64,000 nucleotides of DNA, taken from an uncultured Actinomycetota bacterium. Its GTDB lineage: Bacteria; Actinomycetota; Acidimicrobiia; Acidimicrobiales; Bog-793. A program made the translations under genes and the position numbers. Location of the stretch: assembly GCA_963735115.1 (NCBI GenBank), contig CAVTJR010000003.1, forward strand, positions 1,352,641 through 1,416,640, in the 5' to 3' direction. Shown here piece after piece: positions 1-64,000 of this stretch. A model generated the notes under the pieces. It did not search any database and was not told the DNA's origin. It saw only the letters and a program-made list of their open reading frames with translations. How positions within the stretch are numbered: position 1 is the first letter of the stretch; each line of letters begins with the position of its first letter.

Positions 1-1251
1 GAGGCCAAGGCCGGCAACGGCAGGCCCGACTCGGATACGCACCGTCGGTGGCGAGAGCACATTGGTGAGTCGGGGGAGGGTCGAGGAGCGTGGCCAGACC
101 GCTTCGGTGTTCCAGAGCCCGACGGGGATGACGGCGGCACCCGTGCTGGCGGCCAAACGGGCCGCTCCCGTCTTTCCCTTCAGCTCGGGTTCGAAGAAGG
201 CCTTTCCTCGCGGGATCGTCCCCTGCGGGAGCACGACGATGCCCTCGCCCGCTCGCAGTACGCGCTCGGCCGGCCCGAGCGAGCTGGCAGGGTCGCCGGC
301 TCGCTCGACCGAGATGCCTCCGAGCGCCCGGGCGATCTGGCCGACGATCGGGGCGTCGAACACCTCCTTCTTGCCGAGGAACCTCGTCGGCCGGCCCTTC
401 TTCTGAACGACGAGGGCTACTGCAGCGACGTCGAAATAGCTGCGATGGTTGGCGACGAGGATGAACCCCCCTGTGTCGGGGATGTTCTCGACACCGTCGA
501 TGTCGAAGCGGGCGTAGGGGAACAGCTCGGGGCGAACGACCACCTTGGCGGCGTCGAATGCCTCCATCCCGGCGAGCGTCGCCACGCCCGGCGGGACGTC
601 GAGGTGAAGCACGGGCCAGCGCCGCAAGGTGGCGAGGGCGTGCAGGGCAAGATCGGGGTTGACAGCAGAGGGGTGTCCGACGGCTGACAGCATTGGGAGG
701 TCGTTGATGCTGTCGGAGTAGGCGAAGCTCTCTGAGAGGTCGACGTCGTTGCGCTCAGCCCACTTCCGCAGCGCAGTCAGTTTCCCGAAACCCCACACGA
801 ACCCGCCGTCCAGCCTCCCCGTGTAGACACCGTCGGTCCACGCATAGCGGGTGGCGACGACGTCGTCCATGCCGAGCTGCTCGGCGAGGGGCCGAACCAG
901 GTCCTCGGGTGTCGTCGTGGCGAGCACGAGGACGTGACCCGCTCGCCGGTGCTCCTCTAGCAGCCCGGGTACGTAAGCGGCCAGGTCATTGATGAGCAGC
1001 TCGGCAGCCTTGCGTCCCGCCGCCCGCAAGCGGTCCACCGGCCAGCCCCGCACGGCGAGCGCCGCCGCCCGGACGAACGCCATGCCGAGCGGGTTCTCCC
1101 CGAACAATTCGTAGGACTTGTAGAGCAGCCCCTCTCCGGGGACCTTGGTGCTGCGGAGCCCGAGCTCGGTGAGAGCCTCGTTGATGAGCGGTCCGCTCGC
1201 GCCGCGCAACAGCGTGCGATCGAGGTCGAAGATGGCGGCGGTACGGCCCAT
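1..1251 (-). CDS. HAD-IB hydrolase / 1-acyl-sn-glycerol-3-phosphate acyltransferase (PlsC-like) fusion; 3' end runs off the window
   Basis: Absent from the ORF track because it has no stop in the window. My reverse translation from ATG (1251-1249) reads MGRTAAIFDLDRTLLRG (HAD motif I) ... GFILVANHRSYFD (acyltransferase HX4D) ... VVLPQGTIPRG, and stays open to position 1. Mycobacterial bifunctional PlsC has the same two-domain layout. Confidence 0.8.
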   Translation of the reverse strand, partial: MGRTAAIFDLDRTLLRGASGPLINEALTELGLRSTKVPGEGLLYKSYELFGENPLGMAFVRAAALAVRGWPVDRLRAAGRKAAELLINDLAAYVPGLLEEHRRAGHVLVLATTTPEDLVRPLAEQLGMDDVVATRYAWTDGVYTGRLDGGFVWGFGKLTALRKWAERNDVDLSESFAYSDSINDLPMLSAVGHPSAVNPDLALHALATLRRWPVLHLDVPPGVATLAGMEAFDAAKVVVRPELFPYARFDIDGVENIPDTGGFILVANHRSYFDVAAVALVVQKKGRPTRFLGKKEVFDAPIVGQIARALGGISVERAGDPASSLGPAERVLRAGEGIVVLPQGTIPRGKAFFEPELKGKTGAARLAASTGAAVIPVGLWNTEAVWPRSSTLPRLTNVLSPPTVRIRVGPAVAGLGL

Positions 1252-1286
1252 GATCACGACAGTAGTGGCCGACGCCGCGACACAAT

Positions 1287-1694
1287 GTGGCCATGGCACG
1301 GCAATTACCCGAGAAGGACGAGGCCGCTTCCGCCCGCCAGGAGCTTCGCCGGTTCGCCCGCTCTTTGCCGGAGAGCTACGAGGAGTTCCCCTGGGGCGAG
1401 GTCGTCGCCAAGGTCAACAAGAAGGTATTTGTCTTCCTCGGAGCCGAGCCGGGAACGCCGGATACACCCGCGCTTTCCTGCATGAGCCTCAAGCTCGACG
1501 AGTCCCGCGAAGCGGCGCTGGCGGTGGAGGGAGCCGAGCCGACGCATTACGGCCTCGGCAAGCATGGTTGGGTATCCGTGCCCTACTCGAGCCCCGGTGG
1601 TCCGCCCATTTCCGTGCTGAGCGACTGGATCGAGGAGAGCTACCGCTTAGTGGCTCCAAAACGCCTGGTCAAGCTGCTGGATACCCGCTCCTGA
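1287..1694 (+). CDS. MmcQ/YjbR family DNA-binding protein
   Basis: The 135-aa ORF carries family-typical segments: EEFPWGEVVAKVNKKVFVFLG ... GKHGWVSV ... WIEESYRLVAPK. Confidence 0.75.
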   Translation: MAMARQLPEKDEAASARQELRRFARSLPESYEEFPWGEVVAKVNKKVFVFLGAEPGTPDTPALSCMSLKLDESREAALAVEGAEPTHYGLGKHGWVSVPYSSPGGPPISVLSDWIEESYRLVAPKRLVKLLDTRS

Positions 1695-1868
1695 TCGAGC
1701 CCGGACGCGAAGAAGGGGCCGGCGGGGGGGGTGCCGACCCCTTCTCAAGACTCAGCAGGGTCGGAGGGGGGGTCCGACGTGATCCTGTGGTCTGTACGCC
1801 AACTAGTTTGCGCTTTCCTTCACAATCCGTCAAGGATATGAGGGCGATATCGAGTATCGTTTTTTCCG

Positions 1869-2831
1869 ATGGAACTTCGCCAACTCAACGCCCTCGTCGC
1901 AATCGCCGACCACGGTTCTTTCTCCGCCGCCGCGGACGCCTTGCTCACCGTGCAGTCGAATGTCTCGGCTCACATCAAGAAGTTGGAGCGCGAGCTCAAC
2001 ACGACCCTCATCGACCGCTCGACAGGAAGCCTGACGAGCACCGGTGACCTCGCCGTTGCCCGGGCGAGGCGGATCCAGGCCGAGATCGACGCCCTCGAGG
2101 CCGACGTCCGAGCCCTTCAGCATGAGGTCGCCGGCACCGTTCGCATCGGCATCATCGGGACCACCGCCCGCTGGCTCGTCCCGCAACTGCTCGATGTCGC
2201 CCCCGCGAGGTTTCCAGACCTTCGGCTCATCTTCGTCGAGTCGACGACGACGACCCTCGAGTCCCAGCTCGACAGCGGTTACGTCGACATCGCCGTCCTC
2301 AACCTGCCCCATACCTCCCACGATCTGTTGCTCACGCCGCTGTTCGAGGAGGAGCTCGTGCTCGTGACGTCTCTCGACCACCCACTGGCTGCGGCCAAGG
2401 AGATCAGCGTCCGCCAACTGCGCGACATTCCCATCCTGCTGCCTTATCGAGGAACGGCCTTCCGCCAGGAGCTCGACGATGCCGTCGCCCCGCTCGGCAT
2501 GACGCTCGTTCCTCGCGCCGAGGTCGACTCCACGCGGCTCATCGCCTCGCTCACCTTCGAAGGCTATGGCCCGGCGATCCTGCCGGCGACGGCGGTGCCC
2601 AAGTACTTGGAGGATCGCTGGGCGACGGTGCGGATTCGCGGAATCCCCCCGCGGATCGTCGGCGTGGCCCAGCGTCCCCGCACCCTGCCTTCGGCACCCG
2701 TACGAGCCGCCCTCGACATGCTCACCGAGCTCGTCTTCGACATCGGGGTGCTGCCCTGGGGGCTGCGCCCTGTGCCGCCGGATCGGGTCAGGCCCGGCTC
2801 GGTCAGCCCCCGCCCGGCTCCCGCCACATGA
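1869..2831 (+). CDS. LysR family transcriptional regulator
   Basis: N-terminal HTH MELRQLNALVAIADHGSFSAAADALLTVQSNVSAHIKKLEREL, followed by a LysR substrate-binding-type region. Confidence 0.9.
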   Translation: MELRQLNALVAIADHGSFSAAADALLTVQSNVSAHIKKLERELNTTLIDRSTGSLTSTGDLAVARARRIQAEIDALEADVRALQHEVAGTVRIGIIGTTARWLVPQLLDVAPARFPDLRLIFVESTTTTLESQLDSGYVDIAVLNLPHTSHDLLLTPLFEEELVLVTSLDHPLAAAKEISVRQLRDIPILLPYRGTAFRQELDDAVAPLGMTLVPRAEVDSTRLIASLTFEGYGPAILPATAVPKYLEDRWATVRIRGIPPRIVGVAQRPRTLPSAPVRAALDMLTELVFDIGVLPWGLRPVPPDRVRPGSVSPRPAPAT

Positions 2832-3420
2832 GCCAGAGTTTCGTCTCGGTCCGAGGGACGAGAACCTCCTCGACGATCTCGTAGCCGTGCTCGTGGTAGA
2901 AGGCAAGGTTCTCTTGCTTGGACGATTCGAGATAGCTCGGGATCGACTCGTTGTCGCATCGGCTGAGAACGACCCGCAACAGCGCAGATCCGTAGCCCTT
3001 CCGTTGCACGGCTGGATCTGTCCCGACGGTGCCGAGGTAGAAATGCGGCACGCGCGGATGGTGGGATTCGAGCACCTGCATGAGGCGGAGCGCCCTGCCG
3101 GTTCGGCGACCGAGGATGACAACCACCGGAAGTTGTGACACGCCTTCTGCCATCGAGGGCGGCCATTGGTTGGGCGGCACCCACAGCGAAGCTGCGTCAA
3201 GGCTCGGCGTCGTCCACGCCTCCCCCCTCGGAAGGAACATGGTCCGGATCTGAAAGCGGAAATAACGCTCGAGGCGCTTGATGCGGCGGTGATCTTCCGG
3301 GAAGAGATAGCGCGACACCGGGTCGTCGTAAAAGGCCCGCGCCAGCGACTCGCTCAGCTTCGAGATGTCAGCCGGCAGGACCGGACGCACCTCGACACCG
3401 GTAGCGGGGCGCTCAGCCAC
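2803..3420 (-). CDS. GNAT family N-acetyltransferase
   Basis: The acetyl-CoA motif region is VGTDPAVQRKGYGSALL and the C-terminal end is FYHEHGYEIV. The track ORF extends to 3627, but that stretch is Arg/Ser-rich and overlaps the next gene. GTG at 3420 (VAERPATGVEVRPVLPADI) is a more plausible start; the start remains uncertain. Confidence 0.75.
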   Translation of the reverse strand: MAERPATGVEVRPVLPADISKLSESLARAFYDDPVSRYLFPEDHRRIKRLERYFRFQIRTMFLPRGEAWTTPSLDAASLWVPPNQWPPSMAEGVSQLPVVVILGRRTGRALRLMQVLESHHPRVPHFYLGTVGTDPAVQRKGYGSALLRVVLSRCDNESIPSYLESSKQENLAFYHEHGYEIVEEVLVPRTETKLWLMWREPGGG

Positions 3421-3604
3421 CAGCCGGATCGTAGTGGCCTGCCCACTCCGAACCGAATTGAGTACCGTCCGGTGCCGGGAGCGCCGTCGGCCCTCCGACG
3501 GGGCGACTCTGTCCGGCTGTCGGCCGCCGTTGGAGGGCAGCACGAATCGTCCGATCCGGACGCCGGCTTGGAATCCCTTGGCCCGGCGTGGCGTTGACCT
3601 CGAC

Positions 3605-4228
3605 GTGACCGATACTTTGCCATCCATCGCCCGAGAGTTCTCCGTGACGTGGGACTACCGCTGCCCGTTCGCCCGTAACGCCCACGAGCATCTGCTCACC
3701 GCCATCGAAGCCGGGGCCCCTTACGACGTCACATTCGTTCCCTTCTCCCTCAACCAGATGCATCTCGAAGAGGGAGCACCACCTGTGTTCGACGACCCGA
3801 CGCGGCACCGGGATCTCCTCGCCATGCTCGTCGGGATCGTCGTACGTGACCGCCGACCGGAGCAATGGCTTGCGGTCCACCGGGGGCTCTTCGCCCTCCG
3901 CCACGACGAAGGACGTGACCTCCGCGAGGAGCCGGAGCTTCGCTCCGTCCTCGAGAGCAACGGTGTCGACGCCGACTCCGTCTTCGGGGAGATCGCCAGC
4001 GGGTGGCCGCTCGACACCTTCCGCAAGGAGCACGACGCCGCCGAACGCGAGCATGCTGTCTGGGGTGTACCTACGTTCATCGTCGGCAATCAGGCGGCTT
4101 TCGTCCGAATCATGACGAGACCAAACGGTGAGGCCGCGACTGCGCGGCGCACGATCGACCGCATCCTCGGCATGCTCGAGGAGTTCCCCGAGCTGAACGA
4201 GCTGAAGCACACGTCCATCCCGAACTGA
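3605..4228 (+). CDS. DsbA-like thioredoxin-fold oxidoreductase
   Basis: The WDYRCPFARN active-site-like region and ...HAVWGVPTFIV... are typical of the DsbA / 2-hydroxychromene-2-carboxylate isomerase family. The track ORF begins at 3365. I place the start at in-frame GTG 3605 (or 3644). Confidence 0.7.
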   Translation: MTDTLPSIAREFSVTWDYRCPFARNAHEHLLTAIEAGAPYDVTFVPFSLNQMHLEEGAPPVFDDPTRHRDLLAMLVGIVVRDRRPEQWLAVHRGLFALRHDEGRDLREEPELRSVLESNGVDADSVFGEIASGWPLDTFRKEHDAAEREHAVWGVPTFIVGNQAAFVRIMTRPNGEAATARRTIDRILGMLEEFPELNELKHTSIPN

Positions 4229-4246
4229 GCCGGCGAGGGCTCGACC

Positions 4247-4609
4247 GTGTCGCAGGAGGAGGTGGAGGGGTACCTGGCGGCGCTCGACGAGCCAGGGCAG
4301 TCGACGTTGCGCGCCCTGCGTCAGATCATCGTCGAGATCGTTCCAGAGGCTGAAGAGTGCATCTCATACGGCATGCCCGCCTTCAGGTTTCGAGGCAAAG
4401 TGATTGCCGGGTTCGCAGCGTTCAAGAACCACCTGAGCTACTTCCCTCATAGCGGGTCCGTGATCCCGCTACTCCACGATGACGTTGCTGGTTACGCGAC
4501 GTCGAAGGGGACCCTTCAGTTCCCGATTGATCGTCCCTTACCGAAGGCGCTCGTCGAGAAGCTTCTTGCCGTGCGCCTACGGCAGGCCTTTCCGGACGCT
4601 GAGCGTTAG
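4247..4609 (+). CDS. DUF1801 (YdhG-like) domain protein
   Basis: The 120-aa ORF shows ...ECISYGMPAFRFRGKVIAGFAAFKNHLSYFP...GTLQFPIDRPLP..., the characteristic DUF1801 pattern. Confidence 0.8.
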   Translation: MSQEEVEGYLAALDEPGQSTLRALRQIIVEIVPEAEECISYGMPAFRFRGKVIAGFAAFKNHLSYFPHSGSVIPLLHDDVAGYATSKGTLQFPIDRPLPKALVEKLLAVRLRQAFPDAER

Positions 4610-5064
4610 CTCACCGGAGGCGGCTGGCGGTCGGCTACGTGCGAGTCCAGAAACAGCGTCAGTATGCCCGCGCATTGGCGTCCGTATTCCGGAACGAGGT
4701 CAAAAGCGTGGGGCGGGCCGTCGAAGATATGGATCTCCGCAGGCGCCTGGTCGTGAAGGTAGCCGAGGGCGGTGTGGACGTCGTCGATCTGCGCCGGCCA
4801 CTTGGCCTCATCGGCCAGCCGATACTCGCACGCCAGGCAGGTATATCCACTTCGCCCAAGGGCGATGCAGTAGCCACGAAGCTGGCGTCGGTCGCCCTGC
4901 GCGAAACCGCCTCCATGAATGAGCAGCACGCCGGCGCCCTTGGGCGCGGGCGGACGGTACAGGTCAGCGCAGAGATCGCGTGTGCCGCCCCGGCCCACGG
5001 TGACCGTCTCGAATGGGACGCGCTCGGACACGGACGCCTTTCTTCTGTCCAACGCAACCATCAA
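4606..5064 (-). pseudogene. Alpha/beta hydrolase (HSL-type esterase) remnant with an internal deletion
   Basis: The 152-aa ORF keeps the oxyanion HGGGF motif and the C-terminal ...FDGPPHAFDL... His region. The segment that normally carries the GxSxG nucleophile is missing between ...LGYLHDQAPA and EIHIFDG. Confidence 0.45.
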
Positions 5065-5163
5065 TGCCTGGCTCCCGCGTAAAAGCCCGTGGCCCTGATC
5101 TCAGGCGGATCTACGTCCGGTCTACGTGGCGGCGATCCGGCGCTACCCTGCTACCTCTGCAGT

Positions 5164-5242
5164 GACGACGGCGGCGGTCTCAGACTCGACCGTCCGGTGC
5201 CATCCTGAGGCCGCCCGAGGCTGACTCCCGCCGCCGGTCGTC
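5164..5242. other. Long imperfect hairpin in the noncoding region downstream of recA
   Basis: GACGACGGCGGCGG (5164-5177) pairs with CCGCCGCCGGTCGTC (5228-5242), with one bulged C. The stem encloses about 50 nt. No ORF is present. Confidence 0.5.
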
Positions 5243-5395
5243 ATGCAACCGTAACATTATGCGCTCGTGTCCCCATAATTGGTAGGGAGATTGCGCCGCT
5301 TGCTCCCCAGGTGCTCTCCTCCGCGTCGCCGCGTCAGAGCGAGCTACAACCTTCGTCTCGTGCAGTCGGCGTTTGTGCGGCGGTCACCCGGAAGG

Positions 5396-5441
5396 CGGTG
5401 AGGCCAAACAGGCACGGCCTCCTGCCCGTTGGCCCTCACCG
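5396..5441 (-). terminator. Candidate recA terminator hairpin
   Basis: CGGTGAGGCCAA (5396-5407) pairs with TTGGCCCTCACCG (5429-5441), about 29 nt after the recA stop. There is no U-tract, which is common in high-GC actinobacteria. Confidence 0.35.
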
Positions 5442-5469
5442 ACAGCCGGGTCCCCACCAGATCCCACGA

Positions 5470-6528
5470 CTAGCCCAACGAGATGGGTGCGTCCTCGTCG
5501 AGCTCACCGTTGAACTCCTCGTCGGCCGAGATAATGGCCGGCTCGCCCTGCACGCCCACCATCTCCCGAACCCGCTGATCGAGCTCGATCATCATTTCGG
5601 GCGTCGAGCAGAGGAACTGCTTGGCGTTCTCCCTGCCCTGGCCGAGCTGCTCACCCTCGTAGGTGTACCAAGCGCCCGACTTCTTCACGATGCCGAAGTC
5701 GACCGAAACGTCGAGAATCGAACCTTCCCGGCTGATGCCCTTGCCGTACATGATGTCGAACTCTGCCGAACGGAACGGCGGAGCGCACTTGTTCTTCACG
5801 ACCTTCACCCGCGTGCGGTTGCCGGTCATCTCGGCACCGTCCTTGATGGACTCCACCCGGCGGATCTCGAGGCGGATGGACGAGTAGAACTTGAGCGCGC
5901 GGCCGCCTGTCGTGACTTCGGGCGACCCGTAGGAGATGCCGATCTTCTCTCGCAGCTGGTTGATGAAGATGGCGATCGTGTTCGACTTCGACAGCGTTCC
6001 GGTCAGCTTCCGCAGAGCTTGGGACATGAGGCGCGCCTGCAGGCCGACGTGGGTGTCACCCATTTCGCCTTCGATCTCTGCCCGAGGCGTCAGGGCTGCG
6101 ACCGAGTCGATCACCACGACGTCGATCGCACCCGATCGGATGAGCATGTCGGTGATCTCCAGGCCTTGCTCGCCCGTGTCCGGCTGAGAGATCAGGAGCT
6201 CGTCGATGTCGACGCCGAGTGCCTTGGCATAGACGGGATCCATGGCGTGCTCTGCATCGATGTAGGCGCAGATGCCACCGTTCCGCTGCGCCTCGGCGAC
6301 GACGTGGAGGGCGAGAGTGGACTTGCCTGATGACTCCGGGCCGAAGATCTCGACGATCCGGCCGCGAGGCAAGCCTCCGATCCCGAGGGCCAGGTCCAGT
6401 GCCATCGCCCCGGTCGAGATTGCCGCCACACCAACTCCGGCGTGCTCACCCATCCGCATGATGGACCCCTTACCGAACTGCTTTTCGATCTGGCCGAGTG
6501 CCATGTCGAGTGCTTTGTCACGCTCCAT
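5470..6528 (-). CDS. recA: Recombinase RecA
   Basis: The sequence reads [27 protein letters not shown]...[13 protein letters not shown] (Walker A)...[19 protein letters not shown].... The start ATG at 6528 is preceded by GGAGA. The track ORF (to 6720) includes a non-RecA leader. Confidence 0.97.
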
Positions 6529-6677
6529 CGCCGTCAGTTCTCCTCTGTGCTCTACGTGTGGTCTCGGTCCGGTCCCGCTCTGTTCGGCTCCGGGCGATCC
6601 GATGTCCGGAACCATACGTATGGGGTGTGTCATTGCCCTCTGGCAGCTCCTCGAACGGTGCTCACAGCACTGTAGTT

Positions 6678-6692
6678 CCAAACACCTGTTCG
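6678..6692 (-). promoter_or_regulatory. Candidate LexA (SOS/Cheo-type) box
   Basis: The minus strand reads CGAACAGGTGTTTGG, against the Gram-positive/actinobacterial consensus CGAAC-N4-GTTCG. The left half is perfect and the right half matches 3 of 5. It lies about 150 nt upstream of recA in the recA/macro-domain divergent region. A TCGAAC half-site also sits at 6651-6656. Confidence 0.4.
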
Positions 6693-6761
6693 GTGGTGGA
6701 TTCCCCCCGACACCCCTCATACCTGTGCTGAGCAGGGCAAGCCGATTGTCCTGGGGATCGG

Positions 6762-7316
6762 GTGCTCGGCTGGATCGAGCCTTCGGGCAGAATGACGGCC
6801 GTGACGTCGCCGGAGAACTCGCTCCTGATCGTCCCTGTCCGGGGCGACATCACCGCCGAGGAGACCGACGTCGTCGTCAACGCCGCTAACTCGTCGCTCA
6901 TGGGGGGCGGCGGCGTGGACGGAGCCATCCACCGCGCGGCCGGCGCCGCTCAACTGCATGCCGCCTGCGCGGCCCTCGGTGGGTGCGCGACGGGTGAGGT
7001 GAAACTGACGGGGGGTTTCGCCTTGAAGGCGACGTGGATCGCTCATGCCGTCGGCCCCGTGTGGCGGGGCGGGGACCGGGGTGAGGCCGAGCTCCTCGCC
7101 AGCTGCTACCGGCGCAGCCTCGAGCTGGCCGACGAGGTCAGGGCGGTTTCGATCGCTTTCCCGGCCATCTCGACAGGCGCCTTCGGTTACCCGCCGCGCG
7201 AGGCGGCTCGCATCGCCGTCGACACCTTGCGCTCGACGCCGACGAACGTCAGGCTTGCTCGTCTCGTCGCCTTTGACTCGGAGACCTTCGCACTCTACGA
7301 AAGGCTGCTCGCATGA
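6762..7316 (+). CDS. Macro domain protein (O-acetyl-ADP-ribose deacetylase / YmdB-like)
   Basis: The sequence shows [34 protein letters not shown]...[14 protein letters not shown]. The start may instead be the ATG at 6792. Confidence 0.85.
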
Positions 7317-7954
7317 CCTTGTCTGGTATCGAGATCGACCTGCTCGGCCAGACCCGCAAGGACTACGACGATGCCGGCATCGTCGGGGCACACGCGTTCC
7401 ACCACGACCCGTTCTTCGTGTTCCTCGGTCCCCGGCCGGTGCAGCGGGCGCGCGGCCTTTCGTTGTTCTGCCGGGCCTACGTCTCGGTGCTCGGTGATGC
7501 CGGCTACGTGCTCGGCGCCCGGCAGGCTGGCGGGCGGCTCGTCGGTGTGGCGGCGTGGGTGCGGCCGGGTCACTACCCCGTCCCGGTTTCGGCCCAGCTT
7601 CGGCAGATGGGAACTGCCGTCTGGGCGCTCTCCAGCCGGCCGAGGGCGCTCGTCGATGGGACGAAGTACCTGCGGGCGATCGACAAGGTCCATCCGAAGG
7701 AGCGGCTCTGGTACCTGCAGCTCCTCGTGGTCGATCCACCATTCCAGCGGCATGGCCTTGGCTCCCTCTTGCAACGCCCAGGGCTGGCGCGAGCCGACGA
7801 GGACGGCCTGGCGTGCTACGTCGAAACCCAGAACCCGGACAACCTGCCGTACTACCGGCGCTTCGGCTACGAGGTCGTGGAGGAGCTGAGACCTGTCAAG
7901 AACGGCCCGCCGCTGTGGACGATGCGGCGCGAGCCGCAGGACCCGGGAACCTGA
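7313..7954 (+). CDS. GNAT family N-acetyltransferase, paralogue of 2803-3420
   Basis: Motifs are [15 protein letters not shown] and [10 protein letters not shown]. The C-terminal end LWTMRREPQ parallels LWLMWREPG of the other GNAT. An ATGA start/stop overlap links it to the macro-domain gene. Confidence 0.85.
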
Positions 7955-7968
7955 CACCCGGCGCCATC

Positions 7969-8565
7969 GTGACCGCTCCCCTGCTCGGCCGCCCGGAGGC
8001 GGCCATGCTGCTCGCCGTCGAGGGTGCCAACGGTGGCGAGCTGTCCGGTCTCGAACAGGTGCTCGTCGCTTTCGAGACTTTGTTCGACCGGCAGATGGAG
8101 CCGGAGGCCTACGCGCAGTCCTGCGCCTTGTTGTGCGAGGCGGGGCTCGTGGAGTTCGTCGAAGGGTGCCTCGGGCTCACGCCCGCGGGTCGCAAGCTCC
8201 TTCGCCGCACGGGTGTGCCTGGCAACCCGGGGCGGCCTCACAACGTCGCCGAGCAGCTCGCTCCCTTGGAGGAGCTCGATCTTGCCGGCGAGGGCTCGGT
8301 CCCCTCGCCCACGGTGGCGGCGTTCGAGGCGGCCGGCGCTGCTCTCAAATCGGACGGGGCAGCGGGCGACGCACCCTTGCTCGGCTCCGAGCTGGCGCCA
8401 CGGCCGCGGGGCATCCTCTCCGGCTACGGCGGGATCAACCAGGGGTCGACGCGGCGCTCGCCGCTCTTTCACGAGCACGACGCTCCTGTTCGGGACGCAC
8501 CCCGTGTCCGACCCGACGATTGGGACGAGCCGGAGCCGGGGCCGGGGCCGGGGCCGGACGGCTGA
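7969..8565 (+). CDS. Hypothetical protein
   Basis: This is the in-frame GTG start after the GNAT stop, inside track ORF 7555..8565. Composition is coding-like and the tail is acidic/Pro-Gly. I recognise no family. Confidence 0.4.
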   Translation: MTAPLLGRPEAAMLLAVEGANGGELSGLEQVLVAFETLFDRQMEPEAYAQSCALLCEAGLVEFVEGCLGLTPAGRKLLRRTGVPGNPGRPHNVAEQLAPLEELDLAGEGSVPSPTVAAFEAAGAALKSDGAAGDAPLLGSELAPRPRGILSGYGGINQGSTRRSPLFHEHDAPVRDAPRVRPDDWDEPEPGPGPGPDG

Positions 8566-8593
8566 GCCGGGAAGCTCAGACCGTTTCGCTCGA

Positions 8594-8643
8594 TTCTGGG
8601 TGGGTGAAAGGGACCGTCGCTGTCCCAAAGTGCGTCCAGAAGG
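8594..8643. repeat. 50-bp structured direct repeat, copy A
   Basis: TTCTGGGTGGGTGAAAGGGAccgtcgctgTCCCaaagTGCGTCCAGAAGG. It has nested inverted repeats (TTCTGG/CCAGAA and GGGAC/GTCCC). It ends 14 nt before the DUF559 gene stop. Confidence 0.9.
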
Positions 8644-8657
8644 CTGGCGATGACTCC

Positions 8658-9614
8658 TCAGGCCACGGTGCTCGACCGACCGAGTACCGCCTTCAGATCC
8701 GAGACGACCAGATGCGGTGCTTCGTGAACCGAAGCTGGCGTGGTCCGGAGCAGTATCCATCCGCTCGCCACGATCCGGTTGCCCCGCTCTCGGTCGTTGA
8801 CAAATGTCCGTGAGTCTGAGTGGTAGCGATAGCCGTCGAGCTCGAGCGCTACCCGCCGGTCGGGCCACGCCAGGTCGACGCGGCCCAAGAAACGCCCGCC
8901 GAGGCGGATCGAGTACTGCGTCTCCGGACGCTCGACGCCGGCGGTCACAAGCAGGTCGACCAGCCTGGCTTCCGCCACGCTGTCGACCTCACACAGACGT
9001 TCGACCACTCGCCGAAGACGGGCGAGCCCCTTTATGCCCCGTCCCGTAGATGACACGTACCTCTCGAGGCTGCGAATGCTCAGCAAGTGCTCGGCCACGC
9101 AATAGTCGAGGAACCCCTGTAACTGCTTGTCGTCGAGTGCCTCGCCGGCGATGTCGAGCATTGTGCGCAGGGGTCGCGTGACCTCAACTCCAGCGCGTCT
9201 CGTCGTAAGCCCTTCGAGGGTGCGGCGCGTCAGGTGAACGATCATGCCCGGCCGCCGGCACGGGTGGCATCCGTGTCGTACGGTCACGTGAATCGCCTCG
9301 CCTTCGAAACCCGCCCCGCGGTATCCCCACAGCTGGGCGGCAGTCTGGTGGGAGATGACCCCGCTGGTGTGGGTCGTCGCGACGAGCGCGCGTTCGGCGA
9401 GCCCCACCTCGGAACCGACGAGGCGGTAGACACCGTGGGCCTCTCTAATCAGCGCTCCCTTGGTCACGAGTCGCTGAAGTCGCTTCCGACTGATACCGAG
9501 GGCGGAGGCGGCGGTCGTCGTGACAATGCCTCGTGAACCGCCGGCCGCGTCCGCGAGCAGCTTCAACGGTTGCCGAACCGACTGCGCTTCGTCCACGCCG
9601 GCATCATCCCGCAT
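8658..9614 (-). CDS. AbiEi-like N-terminal HTH plus DUF559 (Vsr-like endonuclease fold) protein
   Basis: The N-terminal part is GIVTTTAASALGISRKRLQRLVTKGALIREAHGVYRL. The C-terminal part is RVDLAWPDRRVALELDGYRYHSD...ERGNRIVASGW. The start is taken at ATG 9614 (MRDDAG...), because the track start at 9653 lies inside repeat B. Confidence 0.8.
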   Translation of the reverse strand: MRDDAGVDEAQSVRQPLKLLADAAGGSRGIVTTTAASALGISRKRLQRLVTKGALIREAHGVYRLVGSEVGLAERALVATTHTSGVISHQTAAQLWGYRGAGFEGEAIHVTVRHGCHPCRRPGMIVHLTRRTLEGLTTRRAGVEVTRPLRTMLDIAGEALDDKQLQGFLDYCVAEHLLSIRSLERYVSSTGRGIKGLARLRRVVERLCEVDSVAEARLVDLLVTAGVERPETQYSIRLGGRFLGRVDLAWPDRRVALELDGYRYHSDSRTFVNDRERGNRIVASGWILLRTTPASVHEAPHLVVSDLKAVLGRSSTVA

Positions 9615-9630
9615 GGCTGTGTCACGCCGC

Positions 9631-9680
9631 TTCTGGGTGGGTGAAAGGGACACATAGCGTCCCTAACTGCGTCCAGAAGG
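9631..9680. repeat. 50-bp structured direct repeat, copy B
   Basis: TTCTGGGTGGGTGAAAGGGAcacatagcgTCCCtaacTGCGTCCAGAAGG. The 20-nt and 13-nt flanks and the stem bases are identical to copy A; the loop bases differ. It begins 16 nt upstream of the DUF559 start. Confidence 0.9.
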
Positions 9681-9735
9681 AGGCGGCGGCGGCGCGGCGG
9701 CCCGGCCGGCGGCGGCGGCGCGGCCGCGGCGGCGC
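9681..9735. repeat. GGC-rich simple-sequence tract
   Basis: aggcggcggcggcgcggcggcccggccggcggcggcggcgcggccgcggcggcgc lies between repeat B and the cinA stop. Confidence 0.7.
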
Positions 9736-10983
9736 TCAGTCGAGGTCGAGCAGCCGCTGGCGCACGACGTCGAGCACCGAGATCGTCGCCATCTGCCGTA
9801 TCCGGTCACGATCGCCCGGCACCCGCAACAGGACCGCCTCCGGCTCGCGCCCCGGCAGCGCCACGCCGGCGTACACCGTCCCCGGGGGCTGGTCGTCCTG
9901 GGAGGTCGGCCCGGCCACGCCGGTCACCGCCAGCCCAACGTCAGCCCCGAGTACCCGGCACGCCGCCGAGGCCATCTCGCGAGCGGCGGACTCGGAGACG
10001 ACGGGGCCCTCGCTGACGCCGAGGAGCGACCGCTTCACTTCGGTCGCGTAGGTCACGGCCGAACCGCGGAACCACACCGAGGCCCCAGGCACCGACACGA
10101 TGCGGGAGGCGACGAGCCCACCCGTCAGCGACTCGGCGAGCCCGATCGTCCAACCGCGATCGACCAGCAGCTGACCCACGACCGACTCCATCGTGTCGCC
10201 GTCGACACCGAAGACCGTGCGGCCGAGCAACGACTTGATCTCGGCGGCTTCGGCGTCGAGCGCCGCCGAGGCGCTCGCTGCATCGGCTGCCTTCACCGTG
10301 AGGCGGACCTTCAGACCCTCGATGCCGCTGGCGAGAAAGGCGATCGTGGGCACGCCGATCGCACCCTCGCCGAGCTTCTCGATGCGGGGGCCGAGCACCT
10401 CGGCCAGGCCCGACTCCGACATCCCCCAGGTACGCAGCGTGCGGCTGGCGATGACGGCGGTCTCGCCGGCCCGTGCACGCAGATCCGGCAGGACCGCCCG
10501 CTCCAGCATCTCGTGCATCTCGTAGGGAACGCCCGGCATGGCATAGACGACCTTCAGGCCGACCGGACAGATGAGACCCGGCGCCGTGCCCATCGTCTGG
10601 GGGATGAGAGTCGCCCCTTCGGGCACGTCGGCCTGCCGGCCGTTGTTGGCCGGCATCTCCCGCCGCCGCGAGGCGAACATCGCCCGGATGCGCTCGAGCA
10701 CCTCCGGATCGCGCCGGAGGGGGACGTTCATGACCTCGGCGATCGCCTCCCGGGTGATGTCGTCTTGCGTGGGGCCGAGGCCCCCGCACACGATGACGGC
10801 CTCACTGCGGGCAAGCGCTGTCCGCAACGCCAGCACGATGCGGGAGAGGTTGTCTCCGACTGACGTCTGGAAGTGGCAGTCGAGGCCCGAGGCCGCCAGT
10901 TGCTCGGCGATGTAGGCGGAGTTCGTATCGACGATCTGTCCGAGCAAGAGCTCGGTCCCGACAGCGACGATCTCGGTGCGCAC
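9736..10983 (-). CDS. cinA: CinA family competence/damage-inducible protein (MoCF-binding plus nicotinamide-nucleotide amidohydrolase domains)
   Basis: The sequence reads MRTEIVAVGTELLLGQIVDTNSAYIAEQL...VIVCGGLGPTQDDITREA..., with a C-terminal PncC-like half. Confidence 0.9.
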   Translation of the reverse strand: MRTEIVAVGTELLLGQIVDTNSAYIAEQLAASGLDCHFQTSVGDNLSRIVLALRTALARSEAVIVCGGLGPTQDDITREAIAEVMNVPLRRDPEVLERIRAMFASRRREMPANNGRQADVPEGATLIPQTMGTAPGLICPVGLKVVYAMPGVPYEMHEMLERAVLPDLRARAGETAVIASRTLRTWGMSESGLAEVLGPRIEKLGEGAIGVPTIAFLASGIEGLKVRLTVKAADAASASAALDAEAAEIKSLLGRTVFGVDGDTMESVVGQLLVDRGWTIGLAESLTGGLVASRIVSVPGASVWFRGSAVTYATEVKRSLLGVSEGPVVSESAAREMASAACRVLGADVGLAVTGVAGPTSQDDQPPGTVYAGVALPGREPEAVLLRVPGDRDRIRQMATISVLDVVRQRLLDLD

Positions 10984-11004
10984 TCGGCCGGCAGTGGCGG
11001 TGGA

Positions 11005-11601
11005 TCAGGCGGCGCCGGCGGGGCCGGCGGCCCCGGCGAGCAAGCGCCGCCCATCGTGGAGGTACTCGAGACCGGTGTACAGCGTGATTGCCACCGCGAC
11101 CCAGAGCAACCCCCTCACGAGGGCGATGTGGTGCTCGCCTACGAGCGGCATGAGGGCGAGCCCGACGACGATGTCCTGCAGCAGCGTCTTCACCTTCGCC
11201 GTCTGGCGAGCCGGGATCGACACGCCTCGTCTCGCCGCGTACGCCCGGAAGACGCTCATGGCGACTTCCCGGATGCCGATCAGAATGACCGGGAGCCAGG
11301 AGAGCTCATGAATCGAGGCGAGCGCCGCGAGCACTCCGAGGACGAGGAACTTGTCTGCCAACGGGTCGAGAAACGCCCCCGACCTCGTCGTCCCCTGCCG
11401 CCGCGCCACGTAACCGTCGAGGCCGTCGGAGCTGGCGCACACGAACCACACCCCGAACAGGGTCCACGTCGCCGGGCCGGTCAACACGACCATGGCCACC
11501 AGCACCGGGGTTGCCAGCAGGCGCGCGAGCGTCAGTACGTTCGCCGGCGTGGCGAGGGCGGACGGGCCGAAGGTCGACGTTGGCTTCTCGGCGGTGCTCA
11601 C
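11005..11601 (-). CDS. pgsA: CDP-diacylglycerol--glycerol-3-phosphate 3-phosphatidyltransferase
   Basis: The CDP-alcohol phosphatidyltransferase motif is DGLDGYVARRQGTTRSGAFLDPLADK. The GTG start at 11601 overlaps the rimO stop (GTGA). The track ORF's upstream extension is Arg-rich junk. Confidence 0.9.
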   Translation of the reverse strand: MSTAEKPTSTFGPSALATPANVLTLARLLATPVLVAMVVLTGPATWTLFGVWFVCASSDGLDGYVARRQGTTRSGAFLDPLADKFLVLGVLAALASIHELSWLPVILIGIREVAMSVFRAYAARRGVSIPARQTAKVKTLLQDIVVGLALMPLVGEHHIALVRGLLWVAVAITLYTGLEYLHDGRRLLAGAAGPAGAA

Positions 11602-12962
11602 GACACCACCATCGTGACAGGACTCAGGCGTCCCATGTCGAGCGTGGGCCGATCGCCGATCAGATCGGGGCCTTCCGCCGCGGTGACGACCACGTCGACG
11701 AAACCGCCGACGGCGAGGTGCTCCGGCACACGGACGATCCCGTCGATCTCCGGCGCCTCCCGGAAGCTGCGGCCGACGCCCGGGCGGTCGACGAGCACGG
11801 ACACGGTCGAGCCCACGAGCCGGCGCCGCCGCCGGGCCGTGACGAAGTCCTGCAACTCGGAGCACTCCCGCATGCGCTCGAGGGCGAGCTCGGGTGCGAT
11901 CTGCCGGTCGAGACCGGCGGCGTAGGTTCCGGCCTCCCTCGAGAACGTGAAGAAACCCGCCCAGTCCAGCTCCGCCTCCCCCAGGAAGGCGAGCAACTCG
12001 TCGTGATCCTCCTCGGTCTCGCCCGGGTAGCCGAGAATGAACGAGGAGCGCAGGGCCGCCTCGGGGGCCATCGCCCGAATCCTCCCGATCCGCTCGAGAA
12101 AGCGCTCCCCGTTCCCCCAGCGGCGCATCCTCCGCAGCAATGGGACGGAGACGTGCTGGAGGGAGAGGTCGAAGTAGGGCACGCCGGTGCCGAGGATCGT
12201 GTCGATCAACCTGTCACTGAGCGACGACGGGTAGAGATAGAGCAGACGTACTCGCTCGGTGCGGGCCGAGACCGCTTCCACGAGCTGCACGATGTCGCTG
12301 TCAACCGACGTGCCGACCGCCCTCGACTGATCGCGACCGAACGATGCGAGATCCTGCGCGACAAGGACGATCTCGCGTGCTCGCAGGGACTCGACCTCCG
12401 AAAGGATCGATGCCATCGTGCGGGAACGCTGCTTGCCTCGAAACGATGGAATGGCGCAGAAGCCGCACTTGCGGTCACACCCTTCGGCCACCTTGACGTA
12501 CGCCCATGGCGCCGTCGCCGGCGGGCGGGGCAGCTCGAGGAGGTCGAACGAGGGTACTTCGCCGCGGCGAAGGAGGCGCACCGGTTGGCGTTTCGTGGTC
12601 TCGTGCAGGCGGGTCGGCGAAGGCCCCCGAGCCGGACGCTGGAGGAAGTCCACGCCGAATCCGGCCACGACGTCGACCTCGGGCAGGGCTGCAGCCAGCT
12701 CGGGCCCGCTCCGCTCTGCCAGGCAGCCCGTCACCGCCAGGCGCGCCCCAGGTCGCCGGATCTGGCTGAGCTCGAGGATCGTGTTGATCGACTCCTCTCG
12801 TGCAGGCTCGATGAAGGCGCACGTGTTGACGACGACGAGATCGGCGTCACCGGGCTGGGACGTCTCGAGGTACCCCTCGGACTCGAGCAGCCCGACGAGC
12901 TTGTCCGAGTCGACGTCGTTCTTCGGGCAGCCCAAGGTCGCGATGAAGAAGCGTTGGGCCAC
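11598..12962 (-). CDS. rimO: Ribosomal protein S12 methylthiotransferase RimO (MiaB-family radical SAM)
   Basis: The sequence shows MAQRFFIATLGCPKNDVDSDKL...VVNTCAFI...EGCDRKCGFCAIPSFRG (radical SAM CxxxCxxC), with a C-terminal TRAM-like end. Confidence 0.9.
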   Translation of the reverse strand: MAQRFFIATLGCPKNDVDSDKLVGLLESEGYLETSQPGDADLVVVNTCAFIEPAREESINTILELSQIRRPGARLAVTGCLAERSGPELAAALPEVDVVAGFGVDFLQRPARGPSPTRLHETTKRQPVRLLRRGEVPSFDLLELPRPPATAPWAYVKVAEGCDRKCGFCAIPSFRGKQRSRTMASILSEVESLRAREIVLVAQDLASFGRDQSRAVGTSVDSDIVQLVEAVSARTERVRLLYLYPSSLSDRLIDTILGTGVPYFDLSLQHVSVPLLRRMRRWGNGERFLERIGRIRAMAPEAALRSSFILGYPGETEEDHDELLAFLGEAELDWAGFFTFSREAGTYAAGLDRQIAPELALERMRECSELQDFVTARRRRRLVGSTVSVLVDRPGVGRSFREAPEIDGIVRVPEHLAVGGFVDVVVTAAEGPDLIGDRPTLDMGRLSPVTMVVS

Positions 12963-13040
12963 TGCACGAGGCTACCCCCCTGGCCGGGCCACCCGATGCC
13001 CCCGCCGACCAGCCGCCACCTCAGGGTCCGCACGCGCCGC

Positions 13041-14192
13041 TCAGAGCGTGGCGATGACCCCGCTGTGGCGCAGCGACTCGACCCGGCTCTCTGGCACACC
13101 CCAGTCGAGGAGGGCGGCGACACCGCCTTCCCCGGGCCAGCCGGGACCGGCGGGGACCGTCGCCGGTTGCCGCCGGAAGCGGGGCGCCGGCGCCGGCTGC
13201 ACGACGCCGTCGACGTCGACAAAGGTGCCGCGGGCGAGGTTGTGGGGGTAGGCGGCCGCCTCCGTCATGGACAGGACGGGCGCCAGGCATGCGTCCTTGC
13301 CGGCCGCCAATTCCGCCCACTCGTCGCGCGTCTTGCGGCGGAAGACCTCGGCGTAGCGCCGCTTCGTCTCCGGCCAGTGCGAACGGTCCATCTGGGGCGG
13401 CTCAGCGTCGGCCGGAAGGCCCATGACCGCGAGCAGCTGGGCGAAGAACTGCGGTTCGAGAGCGCCGACTGCGACCATCTTCCCGTCCGCGCACTCGTAG
13501 GTGTCGTAGAAGGGCGCCCCAGTGTCCAACAGGTTGCTGCCGCGCTCGTCCCGCCAGACCCCGAGAGCCCGGAACGCCCAGGTCATCGTCATGAGCAGCG
13601 CCGCCCCGTCCACCATGGCGACGTCGATGACGTCCCCCTTCCCCGTCCGCTGGGCCGACCAGACGCCTGCCATGACCCCGAGCGCCAGCAGCATGCCGCC
13701 GCCGCCGAAATCCCCAACGAGGTTGAGCGGAGGCACCGGTCGCTCGCCGGTGCGGCCGATCGACTCGAGCACGCCGCCCACGGAGATGTAGTCGATGTCG
13801 TGCCCGGCGCGATCGGCCAAGGGCCCGGCTTGCCCCCAACCGGTCATGCGCCCGTAGACGAGCCGCGGGTTTCGAGCCAGGCAGGCGTCCGGGCCGAGCC
13901 CGAGACGTTCGGTCACGCCCGGCCGAAACCCCTCCACGAGCGCGTCCGCCTGCTCCGCCAATGCGAGCACGAGCTCGACGCCGTCACCCTGCTTCAGATC
14001 CGCCCCGATCGAACGCTTCCCCCGCTGGAGTAGATCCCAGGAGCTTCCTTCCGGTCGGGCCGCCGGCACGGCACCGGAGCGTTCGATCCGCAGCACGTCC
14101 GCGCCGAGGTCGGCGAGCACCATCGCCCCGAAGGGGCACGGTCCGATCCCGGCGAGCTCGACGACGCGCAGCCCGCTCAGCGGTCCGCTCAC
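13041..14192 (-). CDS. CoA-transferase family III protein (CaiB/BaiF, alpha-methylacyl-CoA racemase-like)
   Basis: The sequence reads LSGLRVVELAGIGPCPFGAMVLADLGADVLRIER...GRMTGWGQAGP...GHDIDYIS. A GTGA overlap links it to the upstream hydrolase gene. Confidence 0.9.
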   Translation of the reverse strand: MSGPLSGLRVVELAGIGPCPFGAMVLADLGADVLRIERSGAVPAARPEGSSWDLLQRGKRSIGADLKQGDGVELVLALAEQADALVEGFRPGVTERLGLGPDACLARNPRLVYGRMTGWGQAGPLADRAGHDIDYISVGGVLESIGRTGERPVPPLNLVGDFGGGGMLLALGVMAGVWSAQRTGKGDVIDVAMVDGAALLMTMTWAFRALGVWRDERGSNLLDTGAPFYDTYECADGKMVAVGALEPQFFAQLLAVMGLPADAEPPQMDRSHWPETKRRYAEVFRRKTRDEWAELAAGKDACLAPVLSMTEAAAYPHNLARGTFVDVDGVVQPAPAPRFRRQPATVPAGPGWPGEGGVAALLDWGVPESRVESLRHSGVIATL

Positions 14193-15094
14193 GAGGGCGC
14201 AGCGACGGGGCCCGACCGCTGCGCCTCCCCCTTGCGGGCGTTGCCGTCGACCTCATCGAGAATCTGATCCCAGACCTGCTCAGGAAGGTCGTGCCCCATA
14301 CCTTCGATCATCACGAGCTTGGCGCCCGCAATGGCCTTCGCCGTCGCCTCGCCGCCGGACGGGTTGACGAGAGGATCGGCGGTTCCGTGAATGACGACTG
14401 TCGGCACCGACACCGTAGCGAGGCCATGAGTGCGGTCGGGCGAGCCCAGGATCGCACCCATCTGCCGGGAGATGCCGGTCGGCTCGCTCGAACGGTCGTA
14501 GGCCTCCGCCGCCAAGCGACGCAGTCGGTCCTCGTCGGGAGGGAAGCCGGGTGATCCGATGATCTCGAACACCTTCGTGGCGAGATCGATCGATTCCTCC
14601 CTCGAAGTTGGGTTGAGGGAGAGGAGGGCTTCGGCGGCGGCTTGGGAGGGCTGCCCGACGTGGGGGTTGCCTGTGGTCGACATGATCGAGGTGAGGCTGC
14701 GCACCTTCGCCGGGTGATCGATGGCGAGCTGCTGAGCGATCATGCCACCCATCGAGATCCCAAGGACGTGGATCGACTCGATCCCAAGCGCGTCGAGCAG
14801 TCCGGCGACGTCGTCGGCCATGTCGCTCAAGAGGTAAGCGATGTTGGGGTCCTCGCCCCTCAGCAGCGCCAGCAGGTCGGGCACGCCGCACTCGACGAGG
14901 TGGGTGGACAGGCCAGCGTCGCGATTGTCGAAGGCGACGACGAAGTAGCCCTTGGCGGCCACGTTACTGATCCAATCGGAGCCCCAACTGACCATCTGCA
15001 TGCCGAGACCACAGATCAACAGCAGCGGTGGATGAGACTCGTCTCCGGCGGTCTCGTAGTAGAGATCGATCCCGTTCACGTGGGCAGTCGGCAT
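14189..15094 (-). CDS. Alpha/beta hydrolase
   Basis: The sequence reads MPTAHVNGIDLYYETAGDESHPPLLLICGLG...HVLGISMGGMIAQ (GxSxG)...IEGMGHDLP. The start is taken at ATG 15094, whereas the track ORF starts at 15232. Confidence 0.85.
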   Translation of the reverse strand: MPTAHVNGIDLYYETAGDESHPPLLLICGLGMQMVSWGSDWISNVAAKGYFVVAFDNRDAGLSTHLVECGVPDLLALLRGEDPNIAYLLSDMADDVAGLLDALGIESIHVLGISMGGMIAQQLAIDHPAKVRSLTSIMSTTGNPHVGQPSQAAAEALLSLNPTSREESIDLATKVFEIIGSPGFPPDEDRLRRLAAEAYDRSSEPTGISRQMGAILGSPDRTHGLATVSVPTVVIHGTADPLVNPSGGEATAKAIAGAKLVMIEGMGHDLPEQVWDQILDEVDGNARKGEAQRSGPVAAPS

Positions 15095-15188
15095 GACGGA
15101 ATGCTTCCCTGCAGCGGCGAAGCGGTCAAGCTGGCGGCCGCCCGCTTGGGCGCCCGGCAAGATCGACCGACCGTGGCACGATGTGTCG

Positions 15189-16634
15189 ATGCCCGGCTTG
15201 CTCGGCGATTCGTTCCGTTTCGGGGTGGCCACGGCGGGCTTTCAGGTCGAGGGCGGTTTCAACGGTCCAGGCGAACCGCGCAACAACTGGTACGAGTGGG
15301 AGACCGAAGGACGCGTCGAGGTGTCGGGGATCGCTCTCGACTTCTGGAACCAGTTCGAGCACCACCTCGATAAGGCCGCCGCCCTCGGCATCGACTCGTT
15401 TCGGCTGTCGCTCGAGTGGGCAAGGTGTGAGCCGAGCGAGGGCCGCTACGACGACGATGCCTTCGAGCGCTACCGCAGCATCCTCACCGCCTGCCGGGAG
15501 CGCGGGATGGAACCGCTATTGACACTGCTGCACTTCACCCATCCGGCCTGGCTAGGCGTGGACTTCTGGTCGAGGGCCGATTCTGCGGAACGCTACGCGG
15601 GCTTCGCAGCCGAGGCGGTGACACGGCTGTCGTCGGAGTGCCAGAACTGGGTGACCCTGAACGAGATCAACGTCCTCGCCCTCATGAGCTTCTTCCTCGG
15701 TGGTTTCCCGCCCGGGAGGCGCCTCGACGGACCGACCACCCTCAAGGCGGCCGACCTCCTCTTGTCGGCCCACGTCCTCGCCTACGAGCGCATCAAGCGG
15801 CTGCAACCCGCCGGCGTCGTGAGCACGAACAACTGCAGCTTCTCGATCTACGAGCTCGACCGACTCCTCATCGACCTGCTGCTCGCTCGCTCACGCGGGG
15901 TCGACCGCGACGACCTCGATGCCCACCTCGCCGAGCGCCGCACCGACTTCTACGCCAGCGATGCCGGCAAGGGAGTACCCGGCCCGAGCGGGAGCACGCG
16001 CCGCTGGGCGACGGGCGAGGAGGCGCTCCGACGTCTCGCCCGGCAGCTCGTGCACCCGGTGCAGGCCTTCGCCCGGACGATCGAAGCTGTCTACGCCAGC
16101 CCACACGAGCGCACGCTCGACGTCACCCAGCTCGACTATTACGACCCCGAGACCGCGAGCCATCTGCAGCCCCCCTTCATGCCGACGGCGGGCGGGCGAT
16201 GGCCTCTGCCGCAGCGCCCCCTCTGGGACGACCCTGCCAACCCGCCCGGGCTGTCGGCCTACTGCGCCGTCAACACCGAAACTGACCTCGACCTCTGGAT
16301 CGTCGAGAACGGTCTCTGCAACCGCGTGCGCCGTGGCCGCGCTTTTCCCCGCCTCGACGGATGGGACCGTCCCCGCTATCTCCGGGAGAACCTGGCGGCT
16401 GTTCTGACATCAATTTCCGCCGGGATCCCAATTTCTGGTTATTGGCACTGGTGTTTGGCCGATAACTACGAGTGGGGTAGCTACGAGCCCCGATTCGGCA
16501 TATATGGCATCGACCGGGAACGGTCCTGCCGATGGGACGAACTTGATTCGATGGGTAAGGACTCGGCCGGTGCGTACCGGCGGATCATCGAGGGACTGCG
16601 AGCCGGCGATACCTCCGTGCTCAGCGACCGGTAG
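15189..16634 (+). CDS. Glycoside hydrolase family 1 (beta-glucosidase)
   Basis: The sequence shows FRFGVATAGFQVEGG..., TLNEINV (acid/base) and LWIVENGL (nucleophile). The start is taken at the internal ATG 15189. Confidence 0.9.
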   Translation: MPGLLGDSFRFGVATAGFQVEGGFNGPGEPRNNWYEWETEGRVEVSGIALDFWNQFEHHLDKAAALGIDSFRLSLEWARCEPSEGRYDDDAFERYRSILTACRERGMEPLLTLLHFTHPAWLGVDFWSRADSAERYAGFAAEAVTRLSSECQNWVTLNEINVLALMSFFLGGFPPGRRLDGPTTLKAADLLLSAHVLAYERIKRLQPAGVVSTNNCSFSIYELDRLLIDLLLARSRGVDRDDLDAHLAERRTDFYASDAGKGVPGPSGSTRRWATGEEALRRLARQLVHPVQAFARTIEAVYASPHERTLDVTQLDYYDPETASHLQPPFMPTAGGRWPLPQRPLWDDPANPPGLSAYCAVNTETDLDLWIVENGLCNRVRRGRAFPRLDGWDRPRYLRENLAAVLTSISAGIPISGYWHWCLADNYEWGSYEPRFGIYGIDRERSCRWDELDSMGKDSAGAYRRIIEGLRAGDTSVLSDR

Positions 16635-16641
16635 CCCGGCG

Positions 16642-17721
16642 ATGCAGGCACGCGAGCCGAGGTCAGACGGTCGCGGCGACGGCCCGATCGAGGCCGTGAC
16701 GGCGTTCGCACCCGGGCGGGTCACCCTCATCGGCGATCACACCGACTACACCGGTGGTCTCGCCCTGCCGATCGCGATCAACCTCGGCACCGAGGTCGTC
16801 TTCCACCCGGATGCCACCGCCGACTGCATCGAGCTCTCCTCCTCCCTCGAGCCGGAGAGCGCCCGCATCCCGCTCGCCGTCCCTGCCAACCCTTGGGATC
16901 TGGGGATGATCCTGCCGGAGTGGGGTCGCCACGTCGGCGCGATCGCTTCGATCGTGCGCCCGCGGTACGGCGGCAAGGGCACGATCACCACGACGCTGCC
17001 GGTCGGGGCGGGCCTCTCCTCGAGCGCCGCCCTCGAGATCGCCGTAGCGCTGGCGCTCGGTTATGCGGGCGACGCCCTCTCCCTCGCGCAAGCTTGCCAA
17101 CTCGCCCAGCAGGTAGCTTCGGGTGTCCGCACTGGCATCGTCGATCAGCTGGCGATCACCCTGGCGGAGGCGGGTCACGCCATGCTGCTCGACTGCTCCA
17201 CGCTGCGGGCGACGGCGGTGGCGATCCCCGAGGAAGTCGAGGTCATCGTCGCCCATTGCGGCGTCGTGCGATCCATCGTCGCATCGGCCTACGCCGAACG
17301 CAGGGCGGAGTGCGAGGCGGCCGAGCGCCTGGTCGGACCGCTCCGCTCGGCGACGCCGTGGGAGGTGGACCGGCTGTCCGACCCCGTCCTCCGGCGCCGT
17401 GCGCGCCACGTCGTGAGCGAGAACGCCCGCGTGCGCCAGTTCGTCGCAGCCCTCCAGCGGAACGACCTCCGCGCTGCCGGCCAGCTCATGAACGACAGCC
17501 ACGCCAGCCTCGCCGCCGACTTCGAGGCATCGATCCCGGAGCTCGACGGGTTGGCCGAGCGACTCCGGTCGATGAGTGGGGTGTTCGGGGCGAGGATGAC
17601 CGGGGCCGGATTCGGCGGCTGTGTCGTCGCCCTGGCCGAGCGCGGCTCTGTCCGGCTGCCGCTGCGAGGCGTGCAGGCGTGGCGGACTCTTCCGTCCGAG
17701 GCTGCGCGGCGACGCTCGTAG
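16642..17721 (+). CDS. galK: Galactokinase (GHMP kinase)
   Basis: The sequence shows FAPGRVTLIGDHTDYTGGLALP (galactokinase signature) and LPVGAGLSSSAALE (GHMP motif). The start is taken at ATG 16642, after the GH1 stop. Confidence 0.9.
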   Translation: MQAREPRSDGRGDGPIEAVTAFAPGRVTLIGDHTDYTGGLALPIAINLGTEVVFHPDATADCIELSSSLEPESARIPLAVPANPWDLGMILPEWGRHVGAIASIVRPRYGGKGTITTTLPVGAGLSSSAALEIAVALALGYAGDALSLAQACQLAQQVASGVRTGIVDQLAITLAEAGHAMLLDCSTLRATAVAIPEEVEVIVAHCGVVRSIVASAYAERRAECEAAERLVGPLRSATPWEVDRLSDPVLRRRARHVVSENARVRQFVAALQRNDLRAAGQLMNDSHASLAADFEASIPELDGLAERLRSMSGVFGARMTGAGFGGCVVALAERGSVRLPLRGVQAWRTLPSEAARRRS

Positions 17722-17744
17722 ACCAAGGCGGGAGGACTCGCCCG

Positions 17745-18692
17745 TCAGCGACCTTCGAGCAGCTCCCGCCGCTTGGTTTCGTACTCGGCGTTCGTGATCA
17801 CCCCTAGCCGGAGCAGCTCGTCGAGCCGCGTCAGCTCCTCACTCGACGATGACGGCAGCGAGTCAGCCGGCGCCGGAACCGGCTGGGCGGCTGGAGGCGC
17901 GACCGGAGGCGGGGCGTACTGCTGGGACACCTGCTGCTGCGGGTACTGGGGCGAGGGTTGCTCGGGTAGCGGTGACGGCGTCGGGTAGGTCGGAGGTTGC
18001 GGTTGCACCGGGTGCTGCGCTGGCTCGTACCGGGGTGGTTGGTACTGGGGCGGCTGGTACTGTGCCGGCTGGTACTGGGGTTGCGGGTTCGGCTGGGCGT
18101 ACTGGGGTGGAGGCTGGTTCTGCGCCGGCTGGTACTGGGGTTGCGGGTTGGGCGGGGCGTACTGGGGCTGCTCGTAGGCGCCCTGGGGTGGGTACGCGCC
18201 AGCGCCGTAGCCCGCCGCTGGGGGCGAGATCAGCCGGTTCATCAGCGACTGAACGGCGGCGGGATGCCGTATGTCCGGGAACGGCTCCTCGCCTCCGGCG
18301 CCGGCTGACTGAATCGTCAGGCTGCCGGCACCCACGAGGCGCTCGACGATGCTCTGCGAGTACGTCACGTCTTGCACGCGGTCGAGGGGGATCTCACGAC
18401 CGAGACGGCGCAGGACACCCGTTCGATACACGACCCGCCGGTTCGTGAGCACGAGCGTGGTGGAGCGCCACACGCCGATCTTGCCGAGCACCCAGAGGAA
18501 GAACACACCGGCGATGCCGAGAAGCACCCAGCCCACCCACAGTGGAGCATGTGTCCACTCCACCACGACGGTGACAGAGGCGGCGACGACCAGCAGGAAC
18601 AGCGACACGCGAGGGACGAGGATCGACCAGTTCGGGTGCGCCTCAAGGACGATGTCCTCGCCCGGGGCGAGGAGCTTGCGAGGAAAGGCCAT
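17745..18692 (-). CDS. Membrane bPH_2 (YdbT-like PH) domain protein with a P/Q/Y-rich linker and C-terminal SHOCT-like domain
   Basis: The N-terminal part MAFPRKLLAPGEDIVLEAHPNW has two TM helices, followed by TNRRVVYRTG...IPLDRVQDV. Then comes a long QPQYQP-type low-complexity stretch. The C-terminal end is LTRLDELLRLGVITNAEYETKRRELL. Confidence 0.8.
   Translation of the reverse strand: MAFPRKLLAPGEDIVLEAHPNWSILVPRVSLFLLVVAASVTVVVEWTHAPLWVGWVLLGIAGVFFLWVLGKIGVWRSTTLVLTNRRVVYRTGVLRRLGREIPLDRVQDVTYSQSIVERLVGAGSLTIQSAGAGGEEPFPDIRHPAAVQSLMNRLISPPAAGYGAGAYPPQGAYEQPQYAPPNPQPQYQPAQNQPPPQYAQPNPQPQYQPAQYQPPQYQPPRYEPAQHPVQPQPPTYPTPSPLPEQPSPQYPQQQVSQQYAPPPVAPPAAQPVPAPADSLPSSSSEELTRLDELLRLGVITNAEYETKRRELLEGR
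18061..18167. repeat. Tandem ~60-bp duplication inside the PQ-rich linker coding region
   Basis: tgYgccggctggtactggggttgcgggttSgg..gggcgtactgggg occurs at 18061 and again at 18121. It encodes QPNPQPQYQPAQ-type repeats. Confidence 0.8.
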
Positions 18693-18708
18693 TGGGCTGT
18701 CTCTTCGC

Positions 18709-19917
18709 TCAGCCGAGCTTGCCGGAGATCGCACCGGCGCCCCGCAGCACCGTCCCGTCGGCCCCTGCGACCGAGAAACTCACCGACGGCCTTGCGATCG
18801 CCTCCCCCAGCAGATCGAGCAGCAACCTGGCGAACGGCACGGGCGGGTCGATCCAGAGATAGCGGGCGAGCGAGCCCGGGATCGTGTTCACCTCGTTCAC
18901 GAAGACCGCCTCGCCGTCGGACAGGAAGTCGATGCGGGCGACACCGCGCACGCCGACAAGATGCGCCACCTCGGGCGCGATGGTACGGAGCTCTCGTTCG
19001 AGCTCGGGGCTGATGCGCGCGGGTAGCTCGCGCGGCGCCGTCGTCATCCCCTCCGGCCCGACGTACTTGTCCGAGTAGGCGAGGATCTCGCCGGCTCGCG
19101 TCCGCAACGGCTTCTCGATCGCCGAGAGCTGCACTTCGGGCCAGAGGCGCACTCCGATCTGCAGGTCGAACAGCTCCGGTTGGTACGGCTCGAGGACCGC
19201 CCCGCGTTTCAAGTGCGGGTTCACCCGCAGGCGTGCACGGGCCGTCTCGTAGTCCGCCACGACCTCGACGCCGATCGACGAGCCACCGAAGCGGGGCTTC
19301 ACGATGTAAGGCCCGGGAAAGCTGGGCGGGGGGACGGCCTCGGACAACGGGACCCTGGGAAGCATCTGCATCCAGGCGGAGGCGGCCATGGCGCTGAACA
19401 CGAGCTTGTCCATCCCGATGAGGGCCCCGGCCATGTTTGGGCCCGTGTACGGCAGGCCGATCATGTCGAGCGCCCCCTGCAACGAGCCATCCTCACCGGG
19501 TCCCCCGTGGCAGCAGACCAGCACGGCGTCGACTTCGATGAGCTGCTCCTTCGATCCGAAGCGTCCTCCCCGCTGAGCGAAGAAACCCCCACCCGCCCCC
19601 ACCACCAGCCGCAACGGCCCGGCACCGGCGGGTACGCCCTGAACGAAGGCAGACGCCTCGAGGTTCGTGGGCACCTCGAACCACTCGCCCGTCTTCGACC
19701 AGTAGAAAGAGTGCAGCTCACCGATGTTGGGCACCTGGTTGAAGCCCCGCAACACCTGCAGGCCCGTCAGGATCGAGACGTCGTGCTCCGGGGACGGCCC
19801 GCCGAAGACGACGGCGATCCGAGCGAGCGCCCCTCCGCTGCGAAGCCCGACCGCCCCCGTGATCCCGAGCGCGCCGCGTTCGTCGAAGGTGAGCCGGCGG
19901 CCCCTGTTCAAACCCAT
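18709..19917 (-). CDS. ddl: D-alanine--D-alanine ligase family ATP-grasp enzyme
   Basis: The sequence shows RIAVVFGGPSPEHDVSILTG..., GEDGSLQGALDMIGLPYTG, YIVKPRFGGSSIGV and RIDFL...VFVNEVNTIPGS. The start is either ATG 19917 or GTG 19929. Confidence 0.85.
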   Translation of the reverse strand: MGLNRGRRLTFDERGALGITGAVGLRSGGALARIAVVFGGPSPEHDVSILTGLQVLRGFNQVPNIGELHSFYWSKTGEWFEVPTNLEASAFVQGVPAGAGPLRLVVGAGGGFFAQRGGRFGSKEQLIEVDAVLVCCHGGPGEDGSLQGALDMIGLPYTGPNMAGALIGMDKLVFSAMAASAWMQMLPRVPLSEAVPPPSFPGPYIVKPRFGGSSIGVEVVADYETARARLRVNPHLKRGAVLEPYQPELFDLQIGVRLWPEVQLSAIEKPLRTRAGEILAYSDKYVGPEGMTTAPRELPARISPELERELRTIAPEVAHLVGVRGVARIDFLSDGEAVFVNEVNTIPGSLARYLWIDPPVPFARLLLDLLGEAIARPSVSFSVAGADGTVLRGAGAISGKLG

Positions 19918-20018
19918 TGCGGCGCTCACTCTAGCGGCAGCTAGCAGGTTGTAAGGGGATCGAAAGGGCGTCTCGGGGGGTTTCGGACGGACGACGAGAT
20001 GCGGGCTGACGAGGGCGA

Positions 20019-21572
20019 TCAGGGGAAGTGATCGGGCAGATCGTTCTCGTAAAGGACGGCGTCTCCAGGGCCGAGATTCTGGCGGGCCCAGGCGACCGCT
20101 TCGTCGAGTCGATCGACAAGAAGCACCGAGGCGCCATCGGCTCGGCGGCGTGCCCCTTCGGACAGCGCCCGGCGGTTCGTGCGTGCCACGACGACAAGGT
20201 CGGAGACGACAGCGGCGGCGGCCTCGGCCAGGGCGGCATTCTCGTAGGCCTGCTGCCTGCCGAGCTCCACCATGCCGGGCGTCACGAGCACTCGGCGGCC
20301 CCGCGGTGCCTCGAGCTGCAAGCGGGCAAGAGCGAGGCGGGCGCCCGCCGGATTCGAGTTGAAGGTGTCATCGAGCACGACATAGCCGGCCTCGGCGACG
20401 TAGCGCTGCAGCCGGTTGGCCGGCACGGGCAGGGTGGCCAGCCTCGGCAACAGCGTCTCCGCCTCGACACCCAGCTCCAGAGCGACGCCGGCGGCGCAGG
20501 CGGCGTTCGAAAGGGCCGTAGGCCGGTCCGCCACCGCTGTCATGGCCGTCCCGAGGCGCCGCCCGCCAACGCGAAGCTCGATGCCGTCCGGCACCGCCAG
20601 CACGGCGACGTCGGCTTCCGAGCTGCAGCCGGAGGCGCCCACGACGTGCTTGCCGGCGCTCACGAGCTGCTTGGCCAGGCCGGCGAGCCGTTCGTCGTCG
20701 ATGTTGAGCACGACAACGCGTGCCCTCTCGGTGATCTCCGCCTTCGCCTTCAGCGTGCGATCGAGGCTCTTGAAGCGCTCGAGGTGAGCAGGACCGATCG
20801 CCGTGATGACGGCGATCTCCGGCGGCATCCAGGTGCAGAGCTCGGCGATCTCACCTGGCCCGTAGGCGCCCATCTCGGCCACGAGCACCTCCGTGGCCGG
20901 TCCGAGGTGCTCATTGATGGTACGCGACAAGCCGGCGCGGTTGTTGTAGCTCTGCGGGCTGGCCAGCGTGTCCTTGGCGGCGCTCACGAGATGGGCGATG
21001 TAGCCCTTCGTGGTCGTCTTGCCGTACGAACCGGTGACGGCGACGACGACCGGGTGCACCCGCTCCAGCCGAGCGGTTGCCTGACGAACGTAGGACGTGG
21101 CGAGGCGGGTTTCGATCGGGCGCGTGACGGCGAGACACAGGTCGAGCGCGACTGGCGCCAGCAGGCACAGGCATGCGGCCGCAACGACCGCTCCGTGCAG
21201 GCCGGCGATGGCGGCGCCGAGGGCGACGGCCAACCCCTCGAGGAGGCCCACGGCCAACGCGAGCGCCGTGAGCCGACGCGTCCAGACGAGCCTCGACGTC
21301 CGCCCGCGGACGCCAAGGCGCCGGGGTGCGGCGATGGCCACGGCGGCGGGGAGGACGGCGGCCGGTGCGACGAAGGCCGAAGCGACGATGCCGAGGACGC
21401 CGGCGAGCGAGAGGATGGCGTCAACCGGCGTGCTCTGCCACCAGCGGAGGGCGAAACGTGTGGCGGACCCCGCCAAGTAGTGCTCCCGCTGGGCCACCCG
21501 CAGCCACTTCAGCGAGCCGACGATGGTGCCCGCCAGGGCGACCGCCAGGCTGACGCTGGTGATCGCCGTCAC
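20019..21572 (-). CDS. Mur ligase family protein, MurF-like, with an N-terminal multi-TM domain
   Basis: The first ~150 aa are hydrophobic helices. They are followed by VAVTGSYGKTTTKGYIAHL (P-loop), SPQSYNNRAGLSRT, VITAIGPAHLERF and DDTFNSNPAGARLAL (MurF-like). The GTG start overlaps the upstream hydrolase stop (GTGA). Confidence 0.85.
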   Translation of the reverse strand: MTAITSVSLAVALAGTIVGSLKWLRVAQREHYLAGSATRFALRWWQSTPVDAILSLAGVLGIVASAFVAPAAVLPAAVAIAAPRRLGVRGRTSRLVWTRRLTALALAVGLLEGLAVALGAAIAGLHGAVVAAACLCLLAPVALDLCLAVTRPIETRLATSYVRQATARLERVHPVVVAVTGSYGKTTTKGYIAHLVSAAKDTLASPQSYNNRAGLSRTINEHLGPATEVLVAEMGAYGPGEIAELCTWMPPEIAVITAIGPAHLERFKSLDRTLKAKAEITERARVVVLNIDDERLAGLAKQLVSAGKHVVGASGCSSEADVAVLAVPDGIELRVGGRRLGTAMTAVADRPTALSNAACAAGVALELGVEAETLLPRLATLPVPANRLQRYVAEAGYVVLDDTFNSNPAGARLALARLQLEAPRGRRVLVTPGMVELGRQQAYENAALAEAAAAVVSDLVVVARTNRRALSEGARRRADGASVLLVDRLDEAVAWARQNLGPGDAVLYENDLPDHFP

Positions 21573-22354
21573 GGAAGCAGGCGTTCGATGGCAGCCCGTA
21601 GCTCACCGGGCACGCTCATCGGCGTCATGTGTCCGGCACCTTCGCACACGACGAGATGGGCACCGCCCGGAATGGCGGCTTGGATCTTGTGGGCGACCGC
21701 GAGCGGCACAGCCGTGTCGTCGTCACCCCACACGAGCTCGACGGGACATGCGATCTGCGAGAGCGCCTCGGTGTAGTCCTCCTGCACGAGGGTCACGAAG
21801 ACGTCCCGCATCACACCGCTGGCCGCTTTGTAGTCGGCCGAGCCGTACCGCTGGCGATGCTGCTCGAGGCGCCCTTCCGAGACGAGGCCGACACCTGCCA
21901 ATCTTTTGACGACCCTGAAGCGGAGGGGCGAACGGCGGGCAGCCGCCGAGCGGAACAGCGGGACTCCCGTGAGCACGAGGCCGCCGATGCGCTCCGGGGC
22001 GATGGCTGCCAGGTGGACACCCACCCGCCCGCCGAACGAATGGCCGATCACGACCACCCGGGCCTGCATCTCCTCGAGCAGCGGCAAGAGCGCCTCTGCG
22101 TAGCGGGGTGACCCCCACACCTCCGCCGGAGGTGGCGTTCCCCCGAAGCCGGGCAGGTCGAGGGCGATAGCGTCGAGCGCCGGCTCGGGTTCGGTGAGCG
22201 TGGCGACGAAGTCCTGATGGTCTCGACGCCAGCCGTGCAGCGCTAGCACAACGGGGGTACCGGCCCCGTAGGACTCACCAAACAGCTGTGCGCCGGCAAA
22301 GGAGGTCAGCACCGCTTGGAACATACCTGAGGCGAGGCCTCGCCCCGGTGACAC
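21569..22354 (-). CDS. Alpha/beta hydrolase
   Basis: The sequence shows VVLALHGW..., VVVIGHSFGGRVG (nucleophile elbow) and ...CEGAGHMTP. The start may instead be ATG 22324. Confidence 0.85.
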   Translation of the reverse strand: MSPGRGLASGMFQAVLTSFAGAQLFGESYGAGTPVVLALHGWRRDHQDFVATLTEPEPALDAIALDLPGFGGTPPPAEVWGSPRYAEALLPLLEEMQARVVVIGHSFGGRVGVHLAAIAPERIGGLVLTGVPLFRSAAARRSPLRFRVVKRLAGVGLVSEGRLEQHRQRYGSADYKAASGVMRDVFVTLVQEDYTEALSQIACPVELVWGDDDTAVPLAVAHKIQAAIPGGAHLVVCEGAGHMTPMSVPGELRAAIERLLP

Positions 22355-22376
22355 AGTCCCGCGGTACCGTCATCAT

Positions 22377-24240
22377 GTGGCCGACGATCGGAGCACTCGC
22401 GACTGGACGCGCCCGGCGGGCGACCTCCTCGCCGGATGCGACCCCGAGCAGATCGAGGCGATCACCACCACGGCGACGCCGCTGTGCGTGCTGGCGGGAG
22501 CCGGCTCGGGCAAGACGCGGGTGCTCACCCGACGGATCGCCTGGCGGGTGACGAACGGCTCTGCCACCGCCGCTCATGTCCTCGCCCTCACCTTCACCCG
22601 CAAGGCAGCCACCGAGCTGCGATCGCGGCTGGCGACACTCGGGCTTCCGGAGGCCGTCACGGCCGGGACGTTCCACTCCGTCGCGCTCTCCGAGCTGAAG
22701 CGCCTCGCCGCCGAGCAGGGGCGGCGTCCGCCGGTCGTGCTCAGCTCCAAGGTGCGCATGTTGATGAACGTGCTCGACGACGCCGGCATGCCTGCCCGCA
22801 TATCACCCAAGCGGCGAGCGGCCGGGAGCGCGCCGGCTCGGGGCGCTCAGAGGTCCGTGGCGGATTCTCGCCTCCGAGATCGAATGGGCGAAGTCGCGCT
22901 GCCTGCGTCCCGACGAGCTCGTGCGGGCGTCCGCCTTTGCCGGTCGACGGGGCACCTGGGACCCCACGGAGGTGGCAGAGGTGTGGGAGCGCTATGAGCT
23001 CCACAAGCACCGCCGCGGCGTGCTCGATTTCGAGGACCTGCTCGATCGCTGCACCCAGCAGCTGCTGAGCGATCACGAGTTCGCCGCGTCCGCTCGCTGG
23101 CGCTTCCGGCACCTGTTCGTCGACGAGTATCAGGACGTCAACGACGCTCAACAACGCCTCCTGCGCGCCTGGCTCGGCTCCAACGACGATCTCTGCGTCG
23201 TGGGCGATCCACATCAGGCGATCTACTCGTGGAACGGGTCGAACCCGCGCGCCATCACCGATTTCGGCGAGGACTACCCGGCGGCCTCGATCCTGCGGCT
23301 GTCGATCAACTACCGCTCCACACACGAGGTGCTGACGGTTGCCGGCGCCGTCCTCGGGCAGACACGGGCGGCGCAGGCGGGAGGGGTGCGCCCCGAGGGG
23401 CCGATCCCGACGGTCGTTTCCTATGCCGACGAGAGGGCGGAAGCAGCCGGGGTGGCCGAGGTTGCCCGGCGCGCCAAGCGACCCGGGCGGTCCTGGTCGC
23501 AGATCGCCGTGTTGGCGCGCACGAACGCCCAACTGGGCGCCTTCGAGGAGGCGTTCTCCTCTCGCGGTGTTCCCTGCCATGTCGTCAGTGCGGCCGGTCT
23601 GCTCGGAAAGCCGTGGGTGCAGGAAGCGGTGAGAGCGGCCGCTCATACGCCGGACACGGCTGCGCTCGCCGCCTGGACCGCCGACCTCGCCTCGAGCGTG
23701 AGGGCAGGGCACGACGACGAGCAATCGGACGAGGAGGAGGCCGTTCAAGACGACGCTCGGCTCGATCTGTCGGCGTTGGTCCGCCTCGCCGGCGAGTACT
23801 TGGCGGAGGATGTCTTTGCGAACGGGGCGGGTTTCAGGAATTGGCTCGAGGCCGCCCACGGGCGCGAGCAGGATCCCGTGCGCCGCGATGCCGTCGAGCT
23901 CACGACATTCCACCGCGCCAAAGGACTCGAATGGGCCATCGTCTTCGTCACCGGCCTCGAGGACGGTTATGTCCCCATCGCCCACGCCCGTGATCCTGAC
24001 GCCCTCGCCGAAGAGCGCAGGCTGCTGTACGTCGCCTGCACACGCGCTGAGGAGGAGCTGCATTGCTCGTGGGCGGCCGAGCGCTCCTTCGCCTCGAGCG
24101 GGCCGATCCCGCGTGTTCCCTCGCCCTGGCTCTGCGCAATCGAAGCCGCTCACCGGGATCTGCAGCGTTTGCGCAGAGCTGCCCCAGAGGCGGCCCGACG
24201 GGCCCTGGCCGACAGCCGGCGCGCCCTCGAGGGAGCGTGA
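22377..24240 (+). pseudogene. UvrD/PcrA-family helicase, frame-disrupted
   Basis: Frame 0 (22377-~22800) reads LCVLAGAGSGKTRVLTRRIAW...LTFTRKAA...AGTFHS. Frame +1 (open from ~22765, recognisable helicase sequence from ~22860) reads ILASEIEWAKSRCLRPDEL...HLFVDEYQDVN...VVGDPHQAIYSWNG...INYRST...TFHRAKGLEW...LLYVACTRAEEEL. A one-nucleotide shift is needed between ~22790 and 22865. Confidence 0.75.
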
Positions 24241-24455
24241 CGCATCGCCGTCGATATCGGTCGAGCGCACTTGCCGGCGTCTTCAGCCCATTGTTCTCCG
24301 CGGGGGTGTCCGGCGGTTGTAGGCTGTTCACGCGAAGTGACGGCTCGGCTACTCAGAGCCGTAGATGTGTGAGTGTACGGCGGGCTCGCATGAGGCGTCG
24401 TATGGTCGACCTCCAAGTGGCGCGCTAGCGTTGGGGATCGGGAGGAGGATGCCGG

Positions 24456-24944
24456 ATGGCGAATGCTGACACGAGAGCGGCAGACCTTGAGGCGCGCAAC
24501 CAGTACCTGGGAATCATCGACGACGCCTGGGAGATCTACCGGGAAGCCGTCGAGCGGGCCTGGGATGCATTCGAGACCGCCCTCGATCCCGCCCGAGTCG
24601 CCTACGAGCAGATGCAGTCGACGGCCGAGAGCACGCACGGCCAGCAGATCGACGAAGCATGGGCGTTGTACAAGCAGGCCGTCGCCAACGCCCCATCGAC
24701 CATGCGCCGTGACATCGTGGCCCAGGCGAGAGCGACCTACAACGAGACGGCGGCGCAGGTTCGCAAGACCTACAACGAGAACATGGCGATCGCCAGGGAC
24801 GACTACCTACGCAACGTGAACGACGCCCGCAACACCTACCGGGCGGCCGTCGATGGTGAGCTGGACGCCCACCGCGAGGCCGTGCGGGGTGCTTGGGGCA
24901 ACTACCTCGAGATGGTCGATTCGCACCTCATGGTCGACGACTGA
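24456..24944 (+). CDS. Hypothetical helical-repeat protein
   Basis: The 162-aa ORF is preceded by GGGAGGAGG. It has internally repetitive A/Y/W-containing helical segments (DDAWEIYREAVERAW, DEAWALYKQAV, ARATYNETAAQVRKTYNENMA, ARNTYRAAV). I recognise no family. Confidence 0.55.
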   Translation: MANADTRAADLEARNQYLGIIDDAWEIYREAVERAWDAFETALDPARVAYEQMQSTAESTHGQQIDEAWALYKQAVANAPSTMRRDIVAQARATYNETAAQVRKTYNENMAIARDDYLRNVNDARNTYRAAVDGELDAHREAVRGAWGNYLEMVDSHLMVDD

Positions 24945-24989
24945 GGAGACTTCAACTCCGCCCACTCGCACAAGTGCACATAATTCGGG

Positions 24990-25457
24990 TTGAATGCTGG
25001 TGTGCACATCTCTGCCCGGGTCGAATATGCCCTTCGAGCCCTCTGTACCCTCGCTGCCCGAAACGGTGAACCGCTCACCGCAGAGGAGCTCGCCAATGCT
25101 CAAGGCCTCCCCGTACGCTTCCTGCGAGCCATTCTGAACGAGCTTCGTCGCGTCGGCATCGTCACCAGCCAGCGGGGCAACGAGGGCGGCTACCAGCTCG
25201 CTCGGCCGGCGTCGGAGATCACGATAGGCGAGGTCTTTCGTCGCCTGGAGGGTCCTCTCGCCGAAGTGCGCGGAGTCCGCCCGGAAGCGACCACCTACGA
25301 AGCGGCCGCCGAGCACCTGCAGTCCGTCTGGGTGGCCGTGCGAGCCTGCCTGCGTAACGTCCTCGACGAAGTCAGCCTCGAGCAAGTGGTGACTGGCGAC
25401 CTGCCGGAACACGTGCGCAAGATGCTCGCCCAACCGGACGCCTGGGACCCCCGCTGA
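24990..25457 (+). CDS. Rrf2 family transcriptional regulator
   Basis: The sequence reads ISARVEYALRALCTLAARNGEPLTAEELANAQGLPVRFLRAILNELRRVGIVTSQRGNEGGYQLARP. It has no three-Cys Fe-S ligand cluster. Confidence 0.9.
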   Translation: MNAGVHISARVEYALRALCTLAARNGEPLTAEELANAQGLPVRFLRAILNELRRVGIVTSQRGNEGGYQLARPASEITIGEVFRRLEGPLAEVRGVRPEATTYEAAAEHLQSVWVAVRACLRNVLDEVSLEQVVTGDLPEHVRKMLAQPDAWDPR

Positions 25458-25493
25458 GCCGTCTTGCAGCACTGCCGCCCGGCGGCGAGACGC

Positions 25494-26744
25494 TCAGACC
25501 GCGCGCAGTTCGAACGCCGGCTCGCTTCGCCAACCCGGCTTGGCAAGCACGATCTGCACGTCGCTGATGTGGCGCTCCAGGAAGGCTGCTTCGCAGTAGC
25601 ACAGGTACAGATCCCAGAGGCGCTGGAAGCGCTCATCGAGCCCAGCATCCCGCAGGCGAGACCGGCCGGCTCGAAGGGCGATGTCCCAACGGCGGAGGGT
25701 TTCTGCGTAGTGGCGGCCGATGTCCTCGAGGTCGATGACGATGAGGTCCGTGGCGCGACGTGCAGAGCGGACGATCGCCTCGATCGACGGGATGCACCCG
25801 CCAGGGAAGATCATCTTGCGGATGAAGTCGTCGTGGAGCTTGGCGCGCTCGTAGCTACGGTCAGCGATCGTGATGGCCTGCAGTGCCATCAACCCCTGCG
25901 GGCGCAGCAGTCGCGAGCAGGCTCCGAAGAACGCGTCGTGCGCGCGCCAGTCGACAGCCTCGATCATCTCGATGGAGACGAGCTTGTCGTATCGCCCTTC
26001 GAGCTCCCGGTAGTCGCGTCCGAGCACCGTCACACGGTCCGCTAGCCCCGCTTCTGCCACCTTCTTGGCGGCCACCTCCCGCTGGGCGTCGGAGATGGTC
26101 GTCGTCGTCACCCGGCAGCCGTAGCGCTCGGCCGCGTGGATGGCGAAACCACCCCATCCCGTTCCGATCTCGACGACATCGTCCTCCGGGCGGAGTCGCA
26201 GCTTGCGGCAGAGCCGGTCGAACTTCGCCCGCTGGGCCTCGGCCAAGGTGACGCCCGGTCGTTCGAAAACGGCACACGAGTACGCCATCGTCTCGTCGAG
26301 CATGACTTCGAACAGTTCGCCCGGGAGGTCGTAGTGAGCCTGCACGTTGCTGCGGTCCTGGGCGGCCGTCCGCGGGCGCAGCTTCGCCAGCTGATCCACG
26401 AGCGGCGTGGCCGCCTGCCCGAGACCGTCGAGGGCCGACCGGAGCGTCGAGGTGTTGACGATGAGGATTCGCACGAGATCGGTGAGGTCATCGGCATCCC
26501 ACCAGCCCTCTACGTAGCCCTCTCCAAGCCCGACGGAGCCCTTCCTGAGCAGACCCGACCACGCCCGTTCGTCGTGGATGGTGACGTTGACGACTGGTTC
26601 GCCGTCCCCGAGTTTCCAGTGATCGCGGCCGTCCTCGACCACGACGGTTCCGCCGCGAAGGCGCCGACCGAGCAACCGGATCATCCTCGAGGCCTGTGGC
26701 ACACCGTGACGATAGGACCTCAGACCGATCGCCCGCACTGGCAA
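25494..26744 (-). CDS. cfa: Cyclopropane-fatty-acyl-phospholipid synthase family SAM-dependent methyltransferase
   Basis: The sequence reads HYDLPGELFEVMLDETMAYSCAVF...VVEIGTGWGGFAIHAAERYGCRVTTTTIS...IEMIEAV. Confidence 0.9.
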   Translation of the reverse strand: MPVRAIGLRSYRHGVPQASRMIRLLGRRLRGGTVVVEDGRDHWKLGDGEPVVNVTIHDERAWSGLLRKGSVGLGEGYVEGWWDADDLTDLVRILIVNTSTLRSALDGLGQAATPLVDQLAKLRPRTAAQDRSNVQAHYDLPGELFEVMLDETMAYSCAVFERPGVTLAEAQRAKFDRLCRKLRLRPEDDVVEIGTGWGGFAIHAAERYGCRVTTTTISDAQREVAAKKVAEAGLADRVTVLGRDYRELEGRYDKLVSIEMIEAVDWRAHDAFFGACSRLLRPQGLMALQAITIADRSYERAKLHDDFIRKMIFPGGCIPSIEAIVRSARRATDLIVIDLEDIGRHYAETLRRWDIALRAGRSRLRDAGLDERFQRLWDLYLCYCEAAFLERHISDVQIVLAKPGWRSEPAFELRAV

Positions 26745-26967
26745 GGACGGGCTCGAACGGCTGCGACGGCTGCGATTGCCGAATCAGTCGTCCGCAATGT
26801 GCAATTCAACGGAATCCGAAGGCCCGGCGCGCACTTCTCTGCGTTTTTCACGTGACGGCGCCGGTCGGGCGGGCTATGGTTTCCCGGAACTCCAGGGGTG
26901 AGCGGAACGAGCGTGCCGTGGCACGGCCGAGTCACACCTGATCTCGCGTCGCAGGGGGAGGGGCGAA

Positions 26968-28554
26968 GTGGCTTCAGTTGTGGTGGAACCCGCCAGTGAA
27001 GCACCGAAGAAGGGCCTGAAGGGCGGAGCGCTCGGGCTCATCTCGAGCGTCGTCATCGGCGTCGCCTCGACGGCCCCGGCGTACAGCCTGGCGGCCACGC
27101 TCGGATTCGTCGTGGCCGTCATCGGCTTCCAGGCGCCCATCGTCACGATCCTGGCCTTCATCCCGATGTGGTGCATCTCGGTCGGCTACAACGAGCTCAA
27201 CAAGGCCGACCCGGACTGCGGTACGACCTTCACGTGGGCGACGAGAGCCTTCGGGCCGAAGACGGGCTGGTGGGGCGGTTGGGGCATCATCGCTGCCGAC
27301 GTCATCGTCATGGCCAGCCTCGCTCAGATCGCCGGTCAGTACGTCTTCGACCTCTTCAACACCACGAGCATCGGCGACGTCCCCTCGAGCGGCTGGGTGC
27401 TACTCGTCGGCATCCTCTGGATCGTCCTCATGACGGCGATCTGCTACGTCGGAATCGAAGTGTCGGCCAACTTCCAGAAGGCTCTCCTCGGCATCGAGCT
27501 GACGATGTTGACGCTGATGTCGGTGTTCGCCCTTGTCAAAGTAGGTAACGGCTCTGCCCCGGTCGGGCACCTCACGCCCGCCTGGAGCTGGTTCAACCCG
27601 CTCGACGACCACGTCAGCAACCTGATCGTCGGCTTCTCGCTCATGCTGTTCATCTACTGGGGGTGGGACACGGCTGTCGCCTGCAACGAGGAGACAGCCG
27701 ACGCAGAGACTGTGCCCGGCAAGGCTGCCGTCCTCTCGACGTTCATACTGCTCGCCATCTACGCCCTTGTCGTCCTCTCGGTGCAGTCCTTCGCCGGGCT
27801 CGGTACGACGGGAATCGGTCTCAGCAACCCGAACAATGTCAACGACGTCCTCTCCGTCCTCGGGCCGGCCATCTTCGGCCACTCCCACCTGGCCTCCATC
27901 CCCGTCCACTTGCTGTACCTGATGATTCTGTCTTCAGCGGCAGCGTCCACACAGACCACGATCCTGCCCACGGCACGCACGACGTTGTCGATGGCGGTGT
28001 ACAGGTCCATCCCGTCGAAGTTCGCCCAGATGCACAAGCGCTTTCTCACACCCACGTTCTCGACGCTGGTCATGGGCCTGGTTTCGATCGTGCTCTATGT
28101 CATCATGAACTACCTCTCCCAAGGGCGGGTCATCGGCGACGCCGTCTCGGCGATCGGCGTGTGGATCGCCTTCTACTACGGACTCACCGGCTTCTCTTGC
28201 GTCTGGTACTACCGATCGACGCTGCGTGAAAGCACCCGCAACCTCTTCATGAGAGGAATCGTCCCCGCCTTCGGTGGCGTGGTGCTGTTCTTCATCCTCG
28301 GTTGGAGCTTCTGGTACTACTGGAGCGCCTCTCGTAGCGGCAGCTACACGTCGTTCACGCTTCCGTTCCCGCCACACGAACAGGTGAGCGGCGTCTTCGT
28401 GATCGACGTTCTCACGATCGTCGTCGGGATCATCCTGATGTTCGTTTACAAGGCCATCGCCCCGGCCTTCTTCCGCGGCGAGACGCTCAACCGGGACTCG
28501 GCGACCCTCGTTACGGAAGACTTCCTCGCCAGACAGGGCGCCCCAGAGCAGTAG
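26968..28554 (+). CDS. APC family amino acid/polyamine permease
   Basis: The 528-aa protein is polytopic and hydrophobic. The N-terminal part LKGGALGLISSVVIGVASTAPAYSLAATLG is typical of the APC superfamily. Confidence 0.9.
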   Translation: MASVVVEPASEAPKKGLKGGALGLISSVVIGVASTAPAYSLAATLGFVVAVIGFQAPIVTILAFIPMWCISVGYNELNKADPDCGTTFTWATRAFGPKTGWWGGWGIIAADVIVMASLAQIAGQYVFDLFNTTSIGDVPSSGWVLLVGILWIVLMTAICYVGIEVSANFQKALLGIELTMLTLMSVFALVKVGNGSAPVGHLTPAWSWFNPLDDHVSNLIVGFSLMLFIYWGWDTAVACNEETADAETVPGKAAVLSTFILLAIYALVVLSVQSFAGLGTTGIGLSNPNNVNDVLSVLGPAIFGHSHLASIPVHLLYLMILSSAAASTQTTILPTARTTLSMAVYRSIPSKFAQMHKRFLTPTFSTLVMGLVSIVLYVIMNYLSQGRVIGDAVSAIGVWIAFYYGLTGFSCVWYYRSTLRESTRNLFMRGIVPAFGGVVLFFILGWSFWYYWSASRSGSYTSFTLPFPPHEQVSGVFVIDVLTIVVGIILMFVYKAIAPAFFRGETLNRDSATLVTEDFLARQGAPEQ

Positions 28555-28595
28555 CTCACGGCAACCGAGCCAGCGAACCTGCCGTCCTACCCAAC

Positions 28596-28640
28596 CTGGT
28601 AGTGAGTTAGGTACCAATTTCGACCGAAACCCACTACCAG
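28596..28640 (+). terminator. Hairpin downstream of the permease gene
   Basis: CTGGTAGTGAGTT (28596-28608) pairs with AACCCACTACCAG (28628-28640), with one mismatch and an AT-richer loop. Confidence 0.45.
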
Positions 28641-28734
28641 AACTCTCCCCGCGCCAGCTTCGGGAGGCGGCGTCGGCCGCTGAGTGGGGAACGGGCGCGC
28701 ACCGACCAGGCGTCGGCCGCCGAGCGCCGGCCGC

Positions 28735-29874
28735 TCAGGCGAGCGCCTGCGCGAGATCGGCTACGAGGTCGCCGACGGACTCGAGACCGACGGACAAGCG
28801 AAGCAGGCCGGCATCGACGGCGAGCGGTGAGCTCGCAACGGAGGCGTGCGTCATGCGCGCCGGGTGCTCGATGAGGGATTCGACCGCTCCGAGCGATTCG
28901 GCGAGCGTGAACAGCTTCGTCCTGGCGGCCACCTCGAGGGCCGTCACCTCGCCGCCGGCGAGTACGAACGACACCATGGCGCCGAAGTCCCGCATCTGGC
29001 GCTTGGCGACGTCGTGTCCGGGGTGGGAGGCGAGACCCGGGTAGCAGACTCGTGAGACGGCCGGGTGCTCGACGAGGAACTCAGCCACGACACGAGCGTT
29101 GGCGCACTGCCGGTCCATGCGGACGGCGAGGGTTTTGAGGCCGCGTTGCACGAGATAACAGTCGAAGGGGCTCGGCACCGCCCCGGCGGAGTTTTGGATG
29201 AACGCCACGTGCTCCGCCAGGGCTGCGTCACTGGTGAGCACGGCCCCACCGACGACGTCGGAGTGGCCGCCGAGATACTTCGTGGCCGAGTGCACGACGG
29301 CATCAGCCCCGAGCGCGAGCGGCTGCTGGAGGTAGGGAGTCGCGAAGGTGTTGTCGACCACGCACCAACCCTGACGAGAATGAGCGACGTGGGCGAGCGC
29401 CTCGATGTCGGCGATCCGAAGCGTCGGGTTGCTAGGGGACTCGATCCATACGAGCTTCGTCGACGGCTGCCAGGCGGATGCCACGGCATCCGGGTCGGTG
29501 ACATCGACCGGCGTGTGCGAGATGCCGTACTCGCCAAAGACGCGGGCAATGAGGCGCCAGGTCCCCCCGTAGGCGTCCTCCGGAATCAGCAGGTTGTCCC
29601 CGGGCCGCAGGCGCCGCAAAAGAGCGTCCTCGGCCGCCATCCCGCTCGCGAAGCAGAAGCCGTGCGCCGCCCCCTCGAGCGCCGCCAGCGTTCCCTCCAG
29701 CGTGGCGCGCGTCGGGTTGGCCGTCCGGCTGTAGTCGAAGCCCTTGTGCTCGCCGACGGCACGCTGGGCATAGGTCGTCGCCAGATGCACCGCCGGGATG
29801 ACGGCCCCGGTGGCTGCATCGGGAGGTTGGGCGGCGTGGATCGCCAAGGTCTCGAACCCGAGCTCTGCAGTCAT
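28735..29874 (-). CDS. Cystathionine gamma-lyase/gamma-synthase family PLP enzyme
   Basis: The sequence reads ETLAIHAAQ...YSRTANPTRATLE...HSATKYLGGHSDVVGGAV (PLP-Lys region). A 4-nt overlap (29871-29874) links it to the upstream CBS gene, consistent with reverse transsulfuration. Confidence 0.9.
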   Translation of the reverse strand: MTAELGFETLAIHAAQPPDAATGAVIPAVHLATTYAQRAVGEHKGFDYSRTANPTRATLEGTLAALEGAAHGFCFASGMAAEDALLRRLRPGDNLLIPEDAYGGTWRLIARVFGEYGISHTPVDVTDPDAVASAWQPSTKLVWIESPSNPTLRIADIEALAHVAHSRQGWCVVDNTFATPYLQQPLALGADAVVHSATKYLGGHSDVVGGAVLTSDAALAEHVAFIQNSAGAVPSPFDCYLVQRGLKTLAVRMDRQCANARVVAEFLVEHPAVSRVCYPGLASHPGHDVAKRQMRDFGAMVSFVLAGGEVTALEVAARTKLFTLAESLGAVESLIEHPARMTHASVASSPLAVDAGLLRLSVGLESVGDLVADLAQALA

Positions 29875-31583
29875 CTGCCCTTCTCCCCCGTCCGGTTCGC
29901 CTGGGCAAGAAACCCAAGGGCGTCCGTTCTCGTCAACACCCCGACCGGGTGCCCGTGGTCGATCACGAGCACGGCCGGCGCCTCCTCGAGGCGGTGGATG
30001 GCCAACTCGACGCTCTCGCCACTGCCGACGGTCGGCAGTGGCACGCTCATGACCTCGCGTACCGACCGGTCGAGGAGGGAAGCGTCCTCGAAGGCACGCT
30101 GCATGAGCTCGCGTTCGTGCACGGCCCCGATGACCTCCGCCTCGGCGAGCGGTGGCTCCGCCTGCACGACCGCCAACTGCGAGACCCCGAACTCCTGCAT
30201 GATGCCGATCGCCTCCCTAGCCGAGTCGTCCGGGTGGACATGGATCAGCTCCGGCAGCGTCGCCCCTTTGCGCTCCAACAGATCTGCCACCGTCTGCCCG
30301 ATCTCGCGAAGGAAGCCGTGGTCGGCCATCCACTCGTCGTTGTAGAGCTTCGACAGGTAGCCGCGGCCGGAGTCGGGGATCAACGTGACGACGACGTCGT
30401 CTGCGTGCAGCTCGGGTGCGAGATGCAACGCAGCCCAGAGCGCGGTGCCCGTCGAGCCGCCGACGAGGATCCCTTCCTCCACACCGACCCGCCTCGCCAT
30501 CAGGAAGGAGTCCGTGTCCCTCACCATGATCACCCGGTCGACGACGTCCGGGTCGTAGGTCGTCGGCCAGAAGTCCTCGCCGATCCCCTCGACAAGGTAG
30601 GGCCGGCCCGAACCGCCGGAGTAGACCGAGCCCTCCGGGTCCGCGCCGATGATCTGCACGTCCGGGTTCTCCGACTTGAGATAGCGGCCGATCCCGCAGA
30701 TCGTGCCGCCCGTGCCGATTCCGGCGACGAAGTGCGTCACCCGGCCGGCTGTCTGGCGCCAGATCTCCGGGCCGGTCGTGCGTACATGTGAGTTCGGGTT
30801 CTCCGGGTTGTGGTACTGGTCCGGGTGATAGGCACCCGGGATCTCCTCAGCAAGGCGAGCCGTCACCGAGTAGTACGACTCCGGGTGGTCCGGCGGCACG
30901 GCGCTCGGGCACACGACCACCTGTGCGCCGTAGGCGCGCAAGAGGGTGATCTTCTCCGCCGACATCTTGTCCGGCATCACGAAGATGCAGTGGTAACGAC
31001 GGCGTGCTGCCACGATGGCAAGGCCGACGCCGGTGTTGCCCGAGGTGCCCTCGATGATGGTCCCCCCCGGCTTGAGGAGGCCGTCGCGCTCGGCTTGATC
31101 GATCATCGCCAGGGCGGGCCGGTCTTTCACGCTTCCCCCGGGGTTGAGGTGCTCGAGCTTGGCCAGGAGCGGGCACGGGAGGTCCTTGCCGATGCGATCG
31201 AGTCGGACGAGCGGCGTGTTGCCGACCAGCTCGAGCAACGAGCCGACCACGTCCATGGGCGCCCCGCGGTCGCTGAGCGGGAGCACCTCGACGCCGGCGA
31301 GGCTCGGCCGGCCGGTGACGTCCTCGTCGGTATGCAGGCGTACCGGCAGCCCGGCGCGGTGCAGACGAGCCGCCACCTCCGGGGCGAAGGGACCCACGAC
31401 AGTGACGCGCTTTGGCAGGCGTGCCCGCAGGTCCGTCATGACGAGCGGCGACACCTCGGCGTCGGGCAGATCGACGACGCGGGTGTTGCGGGCGATAAGG
31501 AAGTCGGGCACCGTCGCCTGACCTGCGATCACGAGTACTTCCATTGCCCCATGTTGCCGCGTGCGGGCTGTCAGTGTCGCCAT
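29871..31583 (-). CDS. Cystathionine beta-synthase (PLP domain plus CBS-pair) with an in-frame ~95-109 aa N-terminal extension
   Basis: The core from ATG 31256 reads MDVVGSLLELVGNTPLVRLDRI...LNPGGSVKDRPAL...GTSGNTGVGLA, with a C-terminal CBS pair. The frame stays open upstream to 31583 with coding-like codon usage. Confidence 0.9.
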   Translation of the reverse strand: MATLTARTRQHGAMEVLVIAGQATVPDFLIARNTRVVDLPDAEVSPLVMTDLRARLPKRVTVVGPFAPEVAARLHRAGLPVRLHTDEDVTGRPSLAGVEVLPLSDRGAPMDVVGSLLELVGNTPLVRLDRIGKDLPCPLLAKLEHLNPGGSVKDRPALAMIDQAERDGLLKPGGTIIEGTSGNTGVGLAIVAARRRYHCIFVMPDKMSAEKITLLRAYGAQVVVCPSAVPPDHPESYYSVTARLAEEIPGAYHPDQYHNPENPNSHVRTTGPEIWRQTAGRVTHFVAGIGTGGTICGIGRYLKSENPDVQIIGADPEGSVYSGGSGRPYLVEGIGEDFWPTTYDPDVVDRVIMVRDTDSFLMARRVGVEEGILVGGSTGTALWAALHLAPELHADDVVVTLIPDSGRGYLSKLYNDEWMADHGFLREIGQTVADLLERKGATLPELIHVHPDDSAREAIGIMQEFGVSQLAVVQAEPPLAEAEVIGAVHERELMQRAFEDASLLDRSVREVMSVPLPTVGSGESVELAIHRLEEAPAVLVIDHGHPVGVLTRTDALGFLAQANRTGEKGR

Positions 31584-31658
31584 CTCCCCGCCCGGAGCCC
31601 GCTCTCGGCCGGTGAGAGCGTCCGTCGTCTGCTCCGGCAGGCCAGGCCGCCGCTCGGA

Positions 31659-33629
31659 TCAGTCAGGCCTGAAGACGACGACCTGGTCGCGACCCCGCGC
31701 CTTGGCGCGGTACATCGCCAGGTCCGCCTCGTGCACGACTTCCTCCAGCGACGGACCGTGCGTCGGGAAGAGCGCCACGCCGATCGAGGCGGTCACGCTC
31801 CCAAGCCCCGCGCAGGTGGGCGGGAGGGCAGCCAAGGTCTTGCGTACCATTTCGGCCACGCGCTCAGCCCCGCGGGCATCAGCGCCGTGCAACACGAGCA
31901 GGAACTCGTCGCCGCCGAAGCGCACGGCAGCATCACCCGACCGCACGGCGCCGGCCAGCACGCGGGCGGCGTTGCGCAGCGTCACGTCTCCCACGGCGTG
32001 CCCGCAGGTGTCGTTCACGCGCTTGAAGTGATCGAGATCCACGAGGAGGATGGCCAGCTCGGAGCCCATGCGCAGCGCCTGGGCGGCTTCTCTGGGCGCC
32101 AGCTCGTCCCACCAGCGCTTGTTGAGGAGGCCCGTCAGCTTGTCGGTGAGGACTCGCTGCTCGAGCTCGGAGTAGAGCTGGGCATTCCGCCACGCGGCTG
32201 CGGCCAAGTATCCGATGAGAGCGCAGCGCTCGACCTCTTCCTCGCTGAAGCGGTCGAGGCCGTCGCGCCAGACGTCGAGCGCTCCGAGCCGCTGGTCGCC
32301 GGCGATCAACGGGATGACCACGATCGACTCGTCATAACGTCCGCCGGTGCTGCCGGGGATGTGGGCGGCCTCCGCATGGGTGAACGTGTCGCCGCAGTTG
32401 TAGGGCTCGCCCCGGAGAAACGCCCAGCCCGTGATGCCCGTATCCATGAGGTCGTCGACGTCGGCGAGCCCCTCCAACCCCTCGCCTTTCACAACGAGGG
32501 GGCGCAGCGTGTAGTGGTTCCAGTCAGCCTCGAAGATCGCCAAGCGGTCGACGGGCAGCACGCGGGGCAGCAATTCGGCGACGGTCTCGAGAATGTGGAG
32601 CGGATCGTGCTCGGCTTGCAAGGTCCGCGCCGCATTGCCAAGGGCGCGGGCGAACTCACGATCGTCGGCGGCAACCTTCGAGCTCGACAGGGGGGAGTAG
32701 GAGACGGGAATCCGCTCCCGGTCGTGCCGCCCGAGCACGCGCACCGAACGCTCACGGAACCACGATCGATTGACGACCTGGTCGCCAGCCTCGGCGAGCC
32801 ACGGATCGAGCACCACAGGTGGGTGCAGGTAGGTGCCGATGCCGACTTGCTGGCCCAGCTCGATCCAGAGCTGGGCGGCGTGCTCGTCGTCCACCTTGCG
32901 CACGACGATCCTCGTCCCGAGCCGGCCGAAATACGACATGAGCGCCGCCACCTCGGCTCGTGCCCGCGGCTCGGCGCGGATCCGGTCAGCAAAGCTGCCC
33001 TGCAGCATGGCAAAGGCCGGCTGCAATTCCGCCACCTCGGCACTGGCGAGCGACGACACGTCGATCTCGTCGAGGGCCAAGGCGAAACCCATCTTCGAGA
33101 GCCAGTGCGCCCGCTCGAGGCTCCGAGCAGGCGACTCATCGGGCCGCCTCGCCGGCAGCAGCCACACGAGCTCAGCCGGCATGACGCCCGCAGCCGCCGT
33201 CATGGCAGGCAGGTCCTCTCCCACGTCCAAGAACAGCCGCTCGTCCGCCGGCACCACCAGGACGGCCGGGTTCACGATCGGCACGAGCTCGAGCGCCCGG
33301 GCGAAGTCCTCGACGGGCTGCGACGGGCCGTGCAGAGGTCGGCGCAGCACCTCGTAGCCGACGGCGCTCCGGTCGCCGATCTCCAGCAGCGGCTGCAGAG
33401 CGATGCCCTGTTTCAGTAGCTGATTGCCCTCCGAGCTGCCTGAATGCGGGCGCGCGGCGTCAAGCTGAGCCATTTGCACAGAGGAGCCGCCCGAGCCTTC
33501 GCTCTCGGGCGCCGGTATGCCCACGGGCGCAAGAGTACCGGGGGAGGAAGGCACGCTGTCGACTCCGCACCGTCGCTCCTGGTCGCCGCTTCCCGGCACG
33601 CTGTCGGGCATCGCCGCCGGGAGGGTCAC
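31659..33629 (-). CDS. Degenerate EAL - GAF - GGDEF signalling protein (diguanylate cyclase)
   Basis: The N-terminal part is LQPLLEIGDRSAVGYEVLRR (EAL-like, with later metal-binding motifs degenerate). The middle is a GAF-like region. The C-terminal part is LTGLLNKRWW...DLDHFKRVNDTCGHAVGD...RFGGDEFLL...ADLAMYRAK. Confidence 0.85.
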   Translation of the reverse strand: MTLPAAMPDSVPGSGDQERRCGVDSVPSSPGTLAPVGIPAPESEGSGGSSVQMAQLDAARPHSGSSEGNQLLKQGIALQPLLEIGDRSAVGYEVLRRPLHGPSQPVEDFARALELVPIVNPAVLVVPADERLFLDVGEDLPAMTAAAGVMPAELVWLLPARRPDESPARSLERAHWLSKMGFALALDEIDVSSLASAEVAELQPAFAMLQGSFADRIRAEPRARAEVAALMSYFGRLGTRIVVRKVDDEHAAQLWIELGQQVGIGTYLHPPVVLDPWLAEAGDQVVNRSWFRERSVRVLGRHDRERIPVSYSPLSSSKVAADDREFARALGNAARTLQAEHDPLHILETVAELLPRVLPVDRLAIFEADWNHYTLRPLVVKGEGLEGLADVDDLMDTGITGWAFLRGEPYNCGDTFTHAEAAHIPGSTGGRYDESIVVIPLIAGDQRLGALDVWRDGLDRFSEEEVERCALIGYLAAAAWRNAQLYSELEQRVLTDKLTGLLNKRWWDELAPREAAQALRMGSELAILLVDLDHFKRVNDTCGHAVGDVTLRNAARVLAGAVRSGDAAVRFGGDEFLLVLHGADARGAERVAEMVRKTLAALPPTCAGLGSVTASIGVALFPTHGPSLEEVVHEADLAMYRAKARGRDQVVVFRPD

Positions 33630-34414
33630 GCTCCGAAGATTACGGCTCCTTTGCTGGTGTACCAGTCGAGCACCTTCACGACGAGCCTTCCCGCCCGAAC
33701 GGCCGGATCGTCCTCCGCCAGCAGGCGGGCCGTTTCCCGCGATCCGGTCTCGTACAGGCCGATACCGCGCATGGACTCGCCGTCTTCGCCCGCAAGTGGG
33801 CCGGCCACACGCAGGTAGCCAGCCGCTCGCATCTTGGCGAGATGCCCTAGGTGCAGGCTCTGCAACGATGCCAGCTCCTCCTCGGACTCGTCGGGGAGAT
33901 CGTCGGGGCGGATGAGAAGGACGAGCTCATAGCGGTCGAACTCGGCGGGCGGCTCCCCGGGCTGCAGCACTTCCAGCGCGCGAAGCTGCTCCCGGTGAAG
34001 ATCCAGGTGGAAGCTTGCGTTGCCCTCGCAGAGAGACCCGATCGGCGTCGGCTGATCGACCACGACCACTCCCCCGTCCCGAATCATCGCCGGCACTGGC
34101 GTCGTCGCCTTCGCGCCGAGGGCGGTGTGGGCGGCGGCCAGGCGGGCGGCGGAGCGCTCGACAGCGTCGGCCAGCTCGCCGAGCCCGCCGGAAGCCAGTG
34201 CCTGCAGTCGGTCGTCGTCGACCGCTGGGGCGTTGTCGTAGCTCGGATGCTCCCCTGCCATCACCCGCTCGGCCACCTCGGCGATGAGGTCGTTGTTCAC
34301 AGCCACGTGGGCGGCGATGAGCCCTGCGGGCCAGCCCTCCTCCGGCGTGTTGAAGGAGCCCGCTCGCAGGCTCGCGATGAACGGGGCATAGGCGGCTTCG
34401 ATCGTGTCGCTCAT
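33626..34414 (-). CDS. DinB/MDMPI-like N-terminal domain fused to a YciI-like domain
   Basis: The start ATG at 34414 is preceded by GAGGAAGAGGAG. The sequence MSDTIEAAYAPF...HVAVNNDL... is DinB-like. The C-terminal part YELVLLIRPDD...HLGHLAKMRAAGYLRVAGPL...DDPAVRAGRLVVKVLDWYT is YciI-like. A 4-nt overlap links it to the GGDEF gene. Confidence 0.7.
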   Translation of the reverse strand: MSDTIEAAYAPFIASLRAGSFNTPEEGWPAGLIAAHVAVNNDLIAEVAERVMAGEHPSYDNAPAVDDDRLQALASGGLGELADAVERSAARLAAAHTALGAKATTPVPAMIRDGGVVVVDQPTPIGSLCEGNASFHLDLHREQLRALEVLQPGEPPAEFDRYELVLLIRPDDLPDESEEELASLQSLHLGHLAKMRAAGYLRVAGPLAGEDGESMRGIGLYETGSRETARLLAEDDPAVRAGRLVVKVLDWYTSKGAVIFGA

Positions 34415-34650
34415 CCGGTGCTCCTCTTCCTCGAGGTGGGAAGAGCCCGAGGCGGACGTTTCCTGGGCCCTGTTGACCTGGACACTGTCAAGCGGGCGGG
34501 ACCATGTCAATGGCCACTGACGAGCGGGCGGCGAGGACGTCGGTTCCGGCTCCGGGCGACCGCAACAGCTTGATGATCTGACTGAGCTACCGTTTGGGAG
34601 CGCCTCGGCCTTCCTCGGGTCGAGTGTTGGCGCAAAAGGAGGCGGTACCG

Positions 34651-35751
34651 ATGTCGCATGCAACGACGAGCCGTTCGGAACGGGCACGGCGGCGCAAGAG
34701 GCAGTCGGTGGCGGCGTCGACCCTGACTGCGGGCTTGCTCCTCGGTGCGCTCGTGGCGGCGAGTCCCGCCGGCGCGGCGCTTCGAAGCACCCATCCCAGC
34801 TCGAAGAGGCCAGGCGACTACCGCTTCAACGCCCCTGACGCAGCCGCAGTCGCCGGCGCGGACCTGTTCGTCGCCAACAGGATGGGTAACTCCATCACCG
34901 AGGTGAGGGCCTCCAACGGAGCCTTCGTCAGGCTCATCGAAGGCTCGAGATACCGCTTTGACGAACCAAGCGCCCTGCTCGTGCTCGGCAAGGACCTCTT
35001 CGTGGCGAACGCGAAGGCTGGCGTGACCGAGCTCGCCATCAGCAACGGTGCTCTCGTGCGAACATTCCGGGGCGCCAGGTACTTCTCGGGCGCGGTCGCC
35101 CTCGCCACGGACGGCTCCAACGTGTACGTCCTTAATGCCGGCGGGTCGGGCTCGGTCACCAAGCTCGCCGCGGGCACCGGGAAGATGAGCGTGGCCAAGT
35201 TCCGGTTCGATGTGCCGACAGCAATCGTCTCGGTTGGCACCGAGCTGTTCGTGACGAACAGCAGGGGCAACTCCGTCACCGAGATCGACGCCACCACCAT
35301 GACGTCGAACACCCTGAAAGCTTCCAGGTATCAGTTCGAAGAGCCGACCGGGATGGCCGTTGACGGCGGAGCCGTGTGGATCACCAACTACCTGGGCCCG
35401 ACGGTGACGGTGATCTCCGCCAGCACCGGCGAACTCGTGAAGGTGGTTCCGGACATGGACGGCAACCTGCCGAATCCCGGCCCGATCATCTTCGCCGACG
35501 GCAACTTCTATGCCGCCAGCCCGCCTGGGTCCTCCCCCATGATCACGAGGGTCCAACCAGGTAACACAGTGATGATGCCCTGGATGATGTGCAACACCAA
35601 CGGTCCCTACGAATTCAGCAATCCGCAAGCTTTGGCGGTCGCCGGGAGCACACTGTGGGTGGTCAACGAAGGAGGGCTCAATGCGCCCTACGGCCCGTCT
35701 CTGACGGAGATGAACGCCAGTTCCGGGGCCTTGATCCGGACGATCTCTTAG
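34651..35751 (+). CDS. Secreted beta-propeller repeat protein (NHL/YncE-like)
   Basis: AAGGAGG lies upstream of ATG 34651. The signal-like N-terminal part reads SRSERARRRKRQSVAASTLTAGLLLGALVAASPAGA. The repeated motif is ...LFVANxxGNSVTEI.... Confidence 0.75.
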   Translation: MSHATTSRSERARRRKRQSVAASTLTAGLLLGALVAASPAGAALRSTHPSSKRPGDYRFNAPDAAAVAGADLFVANRMGNSITEVRASNGAFVRLIEGSRYRFDEPSALLVLGKDLFVANAKAGVTELAISNGALVRTFRGARYFSGAVALATDGSNVYVLNAGGSGSVTKLAAGTGKMSVAKFRFDVPTAIVSVGTELFVTNSRGNSVTEIDATTMTSNTLKASRYQFEEPTGMAVDGGAVWITNYLGPTVTVISASTGELVKVVPDMDGNLPNPGPIIFADGNFYAASPPGSSPMITRVQPGNTVMMPWMMCNTNGPYEFSNPQALAVAGSTLWVVNEGGLNAPYGPSLTEMNASSGALIRTIS

Positions 35752-35861
35752 CTCGTAGTCAGGAGCCCTCGGGCGCCAGCCTCGGATCGTCTTTCTCTCG
35801 AGGTGTCGATATCGCCTCGCCTCGTTCGTCGTGATGGCAACGAGCGACTAGAGGAGGATCC

Positions 35862-36213
35862 ATGCGATACCTACTGATGATCTGTGGCGACGAGGCCGGC
35901 CTGGCGAGCTTGAGCCCGGAGGACGACTCCCGCATGTCGAGCGGGTACGAGGACTTCGGCAAGGAGATGGCTCAGCGCGGCGTCCTGCAGGGTGGCGAGC
36001 GCCTGCGGCCTTCAACCGACGCCACGACGGTGCGCGTGCGCAATGGCGACATCATCACGTCCGACGGCCCATTCGCCGAGACGAAGGAGCAAGTCGGTGG
36101 TTACTTCGTCGTGGACTGCAAGGATCTCGACGAGGCCATCGAGGTGGCGTCCAAGAATCCCCGGGGCACAATCGGGATCGATCGAAGTGAGGCCTATCTG
36201 GGAGATGACGTAG
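35862..36213 (+). CDS. DGPF / YciI-like protein; the canonical C-terminus is only reached by a +1 shift near 36153
   Basis: The sequence reads MRYLLMICGDE...SDGPFAETKEQVGGYFVVDCKDLDEAIEVAS in the 35862 frame. The family-typical end RIPGAQSGSIEVRPIWEMT plus stop (36211-36213) lies in the +1 frame, matching the tail of track ORF 35992..36213. Confidence 0.7.
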
Positions 36214-37448
36214 CAGCCGACGTCGCTACGGCCGTTGCCGATGCCTTCAGCGGCGAATGGGGACGGGTGGTTGCCACCCTGATCCGCGCTACGGGCGACT
36301 GGGACGTGGCCGAGGAGTGCACGCAGGATGCCTTCGCGCTGGCGCTGGAGCGATGGCCGCGCGACGGCATCCCGCGCAACACGGGTGCATGGCTCACAAC
36401 CGCAGCCCGCAACCGCGCCATCGACCGGGCGCGCAGGGCGGCCACCGGTGCGGCCAAGCTGCAGGAGGTGGCGGTCTTGTCGTCTCGTAACGACGCGCCG
36501 GACGATGAGGACAGCGGTGTCGCAGACGACCGGCTCCGGCTGATCTTCACCTGCTGTCACCCGGCCCTGTCGATCGAGGCGCAGGTCGCCCTCACACTTC
36601 GAACCCTCGCGGGGCTGACCACCGCCGAGATCGCACGAGCGTTCCTCGTGCCCGAGGCCACGATGGCCCAGCGCCTCGTGAGGGCGAAGCGAAAGATCCG
36701 CAACGCCGGCATCCCCTACCGGGTGCCGCCTGGCCACATGCTGCCTGAACGCACCGGAGCCGTTCTCGGCGTCCTCTACCTGCTGTTCAACGAGGGTTAT
36801 TCAGCCACTGCGGGCACCGACCTCATGCGCCAGAACCTCTCGGGCGAAGCCGTCCGGCTTGGCCGCGTTCTCGCCCGCCTCATGCCGGACGAACCGGAGG
36901 CGCTCGGCCTGCTCGCTCTCATGCTCCTCCACGACGGCCGACGCAACTCGCGCGTGGACGCGGCCGGCGATCTCATCCCCCTCGAGGAACAGGACCGCAG
37001 CCGCTGGGACCGGGCTTCGATCGACGAAGGACTAGCCGTGCTGGCCGGGGCGCTCCGTCGCGCCCGTCCGGGTCCGTACCAGGTGCAGGCCGCCATCGCC
37101 GCCTGCCACGCCACCGCCGCACGAGCGGACGAGACCGACTGGGTGGAGATTGCGGCCCTGTATGACCGGCTGGCGGTCATGGTGCCCTCCCCCGTGGTCG
37201 AGTTGAACCGCGCCGTCGCCGTCGCCATGGCAGAGGGACCTCGCGCCGGGTTGGTCCTCCTCGAGTCGCTGGAGGTCTCCGGTGCGCTCGCCGGATACCA
37301 TCTGCTTCCCGCCACGCGGGCCGACCTGCTCCGTCGCCTCGACCGCCCTGTCGAGGCGGCCGAGGCGTATCGCCAAGCGCTCGAGCAGGCGCCGACGGCG
37401 GCGGAACGCCGCTACCTCGCCCGTCGCCTGGCGGAGACGACGGGCTGA
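36198..37448 (+). CDS. ECF sigma factor with a long C-terminal TPR-like extension (ECF42-type)
   Basis: The sequence reads EWGRVVATLIRATGDWDVAEECTQDAFALALERWPRDGIPRNTGAWLTTAARNRAIDRARR...LAGLTTAEIARAFLVPEATMAQRLVRAKRKI, followed by ~230 aa of helical repeats. The start is unresolved: there is no ATG or GTG in frame between the DGPF region and GTG 36267, and CTG 36198 is possible. In the window the frame is continuous with 35862. Confidence 0.8.
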   Translation: MGDDVAADVATAVADAFSGEWGRVVATLIRATGDWDVAEECTQDAFALALERWPRDGIPRNTGAWLTTAARNRAIDRARRAATGAAKLQEVAVLSSRNDAPDDEDSGVADDRLRLIFTCCHPALSIEAQVALTLRTLAGLTTAEIARAFLVPEATMAQRLVRAKRKIRNAGIPYRVPPGHMLPERTGAVLGVLYLLFNEGYSATAGTDLMRQNLSGEAVRLGRVLARLMPDEPEALGLLALMLLHDGRRNSRVDAAGDLIPLEEQDRSRWDRASIDEGLAVLAGALRRARPGPYQVQAAIAACHATAARADETDWVEIAALYDRLAVMVPSPVVELNRAVAVAMAEGPRAGLVLLESLEVSGALAGYHLLPATRADLLRRLDRPVEAAEAYRQALEQAPTAAERRYLARRLAETTG

Positions 37449-37487
37449 GGGCCGACTGAACCTGCAGATGAGCTTTTCCGAAGGCGG

Positions 37488-39032
37488 TCAGCCGATGTCG
37501 ATCACGGTGGACTTCAGCGCCCTGCGTCCGCCGTTGCGGCTGACCGTCTGACCCGTGAACACGACCGAGGTCGAAGTGCCGAGCGAGTCCGTCACGACGA
37601 GGGTGATCGTGTACTTGCCCTTCTTGGCATAGGTGTGGCTGGTTGTCGGGCCTTGGCGGGACGTCGCCCCGTCGCCGAACCTCCAGCTGTAGCGGGCGAT
37701 CGTGCCGAACCAGGCCGAGGAAGAGCTGGCGTTGAGACTGACGGTGAGGCCGGAGACTCCCACGGTGAATTCCGCCCTGGGTGCCTGATCCGGTGTGATG
37801 GCAATGGCGGAGATCTGTGAGACGCCGTCGGCCAGCACGATCGGTGCGGACGGCGACGCCGTGGCGACGACCGCGGGCGCGATGACCGCCTCGGAAGCGC
37901 CACAGAAGAAGGCGGTTCCGCCGGCGGGCTCAACGGCGCCCGCGTCGACCTGCAACGGTACGTCAGTGGGGTCGACCAGTGGGATCCTGGTGACGGCATG
38001 GGAGCCGCTGAGCGTGACGCGGTCCGCTCCGTTGGCTGGCGATCCGAGCGCGGCGAAGGCGTAGGCACCGTTCGGCGCGATCGACAGGTCGATCGGCGAT
38101 GCGCCCAGCCTCACCTTCTTGCCCACCTTCGATGTCGCCAGATCGACGGGGACGAGGTCGTCGTCCAGGCTGTTGGCGACCCAGAGGGTTGTGCCGTTCG
38201 GCGTCACCGCCAGCGACGTCGGAAAGGCACCGACGCTGATCGGCTTGCCGGCCTTGCCGGTCCTCGCCGAGATCGGGGTGACGGTGCCGTTCTCGGCGCT
38301 GCTGACCCACACGGTGCGCCCGTCGGGGGTGATCGCGAGCCCTCCTGCGCCGGCGCTTTCGAGCGGGCCGACGCGGACCGCCTTGCCGGTGCTGCGGTTC
38401 GAGGTGTTGATCGCCACGACGCTGGCGTGCTGAAGGTTCACAAAACCGAGCACGTAGGCGTGCGACCCGTTCGGCGTGACCGCCACCGAGACCGGCTCGT
38501 TGCCGACCTTGATCGGGTTGCCGAGGGTTTGGTTCGTCAAGTCGATGGGCAGCACCTCGCGCGCCCACTCGACGGCGAGGTAGGCCGTCTGCCCGTTCGG
38601 GGTGATCGCCAGCTCACCGGCCGTCCCGCCGACGTTGTCTCCGATGGAGTCCGGGATCAGGATGCTCGCGACGATTGCGTCCGTCGCGACGTCGATCCCC
38701 ACGAGCTCGGTGGAACCCCCCGGGCTCCACAACGTCCATGCCGTCGGCTCCGCCGGCACGAGCGAGCTGCGCGGGACGCCGGCCACCGCCGGACCGGCCG
38801 TCAGGGCGACGACCAGCACGCAGGCGAGGGAGGCCGTTGCCACCCTCGCCGCCCGGACGCCGTACCTACCGGCTCCTCGTGGCCGCAGCCGCGGCGGCAC
38901 CTTGGTTGCTCTGTCCTGTTGCACCGTTTCTCCTTTGCTGGGGCGACGGAGTGCCGCCATCCGTACTTCGGTTTTGGAGCACTCTCGAGCGCTCAACGGG
39001 CCTCGGCCCTTCGTCGTCATCGCCGCGTTCAT
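37488..39032 (-). CDS. Secreted YVTN-family beta-propeller repeat protein with a C-terminal PKD domain
   Basis: The repeats are of the form ...AITPNGQTAYLA... / VAVTPNGSHAYV / LAITPDGRTVWV / LAVTPNGTTLWV. The C-terminal part is YSWRFGDGATS...HTYAKKGKYTITLVVTD (PKD). ATG 39032 overlaps the DUF4242 stop (ATGA). Confidence 0.85.
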   Translation of the reverse strand: MNAAMTTKGRGPLSARECSKTEVRMAALRRPSKGETVQQDRATKVPPRLRPRGAGRYGVRAARVATASLACVLVVALTAGPAVAGVPRSSLVPAEPTAWTLWSPGGSTELVGIDVATDAIVASILIPDSIGDNVGGTAGELAITPNGQTAYLAVEWAREVLPIDLTNQTLGNPIKVGNEPVSVAVTPNGSHAYVLGFVNLQHASVVAINTSNRSTGKAVRVGPLESAGAGGLAITPDGRTVWVSSAENGTVTPISARTGKAGKPISVGAFPTSLAVTPNGTTLWVANSLDDDLVPVDLATSKVGKKVRLGASPIDLSIAPNGAYAFAALGSPANGADRVTLSGSHAVTRIPLVDPTDVPLQVDAGAVEPAGGTAFFCGASEAVIAPAVVATASPSAPIVLADGVSQISAIAITPDQAPRAEFTVGVSGLTVSLNASSSSAWFGTIARYSWRFGDGATSRQGPTTSHTYAKKGKYTITLVVTDSLGTSTSVVFTGQTVSRNGGRRALKSTVIDIG

Positions 39033-39307
39033 GGCGCCGAGTAGAAGTAGGGGTCGAGAACGCGGATCTCGGTGATCTGGTCGACGGGCAGATGGTTGAG
39101 GGCTGCCGCCTGGCGCACGGCCTCCGGCGAAGGACCGTCGTAGATGCAAAACGACTTGCGACGGTCGGCGCTCACGTAGGAATGCAGCCAGGTCACGTCG
39201 GCGCGGGCGTTGCGCTCGGCGACGACTCGACAGGCTTCGTAGCCGTCGGCTGCCGCCGGCAGAGGGAGACCGTCGTCGAACGAGCGCTCTATGAGATAAC
39301 GGGGCAT
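39029..39307 (-). CDS. DUF4242 domain protein
   Basis: The sequence MPRYLIERSFDDGL...VTWLHSYVSADRRKSFCIYDGPSPEAVRQAA...ITEIRVLDPYFY shows the characteristic DUF4242 pattern. Confidence 0.85.
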   Translation of the reverse strand: MPRYLIERSFDDGLPLPAAADGYEACRVVAERNARADVTWLHSYVSADRRKSFCIYDGPSPEAVRQAAALNHLPVDQITEIRVLDPYFYSAP

Positions 39308-39435
39308 CGGGCCTCCTAGCCATTAATCGCCAGTGGTCACCGTACGATTGCGGTGCGCCCGCAACATCGGGGCCTGCCCCTATTTTTCCGAGTGCCTACC
39401 CTTAGGTTTCGTGCCCGTCCTCGACCCACGAGGCG

Positions 39436-42159
39436 CTATCGCCCGCCGGCCCCGCCCTCGGATTCGCCATCGCCCGAGAGAAACCCGCGCCTGCGTGCCT
39501 CCGCCAGCGCCGCCGTCCGGTTGCGGGCCCCGAGCTTCGACAGCACCGCACTCACGTGGTGCTCGACGGTCTTCACGGAGACGAACAACCGCTCGGCTAC
39601 CTCCGCGTTCGTCAAACCGTCTGCAACGAGGTAGAGCACTTCCAGCTCACGGCGGGTGAGCTGGGAAGGGTTGCGCTGGGTTTCTTTGCGAGCGCCGCGA
39701 GGCACGCTGCGGACACCGTGCTCCCGCAGGCGTCTTGCCGCCACGGTGGCTGCCAGGCGCGCGCCGAGGCGCTGCAGCTCCTCCACCGCCCCGCGGCGCT
39801 CCGCGTCGCCGCCCTCCTCGCTCCAGGCAAGCGCCACAGCGGCTTCATAAGGACAACCAATGGCGTGCCAGGCGTCCGCCGCCGACTGGGCGTCTCCGCA
39901 CAGCTCCAATCGCCAGGGCTCGGCCACAGGCGTCGTCACCTCCATCGGAGCGCCGGCGCGAGCGAGCCACACGTGGAGCTCGCCGGTCAACCAGGGCGAG
40001 GCGCGCTCCTGGGCGAGCCGCAGCGTCGCCGCCGCCGCTGGTACGGCGTCCTCCGACCGCACTCCAAGGAGCAGGCAGGCCTCAAGACGGGCGACTGCCA
40101 CCGGCCCGAGATACTGCACCTCTGCCTGCCGGCCTGCCAACTCCCACGCCTCGTCGAGCGCCTCCCACACGCCGGGGTCGCCGCGCAGCGTCCTCACCCG
40201 GCCGAGCACCGTGAGCGCTGACACACGTGTGTCCTGTGCTTCTGTCCGCCGGAGGCAGTCAGTGGCGGCGGCCGACGCCACCTCGAGATTCCCGGTCTCG
40301 AGATCGAGTCGCGCCCGCTCGGCACGCATCATCATTCCCAAAGCGTCCCGTCCGCGCTCGTCGCAGAAGGCGATGCCTTCGTCGAAGGCGGCACGGGCGA
40401 GCGTGTACTGACGGTGCAGGAGATGGACGACACCGAGGTTGAGCAGGCCCCTGCCGAACTGTTCCTCCTCGCCGGCGACCTTGGCGCGCAGGATCGCCTC
40501 TTCGAGGCGCCGCTGTCCGGCGGCGTTACCGGTTCGCTCGAATTCCGACGACCCGACAGTGACGAGCGAGTAGATCAAGATCGCCTCCTCGCCGAGCTCG
40601 TCAGCCAGCTCGACGGCGCGCTCCCCGTAACTGATGACGTCGTCGTACTCGTTCGCCCTCATGGCGATCCGCGAGCGGGTACTGAGGGCCATGGCGAGCT
40701 CCGGCCCGGCCGGAACAGCCTCGAGCACGGCGATGGCCGCATCTGCGGCCTGCCTTGCTTCCGTTCCGTGCCCGTACGTCAGCAGCACGCGAGAAAGCTG
40801 TTGCAGCGTGTCACCGGTTTGGGCGGCATCGCGGAGCCCCTCCCAGATGGCCAGTGCTCGTCGATAGAGCGCCAGCGCCGCCGAGTGCTGGTCGCTCACG
40901 TTGCACTCATAGGCTTGGCGGCTCAGCAAACCGGCGAGCTCAGCCGGCAGAAGGCGACCGTCGCCAGCTTCGACTGCCGCCGCTAAATGGGCGGCGGCTT
41001 CTCGGTGTGCACCCAGCTCAGCGGCACGGCGCGCCGCCAATGGGGCGAACTCGAGCAGGGCAACAGCGTCGCCCGCGCCGATGGCATGGTGGACGACTCG
41101 TGGCAAAGCCCGGTCGTCCCCACGGGAACGCAACCACGCCAACGCCTGTCGGTGCAACATTGCCCGACGGGCCGCCGGCAGGTCGGATTCGATGGCGCTG
41201 CGGGCGAGCTCGTGGCGAAACCGCAGCCCGAACCCGTCGGCGACGAGCATGCCGCGCCGCTGACATTCGTCGATGGCAGCCTCCGAGTCTGGTCGCATCG
41301 TCAGCAGGAGATCGAGCTCGATGTGGAGAGGGACGACGGCAGCCGCCTCGAGCACAGCCCGGGCGCCGGGAGACAGCCGTGACGCCCGAGCGAGCACGGC
41401 GTCCCGAACCGCCTCCGGCAACTCCTGCCCGCCCGCTGCCAACACCTCCGTGACGAAGAAGGGGTTGCCTCCCGTTCGGCGACACAGATCCGCGGCGTCA
41501 ACAGCGTGTCCGGCAGCGAGGGCGGTGACGGCCGCCTGGGAGAGGGGGTGGAGAGACAGGCGCACAAGGCTGTCGGCACCGGACAGCTCCCCGAGCAGGG
41601 CGCGCAGCGGGTGGTGCTCGTCGAGTTCGTCGTTTCGATACGTGCCCAAGAGGACCGCATGGGTCGATCCGATCCGACGGGCGAGGTAGCGGATCAAATC
41701 GAGTGTGGCCGCGTCCGCCCACTGCAAGTCCTCGAGCACGACGAGGCAAGTGGCCCGCGACAGCAGCTCGAGATAGGCGCCGAACACTTCATGTCGGCGT
41801 GGTGCTCCTTCGAGGATCTGCAGGAGATTGGCGTCGCCGACCTCGGCGGCAATGTCACGGAACGGACCGAGTGGCCGCGGTGTCGCCAAGGCGTCGCAGG
41901 CTCCAATGAGCACGGAGATGCCTTGTTCCTGCGCATCGCGGGAGGCCACATCGGCGAGGGCGCTCTTTCCGACGCCCGCCTCACCGCCGACGAGCACGAG
42001 CGACCCGCGGCCCTCTGACGCAGCCGTCAGCCGCCCGGCAATGGCGGCAGCAGGCTCTTCCCGTTCGAGCAGCACGGTGGCCACGTCTCGATCAGCCTCG
42101 TGCCCAGACGGCGCCAGCGGGCGCCGGACGAACGACCACTCGCTCGCACGGGCGAGCAC
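39436..42159 (-). CDS. LuxR-family regulator with N-terminal AAA ATPase and TPR region (LAL/MalT-like STAND)
   Basis: The Walker A region is [13 protein letters not shown], followed by a long helical-repeat middle. The C-terminal part is [44 protein letters not shown]. Confidence 0.9.
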
Positions 42160-42348
42160 GCATTGCGGTGGTCTTCATCGACTCGCCTTACCTCAGGATC
42201 CTTCGGACGGCAGGGGTGATTGGCCAGAACCATCGCGGACGCATAGAGCGTATCTGCCGAGGAAGGTGCGACCCGGCTTGCGTATCTCCGACTACCAACT
42301 CGGTGACAGGTCCGCCCGGGCCGCCCGGCGGCGCTGCCGGCAGTCTCC

Positions 42349-42387
42349 GATCTCTCGCGACATCCGTCTCCGGTGTCGCGAGAGATC
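42349..42387 (-). terminator. Perfect 14-bp inverted repeat just 3' of tRNA-Arg
   Basis: GATCTCTCGCGACA (42349-42362), an 11-nt loop, then TGTCGCGAGAGATC (42374-42387). It sits 4 nt from the tRNA 3' end. Confidence 0.5.
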
Positions 42388-42391
42388 ACAG

Positions 42392-42468
42392 TGGCGCCCC
42401 CGGCACGACTCGAACGTGCGACCGTCTGCTTAGAAGGCAGCTGCTCTGTCCAACTGAGCTACGGGGGC
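42392..42468 (-). tRNA. tRNA-Arg (anticodon TCT), CCA encoded
   Basis: The reverse complement GCCCCCGTAGCTCAGTTGGACAGAGCAGCTGCCTTCTAAGCAGACGGTCGCACGTTCGAGTCGTGCCGGGGGCGCCA folds as a cloverleaf. The anticodon loop is CTTCTAA. Confidence 0.95.
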
Positions 42469-42611
42469 ATTCATACAGCTTGTGACCTGCGGGTTTCAGG
42501 CTATCTCCCGATCGATCCATGCTTGCACACCGCTCCGACAGAGGTTGCCCTTTGCGAAAGAGAGCCAACGAGGGCCAGTTTGGTGGCGCCAGGAGCGCGG
42601 CGCCCCGACCC

Positions 42612-45600
42612 TCAGTCCGGTACCTGCTCGAGCCTGGCCGCATGGTTGAGCCGCTCCAGGAAGGGCTTGGCTCCCAGCTCGGTGAAGATGTCCCGGGCTT
42701 CCTTGGCCATCGTGGCGTCCGGGTGATCGGGACCGAGGAGCAGGACGCGGTCGAGCTCGCACAGGGCCAGGTCGAGAGTACAGTCGAGCGCCCGCCACGC
42801 CTCGACCGCCTTTCGGTAGGTCTCGGCCGCCTCCTGCACTCGACCTTCGAGCGCAGCCAATCCGGCCTCCATCGTCAGGCGCTCGGCCGTCATCCACCGG
42901 CCGCGAAAGGGCCTCATCGCCAAAAGAGCCTCTTGCACACCGACGGTGTCACGCAGCCACAGGCAGGCGCGCGCGCGAATCGCTAGAGCATGCCGACTGT
43001 TTGTCCCAGCCGGTTCGAGGGCCACGGCATCGCCCGCCTCCCGCTGGGCCGCGTCGAGGTCACCGGCCGCCAGGCTCACCAGAGAGCGATCCACCAAGTA
43101 CGTGGTGCGCGCGGCCAGGAACTCGCTCGACGCCGCCACTTGCTCACCGGCCTCTTTGAGGGCGGCCGCGGCCGTGGCGGACTCTCCGGTGAGCGCCGCC
43201 AGCATCGCCTTGCGGATGGGCAACGTGACGCGCCTTACAGACGTGGGCTCTCGCTCTTCCAGCTCAGCGATGGCGGTCCGTGCGCGACCCCAGTCGCCTA
43301 GGAAAAGCGATCCTTCGGCAGTGTCGCCCAGCTTCCACATCTCGAGGAGTCGGTCCCCAGCCCGCCTCGCCAGATCAGCCGCCTCCATCGTGGCGAACAG
43401 CGACTCTCTGGGGTTTTCTTCGAAGACAAGGAGGCCCAGAAGACTCTGAGCCAGAGCGAGGTCTCGGAGGGAACCGGCCGCCTCGGCGAGGGCGACATGC
43501 CCTCGAGCGAGTATGACGGCCTCGAGGTGGCGACCGAGGTTGTACAAGGCGTACGACTTGGAGACGATCGTCTGTGCCACGAGGGCAATGTCGTCGAGCT
43601 GCTCGGCGAGGACGAGGGCGGTCTCGGACCACTCGAGGGCGCGCGCGGGCGAGCCCGAGTTCGCGTGAGCGACCGTCAGCTCGCAGGCGAGACCAGCCCT
43701 GACGCGCTCCTCGCCTTCGTCGCCTAGGGCCTCGAAGGCCCGCTCGACCCGCTCGATGGCCTCCGAGTAGCGGTCCAAGCCGCCGAGCGCGCGAGCCAGC
43801 GCGGCGGTGGCACGACCGGCGGCATCGTGGTCGCCGGCCGCGTCGTAGTAGGCAATGGCCTCCTCGAGACGGGCCATCGCCTTTTCGTAGGCCATCGCGC
43901 GCCCTCCAGCCTCGCCGGCGGCCTCGAGGAGCAAGGCGTGCTCGGGCCCGGCCGGTGTCATCTCGAGGGCCTGTTCGAAGAAGGCGAGCGCCTGCTCGGG
44001 CGAGCCGAGGGAGAGGGCGCGCTTTCCTGCCCGCGAGAGCCACTCACGGGCACCGACGGCGATCTCGGTGGCCTCGGTTTCCGGGGCGGCCCGCTGTGCC
44101 TCGACGTAGTGGGCGGCCACGAGGCCGGTGAGCTCCTCGTCGCCGAGGGATTCAAGGTGGCGAGCGACTGCGAGGTGCTTGGCGCTGCGGTCGTGCCTCG
44201 CGAGGGTGGCAGCGGCAACCTCGGCGATGATCCCCTGCACGAAGCCGTGCTGGCCTCGCTGGGGTGAGCGGGGGGCGGTCTCGAGGTAGAGGAACTCCTT
44301 TCGCACGAGGTCCCGCAGCTCAGGCTCGAGGCTGGCGGCGGTCTCCCCGCCGTGCAGGGCGGCCAGGGCCTCGGTCGGAAAGGTCCGCCCGACGACGGCG
44401 GCGTCCTGCAGGAGGGAGCGCTCCTCTGGCGAGAGGGCGTCGAGGCGGGCGGCGACAAGGGCGTGCAGGGTGTCTGGGATCTGGAGAGAGCCAAGTTCGC
44501 CAACAAGGCGGTAGCTGCCGTCCTCGCGCACGAGGACGCCCCGGTCGACGAGCATGCGCACCGTCTCGACGCCGTAGAGGGGGACGCCCTCGGAGCGTGC
44601 CCGCACGGCTTCGACCACCTCGTCCGGCACACCTTCGACGAGGCCGTGGAGGAGGTCGCCCATTTCGGTCTCCGAGAGCGGCTCGAGGTGAAGGGCGGCG
44701 AAGCTGTGCTGCCCGGCCCCCCAGGCGGGCCGACTGTCGAGCAGCTCGGGTCGGGCGAGGGTCACGACCAGGATCGGGTGGTTTGAGGACCACTCGAGGA
44801 TCGACTCGACGAAGTCGATGAGCCCCGCATCAGCCCACTGCAAGTCCTCGAAGACCATGACGGTGGTCGCCGTGTCGGCGACGGCCTCGAAGAAGCTCCG
44901 CCAGGCGGAGAAGAGCTCGTTGCGGTCGCCCGGCGGGGCCTCACCGATGCCGAGGAGGTGGGCGAGGGACGCCCCCACCCAGCGGCGGTCGCGTTCGTCA
45001 GCGACGAACTCGGCCACACAAGCCGAGAGCTTGGCCCTCGAGGAGCCGGGCTCTTCTGACTCGCCGATGCCCGCGCGCATGCGCACCATCTCGCCAAGTG
45101 CCCAGAAGGTGATGCCGTCGCCGTAGGCGGGCGAGCGTCCCTCATGCCAGTGAACCGGCTCGACGAGTCCGTCGGTGTACTTGGCGAACTCCCACACGAG
45201 CCGGGTCTTGCCGATGCCGGGGACACCCATGACCGACAGCAGTCTTGCGCGGTGCTCGCGTTCGGTCGCCGCCAAGAGGTCCTTCATGAGCCGGAGCTCC
45301 TCGGCCCGGCCGACGAAGGGGGCTTCGAGCGCTTCCGAGCGCCCTACGCCTCGTCGCTGGGCGACGACGCGAAGCGCCCGCCAGGCGGTGACGGGCTCGG
45401 ACTTACCCTTCAGCTGAAGCTCCCCCACCTCCGAGAAGCCCCCAGACGGCCATGACGGCGTCACCGATGAACTTCTCCACCGTGCCGCCGTAGCGGGCGA
45501 TGACCCGCTCGGCACGCCCGAAGTAGTCCGAGAGCAGCTCGCGTACCTCCTCCGGGTCGCGCTTTTCCACGAGCGGTGTGAAGCTGACGAGATCTACGAA

Positions 45601-45804
45601 GAGCACCGAGCAGAGACGCCGCTCGGCGACAGGACCCTCAGCAGCCTCGGGCGCGGAGACAGCTGCCCCGCAGTCAACACAGAAGCGGTTGTCCGCCTCG
45701 AGGGGTGCCCCACAGGCCGGGCAGGCGGCGGCGAGCGAGCCGCCGCAGTGCTTGCAGAACCGTTTCCCCTCGGGGGTCTCGCCTCCACAAGCTGGGCAGC
45801 GCAT
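42612..45804 (-). pseudogene. Zinc-ribbon - class III adenylate/guanylate cyclase - AAA ATPase - TPR protein, with the cyclase domain internally deleted and frameshifted
   Basis: GAGGAGG lies upstream of ATG 45804. The sequence MRCPACGG...CPACGA...LCSVLFVDLVSFTPL...GGTVEKFIGDAVMAVWG then changes frame directly into GFSEVGELQLKGKSEPVTAWR (the cyclase C-terminal end). It continues ...VMGVPGIGKTRL (P-loop) with a long TPR-like tail (track ORFs 45403..45852 and 42612..45515). Confidence 0.75.
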
Positions 45805-45995
45805 ATCTACCTCCTCTTCGAAGGCTACGACGCTGCCGGTAGTACCGCACACCCTGCCGGCTGTGACGCTGTCCGGCTTTGGGGCTTCAGGTGCGCCCGA
45901 CTCGTGATGTCCACCTCAACGACAGGAGACAAGTGTGCGACCTTCGCTCGCGTCTGTCCTGGTCAAACACTAAGTAGTAGCCGCTCAGCCCGGAG

Positions 45996-46026
45996 TGCTT
46001 AGAAGGCAGCTGCTCTGTCCAACTGA
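45996..46026 (-). repeat. 31-bp exact copy of an internal tRNA-Arg segment (D-loop through anticodon arm)
   Basis: tgcttagaaggcagctgctctgtccaactga is identical to 42427-42457 in the same orientation. The flanking bases differ on both sides. Confidence 0.9.
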
Positions 46027-46262
46027 AGGTCGCTATGCCGCCATCAGAGCGGCGTCCTCGACTTCAGGGCTGACTCGGGTCGGGCAAGTTCTCGGGGCTC
46101 GCCTTTGCCCGTGACGGCACCCTGCTCGCGGTTGCCCAGGAGAACGCTTTGGCGACCGTCTGGTCGCTCCAGTCACGGAGGGAGACCGAAGCCCTGGTAG
46201 GACGGGCGGCCTCGATCGTATCCAGCCGCGACCGCAGGTAACTGGGCCACGCGGATAGTAAA

Positions 46263-46303
46263 GAACCCGACTCGGGAAGGCACTGCCCTCCCGAGTCGGG
46301 TTC
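46263..46303. terminator. Strong hairpin, likely a bidirectional terminator (SBP gene on the minus strand)
   Basis: GAACCCGACTCGGGA ... TCCCGAGTCGGGTTC form a perfect 15-bp stem. On the minus strand it is followed by TTTACTATCC. It lies 31 nt after the SBP stop. Confidence 0.6.
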
Positions 46304-46333
46304 TCTCGTCAAGTCTTGACTGCTAGATCCCGT

Positions 46334-48343
46334 CTACGACTTGAAGTACCAGTACTCGGGATTGAGGTTGTCGAGGGCGTTGACCGGAAGCACTCCACCG
46401 ATCCTGTTGGAGACCTCGACGGCGGTTGCCGCCAGTGGCTGCCAGATGACGGGCAGCTGCTGGGCGAGGTAGTCCTCCCACTGGTAGAAGACGCTCAGGC
46501 TCGAGTTCTCGTTCGTCTCCCGGATCAAGGTGTCGTTCTGGGCGTTCGAGTAGTCGCCCTGGTTCGAGCCGGCACCGGTGGCGAAGATCTCCTCGCCGGT
46601 GGGCAGGTAGTCGGGCGAGTAGAGCCAACCGCCGCCCCAGTTCGCCATGTCCCATGCGTGGCAGGCCGCCGTGGCGGTCGGGTAGCAGGAGACGGCGTCC
46701 TTGAGGACGTTGTCGAACGGCTCAGCCTTGAGGCTGACCTTGATGCCCTCCTTGGCCCACTCGGACACCTCGTAGTCGACCGCCTGCGTGAGCGACTGCG
46801 TGCCGCTGGCATACACCTCGGTGAAGGTGAGCGGCGTGCCGCTCGGGATGCCTGCGCCGCACTCACCGGCGCCTGACCCGGGCTTCGTGCACGTCGTCGT
46901 GCCTCCCGGGACGACGTTCCAGCCGTTGGCCTTCAACGTGGCCGCCGCCGTCGTGGGGCTGAAGGGGTAGGGACCACCCGTCTTCAGCTCGACGCCGTGG
47001 GCGAAGTTGTTCGGTGGGTAGACGGGCGCCGGGCCGTAAGTGGGCACGCCGTAGCCCTTGAAGTAGGTCGAGATGATGCCCGTCTGGTCGACCAGCTCCT
47101 GCAGCACCTGGCGGAAGTACAGCTGCTTGAAGACCGCACCGGCGTGACCGCCCGCTCCCAGCGTGGAGTTGAAGTTCTCCGGGAAGTAGTTGATCTGCCA
47201 GGACTCGGTCTGCGTGATCCCGTACGTGCTCGTAAGGGCGGTGGCGTTGGCCCCCGCCGTTGTCGGCCCGAGGTTGGCCGCCTTCTGCGGCAGGTTCTGC
47301 GAAGGCAGGTAGCCGACGTCCGGAGCGGTGCTGCCTCCGGCGGCGAGGGCGTTGTACTCGGCGGTGTCGGAGGTGTAGGGCACCTCGACGAACTCGGAGA
47401 GGATCGGCTTCTGCGGTCCGCTGTAGGCCGGGTTCGGCACGAAGGTCGACTGCCCGGTGGAGGCATCGAATGCGCTCAGCTTCCAGGGACCGTCGACGCC
47501 GTCTGCCCACAGCTTGTTGGAGGCATAGGTGGCAAGGTCACCGGACATCTGCGGGTGCTTGGAGGTGGCGTTGTTGTCCGTGTCGAAGGTCCACACGGCC
47601 ACGCAGGCTTTCGTCACTGCCTTGCTCGGGAGGCTGGCGGTCTTCGTGGCAACCCCGCAACCACCGGACCCAGGGGCGGCCGTCAAGGAGGTGATGTCCC
47701 AGGCTTCGGCCATCGGGTAGATCTGCGAGAGCTCGTTGTACTGGAACCACGTCGTGCTGAAGGTGCCGTCGAGGTTGATGACGACGGTGTTGCCCGTGGG
47801 TCCGTCAGGCGCCGAGTAGCTCTTGATGTTGCCCGGCCACTGGTTCGGGCCAGGAGCCGTGCCGGCCCAGTTGGCGGACTCGGCTTCGATCATGTTCAGC
47901 CAGAAGATGACGCTCTGGGCGTCGACGCTCTGGCCGTCGGCGAACTTCCAGGGCTTCAAGGTGATCGTGATGGTCTTGTCGCCGTTCGACCACACGGGTG
48001 CGTTGCCGGGCGAGAGCGAGTAGTCCACGTCCGGGGACGTGCTCGTGGGGGAGCCGAACCAGTAGAGCGGCCGGTACAGGAGGAACTCGAACTGCTCTTC
48101 GTTCGCCACCGAGAAGAACTGCAGACTCGAGAACGGGAAGATCCAGTCGGGTGTCACCTGCGGCGCCATCGCCCAGTAGGCCGTGCCACCCTTCAGATGG
48201 CTCGAAGGCGTCGAGGTCGCCGACGGGCTCGTGGTGGTCGTTGACGAGGACGTGCTGCTTCCGCAGGCCGCCAGCACGAGCGCGCCTACGGCGAGCCCTG
48301 CTCCTATTTTCCAGGCTGCTCTCAGTCTCGGTTTCCGTTGCAT
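46334..48343 (-). CDS. ABC transporter substrate-binding lipoprotein, family 5 (peptide/nickel type)
   Basis: The signal plus lipobox is GAGLAVGALVLAACGSS, followed by an S/T linker. The body reads ...FEFLLYRPLYWFG.... No permease or ATPase genes lie adjacent. Confidence 0.85.
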   Translation of the reverse strand: MQRKPRLRAAWKIGAGLAVGALVLAACGSSTSSSTTTTSPSATSTPSSHLKGGTAYWAMAPQVTPDWIFPFSSLQFFSVANEEQFEFLLYRPLYWFGSPTSTSPDVDYSLSPGNAPVWSNGDKTITITLKPWKFADGQSVDAQSVIFWLNMIEAESANWAGTAPGPNQWPGNIKSYSAPDGPTGNTVVINLDGTFSTTWFQYNELSQIYPMAEAWDITSLTAAPGSGGCGVATKTASLPSKAVTKACVAVWTFDTDNNATSKHPQMSGDLATYASNKLWADGVDGPWKLSAFDASTGQSTFVPNPAYSGPQKPILSEFVEVPYTSDTAEYNALAAGGSTAPDVGYLPSQNLPQKAANLGPTTAGANATALTSTYGITQTESWQINYFPENFNSTLGAGGHAGAVFKQLYFRQVLQELVDQTGIISTYFKGYGVPTYGPAPVYPPNNFAHGVELKTGGPYPFSPTTAAATLKANGWNVVPGGTTTCTKPGSGAGECGAGIPSGTPLTFTEVYASGTQSLTQAVDYEVSEWAKEGIKVSLKAEPFDNVLKDAVSCYPTATAACHAWDMANWGGGWLYSPDYLPTGEEIFATGAGSNQGDYSNAQNDTLIRETNENSSLSVFYQWEDYLAQQLPVIWQPLAATAVEVSNRIGGVLPVNALDNLNPEYWYFKS

Positions 48344-48479
48344 GTGGCTCAGTTACCTCCCTGATCTCAACGACGCTGTTGGCACCGGCGCGCTCAGGTC
48401 CCCCTTCTACGGGAAACCACAGCCCGCGGCACTGTAGCGCATCCGTAATGTTTCGTACATCGAATGGCACCGAGACGGA

Positions 48480-48640
48480 GCGAGCTGAAGCTGGCTAACC
48501 GGGGCCGAACCGCCCACCTCCGGGATCAACCGACTACGAAATGTCGGGCATCAACCGAACTTCCCGGCCACCTCGGTGACGCTGAACCCGTCACGAATGA
48601 CGCCCATGACGGCGTAAACCCATCGGACGCAGCGGGTATC
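48480..48640 (-). mobile_element. Highly degraded IS481-like transposase 5' remnant
   Basis: The minus-strand translation RWVYAVMGVIRDGFSVTEVAGKFG(stop)...RSRLIPEVGGSAPV parallels the N-terminal HTH region of the better-preserved remnant at 49943-50235. The DNA is also similar (gccacctcggtgacgctgaacccgtcacgaatgac vs gccgcctcggtgacggtcattccgtcccggatgac). Confidence 0.4.
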
Positions 48641-48977
48641 CGTTCAAAGCCGCTGACGAGGCGCTGATCTTCGGAGATTGGGCCTGTCAGGAGTGCCCGA
48701 TGACAGGTCAAAGCTCCACTTCAGCGGTTGCGGAGCGCGCTGCCGAGGCCGCGGCGACCTCCGTAGCAACCGCTTTTATCGTCGATGGCAGTTGCCCGCG
48801 CACTCACACACAGGGCGGGCACACCACCGACAGTTCGTCGCGGCGTCCACCCTCGAGCCAGAGCTTCGAGGATTGTGTTTGCTCATCCATGGCCGCAGCC
48901 TCGCCGAGGGGTGTATCACTGCCATTCGCCAGGGATCCGGCCCAGTTTCCGAGACTCACCCGATCGGTACCCAGCGA

Positions 48978-49693
48978 TCAGGACAGCGTGACCATGCCTG
49001 TGCCCGTCAGGCTGGGCAGACCCGACGACCTGCAGGTGCTGAGGACTCCCTTCTCGGTCATGTCCGTGTAGGAGGATGCACTGGAGCCCGCGCCGTGGTC
49101 ACTGCCTGCAAAGGAACCCGTCACGGAGGCCGTGCCCCCGCTGTTGGGGAACACGAACCCGACGTCACCAGCGCTGTTGGTCACGATGCGGTGGCCCGAG
49201 AAGGTGACCATGCTGTTCGCAACAGAACTCGGGGTCCACCGCGCCGTCCACGTCGGGGGCCCCGACGCGGAGTTCGACGTCCCGAGAACGCGGCAGGCGT
49301 TGGACGCGAGGTGAATCGTCAGCGTGGAGGTGGCGCCGGTTACCTTGGAGACGTTCGACCCGCTCGTCGTGCAGGTGGAAGCTGCGATCGTGATCGTCAC
49401 CGTCTCAACAGGGCTGGTGCCACTCTTTTGCAGTGGCGGGTCGAACGTCACCGTGCCGGTTCCGGAGCAGCTGATGCCGCCCGTGGCGACCGTCGGCGCA
49501 CTCGTCGACGAACTAGTGGACGTCGAACTGCTCGTGGCAAGCGGGACGTGGAAGTGGACGTGGAAGTGGACGTAGAAGCTGTCGTCGGCTTGTGGCTACT
49601 CGAACAGGCCGACATGAAGACCAAGGAGACCACCAGGACGACGCCGGCTACGGCCAGAGACCGGTCTCGCAATGAGAATCGCATACGAGGCAT
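48978..49693 (-). pseudogene. Lipoprotein gene with a frame break after a Thr/Ser-repeat linker
   Basis: The signal/lipobox MRFSLRDRSLAVAGVVLVVSLVFMSACSSS plus TSTSTSTS lies in the frame of ORF 49448..50107. The body (PLATSSSTSTSSSTSAPTVATGGISCSGTGTVTFDPP...) lies in the frame of ORF 48978..49451. The shift occurs near 49530-49545, next to a 12-bp tandem repeat. Confidence 0.5.
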
Positions 49694-49942
49694 TGTCTGC
49701 CGCAGCCTCGGCTCGATCCAGGGGCTTTCGTCACATGAGACACGAACTCCAGGGCCGCGAGTCCAGCACCAGAGTTTGACGGTATGCCGCCGTGGACTGA
49801 AAGCAGACTCAGATGACGTGGCTGATCGTGGGGACACAGAACGACGGAGGCACCGGACTCGCGGGTCGGCGCGTATTCGGCGACTGGCGAAGGCGGCGAG
49901 GCGGGAGACGACGAAGCGCGCCGGTGTGGCGGGCGGGGAGGC

Positions 49943-50235
49943 CCGCTCCAGCTGGTGCCGGAGGCGCAGCGGCCGCCAGCTCGGATGTTGCCGACGCAGT
50001 TCCAAGACGCGGGCCTCGAACACCGCCGGCATCTGATGCGGGACGCGTTTAGGCCGATGCGAGCGGTCGACGAGGGCTTCGAGGCCGCCGGCCTCGTAGC
50101 GCGACATCCATCAGTAGAGCGTCTGGCGGCTGACTCCGTACTTCTCTGCCGCCTCGGTGACGGTCATTCCGTCCCGGATGACCGCGACGACGGCGTCGTA
50201 GCGCTGCTCCACTTTGGTGAGCTCCTTGATCACTC
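49943..50235 (-). mobile_element. IS481-like transposase N-terminal remnant (in-frame stop; catalytic core absent)
   Basis: From GTG 50235 the sequence reads VIKELTKVEQRYDAVVAVIRDGMTVTEAAEKYGVSRQTLY(TGA at 50111-50113)WMSRYEAGGLEALVDRSHRPKRVPHQMPAVFEARVLELRRQHPSW.... Similarity to transposases is lost after ~95 aa and no DDE region follows. Confidence 0.7.
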
Positions 50236-50385
50236 CGGCCACCTCCCTCCCACTCGGAGGCGGAGGACGGTGGGGCCGAGGTGTCAAGCGTCAGCTGTTA
50301 CAGGGTCACGGATCACCCGTTACTGCGTTCCACATCACGCGTTATCGATCTGTGACAGATCAGGCGTGGTCTTACAGCTGATCGG

Positions 50386-50459
50386 TGCGCCCCCTGGGAC
50401 TCGAACCCAGAACCTGCGGATTAAGAGTCCGTTGCTCTGCCAAATTGAGCTAGAGGCGC
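50386..50459 (-). tRNA. tRNA-Lys (anticodon CTT)
   Basis: The reverse complement GCGCCTCTAGCTCAATTTGGCAGAGCAACGGACTCTTAATCCGCAGGTTCTGGGTTCGAGTCCCAGGGGGCGCA folds as a cloverleaf. The anticodon loop is CTCTTAA. Confidence 0.9.
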
Positions 50460-50557
50460 CTGCCGGCAGGCCAGACTAGTCGCTCCGGCCGACGACGGAG
50501 CTGAACCGCACTCGGGCACCACAAACTGCAACCGAGGCGCGACTCGACATCGAAACG

Positions 50558-50631
50558 GGTGGCCGAGGGGACTTGAACCCCCGACTTCCAGGACCACAAC
50601 CTGGCGCTCTGCCAACTGAGCTACGACCACC
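50558..50631 (-). tRNA. tRNA-His (anticodon GTG) with an encoded G-1
   Basis: The reverse complement is GGTGGTCGTAGCTCAGTTGGCAGAGCGCCAGGTTGTGGTCCTGGAAGTCGGGGGTTCAAGTCCCCTCGGCCACC. The anticodon loop is TTGTGGT, and the extra 5' G pairs with C73. Confidence 0.9.
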
Positions 50632-50805
50632 ATGGGAGCCGGCACCGTCGGGCGCACCGACGGCGTCGACCCTTCCAGCATGGCACATCGACCGAGGGTG
50701 AAAAAAGCAACCGGCTGCGGCGCCGGTCGCGTCCCAACCAGCTTGTGGGCACCGAATTCCCAGCATCCCGGGTATGCCGCACCCCTCGTTACCTACGTGC
50801 CAAAC

Positions 50806-50834
50806 TTGACCGCTTCGCCTGCTTCGCCTAATTT
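50806..50834 (+). promoter_or_regulatory. Candidate sigma70-type promoter of the pst operon
   Basis: TTGACC (50806-50811), a 17-nt spacer, then TAATTT (50829-50834), about 58 nt before the GTG start. The spacer is a tandem GCTTCGCCT GCTTCGCC repeat, and the region is locally AT-richer. Confidence 0.3.
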
Positions 50835-50892
50835 CATAGTTTCAGTAGCAAATCAGGCCGTGCCCGACGGCCGCCGACAAAGGAGATACAGC

Positions 50893-52179
50893 GTGCCGAA
50901 TCAACGACGCCGCCGAGCGCGGGCCGGTCTCATCGGGGGGGTCTCGGTGCTGGCAGCGGTTGCCTGCATGAGCCTCACCGGCCTCGTAACGGCGAGCGCA
51001 TCCAACCTGCCGCCAGGTAACACCGTCATCATCGGAAGCGGATCACAGACCGCTTACAGCTTGATGACCGGCCTCGACGACCTCTTCAACTCCTCGCAAG
51101 GCTGCAACGAGATCGCCGCCGCCGGAACCTCCGAGGTCCAGTCGTTGAGCTTCAACTGTGCAGCCGGTCCTGCCGGCGCGGTCGGCTTGCCCGCCGCCAA
51201 CGGCGAGAACCCCCTCAATGACGTCGCCCTGCAGGAGCCGCCTCTCGGCGGTTCGAATGGCCTGAAGCAGCTCGAAGGGCAAGTTCCCGTGCTCGGGACC
51301 GAACCGATCAGCTTCGCCACGACGGTGCGAAACCCAACCGCCTCTGATCCGCAGGGCCTCAACTTCGTGAACTACGCCGACGACGCCATCTCCTGGTTCC
51401 ATTTCACCAAGGTGGGCAAGAAGGCGACCCCGTCGGCGAAGATCAAGTCGCTCACGATCTTGCAGCTGGAGAACATCTGGCTCGGGAACATCACCAACTG
51501 GAAGTCGCTCGGCGGCAAAAGCGCTCCCATCAAGGTGTACGTCACGAACTCGGGCTCAAGCTTGCTGACCATCTGGAATACCAGTCTCGGGAACATCAAC
51601 TCCCAGACGTACCCGGAGACAGAAGGTCCCTCCTACGTCATCGAGCAGAACGAGGACGCTTCGATCATCAAGAACGGCAACGAGGCTGACGCCATCTTCT
51701 TCTTCTCTCGCGGCCGCTTCCTGCAGACTTGTGACGAAGGCACCTGTGGTGGCTCGCGAATCCCTGGCGGTGGTACCACCGCCCTCGGCGAGATCAACGG
51801 GGTCAAACTCACCAACGCCAACATCTTGAGCGGCTTGTGGCCCGTCCGGGTCTTCCTGTCGAACGTGTACTCGGACGGCTCGAACTCCAAGATCCCGGCC
51901 GCCAACCAGGCGACGCTCAACTACGTGAGCGAAGACGGTTTCTTGTGCAAGTCGCAAACGTCCCACGGCAAGCGCATCCTCGACCCGCTCACAGGCGTGT
52001 GGTACCGCACCGAGATCGACAACCTCATCGCCGCCGATGGCTTCGTCCCGATACCGATCGGCTCAGAAGGGCTCGTCACGAACCCCGCAGTGCCCGGCTC
52101 GCCCTACAGCGGATACGACTCTTCCGGCAGCGACCCGAGGGGCTACTGCAAGGTGAGCACGACGGACGGGAACGCCTGA
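50893..52179 (+). CDS. PstS-like (PBP_like_2) substrate-binding protein, atypical
   Basis: AAAGGAG lies upstream of GTG 50893. The signal-like N-terminal part is RRRRARAGLIGGVSVLAAVACMSLTG. The body reads VIIGSGSQTAY...ADDAISWFHF...LTILQLENIWLGNITNWKSLGG...VTNSGSS. Codon usage looks AT-richer than in neighbouring genes. Confidence 0.75.
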   Translation: MPNQRRRRARAGLIGGVSVLAAVACMSLTGLVTASASNLPPGNTVIIGSGSQTAYSLMTGLDDLFNSSQGCNEIAAAGTSEVQSLSFNCAAGPAGAVGLPAANGENPLNDVALQEPPLGGSNGLKQLEGQVPVLGTEPISFATTVRNPTASDPQGLNFVNYADDAISWFHFTKVGKKATPSAKIKSLTILQLENIWLGNITNWKSLGGKSAPIKVYVTNSGSSLLTIWNTSLGNINSQTYPETEGPSYVIEQNEDASIIKNGNEADAIFFFSRGRFLQTCDEGTCGGSRIPGGGTTALGEINGVKLTNANILSGLWPVRVFLSNVYSDGSNSKIPAANQATLNYVSEDGFLCKSQTSHGKRILDPLTGVWYRTEIDNLIAADGFVPIPIGSEGLVTNPAVPGSPYSGYDSSGSDPRGYCKVSTTDGNA

Positions 52180-52213
52180 TCTCGACATCACAGCGACCAG
52201 GTGCGCAACTTCG

Positions 52214-52250
52214 CCCGGGTTCGGCTCTCTCCCTCGGAGCCGAATCCGGG
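52214..52250 (+). terminator. Intercistronic hairpin after the first pstS-like gene (attenuator or processing candidate)
   Basis: CCCGGGTTCGGCTC ... GAGCCGAATCCGGG form a 14-bp stem with one mismatch. More stems follow: CTCCGGCC/GGCCGGAG near 52396-52417 and CTGTCG/CGACAG just after. Confidence 0.4.
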
Positions 52251-52447
52251 CGACCGCACTGAGCAAGTGGAGGATCGAACATTCGAATCGCCTACAACCG
52301 AGCGGGACTCCCGCTGAACCTGAGGAAAGCGGGCTTTGCCGGTGGCGGGACTCGAGAATCCGGACTGATGAAAGCCACATTGCACCGAGCGACACTCCGG
52401 CCGAGGACGGCCGGAGCTGTCGCGTTGAAACGACAGTCGAGAGACGC

Positions 52448-53461
52448 TTGAGCAAGAGCACTGAGATGACCCCAGAAGGTGATGGCAGGTCGAGCGGACG
52501 GGACACGGCGGCGATGCCGCGGCCGGTCACGAGCGAGCACCGCTTGGACGATCGCCTGTTTCGCGGGGGCACGCGGAGCGTCGGACTTGCTGTCTTCGGG
52601 CTCTTGTTCGCCATCGGTGCCTTCCTGTTGTGGAAGTCCATGCCGGCCTTCGACAAGAACGGCCTCATCAGCTTTCTCACGACGACCGGCTTCACTACGA
52701 GCGGCGTCGCCCATCCGGTCTTCGGCGTGGCCGCCCTCCTCTTCTGGACAGTCGTCATCGCCCTCATCGCCGCCGTGATCGGTGTCCCCATCGCCGTCGG
52801 CACTGCGCTGTTCATCGTCGAATTCGCCCCGGCGCGGCTCCGACGCGTCCTCATCGCCGTAATCGACCTGCTGGCGGTCGTTCCCTCGATCATCTTCGGG
52901 CTGTGGGGAGTGTTCTTCCTGCAACCCCGGATGGTGGGCTTCGAGCAGTTCCTCTCCGCTCACCTGAGCTTCATCCCCATCTTCGCCACGACCTCGGCCG
53001 TGCTGAAAGGATCGGCATTCATCGCCGGCACGGTCGTTGGGATCATGATCGTGCCCATCGTCACCTCGATCACTCGCGAGATCTTCTCCCTCGCGCCGCA
53101 AGGAGAGCGAGAGGCGGCGCTCGCACTCGGCGCCAGCAAGGCATCGATGATCCGGGCCGTCGTGCTGCCGTTCGGACGCGGCGGCATGATCGGGGCGGTC
53201 ATGCTCGGGATCGGGCGGGCGATGGGAGAGACCGTCGCCGTGGCCACGATCATCTCGACCATCTTCGTCATCAACCCGCACATCTTGCAGGTGGGCGCCA
53301 ACTCGATCGCGGCCTTCATCGTGCTGCGCTTCGGAGCAGGCGGACCGCTTGGCTTGTCGGCGCTGATGGGGATCGGCTTCGTGCTCTTCTGCTTCACGTT
53401 GCTCGTGAACCTGGCTGCGTCCTTCATCGTGAACCGCTCGCGCACCGGAGCGAGCGCCTGA
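52448..53461 (+). CDS. pstC: Phosphate ABC transporter permease PstC
   Basis: The 337-aa polytopic protein reads ...REIFSLAPQGEREAALALGASKASMIRAVVLPFGRGGMIGAVMLGIGRAMGET.... Confidence 0.9.
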   Translation: MSKSTEMTPEGDGRSSGRDTAAMPRPVTSEHRLDDRLFRGGTRSVGLAVFGLLFAIGAFLLWKSMPAFDKNGLISFLTTTGFTTSGVAHPVFGVAALLFWTVVIALIAAVIGVPIAVGTALFIVEFAPARLRRVLIAVIDLLAVVPSIIFGLWGVFFLQPRMVGFEQFLSAHLSFIPIFATTSAVLKGSAFIAGTVVGIMIVPIVTSITREIFSLAPQGEREAALALGASKASMIRAVVLPFGRGGMIGAVMLGIGRAMGETVAVATIISTIFVINPHILQVGANSIAAFIVLRFGAGGPLGLSALMGIGFVLFCFTLLVNLAASFIVNRSRTGASA

Positions 53462-54606
53462 TGTCGATCGCCACACTCGAGAGAGCCGGGGCCACACCGC
53501 CCAACGAGCAGCCGAGCCCTCGCGACCTCCACCGGCGACGTCCCCGCCAATTCACCGGCACGGATCTCGTCGTGCTCGTCTCCTCGGCTCTGGCAGCAAT
53601 CAGCTTCGTGTGGATCGTCTTCTACCAGCTGACGCTGCTGGCCGGCGGCTCCGGCTTCGTGATCTGTGCCCTGCTGTCGTTCCTCGTCATCTACTACCTT
53701 GCGAATCGCAGCCTTTTCGGCCACATGGCGGCCGTCAATCGCGTGATCGGGGCGCTCGTGACCTCGAGCGCAGTCGCAGTCACCATCGCCCTCGCCCTCG
53801 TCGTGGTCTTCCTCGTCTCGCGCGGCTATCACCTCATCAGCCTGCACTTCCTGACCCACGACCAGGGTGACGTCACCCAGACGGCGCCGGCGAGCGCCGG
53901 TGGCGTCAGCCACGCGATCGTGGGCACGCTCGAACAGGTCGGTCTGGCAGTCGTCATCGGCGCCCCGGCAGGCATCATCACCGCCATCTTCATCAACGAG
54001 GTCGGCGGCCGCGTCACCTCCCTCGTGCGCACGGTCGTCACGGCCATGAGCGCCTTGCCGACGATCGTGGCCGGGTTGTTCATCTACGTCATCTACATCT
54101 CAGCCACCCATCACGGCTTCTCAGGCCTCGCCGGCTCCCTCGCATTGTCGATCATGCTGCTCCCGAACGTCACCCGCACCACTGAGGAGGTGCTGAAAGT
54201 CGTGCACGGGTCGCTGCGGGAGGCCTCCATGGCTCTCGGTGCACCGCAATGGCGGACCGTCTGGTCCGTCGTTCTGCCGACGGCGCGCGCCGGCATCGCC
54301 ACGGCGGTGCTGCTCGGCATCGCCCGCATCGTCGGAGAGACGGCCCCGCTGATCGTGACGATCTTCGGCAGCACCTTCATGCAGACGAACCCTCTGCATG
54401 CTCAAGAAGCCCTTCCCTTGTTCATCTGGCAGAGCTATGGCCTCCCCCGCCAGGCGGACATCGAGCGCGCCTTCGCCGCCGGCCTCGTCCTCGTCGGCCT
54501 CGTCCTCATCCTGTTCGTCCTCGCCCGTCTCGTCGCCTCCATCCGCCCGGGGGCGGTCCACCGCATGGTCACGAGGCTGCGCCCGAGCCGTCTGGAGGCA
54601 TCGTGA
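53461..54606 (+). CDS. pstA: Phosphate ABC transporter permease PstA (long N-terminal region)
   Basis: ATG 53461 overlaps the pstC stop (TGATG). The sequence reads ...TEEVLKVVHGSLREASMALGAPQWRTVWSVVLPTARAGIATAVLLGIARIVGETAPL.... Confidence 0.9.
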   Translation: MSIATLERAGATPPNEQPSPRDLHRRRPRQFTGTDLVVLVSSALAAISFVWIVFYQLTLLAGGSGFVICALLSFLVIYYLANRSLFGHMAAVNRVIGALVTSSAVAVTIALALVVVFLVSRGYHLISLHFLTHDQGDVTQTAPASAGGVSHAIVGTLEQVGLAVVIGAPAGIITAIFINEVGGRVTSLVRTVVTAMSALPTIVAGLFIYVIYISATHHGFSGLAGSLALSIMLLPNVTRTTEEVLKVVHGSLREASMALGAPQWRTVWSVVLPTARAGIATAVLLGIARIVGETAPLIVTIFGSTFMQTNPLHAQEALPLFIWQSYGLPRQADIERAFAAGLVLVGLVLILFVLARLVASIRPGAVHRMVTRLRPSRLEAS

Positions 54607-55457
54607 GCACGACCGAAGACTTCGTCTCTTCCGGCACCCTCTCGTCCCCCTACGACTCGGCGGCGCCCGCGGCCGCCTCGCACGCCTCCGAGCTCGTGGC
54701 CGAGGACGTCTCGGCCTGGTTCGGCGGCCACCTCGTCTTGGAGCGGGTGAGCCTTTCGATGGAGCGCTCCAAGGTGACGGCCCTCATCGGGCCTTCCGGC
54801 TGTGGCAAGTCGACGTTCTTGCGCATCTTGAACCGCATGCACGAGGTCGTGCCCGGGGCCGAGCTCGGCGGCCGGGTGCTCCTGGAGGGCGAAGACGTCT
54901 ACGGGCCGCAGATGCGCGCCACCGAGGTGCGCAAGCAAATCGGCATGGTCTTCCAGAAGCCCAACCCCTTCCCCGCCATGACCATCGAGCACAACGTGCT
55001 CGCCGGCCTGCGCTTTGCCGGCACGAAGGTGCGCGCCGCCGACCGCCGTGAGCTCGTGCAGGAGATGCTCGTGAAGGCCGGCCTGTGGAACGAGGTGCGC
55101 AACCGCCTCTCCGCCCTCGGGGGCGAGCTCTCCGGTGGCCAGCAGCAGCGCCTCTGCATCGCGCGGGCCCTGGCGGTGCGCCCGAACGTCTTGTTGATGG
55201 ACGAGCCCTGCTCGGCCCTCGACCCCACCTCCACGCGGCGCATCGAGGAGACGATCCGCGAGATCGCCGACGACGTCACCGTCGTCATCGTCACCCACAA
55301 CATGCAGCAGGCCCAGCGGGTGAGCCACGCCTGCGCCTTCTTCCTGGCGGCCGAGAACCAGCCGGGCCGCATCGTCGAGTCCGGCACGACCGAGCAGATC
55401 TTCGAGAGCCCGAGCGACGAGAGGACGGCGGACTATGTCCATGGGCGCTTCGGCTGA
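54603..55457 (+). CDS. pstB: Phosphate ABC transporter ATP-binding protein PstB
   Basis: GTG 54603 overlaps the pstA stop (GTGA). Motifs are GPSGCGKSTFLR (Walker A), LSGGQQQRLCIARA (signature), LLMDEPCSALDP (Walker B) and ...ADYVHGRFG. Confidence 0.95.
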   Translation: MSTTEDFVSSGTLSSPYDSAAPAAASHASELVAEDVSAWFGGHLVLERVSLSMERSKVTALIGPSGCGKSTFLRILNRMHEVVPGAELGGRVLLEGEDVYGPQMRATEVRKQIGMVFQKPNPFPAMTIEHNVLAGLRFAGTKVRAADRRELVQEMLVKAGLWNEVRNRLSALGGELSGGQQQRLCIARALAVRPNVLLMDEPCSALDPTSTRRIEETIREIADDVTVVIVTHNMQQAQRVSHACAFFLAAENQPGRIVESGTTEQIFESPSDERTADYVHGRFG

Positions 55458-57193
55458 GGGCTCGGCCGCGGCCGGCGGCCTCTCCCGCGGGATCGGTTGC
55501 GATCTCGCTCCTGGCGGCTCTGGCATTCGTGACCGTGTCGGCTCAGAGCGTCGGCATGACCCGGGCGCTCGCAGCCGGTCCGGAGGTCACCGGCGCAGGC
55601 TCGAGCTACGCCGCGCTCGCCATCAACAACTGGGACGCTCAGATCTCCACGGTCTACGGAGACACCGTCGACTACAGCACGTCCTCCTCCGTCATCGGCC
55701 TCAACCTGTTCGCCCAGAACCAGGTGACCTTCGGTGCCTCCGAGATCGGCTACTCGACCGGGCAAGCCAACTACACGCCCACGACGCCCTACCAGTACCT
55801 GCCCGACATCGCCGGGGCGACGTGCCTCATGTACAACGTCAAAGGCCGGCTGGGCAACCAGGTTCGATCGCTCAACCTCGACTCGCGGGTCCTGGCAGAG
55901 ATCTGGACGGGCACGATCACGAAGTGGGACGACCCAGCCATCGCCGCCATCAACCGAGGTGTCGACCTGCCGAACGCGCCCATCATCGCCGTCTTTCGCA
56001 CCGATGCGTCCGGGGAGAATTACGTCTTCTCCCAGTACCTCGACTACCTGCAGCCCGCCATCTGGGTGCCTTTCGTGAAGGCACTTCAGGCCGGCTCGCC
56101 CGTGAGCGCCGACTTCCCGCAGGGCAGCAGCAGCTCCCGCCGGTACCACCTCTCCAACTTCTTCGGTCAGAGCGGATCGGACGGCACCTCTGACCTCGTC
56201 GCCAGCACGAACGACGCCGTCACCTATGTCGAGACCGGCTATGCCATCTTGCACCACATGCCGTGCGCCTACGTGGAGAACGCCAGCCACAACTGGGTGC
56301 AGCCCTCGGAGGAGACCGACGCCGTCGGACTCGAGCGCGCCGAGCTGCTCCCCGACCTCGAGCAGAAGCTGCAAGGCGTCTACTCGAACCCGCTCCCGAG
56401 CGCCTACCCGATCTCCGCCTACAGCTACCTCATCACGCCCAAGGGCCCTGGTTCGATGTCGCCGGCGGAAGGGGCCGTCCTCGGCCAGTACATCCGCTTC
56501 TTCGCCTGCACGGGTCAGCAATCGGCCGGAACGCTCGGGTACTCGCCTCTTCCGCCCAACCTCGTTGACGCCGACTTCGCCGCCATCAACCGCATCCCCG
56601 GCGCAGCCAGAGCGCCGGCCGCCGCCACGGCGGCGAACTGTCCGGATCCATATGTCGACGGCCAAACCGTCCTCCCGGGCGAACCCTGCATCGTCGGGCA
56701 GCCCTGCCACTCCTCGGGCGGCGGCACGACGCCTCCGACCACGTTGCCCACCGCCACCATCACGACGACCACGACGGCGCCCACCAGCGGTGTCCCTCAC
56801 CACAAATCGGGCGGCTCCAAGCGCCACAACGCCGGCCACACCAAGCCAGCTCGCTCAGGTCAGCACTACGGCGGGGGCGGGAGCAGCGGCAGCGGGGGCG
56901 GCGGGACGACGAAGCCCGGGTCTCCGTCGCTCGCCAACGGACAATGGCCGGGCAAGAAGATCGTCCCTGGGGCGCAGCCGGGTGCCAACCTGCCGAATGG
57001 GCAGACCCTCGGCAATGAGCTCGCCACAGAGGACTTCACGTTGCTCGGTGTGAGAGTCTCGCCCGCGACGATGTGGGGCTCGGTCGCCTTGCTGATCCTC
57101 CTTCTCGCCGTCCCGCCCACCCTGGCCCGCGTGCGCAGGCGCCGGAAGCTCGGTCGCTTGGCCACGACGGACTCTCGTGGAGCTCGACAATGA
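55454..57193 (+). CDS. pstS: PstS-type phosphate-binding protein with a Thr-rich stalk, Gly/basic tract and C-terminal TM anchor
   Basis: The sequence reads GAGSSYAALAINNWDAQIS...FGASEIGYS...LAEIWTGTITKWDDPAI...TDASGENYVFSQYL. The C-terminal part is TTPPTTLPTATITTTTTAPT...GGGGSSGSGGGGTT...WGSVALLILLLAVPPTLARVRRRRK. The start is inferred as CTG 55454 overlapping the pstB stop (CTGA), because the frame has no ATG, GTG or TTG before the signal peptide. Confidence 0.75.
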   Translation: MRARPRPAASPAGSVAISLLAALAFVTVSAQSVGMTRALAAGPEVTGAGSSYAALAINNWDAQISTVYGDTVDYSTSSSVIGLNLFAQNQVTFGASEIGYSTGQANYTPTTPYQYLPDIAGATCLMYNVKGRLGNQVRSLNLDSRVLAEIWTGTITKWDDPAIAAINRGVDLPNAPIIAVFRTDASGENYVFSQYLDYLQPAIWVPFVKALQAGSPVSADFPQGSSSSRRYHLSNFFGQSGSDGTSDLVASTNDAVTYVETGYAILHHMPCAYVENASHNWVQPSEETDAVGLERAELLPDLEQKLQGVYSNPLPSAYPISAYSYLITPKGPGSMSPAEGAVLGQYIRFFACTGQQSAGTLGYSPLPPNLVDADFAAINRIPGAARAPAAATAANCPDPYVDGQTVLPGEPCIVGQPCHSSGGGTTPPTTLPTATITTTTTAPTSGVPHHKSGGSKRHNAGHTKPARSGQHYGGGGSSGSGGGGTTKPGSPSLANGQWPGKKIVPGAQPGANLPNGQTLGNELATEDFTLLGVRVSPATMWGSVALLILLLAVPPTLARVRRRRKLGRLATTDSRGARQ

Positions 57194-59577
57194 GCCGGCT
57201 GGCGCGCCTGCTTGCCGCTGCCGGCCTGGCAACGCTCGCGATCGCAGGACTGACGCTCGGGGCGACAGCGGCGCGGGCAACCCCGATGGGCGGTGCTGCC
57301 GGCGCCCGATCTGGGGCGACGCCGAAGCGGGCGTGTGCCCCCGGCGCCACCTGCGTGACGATCCCCTCCCCGTGTCCGTCCGGGTCGAGGTGCCCGACGG
57401 TGTCCGTAGAGCCGTCGAACGGCCTCGGCCAGAACCAGTGGATCTACCTGAATTTCTCCGACTTCGCCGCCGGAAGCGTCGCCCAGATTTACTACTGCGA
57501 GAACCAGACGCCGCTCACCGCCACCAGCCCGCCCTACTGCGTCCTCGAGGGCACGCCCACCTTCACCTACCCCAACCAGGAGCTCCCGATCTCGGCGAAC
57601 GGCAGCGGGGCGATGAGCTTCCAGACGCTCGACGACCCCAACGTGGCGGGTGACACCGCCCTCGTCGGTCAGATCCCGGGCGACACGACGGCGCCGCCGC
57701 AGAACTTCTATTGCGGCGACACCGCCGACCAGTGCTCGGTCGACGTCGTCGACTGGTCGCTCCTGAGCTCGCCGCGTCCGAGCAACATCGCCATCCCACT
57801 GCCGTCTGACACGGCCGTCATCCCGCTCGGATTCGCCCCACAGAGCAACGGCTGCCAGCAGGCGACGTTGGTGTCGACCTTCAGCGACAACAGCATCGAA
57901 TGGCTCATCCCGCACGAGTCGCCGGTCGTGTGCAAACAACAGCATGCCGCCGTCGCACTGAACACCTCCACGAGCACGTCGTTGATCCTGGGCTCGCTGC
58001 AAAACGGCAACGTCGTGTTCCTGGACGATCCGCAGGCGGCCGATGTGCGGGCGGCGCTCTCCAAGGTCCATTACGCCGTCGTACCGGTCGTGGCCTCTGC
58101 CGTCGTCATGGGATACGTCGCCGCCATGGAACAGCAAGGCCTCAGCTACCCGTTCAACGACTTCCGCCTGACGCCCAACGAAGTGGCCGGACTTGTCACC
58201 TATGCCTATCAGGGCCCTTACGACGGCGACCTCGTGAAATGCAAGGGCGGTCCGTGCTCCGCCCTGCAGGGCCTGAACTCCGTCCGGGGCTTCGTGGGCG
58301 CCGGCCAGTACGGGGTATTCATCCCCTCGGAGACAACAAGTGTCACCGAGACAATCACGAACTGGGTGTGCAACGCCCCAAACGTTCCCTTCGTGCTGAA
58401 CGGCAAGCTCATCACGGACCCGAACAGCGCCCAGAAGACGTTCACGACCTCGGTCAACCAGCGCCCGTGGCCGATCACCAGATGCACGACCTTCGACCAA
58501 TTCCCGGCGCTCAAGCCCTTTGCGACCTTGTTCGAGCAGGCGGCCGACCCGATCCATGCCGTGAAGTACCTCCGCACCTTCGCCGTCCCGCCCCAGTTCC
58601 AGCCCTCGCCCGTGGCAGGGTTCGCACCCATCGACTGGGGAGACGCCCGTTACTACGGCCTCGACGCTGCTGCCTTGCAGAACGCCGCCGGACAGTTCAT
58701 CGCCCCCAGCACGGCCTCGGTGCAGGCCGAGATAGCGGCCGAGCCTCTCTCGAACGCCGGCTACCCCCTTCCGGACGCCAAGCTGCGCGTGAGGGGCGGC
58801 TACCCGATGTCGACGGTCATCGACGCACTCGTGCCGGAAGGCCCGCTCCCAGCTACCCAATCGAAACCCATCGCCCAGATGATGACCGATCTCCTCGACT
58901 ACACGACGACGGCGCCCCTACCCGACGGCTATGTCCGGCTGCCGGCAAAGCTGAGGGCCCTCGCCCACCGGGAGCTCACGAACGCCCTGGAAGCTGAGAC
59001 GGGGGCGGTGACGAGGACGCGCGCCTTGATCCGGCCGACGTCGGTGACGCAGGGACACCCCGTCAGATACGTGGCGAAGGTGTCGTCAGCCCGCCGCAGC
59101 CCGACGGGGAACGTGACGTTCACGACGGGAGCGACAACGCTCTGCAGCGCCCAGCTGACAAGGGGGAGGGCGGCGTGCACGGCCTCGGACGCCCCGGTCG
59201 GCTTCGACAACGTGACGGCAAGCTACGCAGGTACCGTCAGTTTCGGTCCTTCGGTGGCCACGGCCACGCTCGACGTCTCGGCCCCTCCCCCGCCGCCTAC
59301 GACCGTCGTGACGGTCACCACGATGCCGCCGCGTTCGCGGACGACCACCACGACGACGACGGTGCGCTCGACCGTGCCCTCGACGGTGCCGTCCAAGGCC
59401 AAGGGGTCCGGCCCGAGCACGCTGTCGGTCGCCGACGTCAGGCTGGCGGCCGCAGCCGACAGCGTCGCCCTCCCGATTGCGCTCGCGGCGGGAGGGGCCT
59501 TGATCGCACTCAGTCTCGGACTGTCCTTCGTCGGAGTCCTTCGACGTCGCCACGCAGGTCGTACCGAGGGTGCCTGA
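57190..59577 (+). CDS. Large Cys-rich secreted protein with a PstS-like-looking core, Ig-like segment, Pro/Thr stalk and C-terminal TM anchor
   Basis: ATG 57190 overlaps the upstream stop (ATGA). The signal is MSRLARLLAAAGLATLAIAGLTLGATAARA. An Ig-like stretch reads GNVTFTTGATTLCSAQL...ASYAGTVSFGPS. The C-terminal part is PPPPPTTVVTVTT...TTTTTTTV... then ALPIALAAGGALIALSLGLSFVGVLRRRH. Confidence 0.7.
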   Translation: MSRLARLLAAAGLATLAIAGLTLGATAARATPMGGAAGARSGATPKRACAPGATCVTIPSPCPSGSRCPTVSVEPSNGLGQNQWIYLNFSDFAAGSVAQIYYCENQTPLTATSPPYCVLEGTPTFTYPNQELPISANGSGAMSFQTLDDPNVAGDTALVGQIPGDTTAPPQNFYCGDTADQCSVDVVDWSLLSSPRPSNIAIPLPSDTAVIPLGFAPQSNGCQQATLVSTFSDNSIEWLIPHESPVVCKQQHAAVALNTSTSTSLILGSLQNGNVVFLDDPQAADVRAALSKVHYAVVPVVASAVVMGYVAAMEQQGLSYPFNDFRLTPNEVAGLVTYAYQGPYDGDLVKCKGGPCSALQGLNSVRGFVGAGQYGVFIPSETTSVTETITNWVCNAPNVPFVLNGKLITDPNSAQKTFTTSVNQRPWPITRCTTFDQFPALKPFATLFEQAADPIHAVKYLRTFAVPPQFQPSPVAGFAPIDWGDARYYGLDAAALQNAAGQFIAPSTASVQAEIAAEPLSNAGYPLPDAKLRVRGGYPMSTVIDALVPEGPLPATQSKPIAQMMTDLLDYTTTAPLPDGYVRLPAKLRALAHRELTNALEAETGAVTRTRALIRPTSVTQGHPVRYVAKVSSARRSPTGNVTFTTGATTLCSAQLTRGRAACTASDAPVGFDNVTASYAGTVSFGPSVATATLDVSAPPPPPTTVVTVTTMPPRSRTTTTTTTVRSTVPSTVPSKAKGSGPSTLSVADVRLAAAADSVALPIALAAGGALIALSLGLSFVGVLRRRHAGRTEGA

Positions 59578-60550
59578 CGCGAGGCTCACCAAAGAGTCGC
59601 CACTCGTAGAAGACGTGCCTGACGCCCTTCCTGCCGAGGAAGCCACTGATGACGGCGAACCGGTTACGACCAGCTCCAGCGTGCCGGCGGGGACGGACTC
59701 CCGCAGGGGGCGCCGACGCCACCAGCCAGGCTCCATCGTCTTCACGGCTGCGGTCATCACCGCCGGCATGGGCCTTCTCGTGGCGGGCTTCGCCGTCTAC
59801 CTGTTCGGCTTCACGAGCCTGGAGGCCTTCCACGCCCAGCATCGCCTCGCTGAGCAGTTGGCCGGCTCGGCCGGCCTGGCCGCCCTCAATGGCACGACAC
59901 CGCCCGAAGGCGAGGCTGTCGCCATCCTCGACATCCCCACGATCGGGATCCGCCAAGTCGTGGTGGAGGGTACGTCGTCAGAGGATCTGGAAGCGGGCCC
60001 CGGCCTCTTGATCGGTTCCGCGCCGCCGGGGACGGGCGGCGACGTCGTCATCGCCGGGCGGCGCACGACCTACGGCTCCCCCTTCGCGCGCCTCGACCGG
60101 CTGAAGAACGGCGACACGGTCATCCTCACGGGTGCGCTCGGGGAATTCCGCTACACGGTGTCGACGACGCGGGTCGTCCGTCCCGGGTCCCCACTGCCGG
60201 CGAGCCCGACCAGCGCCGGCCGGTTGACGCTCGTCACCTCGACACCGGCTGTGGAGGCGTCGTCCCTCCTCGTCGTTACGGCCGATCTCGCCGGCAAGCC
60301 CGTCGCCTCCGTGCCGCTCAGCGACGCGGCGCTTCCCTCCACGCAATTCGGTCTGGCGGGCGACGGCGCCGCCGTGGCTCCGGCCATCGGCTGGGGCGGT
60401 GCCCTCATCGGCGTTCTTCTCTGTGCCTGGTACCTGTTGCGCAGGTCGAGAAAGACGTGGCTCGTCTACGGACTGGCAACCCCGATCGTGATCGCCGCTG
60501 CGATCCTCTGCTACGCCAACGTGGCGGCGCTGTTGCCTGCGACGTTGTGA
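59570..60550 (+). CDS. Class E sortase-fold membrane protein lacking the His/Cys/Arg catalytic triad
   Basis: It has an N-terminal TM helix. The sequence reads GEAVAILDIPTIGIRQVVVEGTSSEDLEAGPG...DVVIAGRRTTYGSPFARLDRLKNGD (sortases have AGHR here)...RLTLVTSTP (sortases have TLxTC)...SLLVVTADL (no Arg). Two additional C-terminal TM helices follow. Confidence 0.8.
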   Translation: MPDARLTKESPLVEDVPDALPAEEATDDGEPVTTSSSVPAGTDSRRGRRRHQPGSIVFTAAVITAGMGLLVAGFAVYLFGFTSLEAFHAQHRLAEQLAGSAGLAALNGTTPPEGEAVAILDIPTIGIRQVVVEGTSSEDLEAGPGLLIGSAPPGTGGDVVIAGRRTTYGSPFARLDRLKNGDTVILTGALGEFRYTVSTTRVVRPGSPLPASPTSAGRLTLVTSTPAVEASSLLVVTADLAGKPVASVPLSDAALPSTQFGLAGDGAAVAPAIGWGGALIGVLLCAWYLLRRSRKTWLVYGLATPIVIAAAILCYANVAALLPATL

Positions 60551-61083
60551 ACCCCGCCTTCGGCGGCGCGCCCAGCCGCTCGCACGGGCGGCGGCGCCTG
60601 GCGCTCGCCGCGGCCATCGCCGCGGTGTGCTTCGGCACCGGTGCCTGCTCCTCCGGCTCGAGGGCTGCTTCGTCGCCCCACGAGAGCACGACCTCCTCGA
60701 GGGTGCCCTCGAGCTCGACCGTCACTATGACAACGGTGCGCTATTCGGGATACGTGACCATCAAGGGCAAGAAGGTCGGCATCCCGGAGGAAGGCACGAC
60801 TCCGATCAGCCTGGTCGAGAACGTCGGCGAGCAGATCATCATCACGCCGAGCCGCATCGAGCCACACCTCCTCTTCGCCCAGGTCGACTACCGACTGACG
60901 TTCACGAACCTGACGTCGGCTCCCCAGCGGCTGCGTTTCGTGAACGACGGCAACTGGCGCTCACCCGCTATCCCGCCCGGCGGGACGTGGCACTACACGC
61001 CCCGCGACGGCATCTCCTACTACTTCGTCACCAGCACCGGGCTGCAGGCAACGTTCCAGGCATCCCCCGCCGGCGCCCCGTAG
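60547..61083 (+). CDS. Lipoprotein with a small beta-sandwich (cupredoxin-like?) domain
   Basis: GTG 60547 overlaps the upstream stop (GTGA). The signal plus lipobox is LALAAAIAAVCFGTGACSSG, followed by an S/T linker. The domain reads ...LTFTNLTSAPQRLRFVNDGNWRSPAIPPGGTWHYTP... The fold assignment is tentative. Confidence 0.65.
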   Translation: MNPAFGGAPSRSHGRRRLALAAAIAAVCFGTGACSSGSRAASSPHESTTSSRVPSSSTVTMTTVRYSGYVTIKGKKVGIPEEGTTPISLVENVGEQIIITPSRIEPHLLFAQVDYRLTFTNLTSAPQRLRFVNDGNWRSPAIPPGGTWHYTPRDGISYYFVTSTGLQATFQASPAGAP

Positions 61084-61092
61084 TCGGCCGGC

Positions 61093-61599
61093 TCAACCCG
61101 AGGCGACGGCCGCCCGCACGGCCTCCACGTCGCGGTGCATCTGCTCGATCAGCTGCTGGCTGTCGTCAAAACGCCCCTGGCCCCGCACGATGTGCCCTAC
61201 ACCCAGCCGCACGCGCTCCCCGTAGAGATCACCGTCGAAGTCGAGCAGGTACGCCTCAACGAGCCGGGCGCCCCCTTCGCCATAGTACGTAGGCCGCGTA
61301 CCCACCGAGATGGCCGCCACGAAACGACTGCCGTCCGCCCGCTCGAACCAGCCGGCGTAGACGCCATCGGCCGGGAGCACGCTGGTGCCGGGCACTTCGA
61401 CGTTCGCCGTCGGGAAGCCGAGCTCCCTCCCCCGCCCGTCGCCGTGCACGACCACACCTTCGAGCACGAGCTCCTCACCGTCGAGCACCGCCTTCGAGGC
61501 TACCGTCCCTCGACTGCCCGCTATCGTCCCGACCGTGCCCGGGAGCCGACCACTGTCACATGATCGAGACCTCGGTTCCCTGCCCGAGACCGTCGTCAT
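61093..61599 (-). CDS. Riboflavin kinase domain protein (monofunctional, no FAD synthetase domain)
   Basis: The sequence reads GVVVHGDGRGRELGFPTANVEV...DGVYAGW...ISVGTRPTY...VEAYLLDFDGDLYGERVRL. The real start is probably internal (for example GTG 61503). Confidence 0.8.
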   Translation of the reverse strand: MTTVSGREPRSRSCDSGRLPGTVGTIAGSRGTVASKAVLDGEELVLEGVVVHGDGRGRELGFPTANVEVPGTSVLPADGVYAGWFERADGSRFVAAISVGTRPTYYGEGGARLVEAYLLDFDGDLYGERVRLGVGHIVRGQGRFDDSQQLIEQMHRDVEAVRAAVASG

Positions 61600-62488
61600 C
61601 CGAGAGGTCGGACCTCGAGACGGGCTCCAGTCCGAGCCGCCCCTGTCAGCTCAGGATCGTGCGGCCATCATCGACCGGCTCGCCGGCGCCGGGTGCAAGC
61701 GCATCGAGGCCGTCAGCTTCGTCTCCGAGCGGATCGTGCCCGCGATGGCGGGCGCTGCCGAGGTACTGGCAGCGCTCACGACGCGCGGGACGTTCCGCCT
61801 CACGGCTCTCGCGGCCAACCTCCGCGGTGCGGAGTCGGCCCTCGCCGCCCGAGTGGACGAGATCACCGTCACGATCTCGGTTTCGCCGACGTACAACGAG
61901 CGCAACGTTCACCGCCCCGTCGCCGAGTCGCTGCAGGAGGTTGCGAGGGTGTGCGAGCGGGCGAGCGAGGCGGACGTGCCCGTCGACGCCGTCGTGTCCT
62001 GCGCCTTCGGCTCTCCCTACGAGGGCGACATCGGCGCCCGAGACGTGCACGAGCTGTGCCATCGCCTCGGGGACGCCGGCTGCACCGCCATCACGCTCGC
62101 CGACACGACCGGAATGGCGACACCGCGCCTCCTCGCCGAACTACTCGCCCTCACCGGGAGCGACGTGGGTCTCCATCTCCACGAGACCCGTGGGACCGGC
62201 CTCCTCAACGCCTACGCCGGCCTACAGGAGGGCGTGCGCCGCTTCGACACCGCTGTCGGTGGTCTGGGTGGCTCCCCATTCGCGGCAGGGGCGGCAGGCA
62301 ACCTCGCCACCGAGGACCTCGTTGCCCTCCTCGACGACCTCGGGGTCGCCTCGGGCATCGATCTCGACGGCATGATCGCCGCCGCCCGCTTGGTCGCCGC
62401 CCTCGTGGGTCACCCCGTGCCGAGCAGGGTCTCGGCCGTCGGCCCGCGCACGCAGCTTGTCACGCCCGCCGTCACGCCGGAGGACTGA
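61535..62488 (+). CDS. Hydroxymethylglutaryl-CoA lyase family (HMGL-like) protein
   Basis: The sequence reads VVIREVGPRDGLQSE...EAVSFVS...ITLADTTGMATP...GLHLHETRGTGLLNAYAG...FDTAVGGLGGSPFA.GAAGNLATEDL. The start is uncertain: GTG 61535 is in frame, while the track start at 61385 overlaps the opposite gene. Confidence 0.85.
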   Translation: MPGSRPLSHDRDLGSLPETVVIREVGPRDGLQSEPPLSAQDRAAIIDRLAGAGCKRIEAVSFVSERIVPAMAGAAEVLAALTTRGTFRLTALAANLRGAESALAARVDEITVTISVSPTYNERNVHRPVAESLQEVARVCERASEADVPVDAVVSCAFGSPYEGDIGARDVHELCHRLGDAGCTAITLADTTGMATPRLLAELLALTGSDVGLHLHETRGTGLLNAYAGLQEGVRRFDTAVGGLGGSPFAAGAAGNLATEDLVALLDDLGVASGIDLDGMIAAARLVAALVGHPVPSRVSAVGPRTQLVTPAVTPED

Positions 62489-62623
62489 CGGCGCTCGGGC
62501 TCGGGTCCGGTTCAGCATCCGCCACATGGCGACCGAGCGGCGTTAACCTCGATTTGCAGGGTGCGATGAGCCGCCGGTCTCTTCCGCATCGAGACGTGTC
62601 GGCCTCGTGAAGGAGCAGGTGGA

Positions 62624-63730
62624 TTGGAGCAAGAGCGGTCGAGCTTCCGGGCCCGCATGACCGACCACCTCCCCATAGCCGTCGGCACGACCCATGGGCT
62701 CTTCTTCGTGAGTGACGGCATCGCCGACGGCCCGTTCTTCAAGGGCAGCCGGGTGCCGGCCTTCTTACAGGTGGGGGTTCGCTACTACGCCGCTACCGTC
62801 GACCCGGGCGGGCGGTCGGCCTTGCAGACGAGCGACGACGACGGGCAGAGCTGGAGCACCCAGGGCACGTCGGTCACCTTCCCGGACGATATCGGCGCCA
62901 CCGTGGCGCAGATATGCCAAATTCAACCCGACCACGCCTCACCGCCCTCGGCGGGCAGATCCGCCCTCCTCGTGGGCGTCGAGCCGGCGGCACTCTTCCG
63001 CTCCAGCGACGGCACGAGCTTCGAGCTCCTACGCGGCCTCTGGAACCATCCGGATCGCCCGGTCTGGCAGGCGGAAGCTGGCGGTGGACTCGACACGGTG
63101 CTGACCCATCAAGATCGGCCAGGCAGGATCATCGTCGCCATCGCCGCCGGAGGTGTCTACCGCTCCGACGACGACGGGCAGACCTGGCTGGCGCGAAATG
63201 GTGGCATCGCCGTGCGCCCGGCTGACGTGTGGAGCGGCCCCCGGCGGCGTGTTCACAAGCTGGCCTTGGACGCTGCAAGCCCGGACTCGCTCTTCGCGCA
63301 GACTAATACCGGCACCTATCACTCCGACAACGCCGGCGACAGCTGGACCCGAGTAGGTCGAGTCGAGGAGGAGGATGGCCTCGCCTCGGACTTTGGGTTT
63401 CCCGTCGTTGCCCACCCGGTGGAGCCGGGCACGGCCTTCGTGTTCCCGCTCGAGTCTGAGTCGTACCCCTGCAGTCCCGAGGGTCGCCCCCGCGTCTACC
63501 GTACGACCGACGGCGGTGCCCACTGGGGGATGCTCGACGACGGTCTGCCGCGTGAGAATGCCCACGTGACAGTCCTTCCCGATGCCTTCACGATCGGCCA
63601 GAGCTCTCCGTACCCCCTCGTGTTCGGCACGAAGGCAGGGCAGCTGTTCGCCTCCCTCGACCATGGCGACAGCTGGCGACTGTTCGCCTGGGGGCTTCCG
63701 CCAGTGCTCTGCCTCCGCCTCCTCGAGTAG
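62624..63730 (+). CDS. BNR/Asp-box repeat beta-propeller protein (sialidase-like / Ycf48-like fold)
   Basis: Five Asp-box motifs (SxDxGxxW) are present: SDDDGQSW, SDDDGQTW, SDNAGDSW, TTDGGAHW and SLDHGDSW. Confidence 0.8.
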   Translation: MEQERSSFRARMTDHLPIAVGTTHGLFFVSDGIADGPFFKGSRVPAFLQVGVRYYAATVDPGGRSALQTSDDDGQSWSTQGTSVTFPDDIGATVAQICQIQPDHASPPSAGRSALLVGVEPAALFRSSDGTSFELLRGLWNHPDRPVWQAEAGGGLDTVLTHQDRPGRIIVAIAAGGVYRSDDDGQTWLARNGGIAVRPADVWSGPRRRVHKLALDAASPDSLFAQTNTGTYHSDNAGDSWTRVGRVEEEDGLASDFGFPVVAHPVEPGTAFVFPLESESYPCSPEGRPRVYRTTDGGAHWGMLDDGLPRENAHVTVLPDAFTIGQSSPYPLVFGTKAGQLFASLDHGDSWRLFAWGLPPVLCLRLLE

Positions 63731-63733
63731 CCA

Positions 63734-64000
63734 TCAACCGAGCGGCACCGACTGAGGGAACCTGAACACGTCGTCAGGGTCGTAGGTGCCCTTCACCGTC
63801 TCGAGACGCCGCAGGTTGGAGCCGTAGTAGGCGTTGGCCCAGTCCGTCAGCTCCGGGTCCGGGTAGTTCTGATACGCCTGGCCGCTGACGTAGGGCCGCA
63901 TCGACTCCCAGGACGATCGCAACCAGCGGCGATTTTGCCGCACCGTCGAGGGTGGTGCGCCTTCCGGCCAGCCGGCGCTGTACTGCAGGGTGCAGCGGGC
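63734..64000 (-). CDS. FAD-linked oxidase, berberine-bridge-enzyme-like C-terminal end; 5' part beyond the window
   Basis: The C-terminal part ...YVSGQAYQNYPDPELTDWANAYYGSNLRRLETVKGTYDPDDVFRFPQSV matches the BBE C-terminal domain pattern. The frame stays open to the window end. Confidence 0.7.
   Translation of the reverse strand, partial: ARCTLQYSAGWPEGAPPSTVRQNRRWLRSSWESMRPYVSGQAYQNYPDPELTDWANAYYGSNLRRLETVKGTYDPDDVFRFPQSVPLG

Follow-up and report, generated by a model that had tools for sequence, protein, structure and literature searches.

The window analysed here, a stretch of 64,000 nucleotides from an uncultured Actinomycetota bacterium, carries an intact tRNA-Arg(TCT) gene, a copy of an internal piece of that gene and, in the 3.5 kb between the two, a single disrupted gene, followed by a series of further gene relics and cassettes that extends to a tRNA-Lys gene (Table 1). 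The same-orientation exact repeat described in the initial annotation is real: the 31-mer TGCTTAGAAGGCAGCTGCTCTGTCCAACTGA occurs in two direct copies and is the longest exact repeat of the window, the runners-up being 26 and 21 bp long. It comprises the D-loop, the 3' side of the D-stem, the 5' arm and loop of the anticodon arm and three of the five bases of its 3' arm. The 3' edge of copy 2 (position 42|43) lies within the 3' arm of the anticodon stem, where it would fall by chance at about 5 of the 77 positions. The sequence of tRNA-Arg(TCT) itself is identical across all same-species contigs.

Table 1. Features between the tRNA-Arg and tRNA-Lys genes, in coordinates of the 64-kb window.
Feature	Position	Strand	Basis or remark
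tRNA-Arg(TCT), intact, CCA encoded	42392..42468	-	ARAGORN; Rfam tRNA, 64.7 bits
Repeat copy 1, tRNA positions 12-42 within the intact gene	42427..42457	-	exact 31-mer
143-bp spacer: tRNA-Arg 5' flank and pseudogene 3' flank; strain-allele boundary at ~42470-42490	42469..42611	-	comparison with L054
Pseudogene, C-terminal part: end of cyclase domain, AAA_16 STAND NTPase, TPR	42612..45438	-	Pfam AAA_16 2e-16, TPR_12
Deletion junction in the cyclase domain	45438..45440	-	1 nt in place of 279 bp of the ortholog (L016 10155-10433)
Pseudogene, N-terminal part: double zinc ribbon and first third of class III cyclase domain	45440..45852	-	Pfam DZR 5e-12, Guanylate_cyc 5e-8
143-bp spacer between pseudogene start and tRNA relic	45853..45995	.	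matches only same-species contigs
Repeat copy 2, relic of tRNA-Arg positions 12-42, both flanks unrelated	45996..46026	-	exact 31-mer; no tRNA by ARAGORN or Rfam
Relic from inside a TIR-WD40-type gene, covering roughly one WD repeat	46072..46240	+	homology over 46087-46217
Orphan SBP_bac_5 cassette, intact, without permease or ATPase genes	46266..48460	-	gene 46334-48343; Pfam
Second short HTH relic	48551-48616		
IS481-type transposase, N-terminal relic with in-frame stop	49847..50233	-	Pfam HTH_28 2e-17, HTH_32, LZ_Tnp_IS481 1e-9
tRNA-Lys(CTT), whose 3' end closes the strain-variable interval	50384..50459	-	ARAGORN

Copy 2 is not called a tRNA by ARAGORN, nor by Rfam even at E<=1, and it has neither a recognisable cloverleaf nor the whole-length tRNA similarity that would make it a tRNA pseudogene. 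The abrupt loss of identity reported on both of its sides was upheld by local alignment of its flanks, which resemble the missing 5' part (11 nt, P=0.46) and the missing 3' part (35 nt, P=0.19) of the tRNA no better than random segments of the window do. A degraded tRNA at this position was rejected on these grounds, and the decayed second tandem tRNA that the initial annotation had set against its own reading has left no convincing sign in the flanks. A CRISPR spacer derived from the tRNA gene was also rejected: the flanks differ and there are no other repeats nearby. Copy 2 is without detectable function; it is a tRNA-Arg(UCU) gene relic that serves no function and sits at a rearrangement junction, and the intact tRNA is the only selected feature here. 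Any recombination that joined the two copies would cost tRNA-Arg its 5' end, which freezes the arrangement. As this would destroy the tRNA, the fragment being internal on both sides, the view of 42469-45995 as a unit inserted or excised between att-type repeats is not supported.

Both relic junctions are reproduced in independent assemblies (L001, L018/L052, L053 and L039, with L018 and L052 being one and the same record), and the supporting assemblies, at least four and drawn from JGI and NCBI MAGs, have contigs running through the relic. An assembly artefact, that is, a chimeric join at a short repeat, might be read from three short-read Logan k=31 contigs (L058-L060) that break at 42456, inside the repeat, but the continuous contigs of L001, L018, L053 and L039 make it hardly credible.

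The only gene between the copies was said to be a disrupted zinc-ribbon/cyclase/AAA/TPR gene, and comparison with intact orthologs leads to the same conclusion. Its zinc-ribbon/cyclase part (45852-45403) and its AAA_16/TPR part (45515-42612) are out of frame after a net loss of 278 bp (blastn against L016 and L017), with ~93 cyclase-domain codons missing. The N-terminal part is 79% identical in amino acids to residues 1-136 of P0002, its Guanylate_cyc match being restricted to profile positions 9-67 of 183, and the C-terminal part is 78% identical in nucleotides to L016 10434-13254. The domain order is shared with the known zinc-ribbon/class III adenylate cyclase/AAA_16 STAND/TPR regulators of Actinomycetota, which in their intact form are about 1165-1175 aa long and 60-72% identical to the window copy. 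Unlike these, the window copy, shortened and frameshifted, is a pseudogene: an uninterrupted ORF with complete Guanylate_cyc, AAA_16 and TPR domains, as required of a functional protein of this type, is not present at the locus. Its G+C content is host-like.

The net 278-bp deletion is common to all strains, and additional lesions are found in strains of the same species, namely a 529-bp deletion in L001/L053 and a 1-bp deletion in L055/L056. Variable sites number 5.25/kb in the pseudogene vs 0.6-1.5/kb in 13 kb of flanking genes, and its changes are non-synonymous in ten cases and synonymous in six. As the contigs used for this comparison had been picked for an exactly identical LuxR or SBP protein, both of these genes are biased to few changes, and the background rate was therefore also drawn from 29435-39435. 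The cyclase-STAND gene is dead, still decaying and drifting neutrally. Its closest intact orthologs (L016 and L072, 71-72% amino acid identity) stand between an ABC-transporter operon and a DUF222 gene, without a tRNA nearby, and nucleotide homology to the orthologs runs from about 20 bp ahead of the start codon to the stop codon and no further. Since the orthologs occupy a tRNA-free locus elsewhere, the gene in the window is a relocated copy, not native to the tRNA-Arg site. The relatives also do not all share the window's arrangement with an intact gene, a case that the initial annotation had considered: in the distant ones, the intact gene lies at this different locus.

The relic lies in sense orientation 143 bp upstream of the cyclase-STAND start codon, a placement that would suit a D-loop/anticodon-arm mimic in the 5' leader, one that senses a tRNA-binding factor or diverts it as a decoy. 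Nevertheless, such a functional RNA is extremely improbable, and this reading is close to refuted. The gene to be served is dead and decaying; no tRNA gene lies near the intact orthologs in L016, L017 and L072, and the 31-mer is absent from L016 and L017. Furthermore, the predicted fold is no better than that of shuffled sequences (z=0.17), the anticodon hairpin being lost in the minimum-free-energy structure, and there is no promoter-like site and no Rfam match, so that neither a fold beyond shuffles nor a curated family points to a structured regulatory RNA.

The sequence beyond the relic tells of further rearrangements. The WD40-like ORF fragment noticed there earlier is real, and it proved to be an internal relic of a TIR-WD40 gene, not a gene end: positions 46087-46217 are 75% identical in nucleotides to L022 3111-3241, and 63% identical in amino acids to residues 534-579 of a 948-aa TIR_2+WD40 protein. 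Deletions with endpoints inside genes have, thus, occurred at this spot. The SBP_bac_5 cassette that follows includes the promoter of the gene and its terminator hairpin (46262-46304). It is 97.7% identical in nucleotides to L019, where the order is carB-pyrD-pyrF-SBP-permease, and identity stops at 46266 and 48460. A metagenome scan with the SBP gene retrieved L019 (98% amino acid identity), with different flanks on both sides, which shows the gene in the window to be a relocated cassette; the scan returned no empty site for the relic. Synteny of GTDB representatives through the SBP gene was set aside as uninformative: in the 80-83% relatives, the SBP gene is followed by permease genes, no tRNA is present and the context is paralogous.

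The locus is a strain-variable interval within one peat-soil Acidimicrobiales species, and what it displays is ordinary genome wear. The variable interval spans about 42470-50371 (~7.9 kb), from the 5' end of tRNA-Arg to the 3' end of tRNA-Lys. At the first boundary, L054 is 99.88% identical to the window over 29435-42490 and diverges completely beyond, with an intact tRNA-Arg and, from the tRNA 5' end, unrelated upstream DNA, of which 410 bp are known. It is the sole alternative allele found at tRNA-Arg. Over these 410 bp it is no empty site, nor does it match anything that the window has to the right of the relic. What varies is the full ~7.9 kb rather than the 3.5 kb (42469-45995) whose presence or absence in relatives the initial annotation had proposed to compare. 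At the second boundary, L042, L044 and L045, of the same species, part from the window at 50371-50383 and carry a tyrosine integrase gene at tRNA-Lys, complete in L042 and represented by its first part in L044 and L045. Given this integrase and the IS481 relics of the window, the interval is a proven hot spot for integration in the species.

The stated absence of an integrase in the window was confirmed, both between the copies and among the large ORFs scanned window-wide, and no tRNA-Lys or tRNA-His fragments that could delimit islands occur in it. The LuxR-STAND gene next to tRNA-Arg has orthologs at 76-79% identity, and the LuxR/SCO4226/PKD trio is conserved; none of these orthologs has a tRNA-Arg nearby, and the ancestral context of tRNA-Arg was not recovered from them. 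Flexible, or replacement, genomic islands are bounded by conserved tRNA genes. The tRNA-Arg/tRNA-Lys interval resembles them in that its contents differ by strain between flanks that are >99.8% identical, but its alternative alleles are known here as fragments (410 bp at one end, the integrase at the other), and replacement by homologous recombination is only putative.

The initial annotation had read the locus as the scar of an old integration, deletion or tRNA-gene duplication event with subsequent decay. This reading is supported in part: the gene is dead and still decaying, the fragment has no detectable function and the locus is a strain-variable integration hot spot. For the origin of the copy, integration, duplication and templated repair are all candidates.

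Template switches usually draw on a source nearby on the same replicon, and Ku/LigD end joining is common in Actinomycetota. By either route, template switching (MMBIR) or end joining, the tRNA gene, which lies 3.5 kb off, could have supplied 31 nt, as a copy or a captured piece, to the repair of a double-strand break or stalled fork, and these would have been sealed as filler DNA in a junction fusing the cyclase-STAND segment to the truncated WD40 gene. The short, internal, sharp-edged piece lies in the typical size range of filler DNA, its source is nearby on the same replicon, and the 45-60 bp that separate it from the other truncated gene piece place it at or next to an illegitimate junction. 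In addition, an 11-mer (gcgaccgtctg) is common to the tRNA (42418-42428, across the left edge of the repeat) and the WD40 relic (46152-46162), but its position explains neither junction, and it encodes the conserved WD motif ATVW and is probably there by chance. The 480-bp junk region holds no other local copies, with matches of at least 12 nt at background level, and flanking microhomology at either edge is checkable only with ancestral sequences. Finally, random templating would hit the tRNA gene only about 1% of the time; that the duplicate falls within this gene, about 1% of the nearby sequence, would argue for a tRNA-specific process over random templated repair. Filler DNA is, on balance, an improbable origin.

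In another account, a complete second tRNA-Arg(TCT) once stood here, the product of a tandem or segmental duplication or of a Campbell-type insertion that brought in its own tRNA-Arg, and, being redundant, was cut from both sides by two independent deletions that left positions 12-42. Random deletions would leave just such an internal piece, with both ends of the gene lost, and deletions ending inside genes are seen around the relic (the WD40 relic and the 278-bp and 529-bp losses). A TAGC stands 5 nt upstream of the relic, and a weak trace, collinear with the 3' part of the tRNA, can be followed 50-100 nt downstream (GAAGGTCGCA...CGTT...CGAGTCGgGC). This trace reaches only P=0.04 with a gap-tolerant chain, whereas by ordinary local alignment the similarity of neither flank is significant. 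Moreover, a core of 100% identity beside unrelated flanks is not the pattern of gradual decay, two deletion endpoints are required within one 77-bp gene, the coincidence of the 3' edge with the anticodon stem is left unexplained, and tandem tRNA-Arg genes were found in none of the relatives examined. A twice-trimmed second tRNA is unlikely.

The history that we favour, if tentatively, is that the relic is a displaced 5'-type tRNA-gene fragment, left by an integration at the anticodon arm and later trimmed by deletion. DNA bearing the cyclase-STAND copy would have entered tRNA-Arg by site-specific recombination at the anticodon arm, an instance of the rare '5'-fragment' configuration, so that a new tRNA 5' half and promoter would have come from the incoming DNA, while the old 5' half (positions 1-42) would have been pushed 3.5 kb upstream as a direct repeat. 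Later deletions would then have taken positions 1-11, the recombinase gene and other cargo, probably in the same events that cut the TIR-WD40 gene to about 130-170 bp. The 3' edge of the relic in the 3' arm of the anticodon stem counts for this history, because an anticodon-centred block of att identity would end there, and variation starting at the tRNA 5' end (42470-42490 in L054) is expected under it, because all DNA 5' of the crossover would be imported.

Displaced fragments of tRNA genes (tDNA) are said, after Williams in 2002, to mark integrated genomic islands. Part of that signature is seen here: an intact tRNA with a cognate same-orientation fragment on the replicon (both copies sense, on the - strand), and the upstream 5' configuration, with a 5'/central piece on the tRNA 5' side. 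An end fragment reaching the 5' or 3' end of the tRNA is absent, the copy covering positions 12-42 only, as is a tyrosine integrase within the interval, the integrase being found only in other strains, at tRNA-Lys. Islander (PMC4383910) accepts an upstream same-orientation 5' fragment as a 5'-type island, a class that makes up 159/3919, or about 4%, of its mapped tRNA-gene islands, and rejects internal fragments. Because positions 1-11 are absent, the relic fails this internal-fragment filter, and the integration history needs an extra deletion ending inside the 42-bp target, which is improbable a priori. No attP-like partial copies of the tRNA region were found in IMG/VR, where the 31-mer has 0 hits, which also speaks against integration. 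A 20-mer from it gave 72 hits, 70 inside full tRNA genes and two in a tRNA cut by a contig end, and many of them were in phage tRNA arrays. Arm-type repeats were sought between the two 143-bp spacers, which share no k-mers of at least 7 nt. Lack of an integrase and of such repeats, cargo of a single gene with host-like G+C and the minority configuration (about 4%) are all observations that weigh against integration.

Set beside known systems, the locus is like the islands of Islander and Williams in having an intact tRNA and a direct cognate partial copy a few kb off, on the side expected of a 5'-type fragment, at a strain-variable locus, and like anticodon-centred att sites in having one relic edge at the anticodon stem. 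It is unlike those islands in its internal relic (12-42), its want of an integrase and, as far as the 410 bp of L054 show, of an empty-site allele, and its cargo of one dead chromosomal-type gene. A catalogue of partial tRNA genes that stem from mobile-element integration or from other processes was compiled by van der Gulik et al. 2023 (PMC9897764); its examples are mostly att sites of still recognisable 9-23-kb elements, or a CRISPR spacer. The relic resembles them in being a non-canonical piece of a tRNA gene, produced as a by-product when the genome was rearranged and usable as a marker of past events; unlike in those examples, the element here is unrecognisable and the piece is without flanking CRISPR repeats.

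For annotation, the 149-aa and 967-aa ORFs belong in one pseudogene entry, and the 31-mer should be annotated neither as a tRNA nor as an att site of an excisable island. The 42.47-50.37 kb region should be treated as a flexible, decaying island that breaks short-read assemblies and can make MAGs chimeric. It is possible, though rather doubtful, that the relic records a 5'-side, promoter-replacing integration event at the anticodon arm of tRNA-Arg(UCU), of a rare class that would not have been described before in the Acidimicrobiia; if so, the element would have donated the tRNA 5' half and promoter, with a STAND-type signalling gene as cargo in place of phage or conjugation functions. No new system or mechanism is indicated by the locus. 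It offers a small, clean case of how tRNA-flanked hot spots in uncultured peat Acidimicrobiales gather gene relics, and of how population-level contigs can demonstrate ongoing pseudogene decay.

An exact second copy of the interior of the tRNA-Arg(TCT) gene (42427-42457) lies at 45996-46026 in the same orientation, as the initial annotation had stated, and a repeat scan ranks this 31-mer as the longest exact repeat of the 64-kb window. It spans tRNA positions 12-42, i.e., the D-loop, the 3' side of the D-stem, the anticodon 5' arm and loop, and three bases of the anticodon 3' arm. Identity does end abruptly on either side of this second copy (the relic): aligned to the relic flanks, neither the missing 5' part of the tRNA (P = 0.46) nor the missing 3' part (P = 0.19) scores better than against random window segments. 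A gap-tolerant chain of the 3' part (GAAGGTCGCA...CGTT...CGAGTCGgGC), 50-100 nt downstream of the relic, reaches P = 0.04, which is too weak to build on. A full second tRNA copy cut down by two deletions, which requires two endpoints inside 77 bp, is an unlikely origin. The relic is detected as a tRNA by neither ARAGORN nor Rfam, and its region folds no better than shuffled sequences (z = 0.17); an RNA function is essentially excluded.

Contigs assembled with k = 31 end inside the repeat, but the relic junctions recur in at least four independent assemblies, and the repeat is therefore real; an assembly artefact is, even more firmly, essentially excluded. The organism, an uncultured member of the Acidimicrobiales, is found in peat metagenomes, and contigs near-identical to the window include those of NCBI MAGs (JBEKFR010000050.1, JBKQIU010000039.1), as well as JGI and ENA contigs. 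The scan also returned two further short exact direct repeats, of 21 bp (8594/9631) and 26 bp (18064/18124), the latter pair, 60 bp apart, being possibly a tandem coding repeat.

Main features between the tRNA-Arg and tRNA-Lys genes (window positions)
Feature	Position	Strand	Remarks
tRNA-Arg(TCT)	42392-42468	-	ARAGORN and Rfam
Pseudogene, C-terminal ORF	45515-42612	-	AAA_16 and TPR
Pseudogene, N-terminal ORF	45852-45403	-	Double zinc ribbon and start of class III cyclase
SBP block	46266-48460		97.7% nt identity to L019; own promoter and terminator
Second short HTH relic	48551-48616	-	1.3 kb from the first
IS481-type transposase N-terminal relic, in-frame stop	49847-50233	-	HTH_28, HTH_32, LZ_Tnp_IS481; adjoins tRNA-Lys

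The two pseudogene ORFs are halves of one cyclase-STAND gene, whose intact homologs are about 1165-1175 aa long and carry DZR, Guanylate_cyc, AAA_16, and TPR domains in that order. Compared with the closest of these (L016, with 72% aa and 78% nt identity, and L017), 279 bp of the cyclase domain are replaced by a single nucleotide, which removes a net 278 bp and puts the gene out of frame, and the Pfam match covers positions 9-67 of the 183-position cyclase profile. This loss is common to all same-species contigs, some of which carry extra lesions: a 529-bp deletion (44824-45352) in L001 and L053, and the loss of 1 bp at 42925 in L055 and L056. Variable sites amount to 5.25/kb in the pseudogene versus 0.6-1.5/kb across 13 kb of neighboring genes, with 10 non-synonymous and 6 synonymous changes. 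The gene is dead and drifting. In the two closest intact orthologs (L016 and L072), the gene follows an Opp/Dpp-type ABC operon and precedes a DUF222 gene, with no tRNA gene nearby, while the L017 ortholog has a different context again. Nucleotide homology to L016 extends no further than the stop codon (42612) at one end and a point some 20 bp upstream of the start codon (45831) at the other; the window copy is a gene-sized piece relocated into a foreign context.

On the right of the relic, 45-60 bp of unassigned sequence lead up to the WD40-like piece, which the earlier reading had rightly recognized: 46087-46217 shares 75% nt and 63% aa identity with residues 534-579, an internal WD repeat, of a TIR-WD40 protein of 948 aa (L022) and is an internal relic. 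In L022 (84-4841), which comes from a relative, the gene for this TIR_2-WD40 protein adjoins one for a protein with, by eye, a C-terminal cyclase-like region, and the pair sits beside tRNA-Gln and an SBP homolog; this may be a defense or signaling gene neighborhood. Alternatively, the relic could be filler DNA, templated or captured where an illegitimate junction formed; this would account for a sharp internal piece adjoining another relic, but leaves unexplained why a tRNA gene was the source and why one edge falls at the anticodon stem, and other local copies are absent; we regard this as improbable. Separately, the 11-mer gcgaccgtctg is common to the tRNA-Arg gene (42418-42428), where it straddles the left edge of the 31-mer, and to the WD40 relic (46152-46162), where it codes for an ATVW motif. 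This sharing is probably due to chance, microhomology for illegitimate recombination being possible.

A hairpin terminator follows the WD40 relic, and then an intact SBP_bac_5 gene. In L019, the gene order is carB, pyrD, pyrF, SBP, and permease; identity stops sharply at either edge of the block, and no permease or ATPase gene lies beside the window SBP gene, which looks like a single-gene cassette that was relocated or duplicated. Further right come the IS481 relic, tRNA-Lys, and tRNA-His. Window 48519-48563 resembles the native tRNA-Lys 3' flank of a 79% relative (L051, 9459-9503), which points to the 1.8 kb adjoining tRNA-Lys being itself an insertion remnant. The flank in L051 (9400-9510, resembled by window 48519-48575) contains imperfect tandem motifs of about 22 nt (GTGTCGGG.ATCAACCG) that could be protein-binding sites. 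No Pfam family matches the 452-aa ORF at 48678-50036 (+), which is possibly spurious. At 49543, the window differs from L001 and L041 by a 22-bp indel within an 11-nt tandem repeat, which encodes, on the minus strand, a (Thr-Ser)n stretch that follows a lipoprotein-like signal peptide; the indel shifts that frame.

Same-species strains diverge at both tRNA genes. L054, 99.88% identical over 29435-42490, becomes wholly different some 22 nt upstream of the tRNA-Arg 5' end; its DNA from there on, translated and judged by eye, resembles the N-terminal part of an alpha/beta-hydrolase-like ORF in divergent orientation. L042, L044, and L045, which share an identical PstS-like protein, cease to match the window where tRNA-Lys(CTT) has its 3' end (50371-50383) and have other DNA in place of the IS481-relic region; L042 carries there a complete 386-aa tyrosine integrase (1383-2543, minus strand) and then AT-richer DNA, and the beginning of the same integrase gene is present in L044 and L045. 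The variable unit is therefore the whole of 42470-50371, not the 3.5 kb between the repeats. Many short-read contigs end inside tRNA-Lys, and fragments of tRNA-Lys or tRNA-His are absent from the window.

On the 3' side of tRNA-Arg, a trio of genes (37488-42159) encodes a LuxR-type STAND regulator, a 92-aa SCO4226-like protein, and a PKD/beta-propeller protein. The trio is kept in relatives L062-L071 (LuxR 76-79% identical), with varied upstream neighbors (AlaX-like, Peptidase_A4, RNase_T). None of them has a tRNA gene there, tRNA-Arg occupying this place in this species only, and the ancestral tRNA-Arg context was not recovered from more distant relatives. Further along, within a YCII/sigma-70/DUF6596 ORF region, a 1-bp indel at 36157 distinguishes the window from L018, L053, and L054; the window there joins two genes annotated separately elsewhere (116 aa and 393 aa), and the indel may reflect a frameshift or else an error in sequencing.

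The relic is, with near certainty, a non-functional rearrangement scar, in line with the original proposal of an integration, deletion, or duplication scar; as to the event that made it, three histories remain. An att repeat of a simple excisable island is ruled out, since the relic is internal to the tRNA and a crossover in a 31-bp attP would leave neither copy intact; were the present copies to recombine, the tRNA would lose its 5' end. Our leading, still tentative, reading is a 5'-type integration into tRNA-Arg at the anticodon arm, whereby incoming DNA would have supplied the tRNA 5' half and promoter, the native 5' half would have been displaced upstream, and a later deletion would have taken away positions 1-11. 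This fits the orientation and side of the tRNA, the 3' edge in the anticodon stem, the strain variation beginning at the tRNA 5' end, and the hot-spot nature of the locus, and 5'-type islands do exist (about 4% of mapped ones; PMC4383910). Against 5'-type integration, the fragment is internal, arm repeats are missing, no empty site was seen, attP-like copies were not found in IMG/VR, and no integrase, as first noted, and no other mobility gene occurs among the large ORFs of the window.

Displaced tRNA-gene fragments of integrated islands (Williams 2002; Islander, PMC4383910; with examples also in PMC9897764) are the nearest known counterpart. The relic shares the orientation, configuration, and length of Islander islands, but it is not an end fragment and has no integrase, so it is better regarded as the damaged relic of a tRNA gene within a flexible island than as a mapped island. 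It adds one more case to a known kind of genomic scar, and its value lies chiefly in annotation and in documenting that a pseudogene is still decaying in a natural population.

Follow-up and report, generated by a model that had tools for sequence, protein, structure and literature searches.

Textbooks present Pst as the high-affinity importer of phosphate and sortases as cysteine transpeptidases. The locus analysed here brings the two together and raises the question of what a sortase relative without catalytic residues does in a cluster of phosphate-uptake genes.

Gene content and organization of the cluster

Nine plus-strand features lie between a minus-strand tRNA-His gene (50557-50630) and a convergent gene (61093-61599) in the window, by which we mean the whole 64-kb stretch of DNA that was analysed (Table 1). 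Alongside Pst phosphate-uptake genes, the cluster encodes three proteins resembling phosphate receptors and a relative of sortases whose catalytic residues are missing. We consider these gene identities and the functional linkage to Pst highly probable. For pstB, TIGR00972 is the best-scoring family, at a score just under the equivalog cutoff.

Table 1. Features of the pst cluster in the window
Feature	Position	Strand	Description	Basis
g1	50893..52179	+	Secreted binding protein of 428 aa, diverged and PstS-family-2-like; opens the cluster	
Hairpin	52212..52252	+	18-bp GC hairpin within the g1-pstC spacer	Folding
pstC	52448..53461	+	Permease	TIGR02138, 242.4 bits (above cutoff 196.45)
pstA	53461..54606	+	Permease	TIGR00974, 224 bits (above cutoff 193.45)
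pstB	54603..55457	+	ATPase	TIGR00972, 329.7 bits (cutoff 343.2); ABC_tran, 115.8 bits
g5	55435..57193	+	PstS domain, ~190-aa low-complexity stalk, C-terminal TM helix, RRRR tail	
g6	57190..59577	+	795-aa, Cys-rich, anchored protein	AF2, Foldseek and profile search
g7	59570..60550	+	Class-E-like sortase homologue, very probably inactive; three-helix membrane protein	PF04203, 70.2 bits
g8	60547..61083	+	Small putative lipoprotein, probable cupredoxin-like domain without copper ligands	

The start/stop overlap that an earlier note on this DNA had reported at every junction is present at five of the six. These are TGATG at 53459-53463, where the pstA ATG lies over the pstC stop, GTGA at 54603-54606 (pstA/pstB), ATGA at 57190-57193 (g5/g6), the 8-nt GTGCCTGA at 59570-59577 (g6/g7) and GTGA at 60547-60550 (g7/g8). 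The sixth, a 'CTGA' that would place a CTG start of g5 at 55454, has to be given up, since relatives begin g5 at a conserved ATG instead. In the related loci L001, L007 and L009 this ATG lies within the 3' end of pstB and opens the sequence MST.AS.E, overlapping pstB by 23 nt in L001. This ATG is found in the window too, at 55435 (MSMGASAEG) and ahead of the pstB stop by the same 23 nt, but its reading frame differs by one from that of the PstS body of g5, in which no ATG, GTG or TTG precedes 55529. The out-of-frame ATG thus points to an apparent 1-nt indel at about 55458-55528, which may reflect either faulty assembly or a genuine lesion. Similar frame breaks occur in the neighbouring long-read assemblies L002-L004, and frame breaks are concentrated in long-read MAGs.

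The overlaps, together with the finding of no terminator-like sites above chance level in the cluster, suggest an operon. The 268-nt spacer between g1 and pstC (52180-52447) is strongly structured, as had been noted before (MFE -128.8 kcal/mol, z = -6.2), and has no Rfam match. The arms of its hairpin occur nowhere else in the window. A hairpin of equal strength but unrelated sequence lies 3' of g1 in L001, L002, L004, L041, L061, L064, L068, L078 and L086, and a strong hairpin after g1 is position-conserved across many lineages. In view of this hairpin, co-transcription of g1 with the rest of the cluster is questionable. The gene is AT-richer than its neighbours, if only mildly so (GC 0.60-0.62 against 0.65-0.73 downstream), and starts at GTG 50893 with a good ribosome-binding site, AAAGGAG, ahead of it.

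Expression of the cluster is probably under Pho control, as suggested by PHO-box-like double repeats in related loci. Using a consensus that we take to be that of Streptomyces work, 26 of 57 matches fall 5' of g1, pstC, g5 or g6, regions that make up 7.1% of the sequence and would be expected to hold 4.1 matches (p = 2e-15). Such repeats lie upstream in 23 related loci, and the same consensus search finds none in the window. No phoU was seen in the 64-kb window, where our own HMMs covered the cluster genes only; pst operons without phoU are normal in Actinomycetota, so its absence is no anomaly. The window also yielded no second pst set, no other sortase and no protein with an LPXTG-type sorting-signal C-terminus.

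Receptor-like proteins and the g8 lipoprotein

Family-profile searches bear out the previous domain calls for g5 (PstS) and g7 (sortase). g5 scores 195.8 bits against TIGR00975, just below the cutoff of 205, and 77.6 bits against PF12849, and it matches PstS structures in the PDB at E-values down to 4.6e-29. The PDB matches include the E. coli PstSCAB cryo-EM structures 9k3s and 9k3x. We take the phosphate-site residues of E. coli PstS to be T10/F11, S38, D56, R135 and S139-G-T141. The site motifs of g5 read GAGSSY, FGASE and RTDASGE in the window, and 64 orthologues keep G[AS]GS[ST][WY], F[AG]xS[DE] and R[ST]D[GA]SG[TAE]. Homology and site motifs together predict that g5 is a genuine phosphate-binding PstS. 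Its anchor carries a conserved (V/A/G)PP or GP about 6-8 residues ahead of the RRRR tail.

The second receptor-like protein, g6, comprises a signal peptide, a neocarzinostatin-like beta-sandwich, a diverged PstS fold, a Big_3_5 Ig domain, a Thr-rich linker, a C-terminal TM helix and an RRR tail. The AF2 model (pLDDT 75.9) matches PstS structures in Foldseek at E-values of 1.4e-11 to 1e-7 (TM(target) 0.67-0.77) and the apo-chromoproteins 2mcm and 1nco with TM(target) of 0.76-0.79. The PstS fold includes the C-terminal lobe. In family-profile searches g6 itself scores 55.7 bits against Big_3_5 and has a weak PstS match, and a profile of the g6 family finds M. tuberculosis PstS-1 as its best hit (E 1.2e-6). 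All three PstS site motifs are kept in only two of 71 g6-like proteins. We therefore read g6, on the basis of its model, as a PstS-fold protein without anion-site motifs that is predicted to share the mode of tethering of g5. A hydrophobic-hydrophobic-Pro motif, typically R-[YFLM]-x-[LV]-P, occupies the outer edge of the TM helix in 50 of 66 g6-like proteins. Across the g5 and g6 anchors such motifs are conserved and the linkers are not, and neither LPXTG nor LAXTG occurs in either anchor, in the window or in relatives. Database entries for g6 are currently named 'Ig-like domain-containing protein'.

The third, g1, scores 32.8 bits against PF12849 (cutoff 27) and matches a fragment of TIGR02136; its closest PDB match is C. 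perfringens PBP-1 (4gd5, E 7.5e-8). In place of the anion-site motif REDGSGT, the window protein reads TNSGSSL, and orthologues read AQxGSGT, having lost the site Arg. The absence of PstS anion-site motifs from g6 in almost all lineages argues against a simple relay of three receptors.

g8 matches no Pfam or NCBIfam family. A profile built from 12 orthologues matches the cupredoxin domain of 9cck in the PDB (E 6.8e-6) and, at E 0.007-0.1, plastocyanins. The type-1 copper ligands (His, Cys, His, Met) are absent from the 12-sequence alignment, which has no C-x-x-H-x-x-x-x-M segment, and the first copper-His position is Gln in a conserved 'PQ'. A lipobox-like motif reads VGGC or LAAC in orthologues, and the window has GTGAC. 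The fold assignments proposed before hold for the PstS-like middle of g6 and for g7 as a sortase without catalytic residues, and probably also for the cupredoxin-like g8.

g7 belongs to a family of sortase homologues lacking the catalytic cysteine

An N-terminal TM helix of g7 leads into a sortase barrel on the extracytoplasmic side, after which come two C-terminal TM helices and a conserved tail, LLPATL. In the AF2 model (pLDDT 81) the helices span residues 54-98, 266-292 and 296-321 and the barrel residues 116-240, and every one of the top Foldseek matches is a sortase (D, A, C and E, at E 5e-13 to 1e-10). The top NCBIfam family is class_E_sortase (NF033747), whose cutoff of 160 is not reached by the 84.7 bits of g7. 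Relative to the best sequence match, 5go6 (E 2.1e-12), the catalytic His is replaced by Arg, the Cys by Ser and the Arg by Leu. The TLxTC motif reads LTLVTSTP, the AGHR motif reads VIAGRR, and the Arg site on strand beta-8 is Leu233 (SSLLVV vs HRLIV in 5go6). R164, which takes the His position, is invariant in one family alignment (A3).

This loss extends across the family. None of 86 genomic homologues has Cys at the catalytic position, which is occupied by Ser (33), Ala (36) or Thr, Gly and others in the rest, and Cys is absent from 132 of the 143 best cluster representatives. In a neighbour-joining tree of 198 sequences the Cys-bearing members form a single small clade of four. The catalytic His is kept in a minority of Cys-less representatives, most members having Arg there, and the beta-8 Arg is kept by most other family members and lost in the clade of the window. 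The Cys-less sortases apparently form one large monophyletic family. Because the nucleophilic Cys is gone, and mostly the His as well, g7 is predicted to be incapable of Cys-dependent transpeptidation, and we consider it very probably non-catalytic. The protein nevertheless keeps its barrel and membrane embedding, and P305 and the LLP tail are conserved; the N-terminal cytoplasmic region is variable and disordered. The last helix (296-321) is predicted by the positive-inside rule to be oriented N-in/C-out, with an RRSRK loop ahead of it.

The LAXTG-specific housekeeping sortases of class E (S. avermitilis SrtE, 5go5/5go6; S. coelicolor SrtE1, 5cuw; T. fusca SrtE, 9iok) share the fold and N-terminal TM anchor of g7, and the nearest active relatives, P0075 and P0097, share its whole architecture including the C-terminal helices. 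In contrast to class E, the g7 family combines its lost catalytic residues with constant pst linkage and no LAXTG or LPXTG substrate nearby. A further comparison is offered by SafA, a small membrane antagonist of signal peptidase that protects the class E sortase and consists of PGP, a TM helix and then FPW; a SafA-like domain is reported to be fused to the sortase C-terminus in Bifidobacterium dentium (PMC9282373). Set against the published description of SafA (PMC9282373), the last helix of g7 would have the same orientation, with P305 before it and a predicted exoplasmic hydrophobic-Pro pair directly after it. The tail after that helix is LLPATL in g7 and LFPANI in the active relatives, so that the g7 motif is LP[AN] rather than FPW, and an extra helix of g7 joins the barrel to this putative SafA-like module. 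g7 probably descends from a class E housekeeping sortase, and that ancestor probably already had a fused SafA-like C-terminal helix.

We found no description of a Cys-less, pst-linked sortase homologue in curated families or the literature. Proteins of the family are at present named 'sortase' or 'sortase A'. One candidate, P0161, which appeared to be a g6-g7 fusion, was rejected as a frameshift artefact.

The gene set is conserved across two phyla

We examined 86 related loci, all of which contain a g7 homologue because they were collected through g7, and 55 of which are well flanked (at least 8 kb on both sides). In 48 of these 55, pstC, pstA, pstB and g5 all lie beside g7. A g6-like gene is present in 52/55 and a g1-like gene in 47/55. 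The carriers include Acidimicrobiia, Frankia, Nocardioides, Trebonia, Dactylosporangium, Streptosporangiaceae and Candidatus Dormiibacterota. The gene set persists across at least five gene orders and two phyla. g7 is often located between pstS and pstB, and in many lineages g6 and g7 lie between pstA and pstB. The isolate Trebonia kvetii has the genes in the order pstC-pstA-g6-g5-g7-pstB, overlapping by 4 nt or separated by no more than 9 nt, and in another arrangement g6-g7-g1 is divergent from pstCAB-g5. The g7 family itself spans 30-80% identity with invariant non-catalytic positions and forms more than 130 clusters at 50% identity.

The earlier note had proposed that the four genes after pstB belong with the transporter, and synteny in relatives decisively favours this. 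Its eight-gene unit applies to Acidimicrobiia and Dormiibacterota and not elsewhere, g8 occurring in only 19 of the 55 well-flanked loci. Gene neighbourhood thus strongly supports a functional Pst linkage of g7. Since the gene set recurs in many soil Actinomycetota, the inactive sortase probably has a non-enzymatic job in phosphate uptake.

The cluster resembles canonical PstSCAB of E. coli in having PstC, PstA, PstB and a PstS with standard anion-site motifs, as well as translationally coupled genes and a hairpin after the first binding-protein gene. It differs in that its PstS sits on a ~190-aa stalk with a C-terminal TM helix, in place of a periplasmic or lipid-anchored form, that the cluster contains no phoU, and that g1 and g6, both of the PstS superfamily, are added together with a membrane protein of sortase fold and a putative lipoprotein that is cupredoxin-like. 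Several PstS paralogues in one actinobacterial locus are known from the M. tuberculosis pst locus (PstS-1, -2 and -3; structures 1pc3, 7dm1 and 4lvq), where the best profile match of g6 is also found. There, however, the PstS proteins are lipoproteins with intact phosphate sites, and the locus is not known to have a sortase-like gene, TM-tethered receptor or pseudo-receptor.

Possible roles of g6 and g7 in phosphate uptake

The best overall explanation, to which we assign a probability of roughly 0.55, is a lineage-typical variant of the Pst importer made of a transport module and an accessory module. The transport module would consist of PstC, PstA, PstB and g5, the last held at the outer membrane face by its long flexible stalk and TM helix instead of a lipid anchor. 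The accessory module would have the g6-g7 pair as its core, usually joined by g1 and, in Acidimicrobiia and Dormiibacterota, by g8. Within it, g7 would serve as a non-covalent adaptor that recognises the anchors at the C-terminus of g6 and perhaps of g5, which resemble sorting signals in having a Pro-containing motif at the membrane edge, then a TM helix and then an Arg cluster. It would thereby keep the tethered receptors assembled beside PstCA, so that a phosphate-loaded receptor is always within reach of the permease inside the thick cell wall.

This adaptor mechanism for g7 is in itself a plausible but tentative proposal, as the anchor motifs of g5 and g6 could instead be structural features of the helices. 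A more specific form, in which the repurposed sortase fold clamps the R-[YF]-x-L-P of g6 and the PP anchor of g5 and so builds a fixed receptor array or gate on PstCA, is possible but rather doubtful. An analogy may be drawn to iRhom and Derlin, pseudoenzymes from membrane-associated proteases that bind TM clients and form conserved families with a new role. They too are inactive relatives of an enzyme recognising membrane-proximal or TM segments, but their fold and organisms are unrelated to those of g7, whose client binding is a proposal.

The loss of anion-site motifs in 69 of 71 g6 homologues that retain the PstS fold is a typical pseudo-receptor pattern, and could also mean that g6-g7, with g1 and g8, regulates or gates transport rather than aiding capture. 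A g7-held g6 would then compete with or sense PstS docking on PstCA, modulating transport or signalling phosphate status to the Pho two-component system. The divergent g6-g7-g1 arrangement and the lack of a phoU in the cluster fit such a role. It is nonetheless unlikely, given that neither g6 nor g7 has a cytoplasmic signalling domain, that the cytoplasmic region of g7 is variable and disordered, and that the position of g6 and g7 between pstA and pstB is like that of structural subunits.

Another anion (phosphite, arsenate, phosphoester or polyphosphate) might be handled by the transporter and receptors, with specificity provided by g1 and g6. The lost site Arg of g1 orthologues, the missing motifs of g6 and the scores of PstB and g5 just under equivalog cutoffs could be read in this way, but PstC and PstA exceed theirs, g5 has every PstS site motif across lineages and PHO-box-like repeats lie upstream in the 23 loci, making this reading improbable.

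It is still less probable that g7 remains an enzyme with altered chemistry, for example with a Ser nucleophile, that cleaves or transfers the g5 and g6 anchors for release or wall attachment. About half of the family, the window protein included, does have Ser at the Cys position; the Thr next to it and the Arg after it (R165) never vary, most members keep the third catalytic Arg, and the TM helix and basic tail of g5 and g6 resemble sorting signals. However, 36 of the 86 genomic homologues have Ala at that position and others have Gly, Thr, Val or Leu, so that no nucleophile is conserved, the general-base His is Arg in most members, and the anchors lack LPXTG and LAXTG. Finally, the lost catalytic residues and the g5 frameshift in the window might suggest that the extra genes are decaying leftovers of a sortase system, substrates included, and serve no pst function. 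This is very improbable given the sequence range, invariant positions, number of clusters, spread over phyla and gene orders described above and the concentration of frame breaks in long-read MAGs.

Implications

That Cys-less sortase homologues sit within the pst operons of lineages abundant in soil (Acidimicrobiia, Frankia, Nocardioides, Streptosporangiaceae and Dormiibacterota) suggests that phosphate acquisition in thick-walled bacteria has an accessory component so far unrecognised, and that the sortase fold can be used in a non-enzymatic way. Current names of the g7 and g6 families inflate sortase counts and hide the Pst-linked module. Cultured carriers exist, among them Trebonia kvetii, Nocardioides fonticola, Dactylosporangium fulvum and Frankia, which makes the question directly testable. 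If g7 does clamp its clients into a receptor array, it would give the pseudo-sortases their first member with a cellular role and ABC importers a new class of accessory subunit, one that is widespread among soil Actinomycetota and Candidatus Dormiibacterota.

Organization of the pst gene block

The cluster forms a single plus-strand gene block between tRNA-His and a convergent gene, with a terminator-like hairpin on the minus strand (50730-50707) between tRNA-His and g1. Five of the six start/stop overlaps claimed in the earlier note are found exactly as listed; the sixth, at the pstB/g5 junction, is wrong.

Genes and borders of the pst block in the window
Feature	Position	Strand	Remark
tRNA-Lys(CTT)	50384-50459	-	directly upstream of cluster, with tRNA-His
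tRNA-His(GTG)	50557-50630	-	upstream border of the block
g1 (secreted diverged PstS-type protein)	50893-52179	+	first gene of block, followed by 268-nt spacer
pstC	52448-53461	+
pstA	53461-54606	+
pstB	54603-55457	+
g5 (tethered PstS)	end at 57193	+	conserved ATG at 55435
g6 (anchored PstS-fold protein)	57190-59577	+
g7 (sortase homologue)	59570-60550	+
g8 (cupredoxin-like putative lipoprotein)	60547-61083	+
convergent gene	61093-61599		downstream border of the block

At that junction a CTG start had been proposed for g5, which is rejected in favor of an ATG conserved in relatives together with a frame break in the window. The PstS-like frame of g5 contains no ATG, GTG or TTG before 55529. In L001, L007 and L009, three of the related loci, g5 starts with 'MST.AS.E' at an ATG within the 3' end of pstB (a 23-nt overlap in L001), and the window has an ATG at 55435 (MSMGASAEG) that lies 23 nt before the pstB stop and is one frame off from the g5 body. 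Since this conserved ATG and the PstS body are in different frames, an apparent 1-nt indel lies in the 5' end of g5, in a GC-rich stretch at about 55458-55528. The simplest reading is an assembly error, since the related long-read metagenome assemblies L002-L004 show the same kind of frame breaks, with split pst and g5 ORFs; a real lesion is possible.

Conservation of the gene set

A scan for the family-specific peptide GRR[TSA]T[YFA]G[ASK]PF (alignment of 12 sequences) across GTDB species, each represented by a single genome, identified 115 relatives, and loci were taken for 80 of them. Carriers fall in the Acidimicrobiia, Streptosporangiaceae, Catenulisporales, Pseudonocardiaceae and Nanopelagicales and include Frankia, Nocardioides (N. 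fonticola, N. marmorisolisilvae), Marmoricola, Dactylosporangium fulvum and Trebonia kvetii, as well as Candidatus Dormiibacterota, a separate phylum. To determine gene content, HMMs derived from the proteins of the window were run against the six-frame ORFs of each of the 86 loci.

The association of the extra genes with pst genes, posited in the earlier note, holds in relatives: among the 55 loci collected through g7 that have at least 8 kb on either side, pstC, pstA, pstB and g5 are present in 48, a g6-like gene in 52, a g1-like gene in 47 and g8 in 19. The genes missing from these loci are mostly frame-broken ORFs. The conserved accessory pair of this Pst importer is a pseudo-PstS (g6) and a Cys-less sortase (g7); also in the cluster are g1, a secreted and diverged protein of PstS type, and, in part of the lineages, g8, the cupredoxin-like putative lipoprotein.

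Gene order varies by lineage, and five forms are listed below. That the gene set stays together despite this much rearrangement is strong comparative evidence that its members share a function. In the isolate Trebonia kvetii, pstC, pstA, g6, g5, g7 and pstB follow one another with 4-nt overlaps or gaps of at most 9 nt. In Nocardioides fonticola (L048, 15787-19810), a second pstC-pstA-PstS set lies directly 3' of the g6-g7-pstB-pstC-pstA-g5 cluster.

Gene orders among the related loci (C, A and B, pstC, pstA and pstB)
Form	Gene order	Remark
1	g1-C-A-B-g5-g6-g7-g8(-g1)	window's form
2	g1-C-A-g6-g5-g7-B
3	g6-g7-B-C-A-g5
4	C-A-g5-(g1)-g6-g7-B
5	g5-B-A-C facing g6-g7-g1	divergent

Transporter core and PstS-type proteins

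PstC and PstA score above their NCBIfam equivalog cutoffs and PstB just under its own, and this transporter core places the locus in the Pst family. The g5 protein is a PstS by TIGR00975 (195.8 bits, cutoff 205) and PF12849 (77.6 bits), and it matches PstS structures in the PDB to E 4.6e-29. Its anion-site motifs are retained, reading G[AS]GS[ST][WY], F[AG]xS[DE] and R[ST]D[GA]SG[TAE] in 64 orthologues; a transporter with another substrate is unlikely. Behind the binding domain, a low-complexity stretch of about 190 residues leads to a single TM helix and an Arg cluster. The window encodes a complete Pst importer with a genuine tethered PstS.

By its sequence, g1 is a diverged representative of the second PstS family, with 4gd5 as top match in the PDB (E 7.5e-8); the site motif REDGSGT is replaced by TNSGSSL in the window and by AQxGSGT in orthologues. 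The gene is indeed AT-richer, as had been noted before, if only slightly so (GC 0.60-0.62 versus 0.65-0.73 downstream). In several lineages the g1-like gene has a tandem duplicate, found in L009 (150-3013) and also in L022, L050, L061, L068, L073, L078 and L086.

Regulation and transcript structure

Compared with shuffled sequence, the 268-nt spacer that separates g1 from pstC is far more stably folded (z -6.2); its main feature is an 18-bp hairpin at 52212-52252. The spacer has no Rfam match to a riboswitch or other known RNA even at E < 1, and a search of the window excluded the hairpin as a dispersed repeat. Nine further loci, drawn from different lineages, also have a hairpin behind g1 that is comparably strong and unrelated in sequence. 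Stem-loops are common between pstS and pstC in pst operons, and because the post-g1 hairpin sits at this position, g1 is likely expressed at another level than the rest of the cluster; it is possibly a separate transcription unit. A scan for promoter- and terminator-like sites inside the cluster found none above chance, which weakly favors a single transcript.

With a Streptomyces-type consensus, PHO-box-like double repeats prove strongly enriched 5' of g1, pstC, g5 or g6 across the related loci: these regions make up 7.1% of the sequence and contain 26 of the 57 hits (4.1 expected, p = 2e-15), spread over 23 loci. The same consensus gives no PHO boxes in the window even with 2 mismatches, and no motif common to the upstream regions of the window and L001-L004 was found. 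In L041, L068, L078 and L086, GTTCAC-type repeats 11 nt apart, resembling the Streptomyces PHO box, lie past the hairpin in the g1-pstC spacer; they suggest a Pho-dependent promoter of its own for pstC-...-g7-pstB in these lineages. About 65 nt 5' of the g1 start in the window, a 9-nt sequence, GCTTCGCCT, occurs twice in tandem (50812-50829) and is followed by the AT-rich TTTCAtagTTTCA. This repeat may be a regulator site, and it is absent from the upstream regions of L001-L004.

A sortase fold that has lost its catalytic residues

The g7 protein, which has three TM helices, matches Pfam Sortase with 70 bits, and among NCBIfam models class E sortase scores best (84.7 bits versus a cutoff of 160). 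An AF2 model (pLDDT 81) consists of a long N-terminal helix, an eight-stranded barrel and two C-terminal helices, and its structural neighbours are sortases throughout. Where S. avermitilis SrtE (5go6) has its catalytic residues, g7 has Arg for His (VIAGRR), Ser for Cys (LTLVTSTP) and Leu for Arg. The same replacements recur across about 130 homologues and thus do not represent one-off decay; that the extra genes are decaying is unlikely.

At the Cys position, the 86 genomic homologues carry Ser (33), Ala (36) or else Thr, Gly and other residues, with Cys in none. When 1.84 billion representatives were searched exhaustively with a profile, 1,995 proteins matched at E <= 1e-30; among the best 143 of these, Cys is missing in 132 and the full catalytic triad is present in only 11. 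Twenty-five of the 132 Cys-less clusters retain the catalytic His, most of them together with the catalytic Arg (H-S-R, H-A-R), which suggests that Cys was lost before His. The four Cys-bearing sequences in a neighbor-joining (NJ) tree of 198 form one small clade, consistent with the Cys-less family having arisen once.

Action of g7 as a Ser-nucleophile enzyme was considered and rejected, since half of the family members have Ala, Gly or Thr at this position; such chemistry is very unlikely because Ser alternates with Ala and Gly. Residual catalysis is unlikely as well. The g7 protein has a sortase fold, yet lacks the Cys, the His, the curated score and the cognate substrate of an active sortase.

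Domain structure of g6 and g8

In the AlphaFold2 model of g6 (25-sequence alignment, pLDDT 75.9), a signal sequence leads into a beta-sandwich, behind which lie first a PstS fold and then a Big_3_5 Ig domain; a disordered Thr-rich linker connects these to the TM helix. Structural matches to the PstS fold are 7xg8, 8ods and 7dm1 (E 1e-11 to 1e-9, target-normalised TM-score 0.67-0.77), and by sequence the family profile matches M. tuberculosis PstS-1 (E 1.2e-6). The N-terminal sandwich (residues ~50-190, window 57340-57760) resembles the apo-chromoproteins of enediyne antibiotics (neocarzinostatin, macromomycin, C-1027), with 2mcm and 1nco as structural matches and a weak match to NCBIfam 'chromo_anti' (E 0.004). 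This likeness probably reflects just the common Ig-like sandwich.

No curated Pfam or NCBIfam family matches g8. A profile of 12 orthologues matches cupredoxin domains (9cck, E 6.8e-6; plastocyanins, E 0.007-0.1), and the copper ligands are absent.

Membrane anchors and the g7 tail

Both g5 and g6 are built like sortase substrates, in which a signal peptide and an ectodomain are followed by a linker, a single hydrophobic helix and a basic tail, but carry no sorting motif: LPXTG or LAXTG is found neither in their anchors, in the window or relatives, nor at other C-termini in the window. The linkers are variable, and the anchors have conserved Pro motifs. In 50 of 66 g6-like proteins, a hydrophobic-hydrophobic-Pro motif, usually R-[YFLM]-x-[LV]-P (e.g. 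RYALP, RFILP, RYFVP, RLALP), sits at the outer edge of the helix, where true sortase substrates have LPXTG. The g5 anchor has (V/A/G)PP or GP 6-8 residues before an RRRR cluster.

The g7 family has a conserved exoplasmic C-terminal tail (LLPATL, LLPNLY, FLPATV), which active relatives have too (LFPANI, LFPASV). We liken it to the exoplasmic FPW of SafA, a 52-aa helix of N-in/C-out topology in which PGP precedes the membrane span and FPW follows it (PGP-TM-FPW). SafA protects class E sortase from signal peptidase, and in Bifidobacterium dentium it is joined to the C-terminal end of the sortase (PMC9282373). By this analogy, a SafA-type module would most simply account for the g7 tail; LLPATL as an auto-bound pseudo-substrate was dropped, the SafA module, known to be fused to class E sortase, being simpler.

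An apparent g6-g7 fusion, P0161 (980 aa), is a frameshift artefact: three-frame translation of L016 (9000-10100) shows a normal g6 end (SRYQLLLP, TM helix, RLRARRRP, stop) in another frame. Since the fusion stems from an indel, it is no evidence of contact between g6 and g7. A second protein, P0197 (838 aa), joins a ~560-aa polytopic region that looks like a membrane glycosyltransferase to a Cys-less sortase homologue at residues 568-838 (VIVGHRTTYG, LTLVTSTP); this may be a genuine fusion or, once more, the product of a frame error.

Discussion

Our tentative reading, with a probability of about 0.35, is that g7 is an adaptor. Of the properties of a class E sortase it would have kept substrate binding and membrane retention but not the chemistry, and would use them to hold the sorting-signal-like anchors of g6, and perhaps of g5, beside PstCA. 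The main rival, which we consider rather improbable, gives the pseudo-receptor g6 a gating or regulatory role. All three PstS site motifs are retained in only 2 of 71 g6-like proteins, and g6 is best described as a pseudo-receptor or as a receptor for something else.

NCBIfam and Pfam hold no model specific for g6, g7 or g8, and public names are generic ('sortase A', 'Ig-like domain-containing protein'). In full-text literature searches, no account of a sortase that is linked to pst genes or has lost its catalytic activity came up. The g6-g7 pst module is of real interest for both the sortase and the phosphate-transport fields, and cultured carriers make the role of this pair testable.

Follow-up and report, generated by a model that had tools for sequence, protein, structure and literature searches.

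A sortase homologue lacking the catalytic residues is encoded with two C-terminally tailed PstS paralogues in an actinobacterial pst operon

Class E sortases such as SrtE1 and SrtE2 of Streptomyces coelicolor (PMC5148588) have a beta-barrel fold, and their client proteins end with a stalk, a hydrophobic helix, and a basic tail. The beta3/beta4 tyrosine of these enzymes was proposed to read the alanine of the LAXTG motif (PMC5148588). The locus described here lies in a 64-kb window, which is the whole stretch of DNA analyzed. It shares the barrel fold and the client layout, but its sortase homologue (hereafter pseudo-sortase) has the His, the Cys, and, in this clade, the Arg replaced and reaches about half of the class E HMM cut-off. 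The pseudo-sortase is encoded in a pst operon, a location found in none of 80 loci of its active relatives, and the two proteins encoded upstream of it contain neither LAXTG nor LPXTG. The first of them, PstS2, aligns end to end with PstS proteins of PstSCAB transporters (PstS1-3 of Mycobacterium tuberculosis, PstS of Escherichia coli), and the second, a large protein of 795 amino acids, has the PstS fold. Several PstS paralogues are also found in mycobacterial pst operons, as in the pstSCAB operon of the window. Whereas the PstS proteins of Actinobacteria are lipoproteins that carry their lipid at the N-terminus (PMC2605767, Streptomyces), PstS2 and the 795-aa protein appear to be anchored by a C-terminal transmembrane (TM) helix behind a long stalk, and the latter carries additional neocarzinostatin-like and Ig domains.

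The exosortase/PEP-CTERM, archaeosortase/PGF-CTERM, and rhombosortase/GlyGly-CTERM systems combine a short motif, a TM helix, and a basic cluster with a co-inherited dedicated membrane protein. In contrast, the putative partner in the present locus is sortase-derived without catalytic residues, motifs are located at both helix ends, and the tails of PstS2 and the 795-aa protein were not matched by the PEP-CTERM, PGF-CTERM, or GlyGly-CTERM HMMs. Oligopeptide-class binding proteins of Sulfolobus possess an S/T-rich linker and a C-terminal TM anchor. Their order of signal peptide, binding domain, low-complexity linker, and C-terminal TM anchor is that of the window proteins, although these archaeal proteins belong to another domain of life and are not known to possess a partner gene resembling sortases or tail motifs conserved in a comparable way. 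Within the rhomboid superfamily, the iRhoms and Derlins are pseudo-proteases that have kept client binding. They serve as an analogy only, for a membrane-embedded enzyme family with a conserved dead branch tied genetically to TM-anchored clients: fold, kingdom, and pathway are unrelated, and client binding by the pseudo-sortase is putative.

Gene order and proteins of the distal pst operon

All features are located on the forward (+) strand. The distal half of the operon, encoding PstS2, the large PstS-like protein, the pseudo-sortase, and a small lipoprotein candidate, follows pstS-pstC-pstA-pstB. The upstream block (50632..55457), identified by open reading frames and Pfam/NCBIfam matches, comprises the gene of a PstS-like protein with a signal peptide and no C-terminal anchor (50632-52179), pstC (52448-53461), pstA (ending at 54606), and pstB (ending at 55457). 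The four distal genes are linked by overlapping start and stop codons and represent a translationally coupled, conserved operon half. The junction between the genes of PstS2 and the 795-aa protein is an ATGA overlap (57190-57193), and that between the 795-aa protein and the pseudo-sortase is a GTGCCTGA overlap (59570-59577). Both genes are located directly upstream of the sortase homologue gene, as reported in a first-pass annotation of this DNA.

PstS2 (55454..57193) is a PstS-type phosphate-binding protein with a C-terminal extension of about 190 amino acids. It scored close to the threshold of the PstS model TIGR00975 (195 bits, cut-off 205), and it can be aligned with solved PstS proteins over their full extent, the motifs GAGSSY and RTDASGxxxxFSxYL (RTDASGENYVFSQYL) being kept. 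The frame ends at 57193, but its start is uncertain. No ATG, GTG, or TTG was found in this frame from 55086 to 55528; the best candidate is a CTG at 55454 in a CTGA overlap with the stop codon of pstB.

The 795-aa protein (57190..59577) consists of a signal peptide, a Cys-rich neocarzinostatin-like domain, a divergent PstS-fold domain, a Big_3_5 Ig domain (Pfam), a stalk, and the TM anchor. The match to the PstS HMM was weak (21 bits only). The AF2 model of the core (pLDDT 70-90) resembles PstS structures (Foldseek TMt 0.68-0.77) and neocarzinostatin-family apoproteins (TMt 0.66-0.77). The family comprises 164 representatives at E < 1e-30. When the sequence of the 795-aa protein is inspected, its phosphate-binding signature looks degraded.

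The last gene encodes a small conserved secreted protein of 178 amino acids (60547..61083), whose GTG start overlaps the pseudo-sortase stop codon (GTGA). The protein is probably a lipoprotein and displays the motifs (V/T)(W/F)TNLT and PPGGTW. A homologue is encoded directly downstream of the pseudo-sortase in the loci L001, L002, L004, L007, L050, L051, and L052. The sole match to a solved structure was weak and covered the C-terminal part of copper nitrite reductase (E = 0.0056).

Conserved elements of the C-terminal tails

PstS2 and the 795-aa protein have in common a signal peptide, a stalk, exactly one C-terminal TM segment according to hydropathy, and an Arg cluster. The low-complexity, T/P/G/S-rich stalk of PstS2 (56717..56995, start approximate) begins with GGGTTPPTTLPTATITTTTTAPT and is hypervariable across homologues. 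It is followed by a conserved juxtamembrane segment, NGQTLGNELATEDFTLLGVRVSPAT (56996..57070; family consensus GQxxGxxL......LLGΦPxP[ST], also written NGQxxGxxLAxxxxxLLGV), the TM helix MWGSVALLILLLAVPPTLA (57071..57127), and the basic cluster RVRRRRK (57128..57148), which is predicted to be cytoplasmic. A VPPTL motif (57110-57124) is located close to where the helix reaches the cytoplasm, immediately ahead of the Arg cluster, and 14 residues beyond RVRRRRK (LGRLATTDSRGARQ), absent from the earlier quotation of this tail, complete the protein. In the 795-aa protein, a P/T-rich stalk (59284..59421, pLDDT < 50), which varies across homologues, precedes the conserved juxtamembrane motif LSVADVRLAAAADSVALP (59422..59475). 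Its last residues, Leu761 and Pro762, are nearly invariant (at least 90% conserved) and form an ALP element at the outer edge of the helix IALAAGGALIALSLGLSFVGVL (59476-59541; AF2 helix at residues 760-788); the basic cluster RRRHAGR (59542-59562) follows. A TM segment and a basic cluster were detected in 116 of 120 PstS2 homologues (RRRR-type) and in 105 of 152 relatives of the 795-aa protein.

The PstS2 tails display, in this order, LLGΦPxP, the helix, ΦPPΦ, and RRRR. In the large-protein tails, [R/K/W]ΦΦΦP marks the outer edge of the helix, GPxΦ is frequently present at its inner end, and RRRR follows; in the clade of the window protein, ...ALP is present without the Arg of this motif and without the inner GPxΦ. 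In comparison with shuffled tails, a control that ignores shared descent and shows non-random conserved motifs rather than independent selection events, [RKW]ΦΦΦP occurred in 46 of 88 non-redundant large-protein tails (3.2 in shuffles, maximum 10), LL[GHRSK]Φ[PSRK]xP in 27 of 116 PstS2 tails (0.2 in shuffles), and, in 64 of 116 PstS2 homologues, a PP dipeptide at a distance of 4-9 amino acids ahead of the basic cluster (3.4 in shuffles, maximum 10), while LPxT strings stayed at shuffle level across the family (7 observed, 5.3 expected).

These results bear out the first-pass annotation in its description of stalk, TM helix, and Arg-rich tail, since the quoted sequences are present and the layout is kept in homologues. 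The reported absence of LPXTG and LAXTG was confirmed as well: a regular-expression scan of both C-termini was empty, and none of the NCBIfam and Pfam sorting-signal models, including TIGR01167 and PF00746, matched either tail at E ≤ 10. LPNGQ and LATED, which had been named as the nearest strings, do not occupy the place where a sorting motif would be and lie inside the conserved juxtamembrane segment of PstS2; the conserved ALP (761-762) and VPPTL elements had been missed. The comparison of orthologues that had been proposed as a check did reveal conserved tail motifs, but these differ from the sorting pentapeptide. Judged from their sequences, the tails are best read as conserved anchor modules with motifs of their own and not as LPXTG/LAXTG signals.

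The pseudo-sortase family and its distribution

In the pseudo-sortase (326 aa, 59570..60550, Pfam Sortase), one TM helix precedes the sortase beta-barrel and two follow it; the C-terminal tail (60530-60547) has the conserved end LLPATL. The fold and the three-TM bundle were confidently predicted by AF2 (pLDDT 88.4, pTM 0.79), and the model matched known sortases with a TMt of up to 0.83 (Foldseek). The best structural match was the class D sortase 4d70, closely followed by class E; the best solved-structure sequence match and the best HMM match were both class E, the latter with 84.7 bits at a cut-off of 160. In the alignment to SrtE (5go6), the catalytic His is replaced by Arg at the AGRR site (60047-60076), the Cys by Ser at the LTLVTS site (60224-60241), and the Arg by Leu.

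Among 120 family sequences, the His site was occupied by R in 110, K in 2, and H in 8, which amounts to at least 112 homologues with Arg or Lys. The Cys site was S in 95, A in 8, T in 6, C in 6, M in 2, and G in 1, and in GTDB loci it was S, T, A, or G, varying by clade. Because the residue varies, no nucleophile is kept at this site. About half of the family lacks the third catalytic residue, Arg. A Leu takes the place of the class E beta3/beta4 tyrosine in the window protein, and about 90% of the family has lost this residue; as the tyrosine of GxGHY, it remains in 10 of 112 Arg-type but in 6 of 8 His-type sequences, the other two having LL or LM. The earlier label of a catalytically dead sortase therefore holds for the catalytic residues, all three of which are gone, but it oversimplifies: this is a sizeable, conserved family with Arg fixed at the His site, and the protein is a pseudo-enzyme under selection, not a relic or a decaying pseudogene.

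The cassette of pstS-C-A-B, PstS2, the large protein, the pseudo-sortase, and the small lipoprotein candidate recurs in Acidimicrobiia and other Actinomycetota MAGs. It was retrieved via three independent entries (pseudo-sortase matches, one large-protein match, and two PstS2 matches selected solely by the length of their contigs), and a restrictive DNA pattern detected the pseudo-sortase in 40 GTDB species. The order of the anchored proteins and the pseudo-sortase was identical in every long contig examined. Four pst genes (pstS-C-A-B) precede the cassette in L001, L007, L050, L051, and L052; L006 has pstB-pstC-pstA and shows no upstream PstS. In approximately 25 of the 31 GTDB loci that could be evaluated, an anchored protein was encoded directly upstream of the pseudo-sortase. 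Three Pseudonocardiaceae loci contain a reduced form with PstS2 and the pseudo-sortase, and in four Pseudonocardiaceae loci (L012, L014, L024, and L047) the upstream neighbor lacks a TM tail, so that the partnership does not extend to all loci.

Catalytically intact class E relatives have the same architecture of one N-terminal and two C-terminal TM helices, the same ...RLLPxxΦ end, and scores above the class E HMM cut-off. None of 80 loci of such relatives contained the pst cassette or homologues of the two anchored proteins; thus, an ancestral combination of an active sortase with a LAXTG-bearing PstS was not found. The earlier interpretation as a whole is thus partly supported. The joint inheritance of anchored proteins and inactive sortase is supported by the conserved gene order, whereas the derivation of the tails from degenerate LPXTG/LAXTG signals is unsupported or unproven in view of the differing tail motifs, the LPxT frequency, and the intact-relative loci.

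Possible roles of the tails and the pseudo-sortase

The reading that we favor, with a probability of about 0.5, is that PstS2 and the 795-aa protein carry permanent membrane anchors and that the pseudo-sortase is a non-catalytic partner which binds their tails and organizes them at PstCAB. Both proteins would be exported via their N-terminal signal peptides and kept in the cytoplasmic membrane by one C-terminal stop-transfer helix and the cytoplasmic Arg cluster, neither cleaved nor wall-linked, and the P/T/G/S-rich stalks would space the phosphate-binding-type domains away from the membrane. The pseudo-sortase descends from class E sortases, having kept the beta-barrel and the three-TM module and lost the His-Cys(-Arg) machinery. 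It would bind the juxtamembrane/TM modules of both anchored PstS paralogues and bring them together at the PstCAB transporter.

Alternatively, the tails could be ordinary stop-transfer anchors that need no partner, the pseudo-sortase being kept for another job without tail contact. It might, for instance, sense or regulate Pst activity, interact with PstCA, with the small lipoprotein, or with the PstS that lacks an anchor, or have a function related to the cell wall. Sec export of a protein with a C-terminal TM helix requires no dedicated factor, and some Pseudonocardiaceae pseudo-sortases have no anchored protein immediately upstream. Moreover, the three-TM module and the C-terminal end are common to catalytically intact relatives and therefore did not evolve for PstS tails. 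However, the tail motifs are strongly conserved beyond hydrophobicity and charge next to hypervariable stalks, which points to a specific binding partner, and apart from the pseudo-sortase the distal cassette has no conserved membrane protein. We regard this alternative as possible but somewhat doubtful.

It is unlikely that the tails are true sorting signals, cleaved and attached to the wall by the product of a gene located elsewhere in the genome, either a catalytically active class E housekeeping sortase or a different protease, with the pseudo-sortase presenting or regulating the substrates. The tripartite layout is that of cell-wall sorting signals, active class E sortases of the same architecture are abundant in metagenomes, and the exact string LPATG is present at the outer helix edge of one large-protein homologue (P0139). 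The tail of P0139, however, remains below the LPXTG_anchor cut-off (12.9, cut-off 15.9), and its gene also adjoins a pseudo-sortase. Further arguments against wall sorting are the empty motif and HMM scans, LPxT at shuffle frequency, the absence of a second sortase and of an LPXTG protein from the 64-kb window, and the PP or GPxΦ at the cytoplasmic helix end, which a wall-sorting signal would not need. Least probable, and by a wide measure improbable, is an enzyme with a non-canonical mechanism, for example a Ser/Thr nucleophile aided by the fixed Arg, that processes the tails at ΦΦΦP or GP[ST]. The nearly invariant Arg at the His position, Ser as the commonest residue at the Cys position, and the conserved fold and much of the core sequence would fit such an enzyme. 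Many members of the cassette family, however, have Ala, Gly, or Met at the nucleophile position, roughly half of the family members, the window protein among them, have lost the third catalytic Arg, and no alternative invariant polar residues stand out in the family beyond E133, T135, and T223, whose motifs are also found in the aligned solved and class E sortase sequences.

The cassette may play a role in phosphate uptake. The gene set of PstS paralogues and a pseudo-sortase, apparently undescribed until now, is present in dozens of actinobacterial species.

Operon layout and PstS-type proteins

The operon on the forward strand starts with a gene encoding a PstS-like protein (50632-52179), which is followed by pstC, pstA and pstB (to 55457), the PstS2 gene directly after pstB (to 57193), and the genes for the 795-aa protein (57190-59577), a sortase homologue (59570-60550; referred to as pseudo-sortase) and a 178-aa protein (60547-61083). 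The G+C content of the source genome is high (0.63-0.70), and public entries for identical proteins bear the label Acidimicrobiales MAG. The four distal genes are linked by overlapping stop and start codons (CTGA as a candidate, ATGA, GTGCCTGA and GTGA), which indicates one translationally coupled unit. The frame of PstS2 is devoid of ATG, GTG and TTG at 55086-55528, between the GTG at 55085 inside pstB and the signal peptide. This leaves the CTG at 55454 as the sole plausible start; it overlaps the stop codon of pstB as CTGA and points to either a rare start codon combined with translational coupling or a sequencing or frame problem.

Because PstS2 and the 795-aa protein are both of the PstS type, the operon encodes three such proteins in total, two of which carry a C-terminal anchor. 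The first PstS-like protein (50632-52179) showed a weak match to PBP_like_2, and its signal peptide has a cleavage site of the ASA type. Since it contains neither a canonical lipobox nor a C-terminal anchor, this binding protein would be unanchored, provided that the cell is bounded by one membrane only, as is expected for an actinobacterium. PstS2 scored 195 bits against the PstS equivalog TIGR00975 (cut-off 205), aligned end to end with solved PstS proteins and contains the GAGSSY and RTDASGENYVFSQYL motifs. According to this score and the full-length alignment, PstS2 is predicted to be a PstS with a C-terminal extension of roughly 190 aa; phosphate binding is likewise a prediction. The 795-aa protein contains a Big_3_5 Ig domain and gave a faint PstS match (21.3 bits, below the TIGR00975 cut-off and restricted to residues 483-594); its likeness to PstS is at the fold level only. 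Its AF2 model (pLDDT 70-90 in the core, 63 overall) superimposed on PstS structures with TMt values of 0.68-0.77. The N-terminal domain of the same protein (57330-57850, residues ~48-220) has many invariant cysteines (C55, C62, C68, C103, C117, C175, C182) and weakly matched the enediyne chromoprotein family of NCBIfam. Its structural matches were the apoproteins of the neocarzinostatin family (neocarzinostatin, macromomycin and C-1027; TMt 0.66-0.77), and the modeled domain may represent a small-molecule-binding module fused to the PstS fold.

C-terminal tails of PstS2 and the 795-aa protein

The first-pass annotation had described both C-termini as a stalk, a hydrophobic helix and a basic tail devoid of LPXTG or LAXTG, and the sequence and hydropathy analyses agree with this description. 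In PstS2, a T/P/G/S stalk leads to MWGSVALLILLLAVPPTLA, RVRRRRK and 14 further residues, and in the 795-aa protein a P/T stalk is followed by IALAAGGALIALSLGLSFVGVL and RRRHAGR. Hydropathy peaks at 2.0-2.2 in front of both basic clusters, and this layout is kept in homologues. A regular-expression scan detected neither LPXTG nor LAXTG in the two C-termini. The isolated tails did not match the sorting-signal models of NCBIfam and Pfam (including TIGR01167 and PF00746), even at E ≤ 10, nor were they matched by PEP-CTERM, GlyGly-CTERM and other curated sorting-signal models.

The tails of orthologues were compared by counting motifs in 116 tails of PstS2 relatives and in 88 tails of homologues of the 795-aa protein (large proteins), the latter non-redundant at 50% identity, with shuffled sequences as controls. 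In the PstS2 relatives, a PP dipeptide 4-9 aa before the Arg cluster was present in 64 of 116 tails (3.4 in shuffles, maximum 10), and LL[G..]Φ[P..]xP, where Φ is a hydrophobic residue, preceded the helix in 27 (0.2 in shuffles). Among the large-protein tails, 46 of 88 displayed [RKW]ΦΦΦP at the outer edge of the helix (3.2 in shuffles, maximum 10) and 32 displayed GPxΦ near its inner end (3.3 in shuffles). The counterparts in the window are ...SVALP-IAL... in the 795-aa protein, where L761 and P762 are conserved to at least 90%, and VPPTL in PstS2. Since shuffles ignore common descent, these counts speak for real motifs that were retained beside hypervariable stalks, and not for a repeated origin of the motifs. 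The generic pattern ΦPxxΦ (64 versus 57.5 in shuffles) and LPxT (7 versus 5.3) occurred in large-protein tails at chance level; the interpretation of LPxxΦ or LPxT as a degenerate LPXTG was therefore rejected. The sole large-protein homologue with a literal LPATG (P0139) scored under the LPXTG_anchor cut-off and adjoins a pseudo-sortase. The comparison of orthologues proposed in the first-pass annotation thus did reveal conserved tails, but they are conserved by motifs of their own and not by LPXTG or LAXTG.

The pseudo-sortase and its catalytically intact relatives

The pseudo-sortase contains the Pfam Sortase domain. Its AF2 model (pLDDT 88.4, pTM 0.79) consists of an N-terminal transmembrane (TM) helix, a beta-barrel and two C-terminal TM helices, and a Foldseek search with this model retrieved sortases only (TMt 0.83 to SrtD 4d70 and 0.75 to SrtE 5go6). 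The predicted structure combines the eight-stranded sortase beta-barrel with a membrane anchor, as is characteristic of the class E fold. The class E model NF033747 has a cut-off of 160 bits, which was not reached by the window protein (84.7 bits) or by other members lacking the catalytic residues (70-90 bits); catalytically intact relatives scored 188-190 bits. There is no NCBIfam model specific for the pseudo-sortase, and public annotations refer to it as 'sortase' or 'sortase A'.

Sortases are generally regarded as cysteine transpeptidases. In comparison with SrtE of Streptomyces avermitilis (5go6), the catalytic His of the pseudo-sortase is replaced by Arg (AGHR to AGRR), the Cys by Ser (TLxTC to TLVTS) and the Arg by Leu, in accordance with the earlier description of a sortase homologue without catalytic residues adjacent to the two anchored proteins. 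The loss of these residues is a family trait rather than decay: the 120 homologues compared have R (110), K (2) or H (8) at the His site and S (95), A (8), T (6), C (6), M (2) or G (1) at the Cys site, where 2 sequences are gapped. A further difference concerns the beta3/beta4 loop, in which a Tyr of class E sortases has been proposed to read the Ala (P3) of LAXTG (PMC5148588). The window protein has GPGLL at this site (Leu by alignment) versus GPGHY in active relatives, the Tyr of which probably corresponds to Tyr229 of SrtE1, and of the 112 Arg-type sequences (homologues with Arg or Lys at the catalytic His site), only 10 retain HY.

The pseudo-sortase ends with LLPATL-COOH (60530-60547). 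A P-x-x-Φ end was found in 113 of 120 homologues (P0001-P0120), its Pro is invariant in an alignment of 93 sequences, and the conserved C-terminal peptide is predicted to be extracellular. The intact class E relatives (AGHR, TLTTC and Arg present), which are abundant with at least 598 metagenome matches, share the architecture of three TM helices and a C-terminal ...FENxxRLLPANΦ end. Such relatives (loci L053-L132) likewise carry two additional TM helices at the C-terminus, and 39 of 42 sequences of intact relatives end with RLLPAN[IVFY]. The C-terminal tail of the pseudo-sortase is therefore ancestral, and the idea that LLPATL is a built-in LPXT mimic (a pseudo-substrate) invented by the pseudo-sortase was rejected.

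None of the 80 loci with active relatives encoded PstS, PstC, PstA, the large protein or the small protein, and an ancestral cassette combining an active sortase with a LAXTG-bearing PstS was not found among them. A weakly PstB-like ABC ATPase ORF (24-34% identity) is located nearby in 52 of the 80 loci and thus forms a conserved neighborhood. Its position is upstream, with reversed orientation, in 38 of the 39 longer loci displayed. Because the Pst and cassette proteins are missing from these loci, the pst-linked pseudo-sortases are a paralogous offshoot of the class E sortases.

Distribution of the cassette and proposed role of the pseudo-sortase

Long contigs carrying the cassette were reached from three independent entry points, namely pseudo-sortase matches, one large-protein match and two PstS2 matches, the last picked solely for their long contigs. 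The order PstS2 (PBP_like_2, 530-590 aa), large protein (600-930 aa) and sortase homologue was found in all long contigs with intact calls; in L004, L005 and L007, the region is interrupted by fragmentation or frameshifts. In most long contigs, pstS-C-A-B is located upstream (pstB-C-A in the locus L006). The small protein (60547-61083 in the window) follows the sortase homologue in most of them (alignment A5). A signal resembling that of lipoproteins and a linker rich in T and S are present in it, together with the motifs (V/T)(W/F)TNLT and PPGG(T/S)(F/W). The small protein matched no Pfam family, and its profile gave only a weak match in the PDB (E = 0.0056), to the C-terminal part of copper nitrite reductase. 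In two related loci (L002 and L003), the cassette is followed by a riboflavin-kinase-like gene and a Sortilin-Vps10/BNR-like gene, to which the window ORFs at 61093-61599 (reverse strand) and 62624-63730 (forward strand) putatively correspond. If they do, synteny past the cassette would be confined to closer relatives.

A restrictive degenerate DNA pattern (IAGRR...LTLVT) gave 42 matches, two of them false (L028, L045), and located the pseudo-sortase in 40 GTDB species. The taxa carrying the pattern include Acidimicrobiaceae, other Acidimicrobiales, Pseudonocardiaceae, one Mycobacterium MAG and unclassified Actinomycetota. By inspection, a protein with a TM helix and a basic tail is encoded directly upstream of the pseudo-sortase in about 25 of 31 evaluable loci. 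Three loci of Pseudonocardiaceae (L011, L027, L032) harbor a PstS2-type protein with a PP tail directly before the pseudo-sortase and no large protein. Four others (L012, L014, L024, L047) are exceptions; the preceding protein has Ig-like repeat sequence and no TM tail. These differing neighbors show that the partnership of the pseudo-sortase varies by lineage. The pseudo-sortase of Pseudonocardiaceae has Thr at the Cys site and an LPN[LIV]L end.

The best-supported reading, to which we assign a probability of about 50%, is that the tails are permanent anchors and that the pseudo-sortase serves as a tail-binding organizer at PstCAB. Both PstS paralogues would be exported and then kept permanently in the membrane by the C-terminal helix and the Arg cluster, with the stalks as spacers, and would undergo neither cleavage nor attachment to the wall. 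Among the conserved proteins of the distal cassette, only the pseudo-sortase is a polytopic membrane protein, and it retains a peptide-binding fold; it would most plausibly bind the conserved tail modules and arrange the paralogues at PstCAB. Anatomy, folds, residue losses, motifs and synteny are results of the analysis, from which uncleaved retention, the interaction with the tails and the physiological role are inferred. The first-pass interpretation was correct with respect to anchored proteins beside an inactive sortase. Its other part, that the tails are degenerate LAXTG signals, is unsupported rather than disproved, given LPxT counts at shuffle level and no stage with an active sortase and LAXTG-bearing PstS proteins among the 80 loci.

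The tails might instead be plain anchors while the pseudo-sortase has another job, which we consider rather unlikely. Processing of the tails by an active sortase encoded elsewhere in the genome is improbable. Within the 64-kb window, the only sortase homologue is the pseudo-sortase without His, Cys and Arg, and neither a second sortase nor an LPXTG protein was found. Non-canonical catalysis by the pseudo-sortase is very improbable, since the Cys site in GTDB genomes is occupied by S, T, A or G depending on the clade; no nucleophile is conserved there, which makes a Ser-based mechanism unlikely.

Extending the organizer reading, we tentatively propose a non-covalent counterpart of sortase sorting, doubtful as this may be. 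The pseudo-sortase, having lost catalysis and kept the membrane module and the peptide-binding barrel, would recognize the anchor modules [RKW]ΦΦΦP...GPxΦ...RRRR and LLGΦPxP...ΦPPΦ...RRRR and assemble the tail-anchored PstS paralogues at the Pst transporter. If this is true, Acidimicrobiia and several further lineages of actinobacteria would harbor the first pseudo-transpeptidase known from bacteria that functions as a client receptor during nutrient uptake. A full-text literature search for pseudo- or inactive sortases, Cys-lacking sortase homologues and pst-linked sortases yielded no description of such proteins. What emerges is an apparently undescribed pseudo-enzyme branch of the class E sortases with dedicated tail-anchored clients of a non-LPXTG type, and we consider the whole cassette a more interesting object than the tails alone. 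The combination of stalk, helix and basic tail beside a sortase gene is insufficient evidence for wall anchoring. A large and conserved branch that is devoid of the catalytic residues and still genetically linked to proteins with C-terminal anchors would require hundreds of genes to be reannotated, and the sortase superfamily would gain a pseudo-enzyme. Acidimicrobiia are abundant in soil and water and largely uncultured; such a branch would give a hint as to how they scavenge phosphate with several displayed PstS paralogues that do without a lipoprotein anchor.
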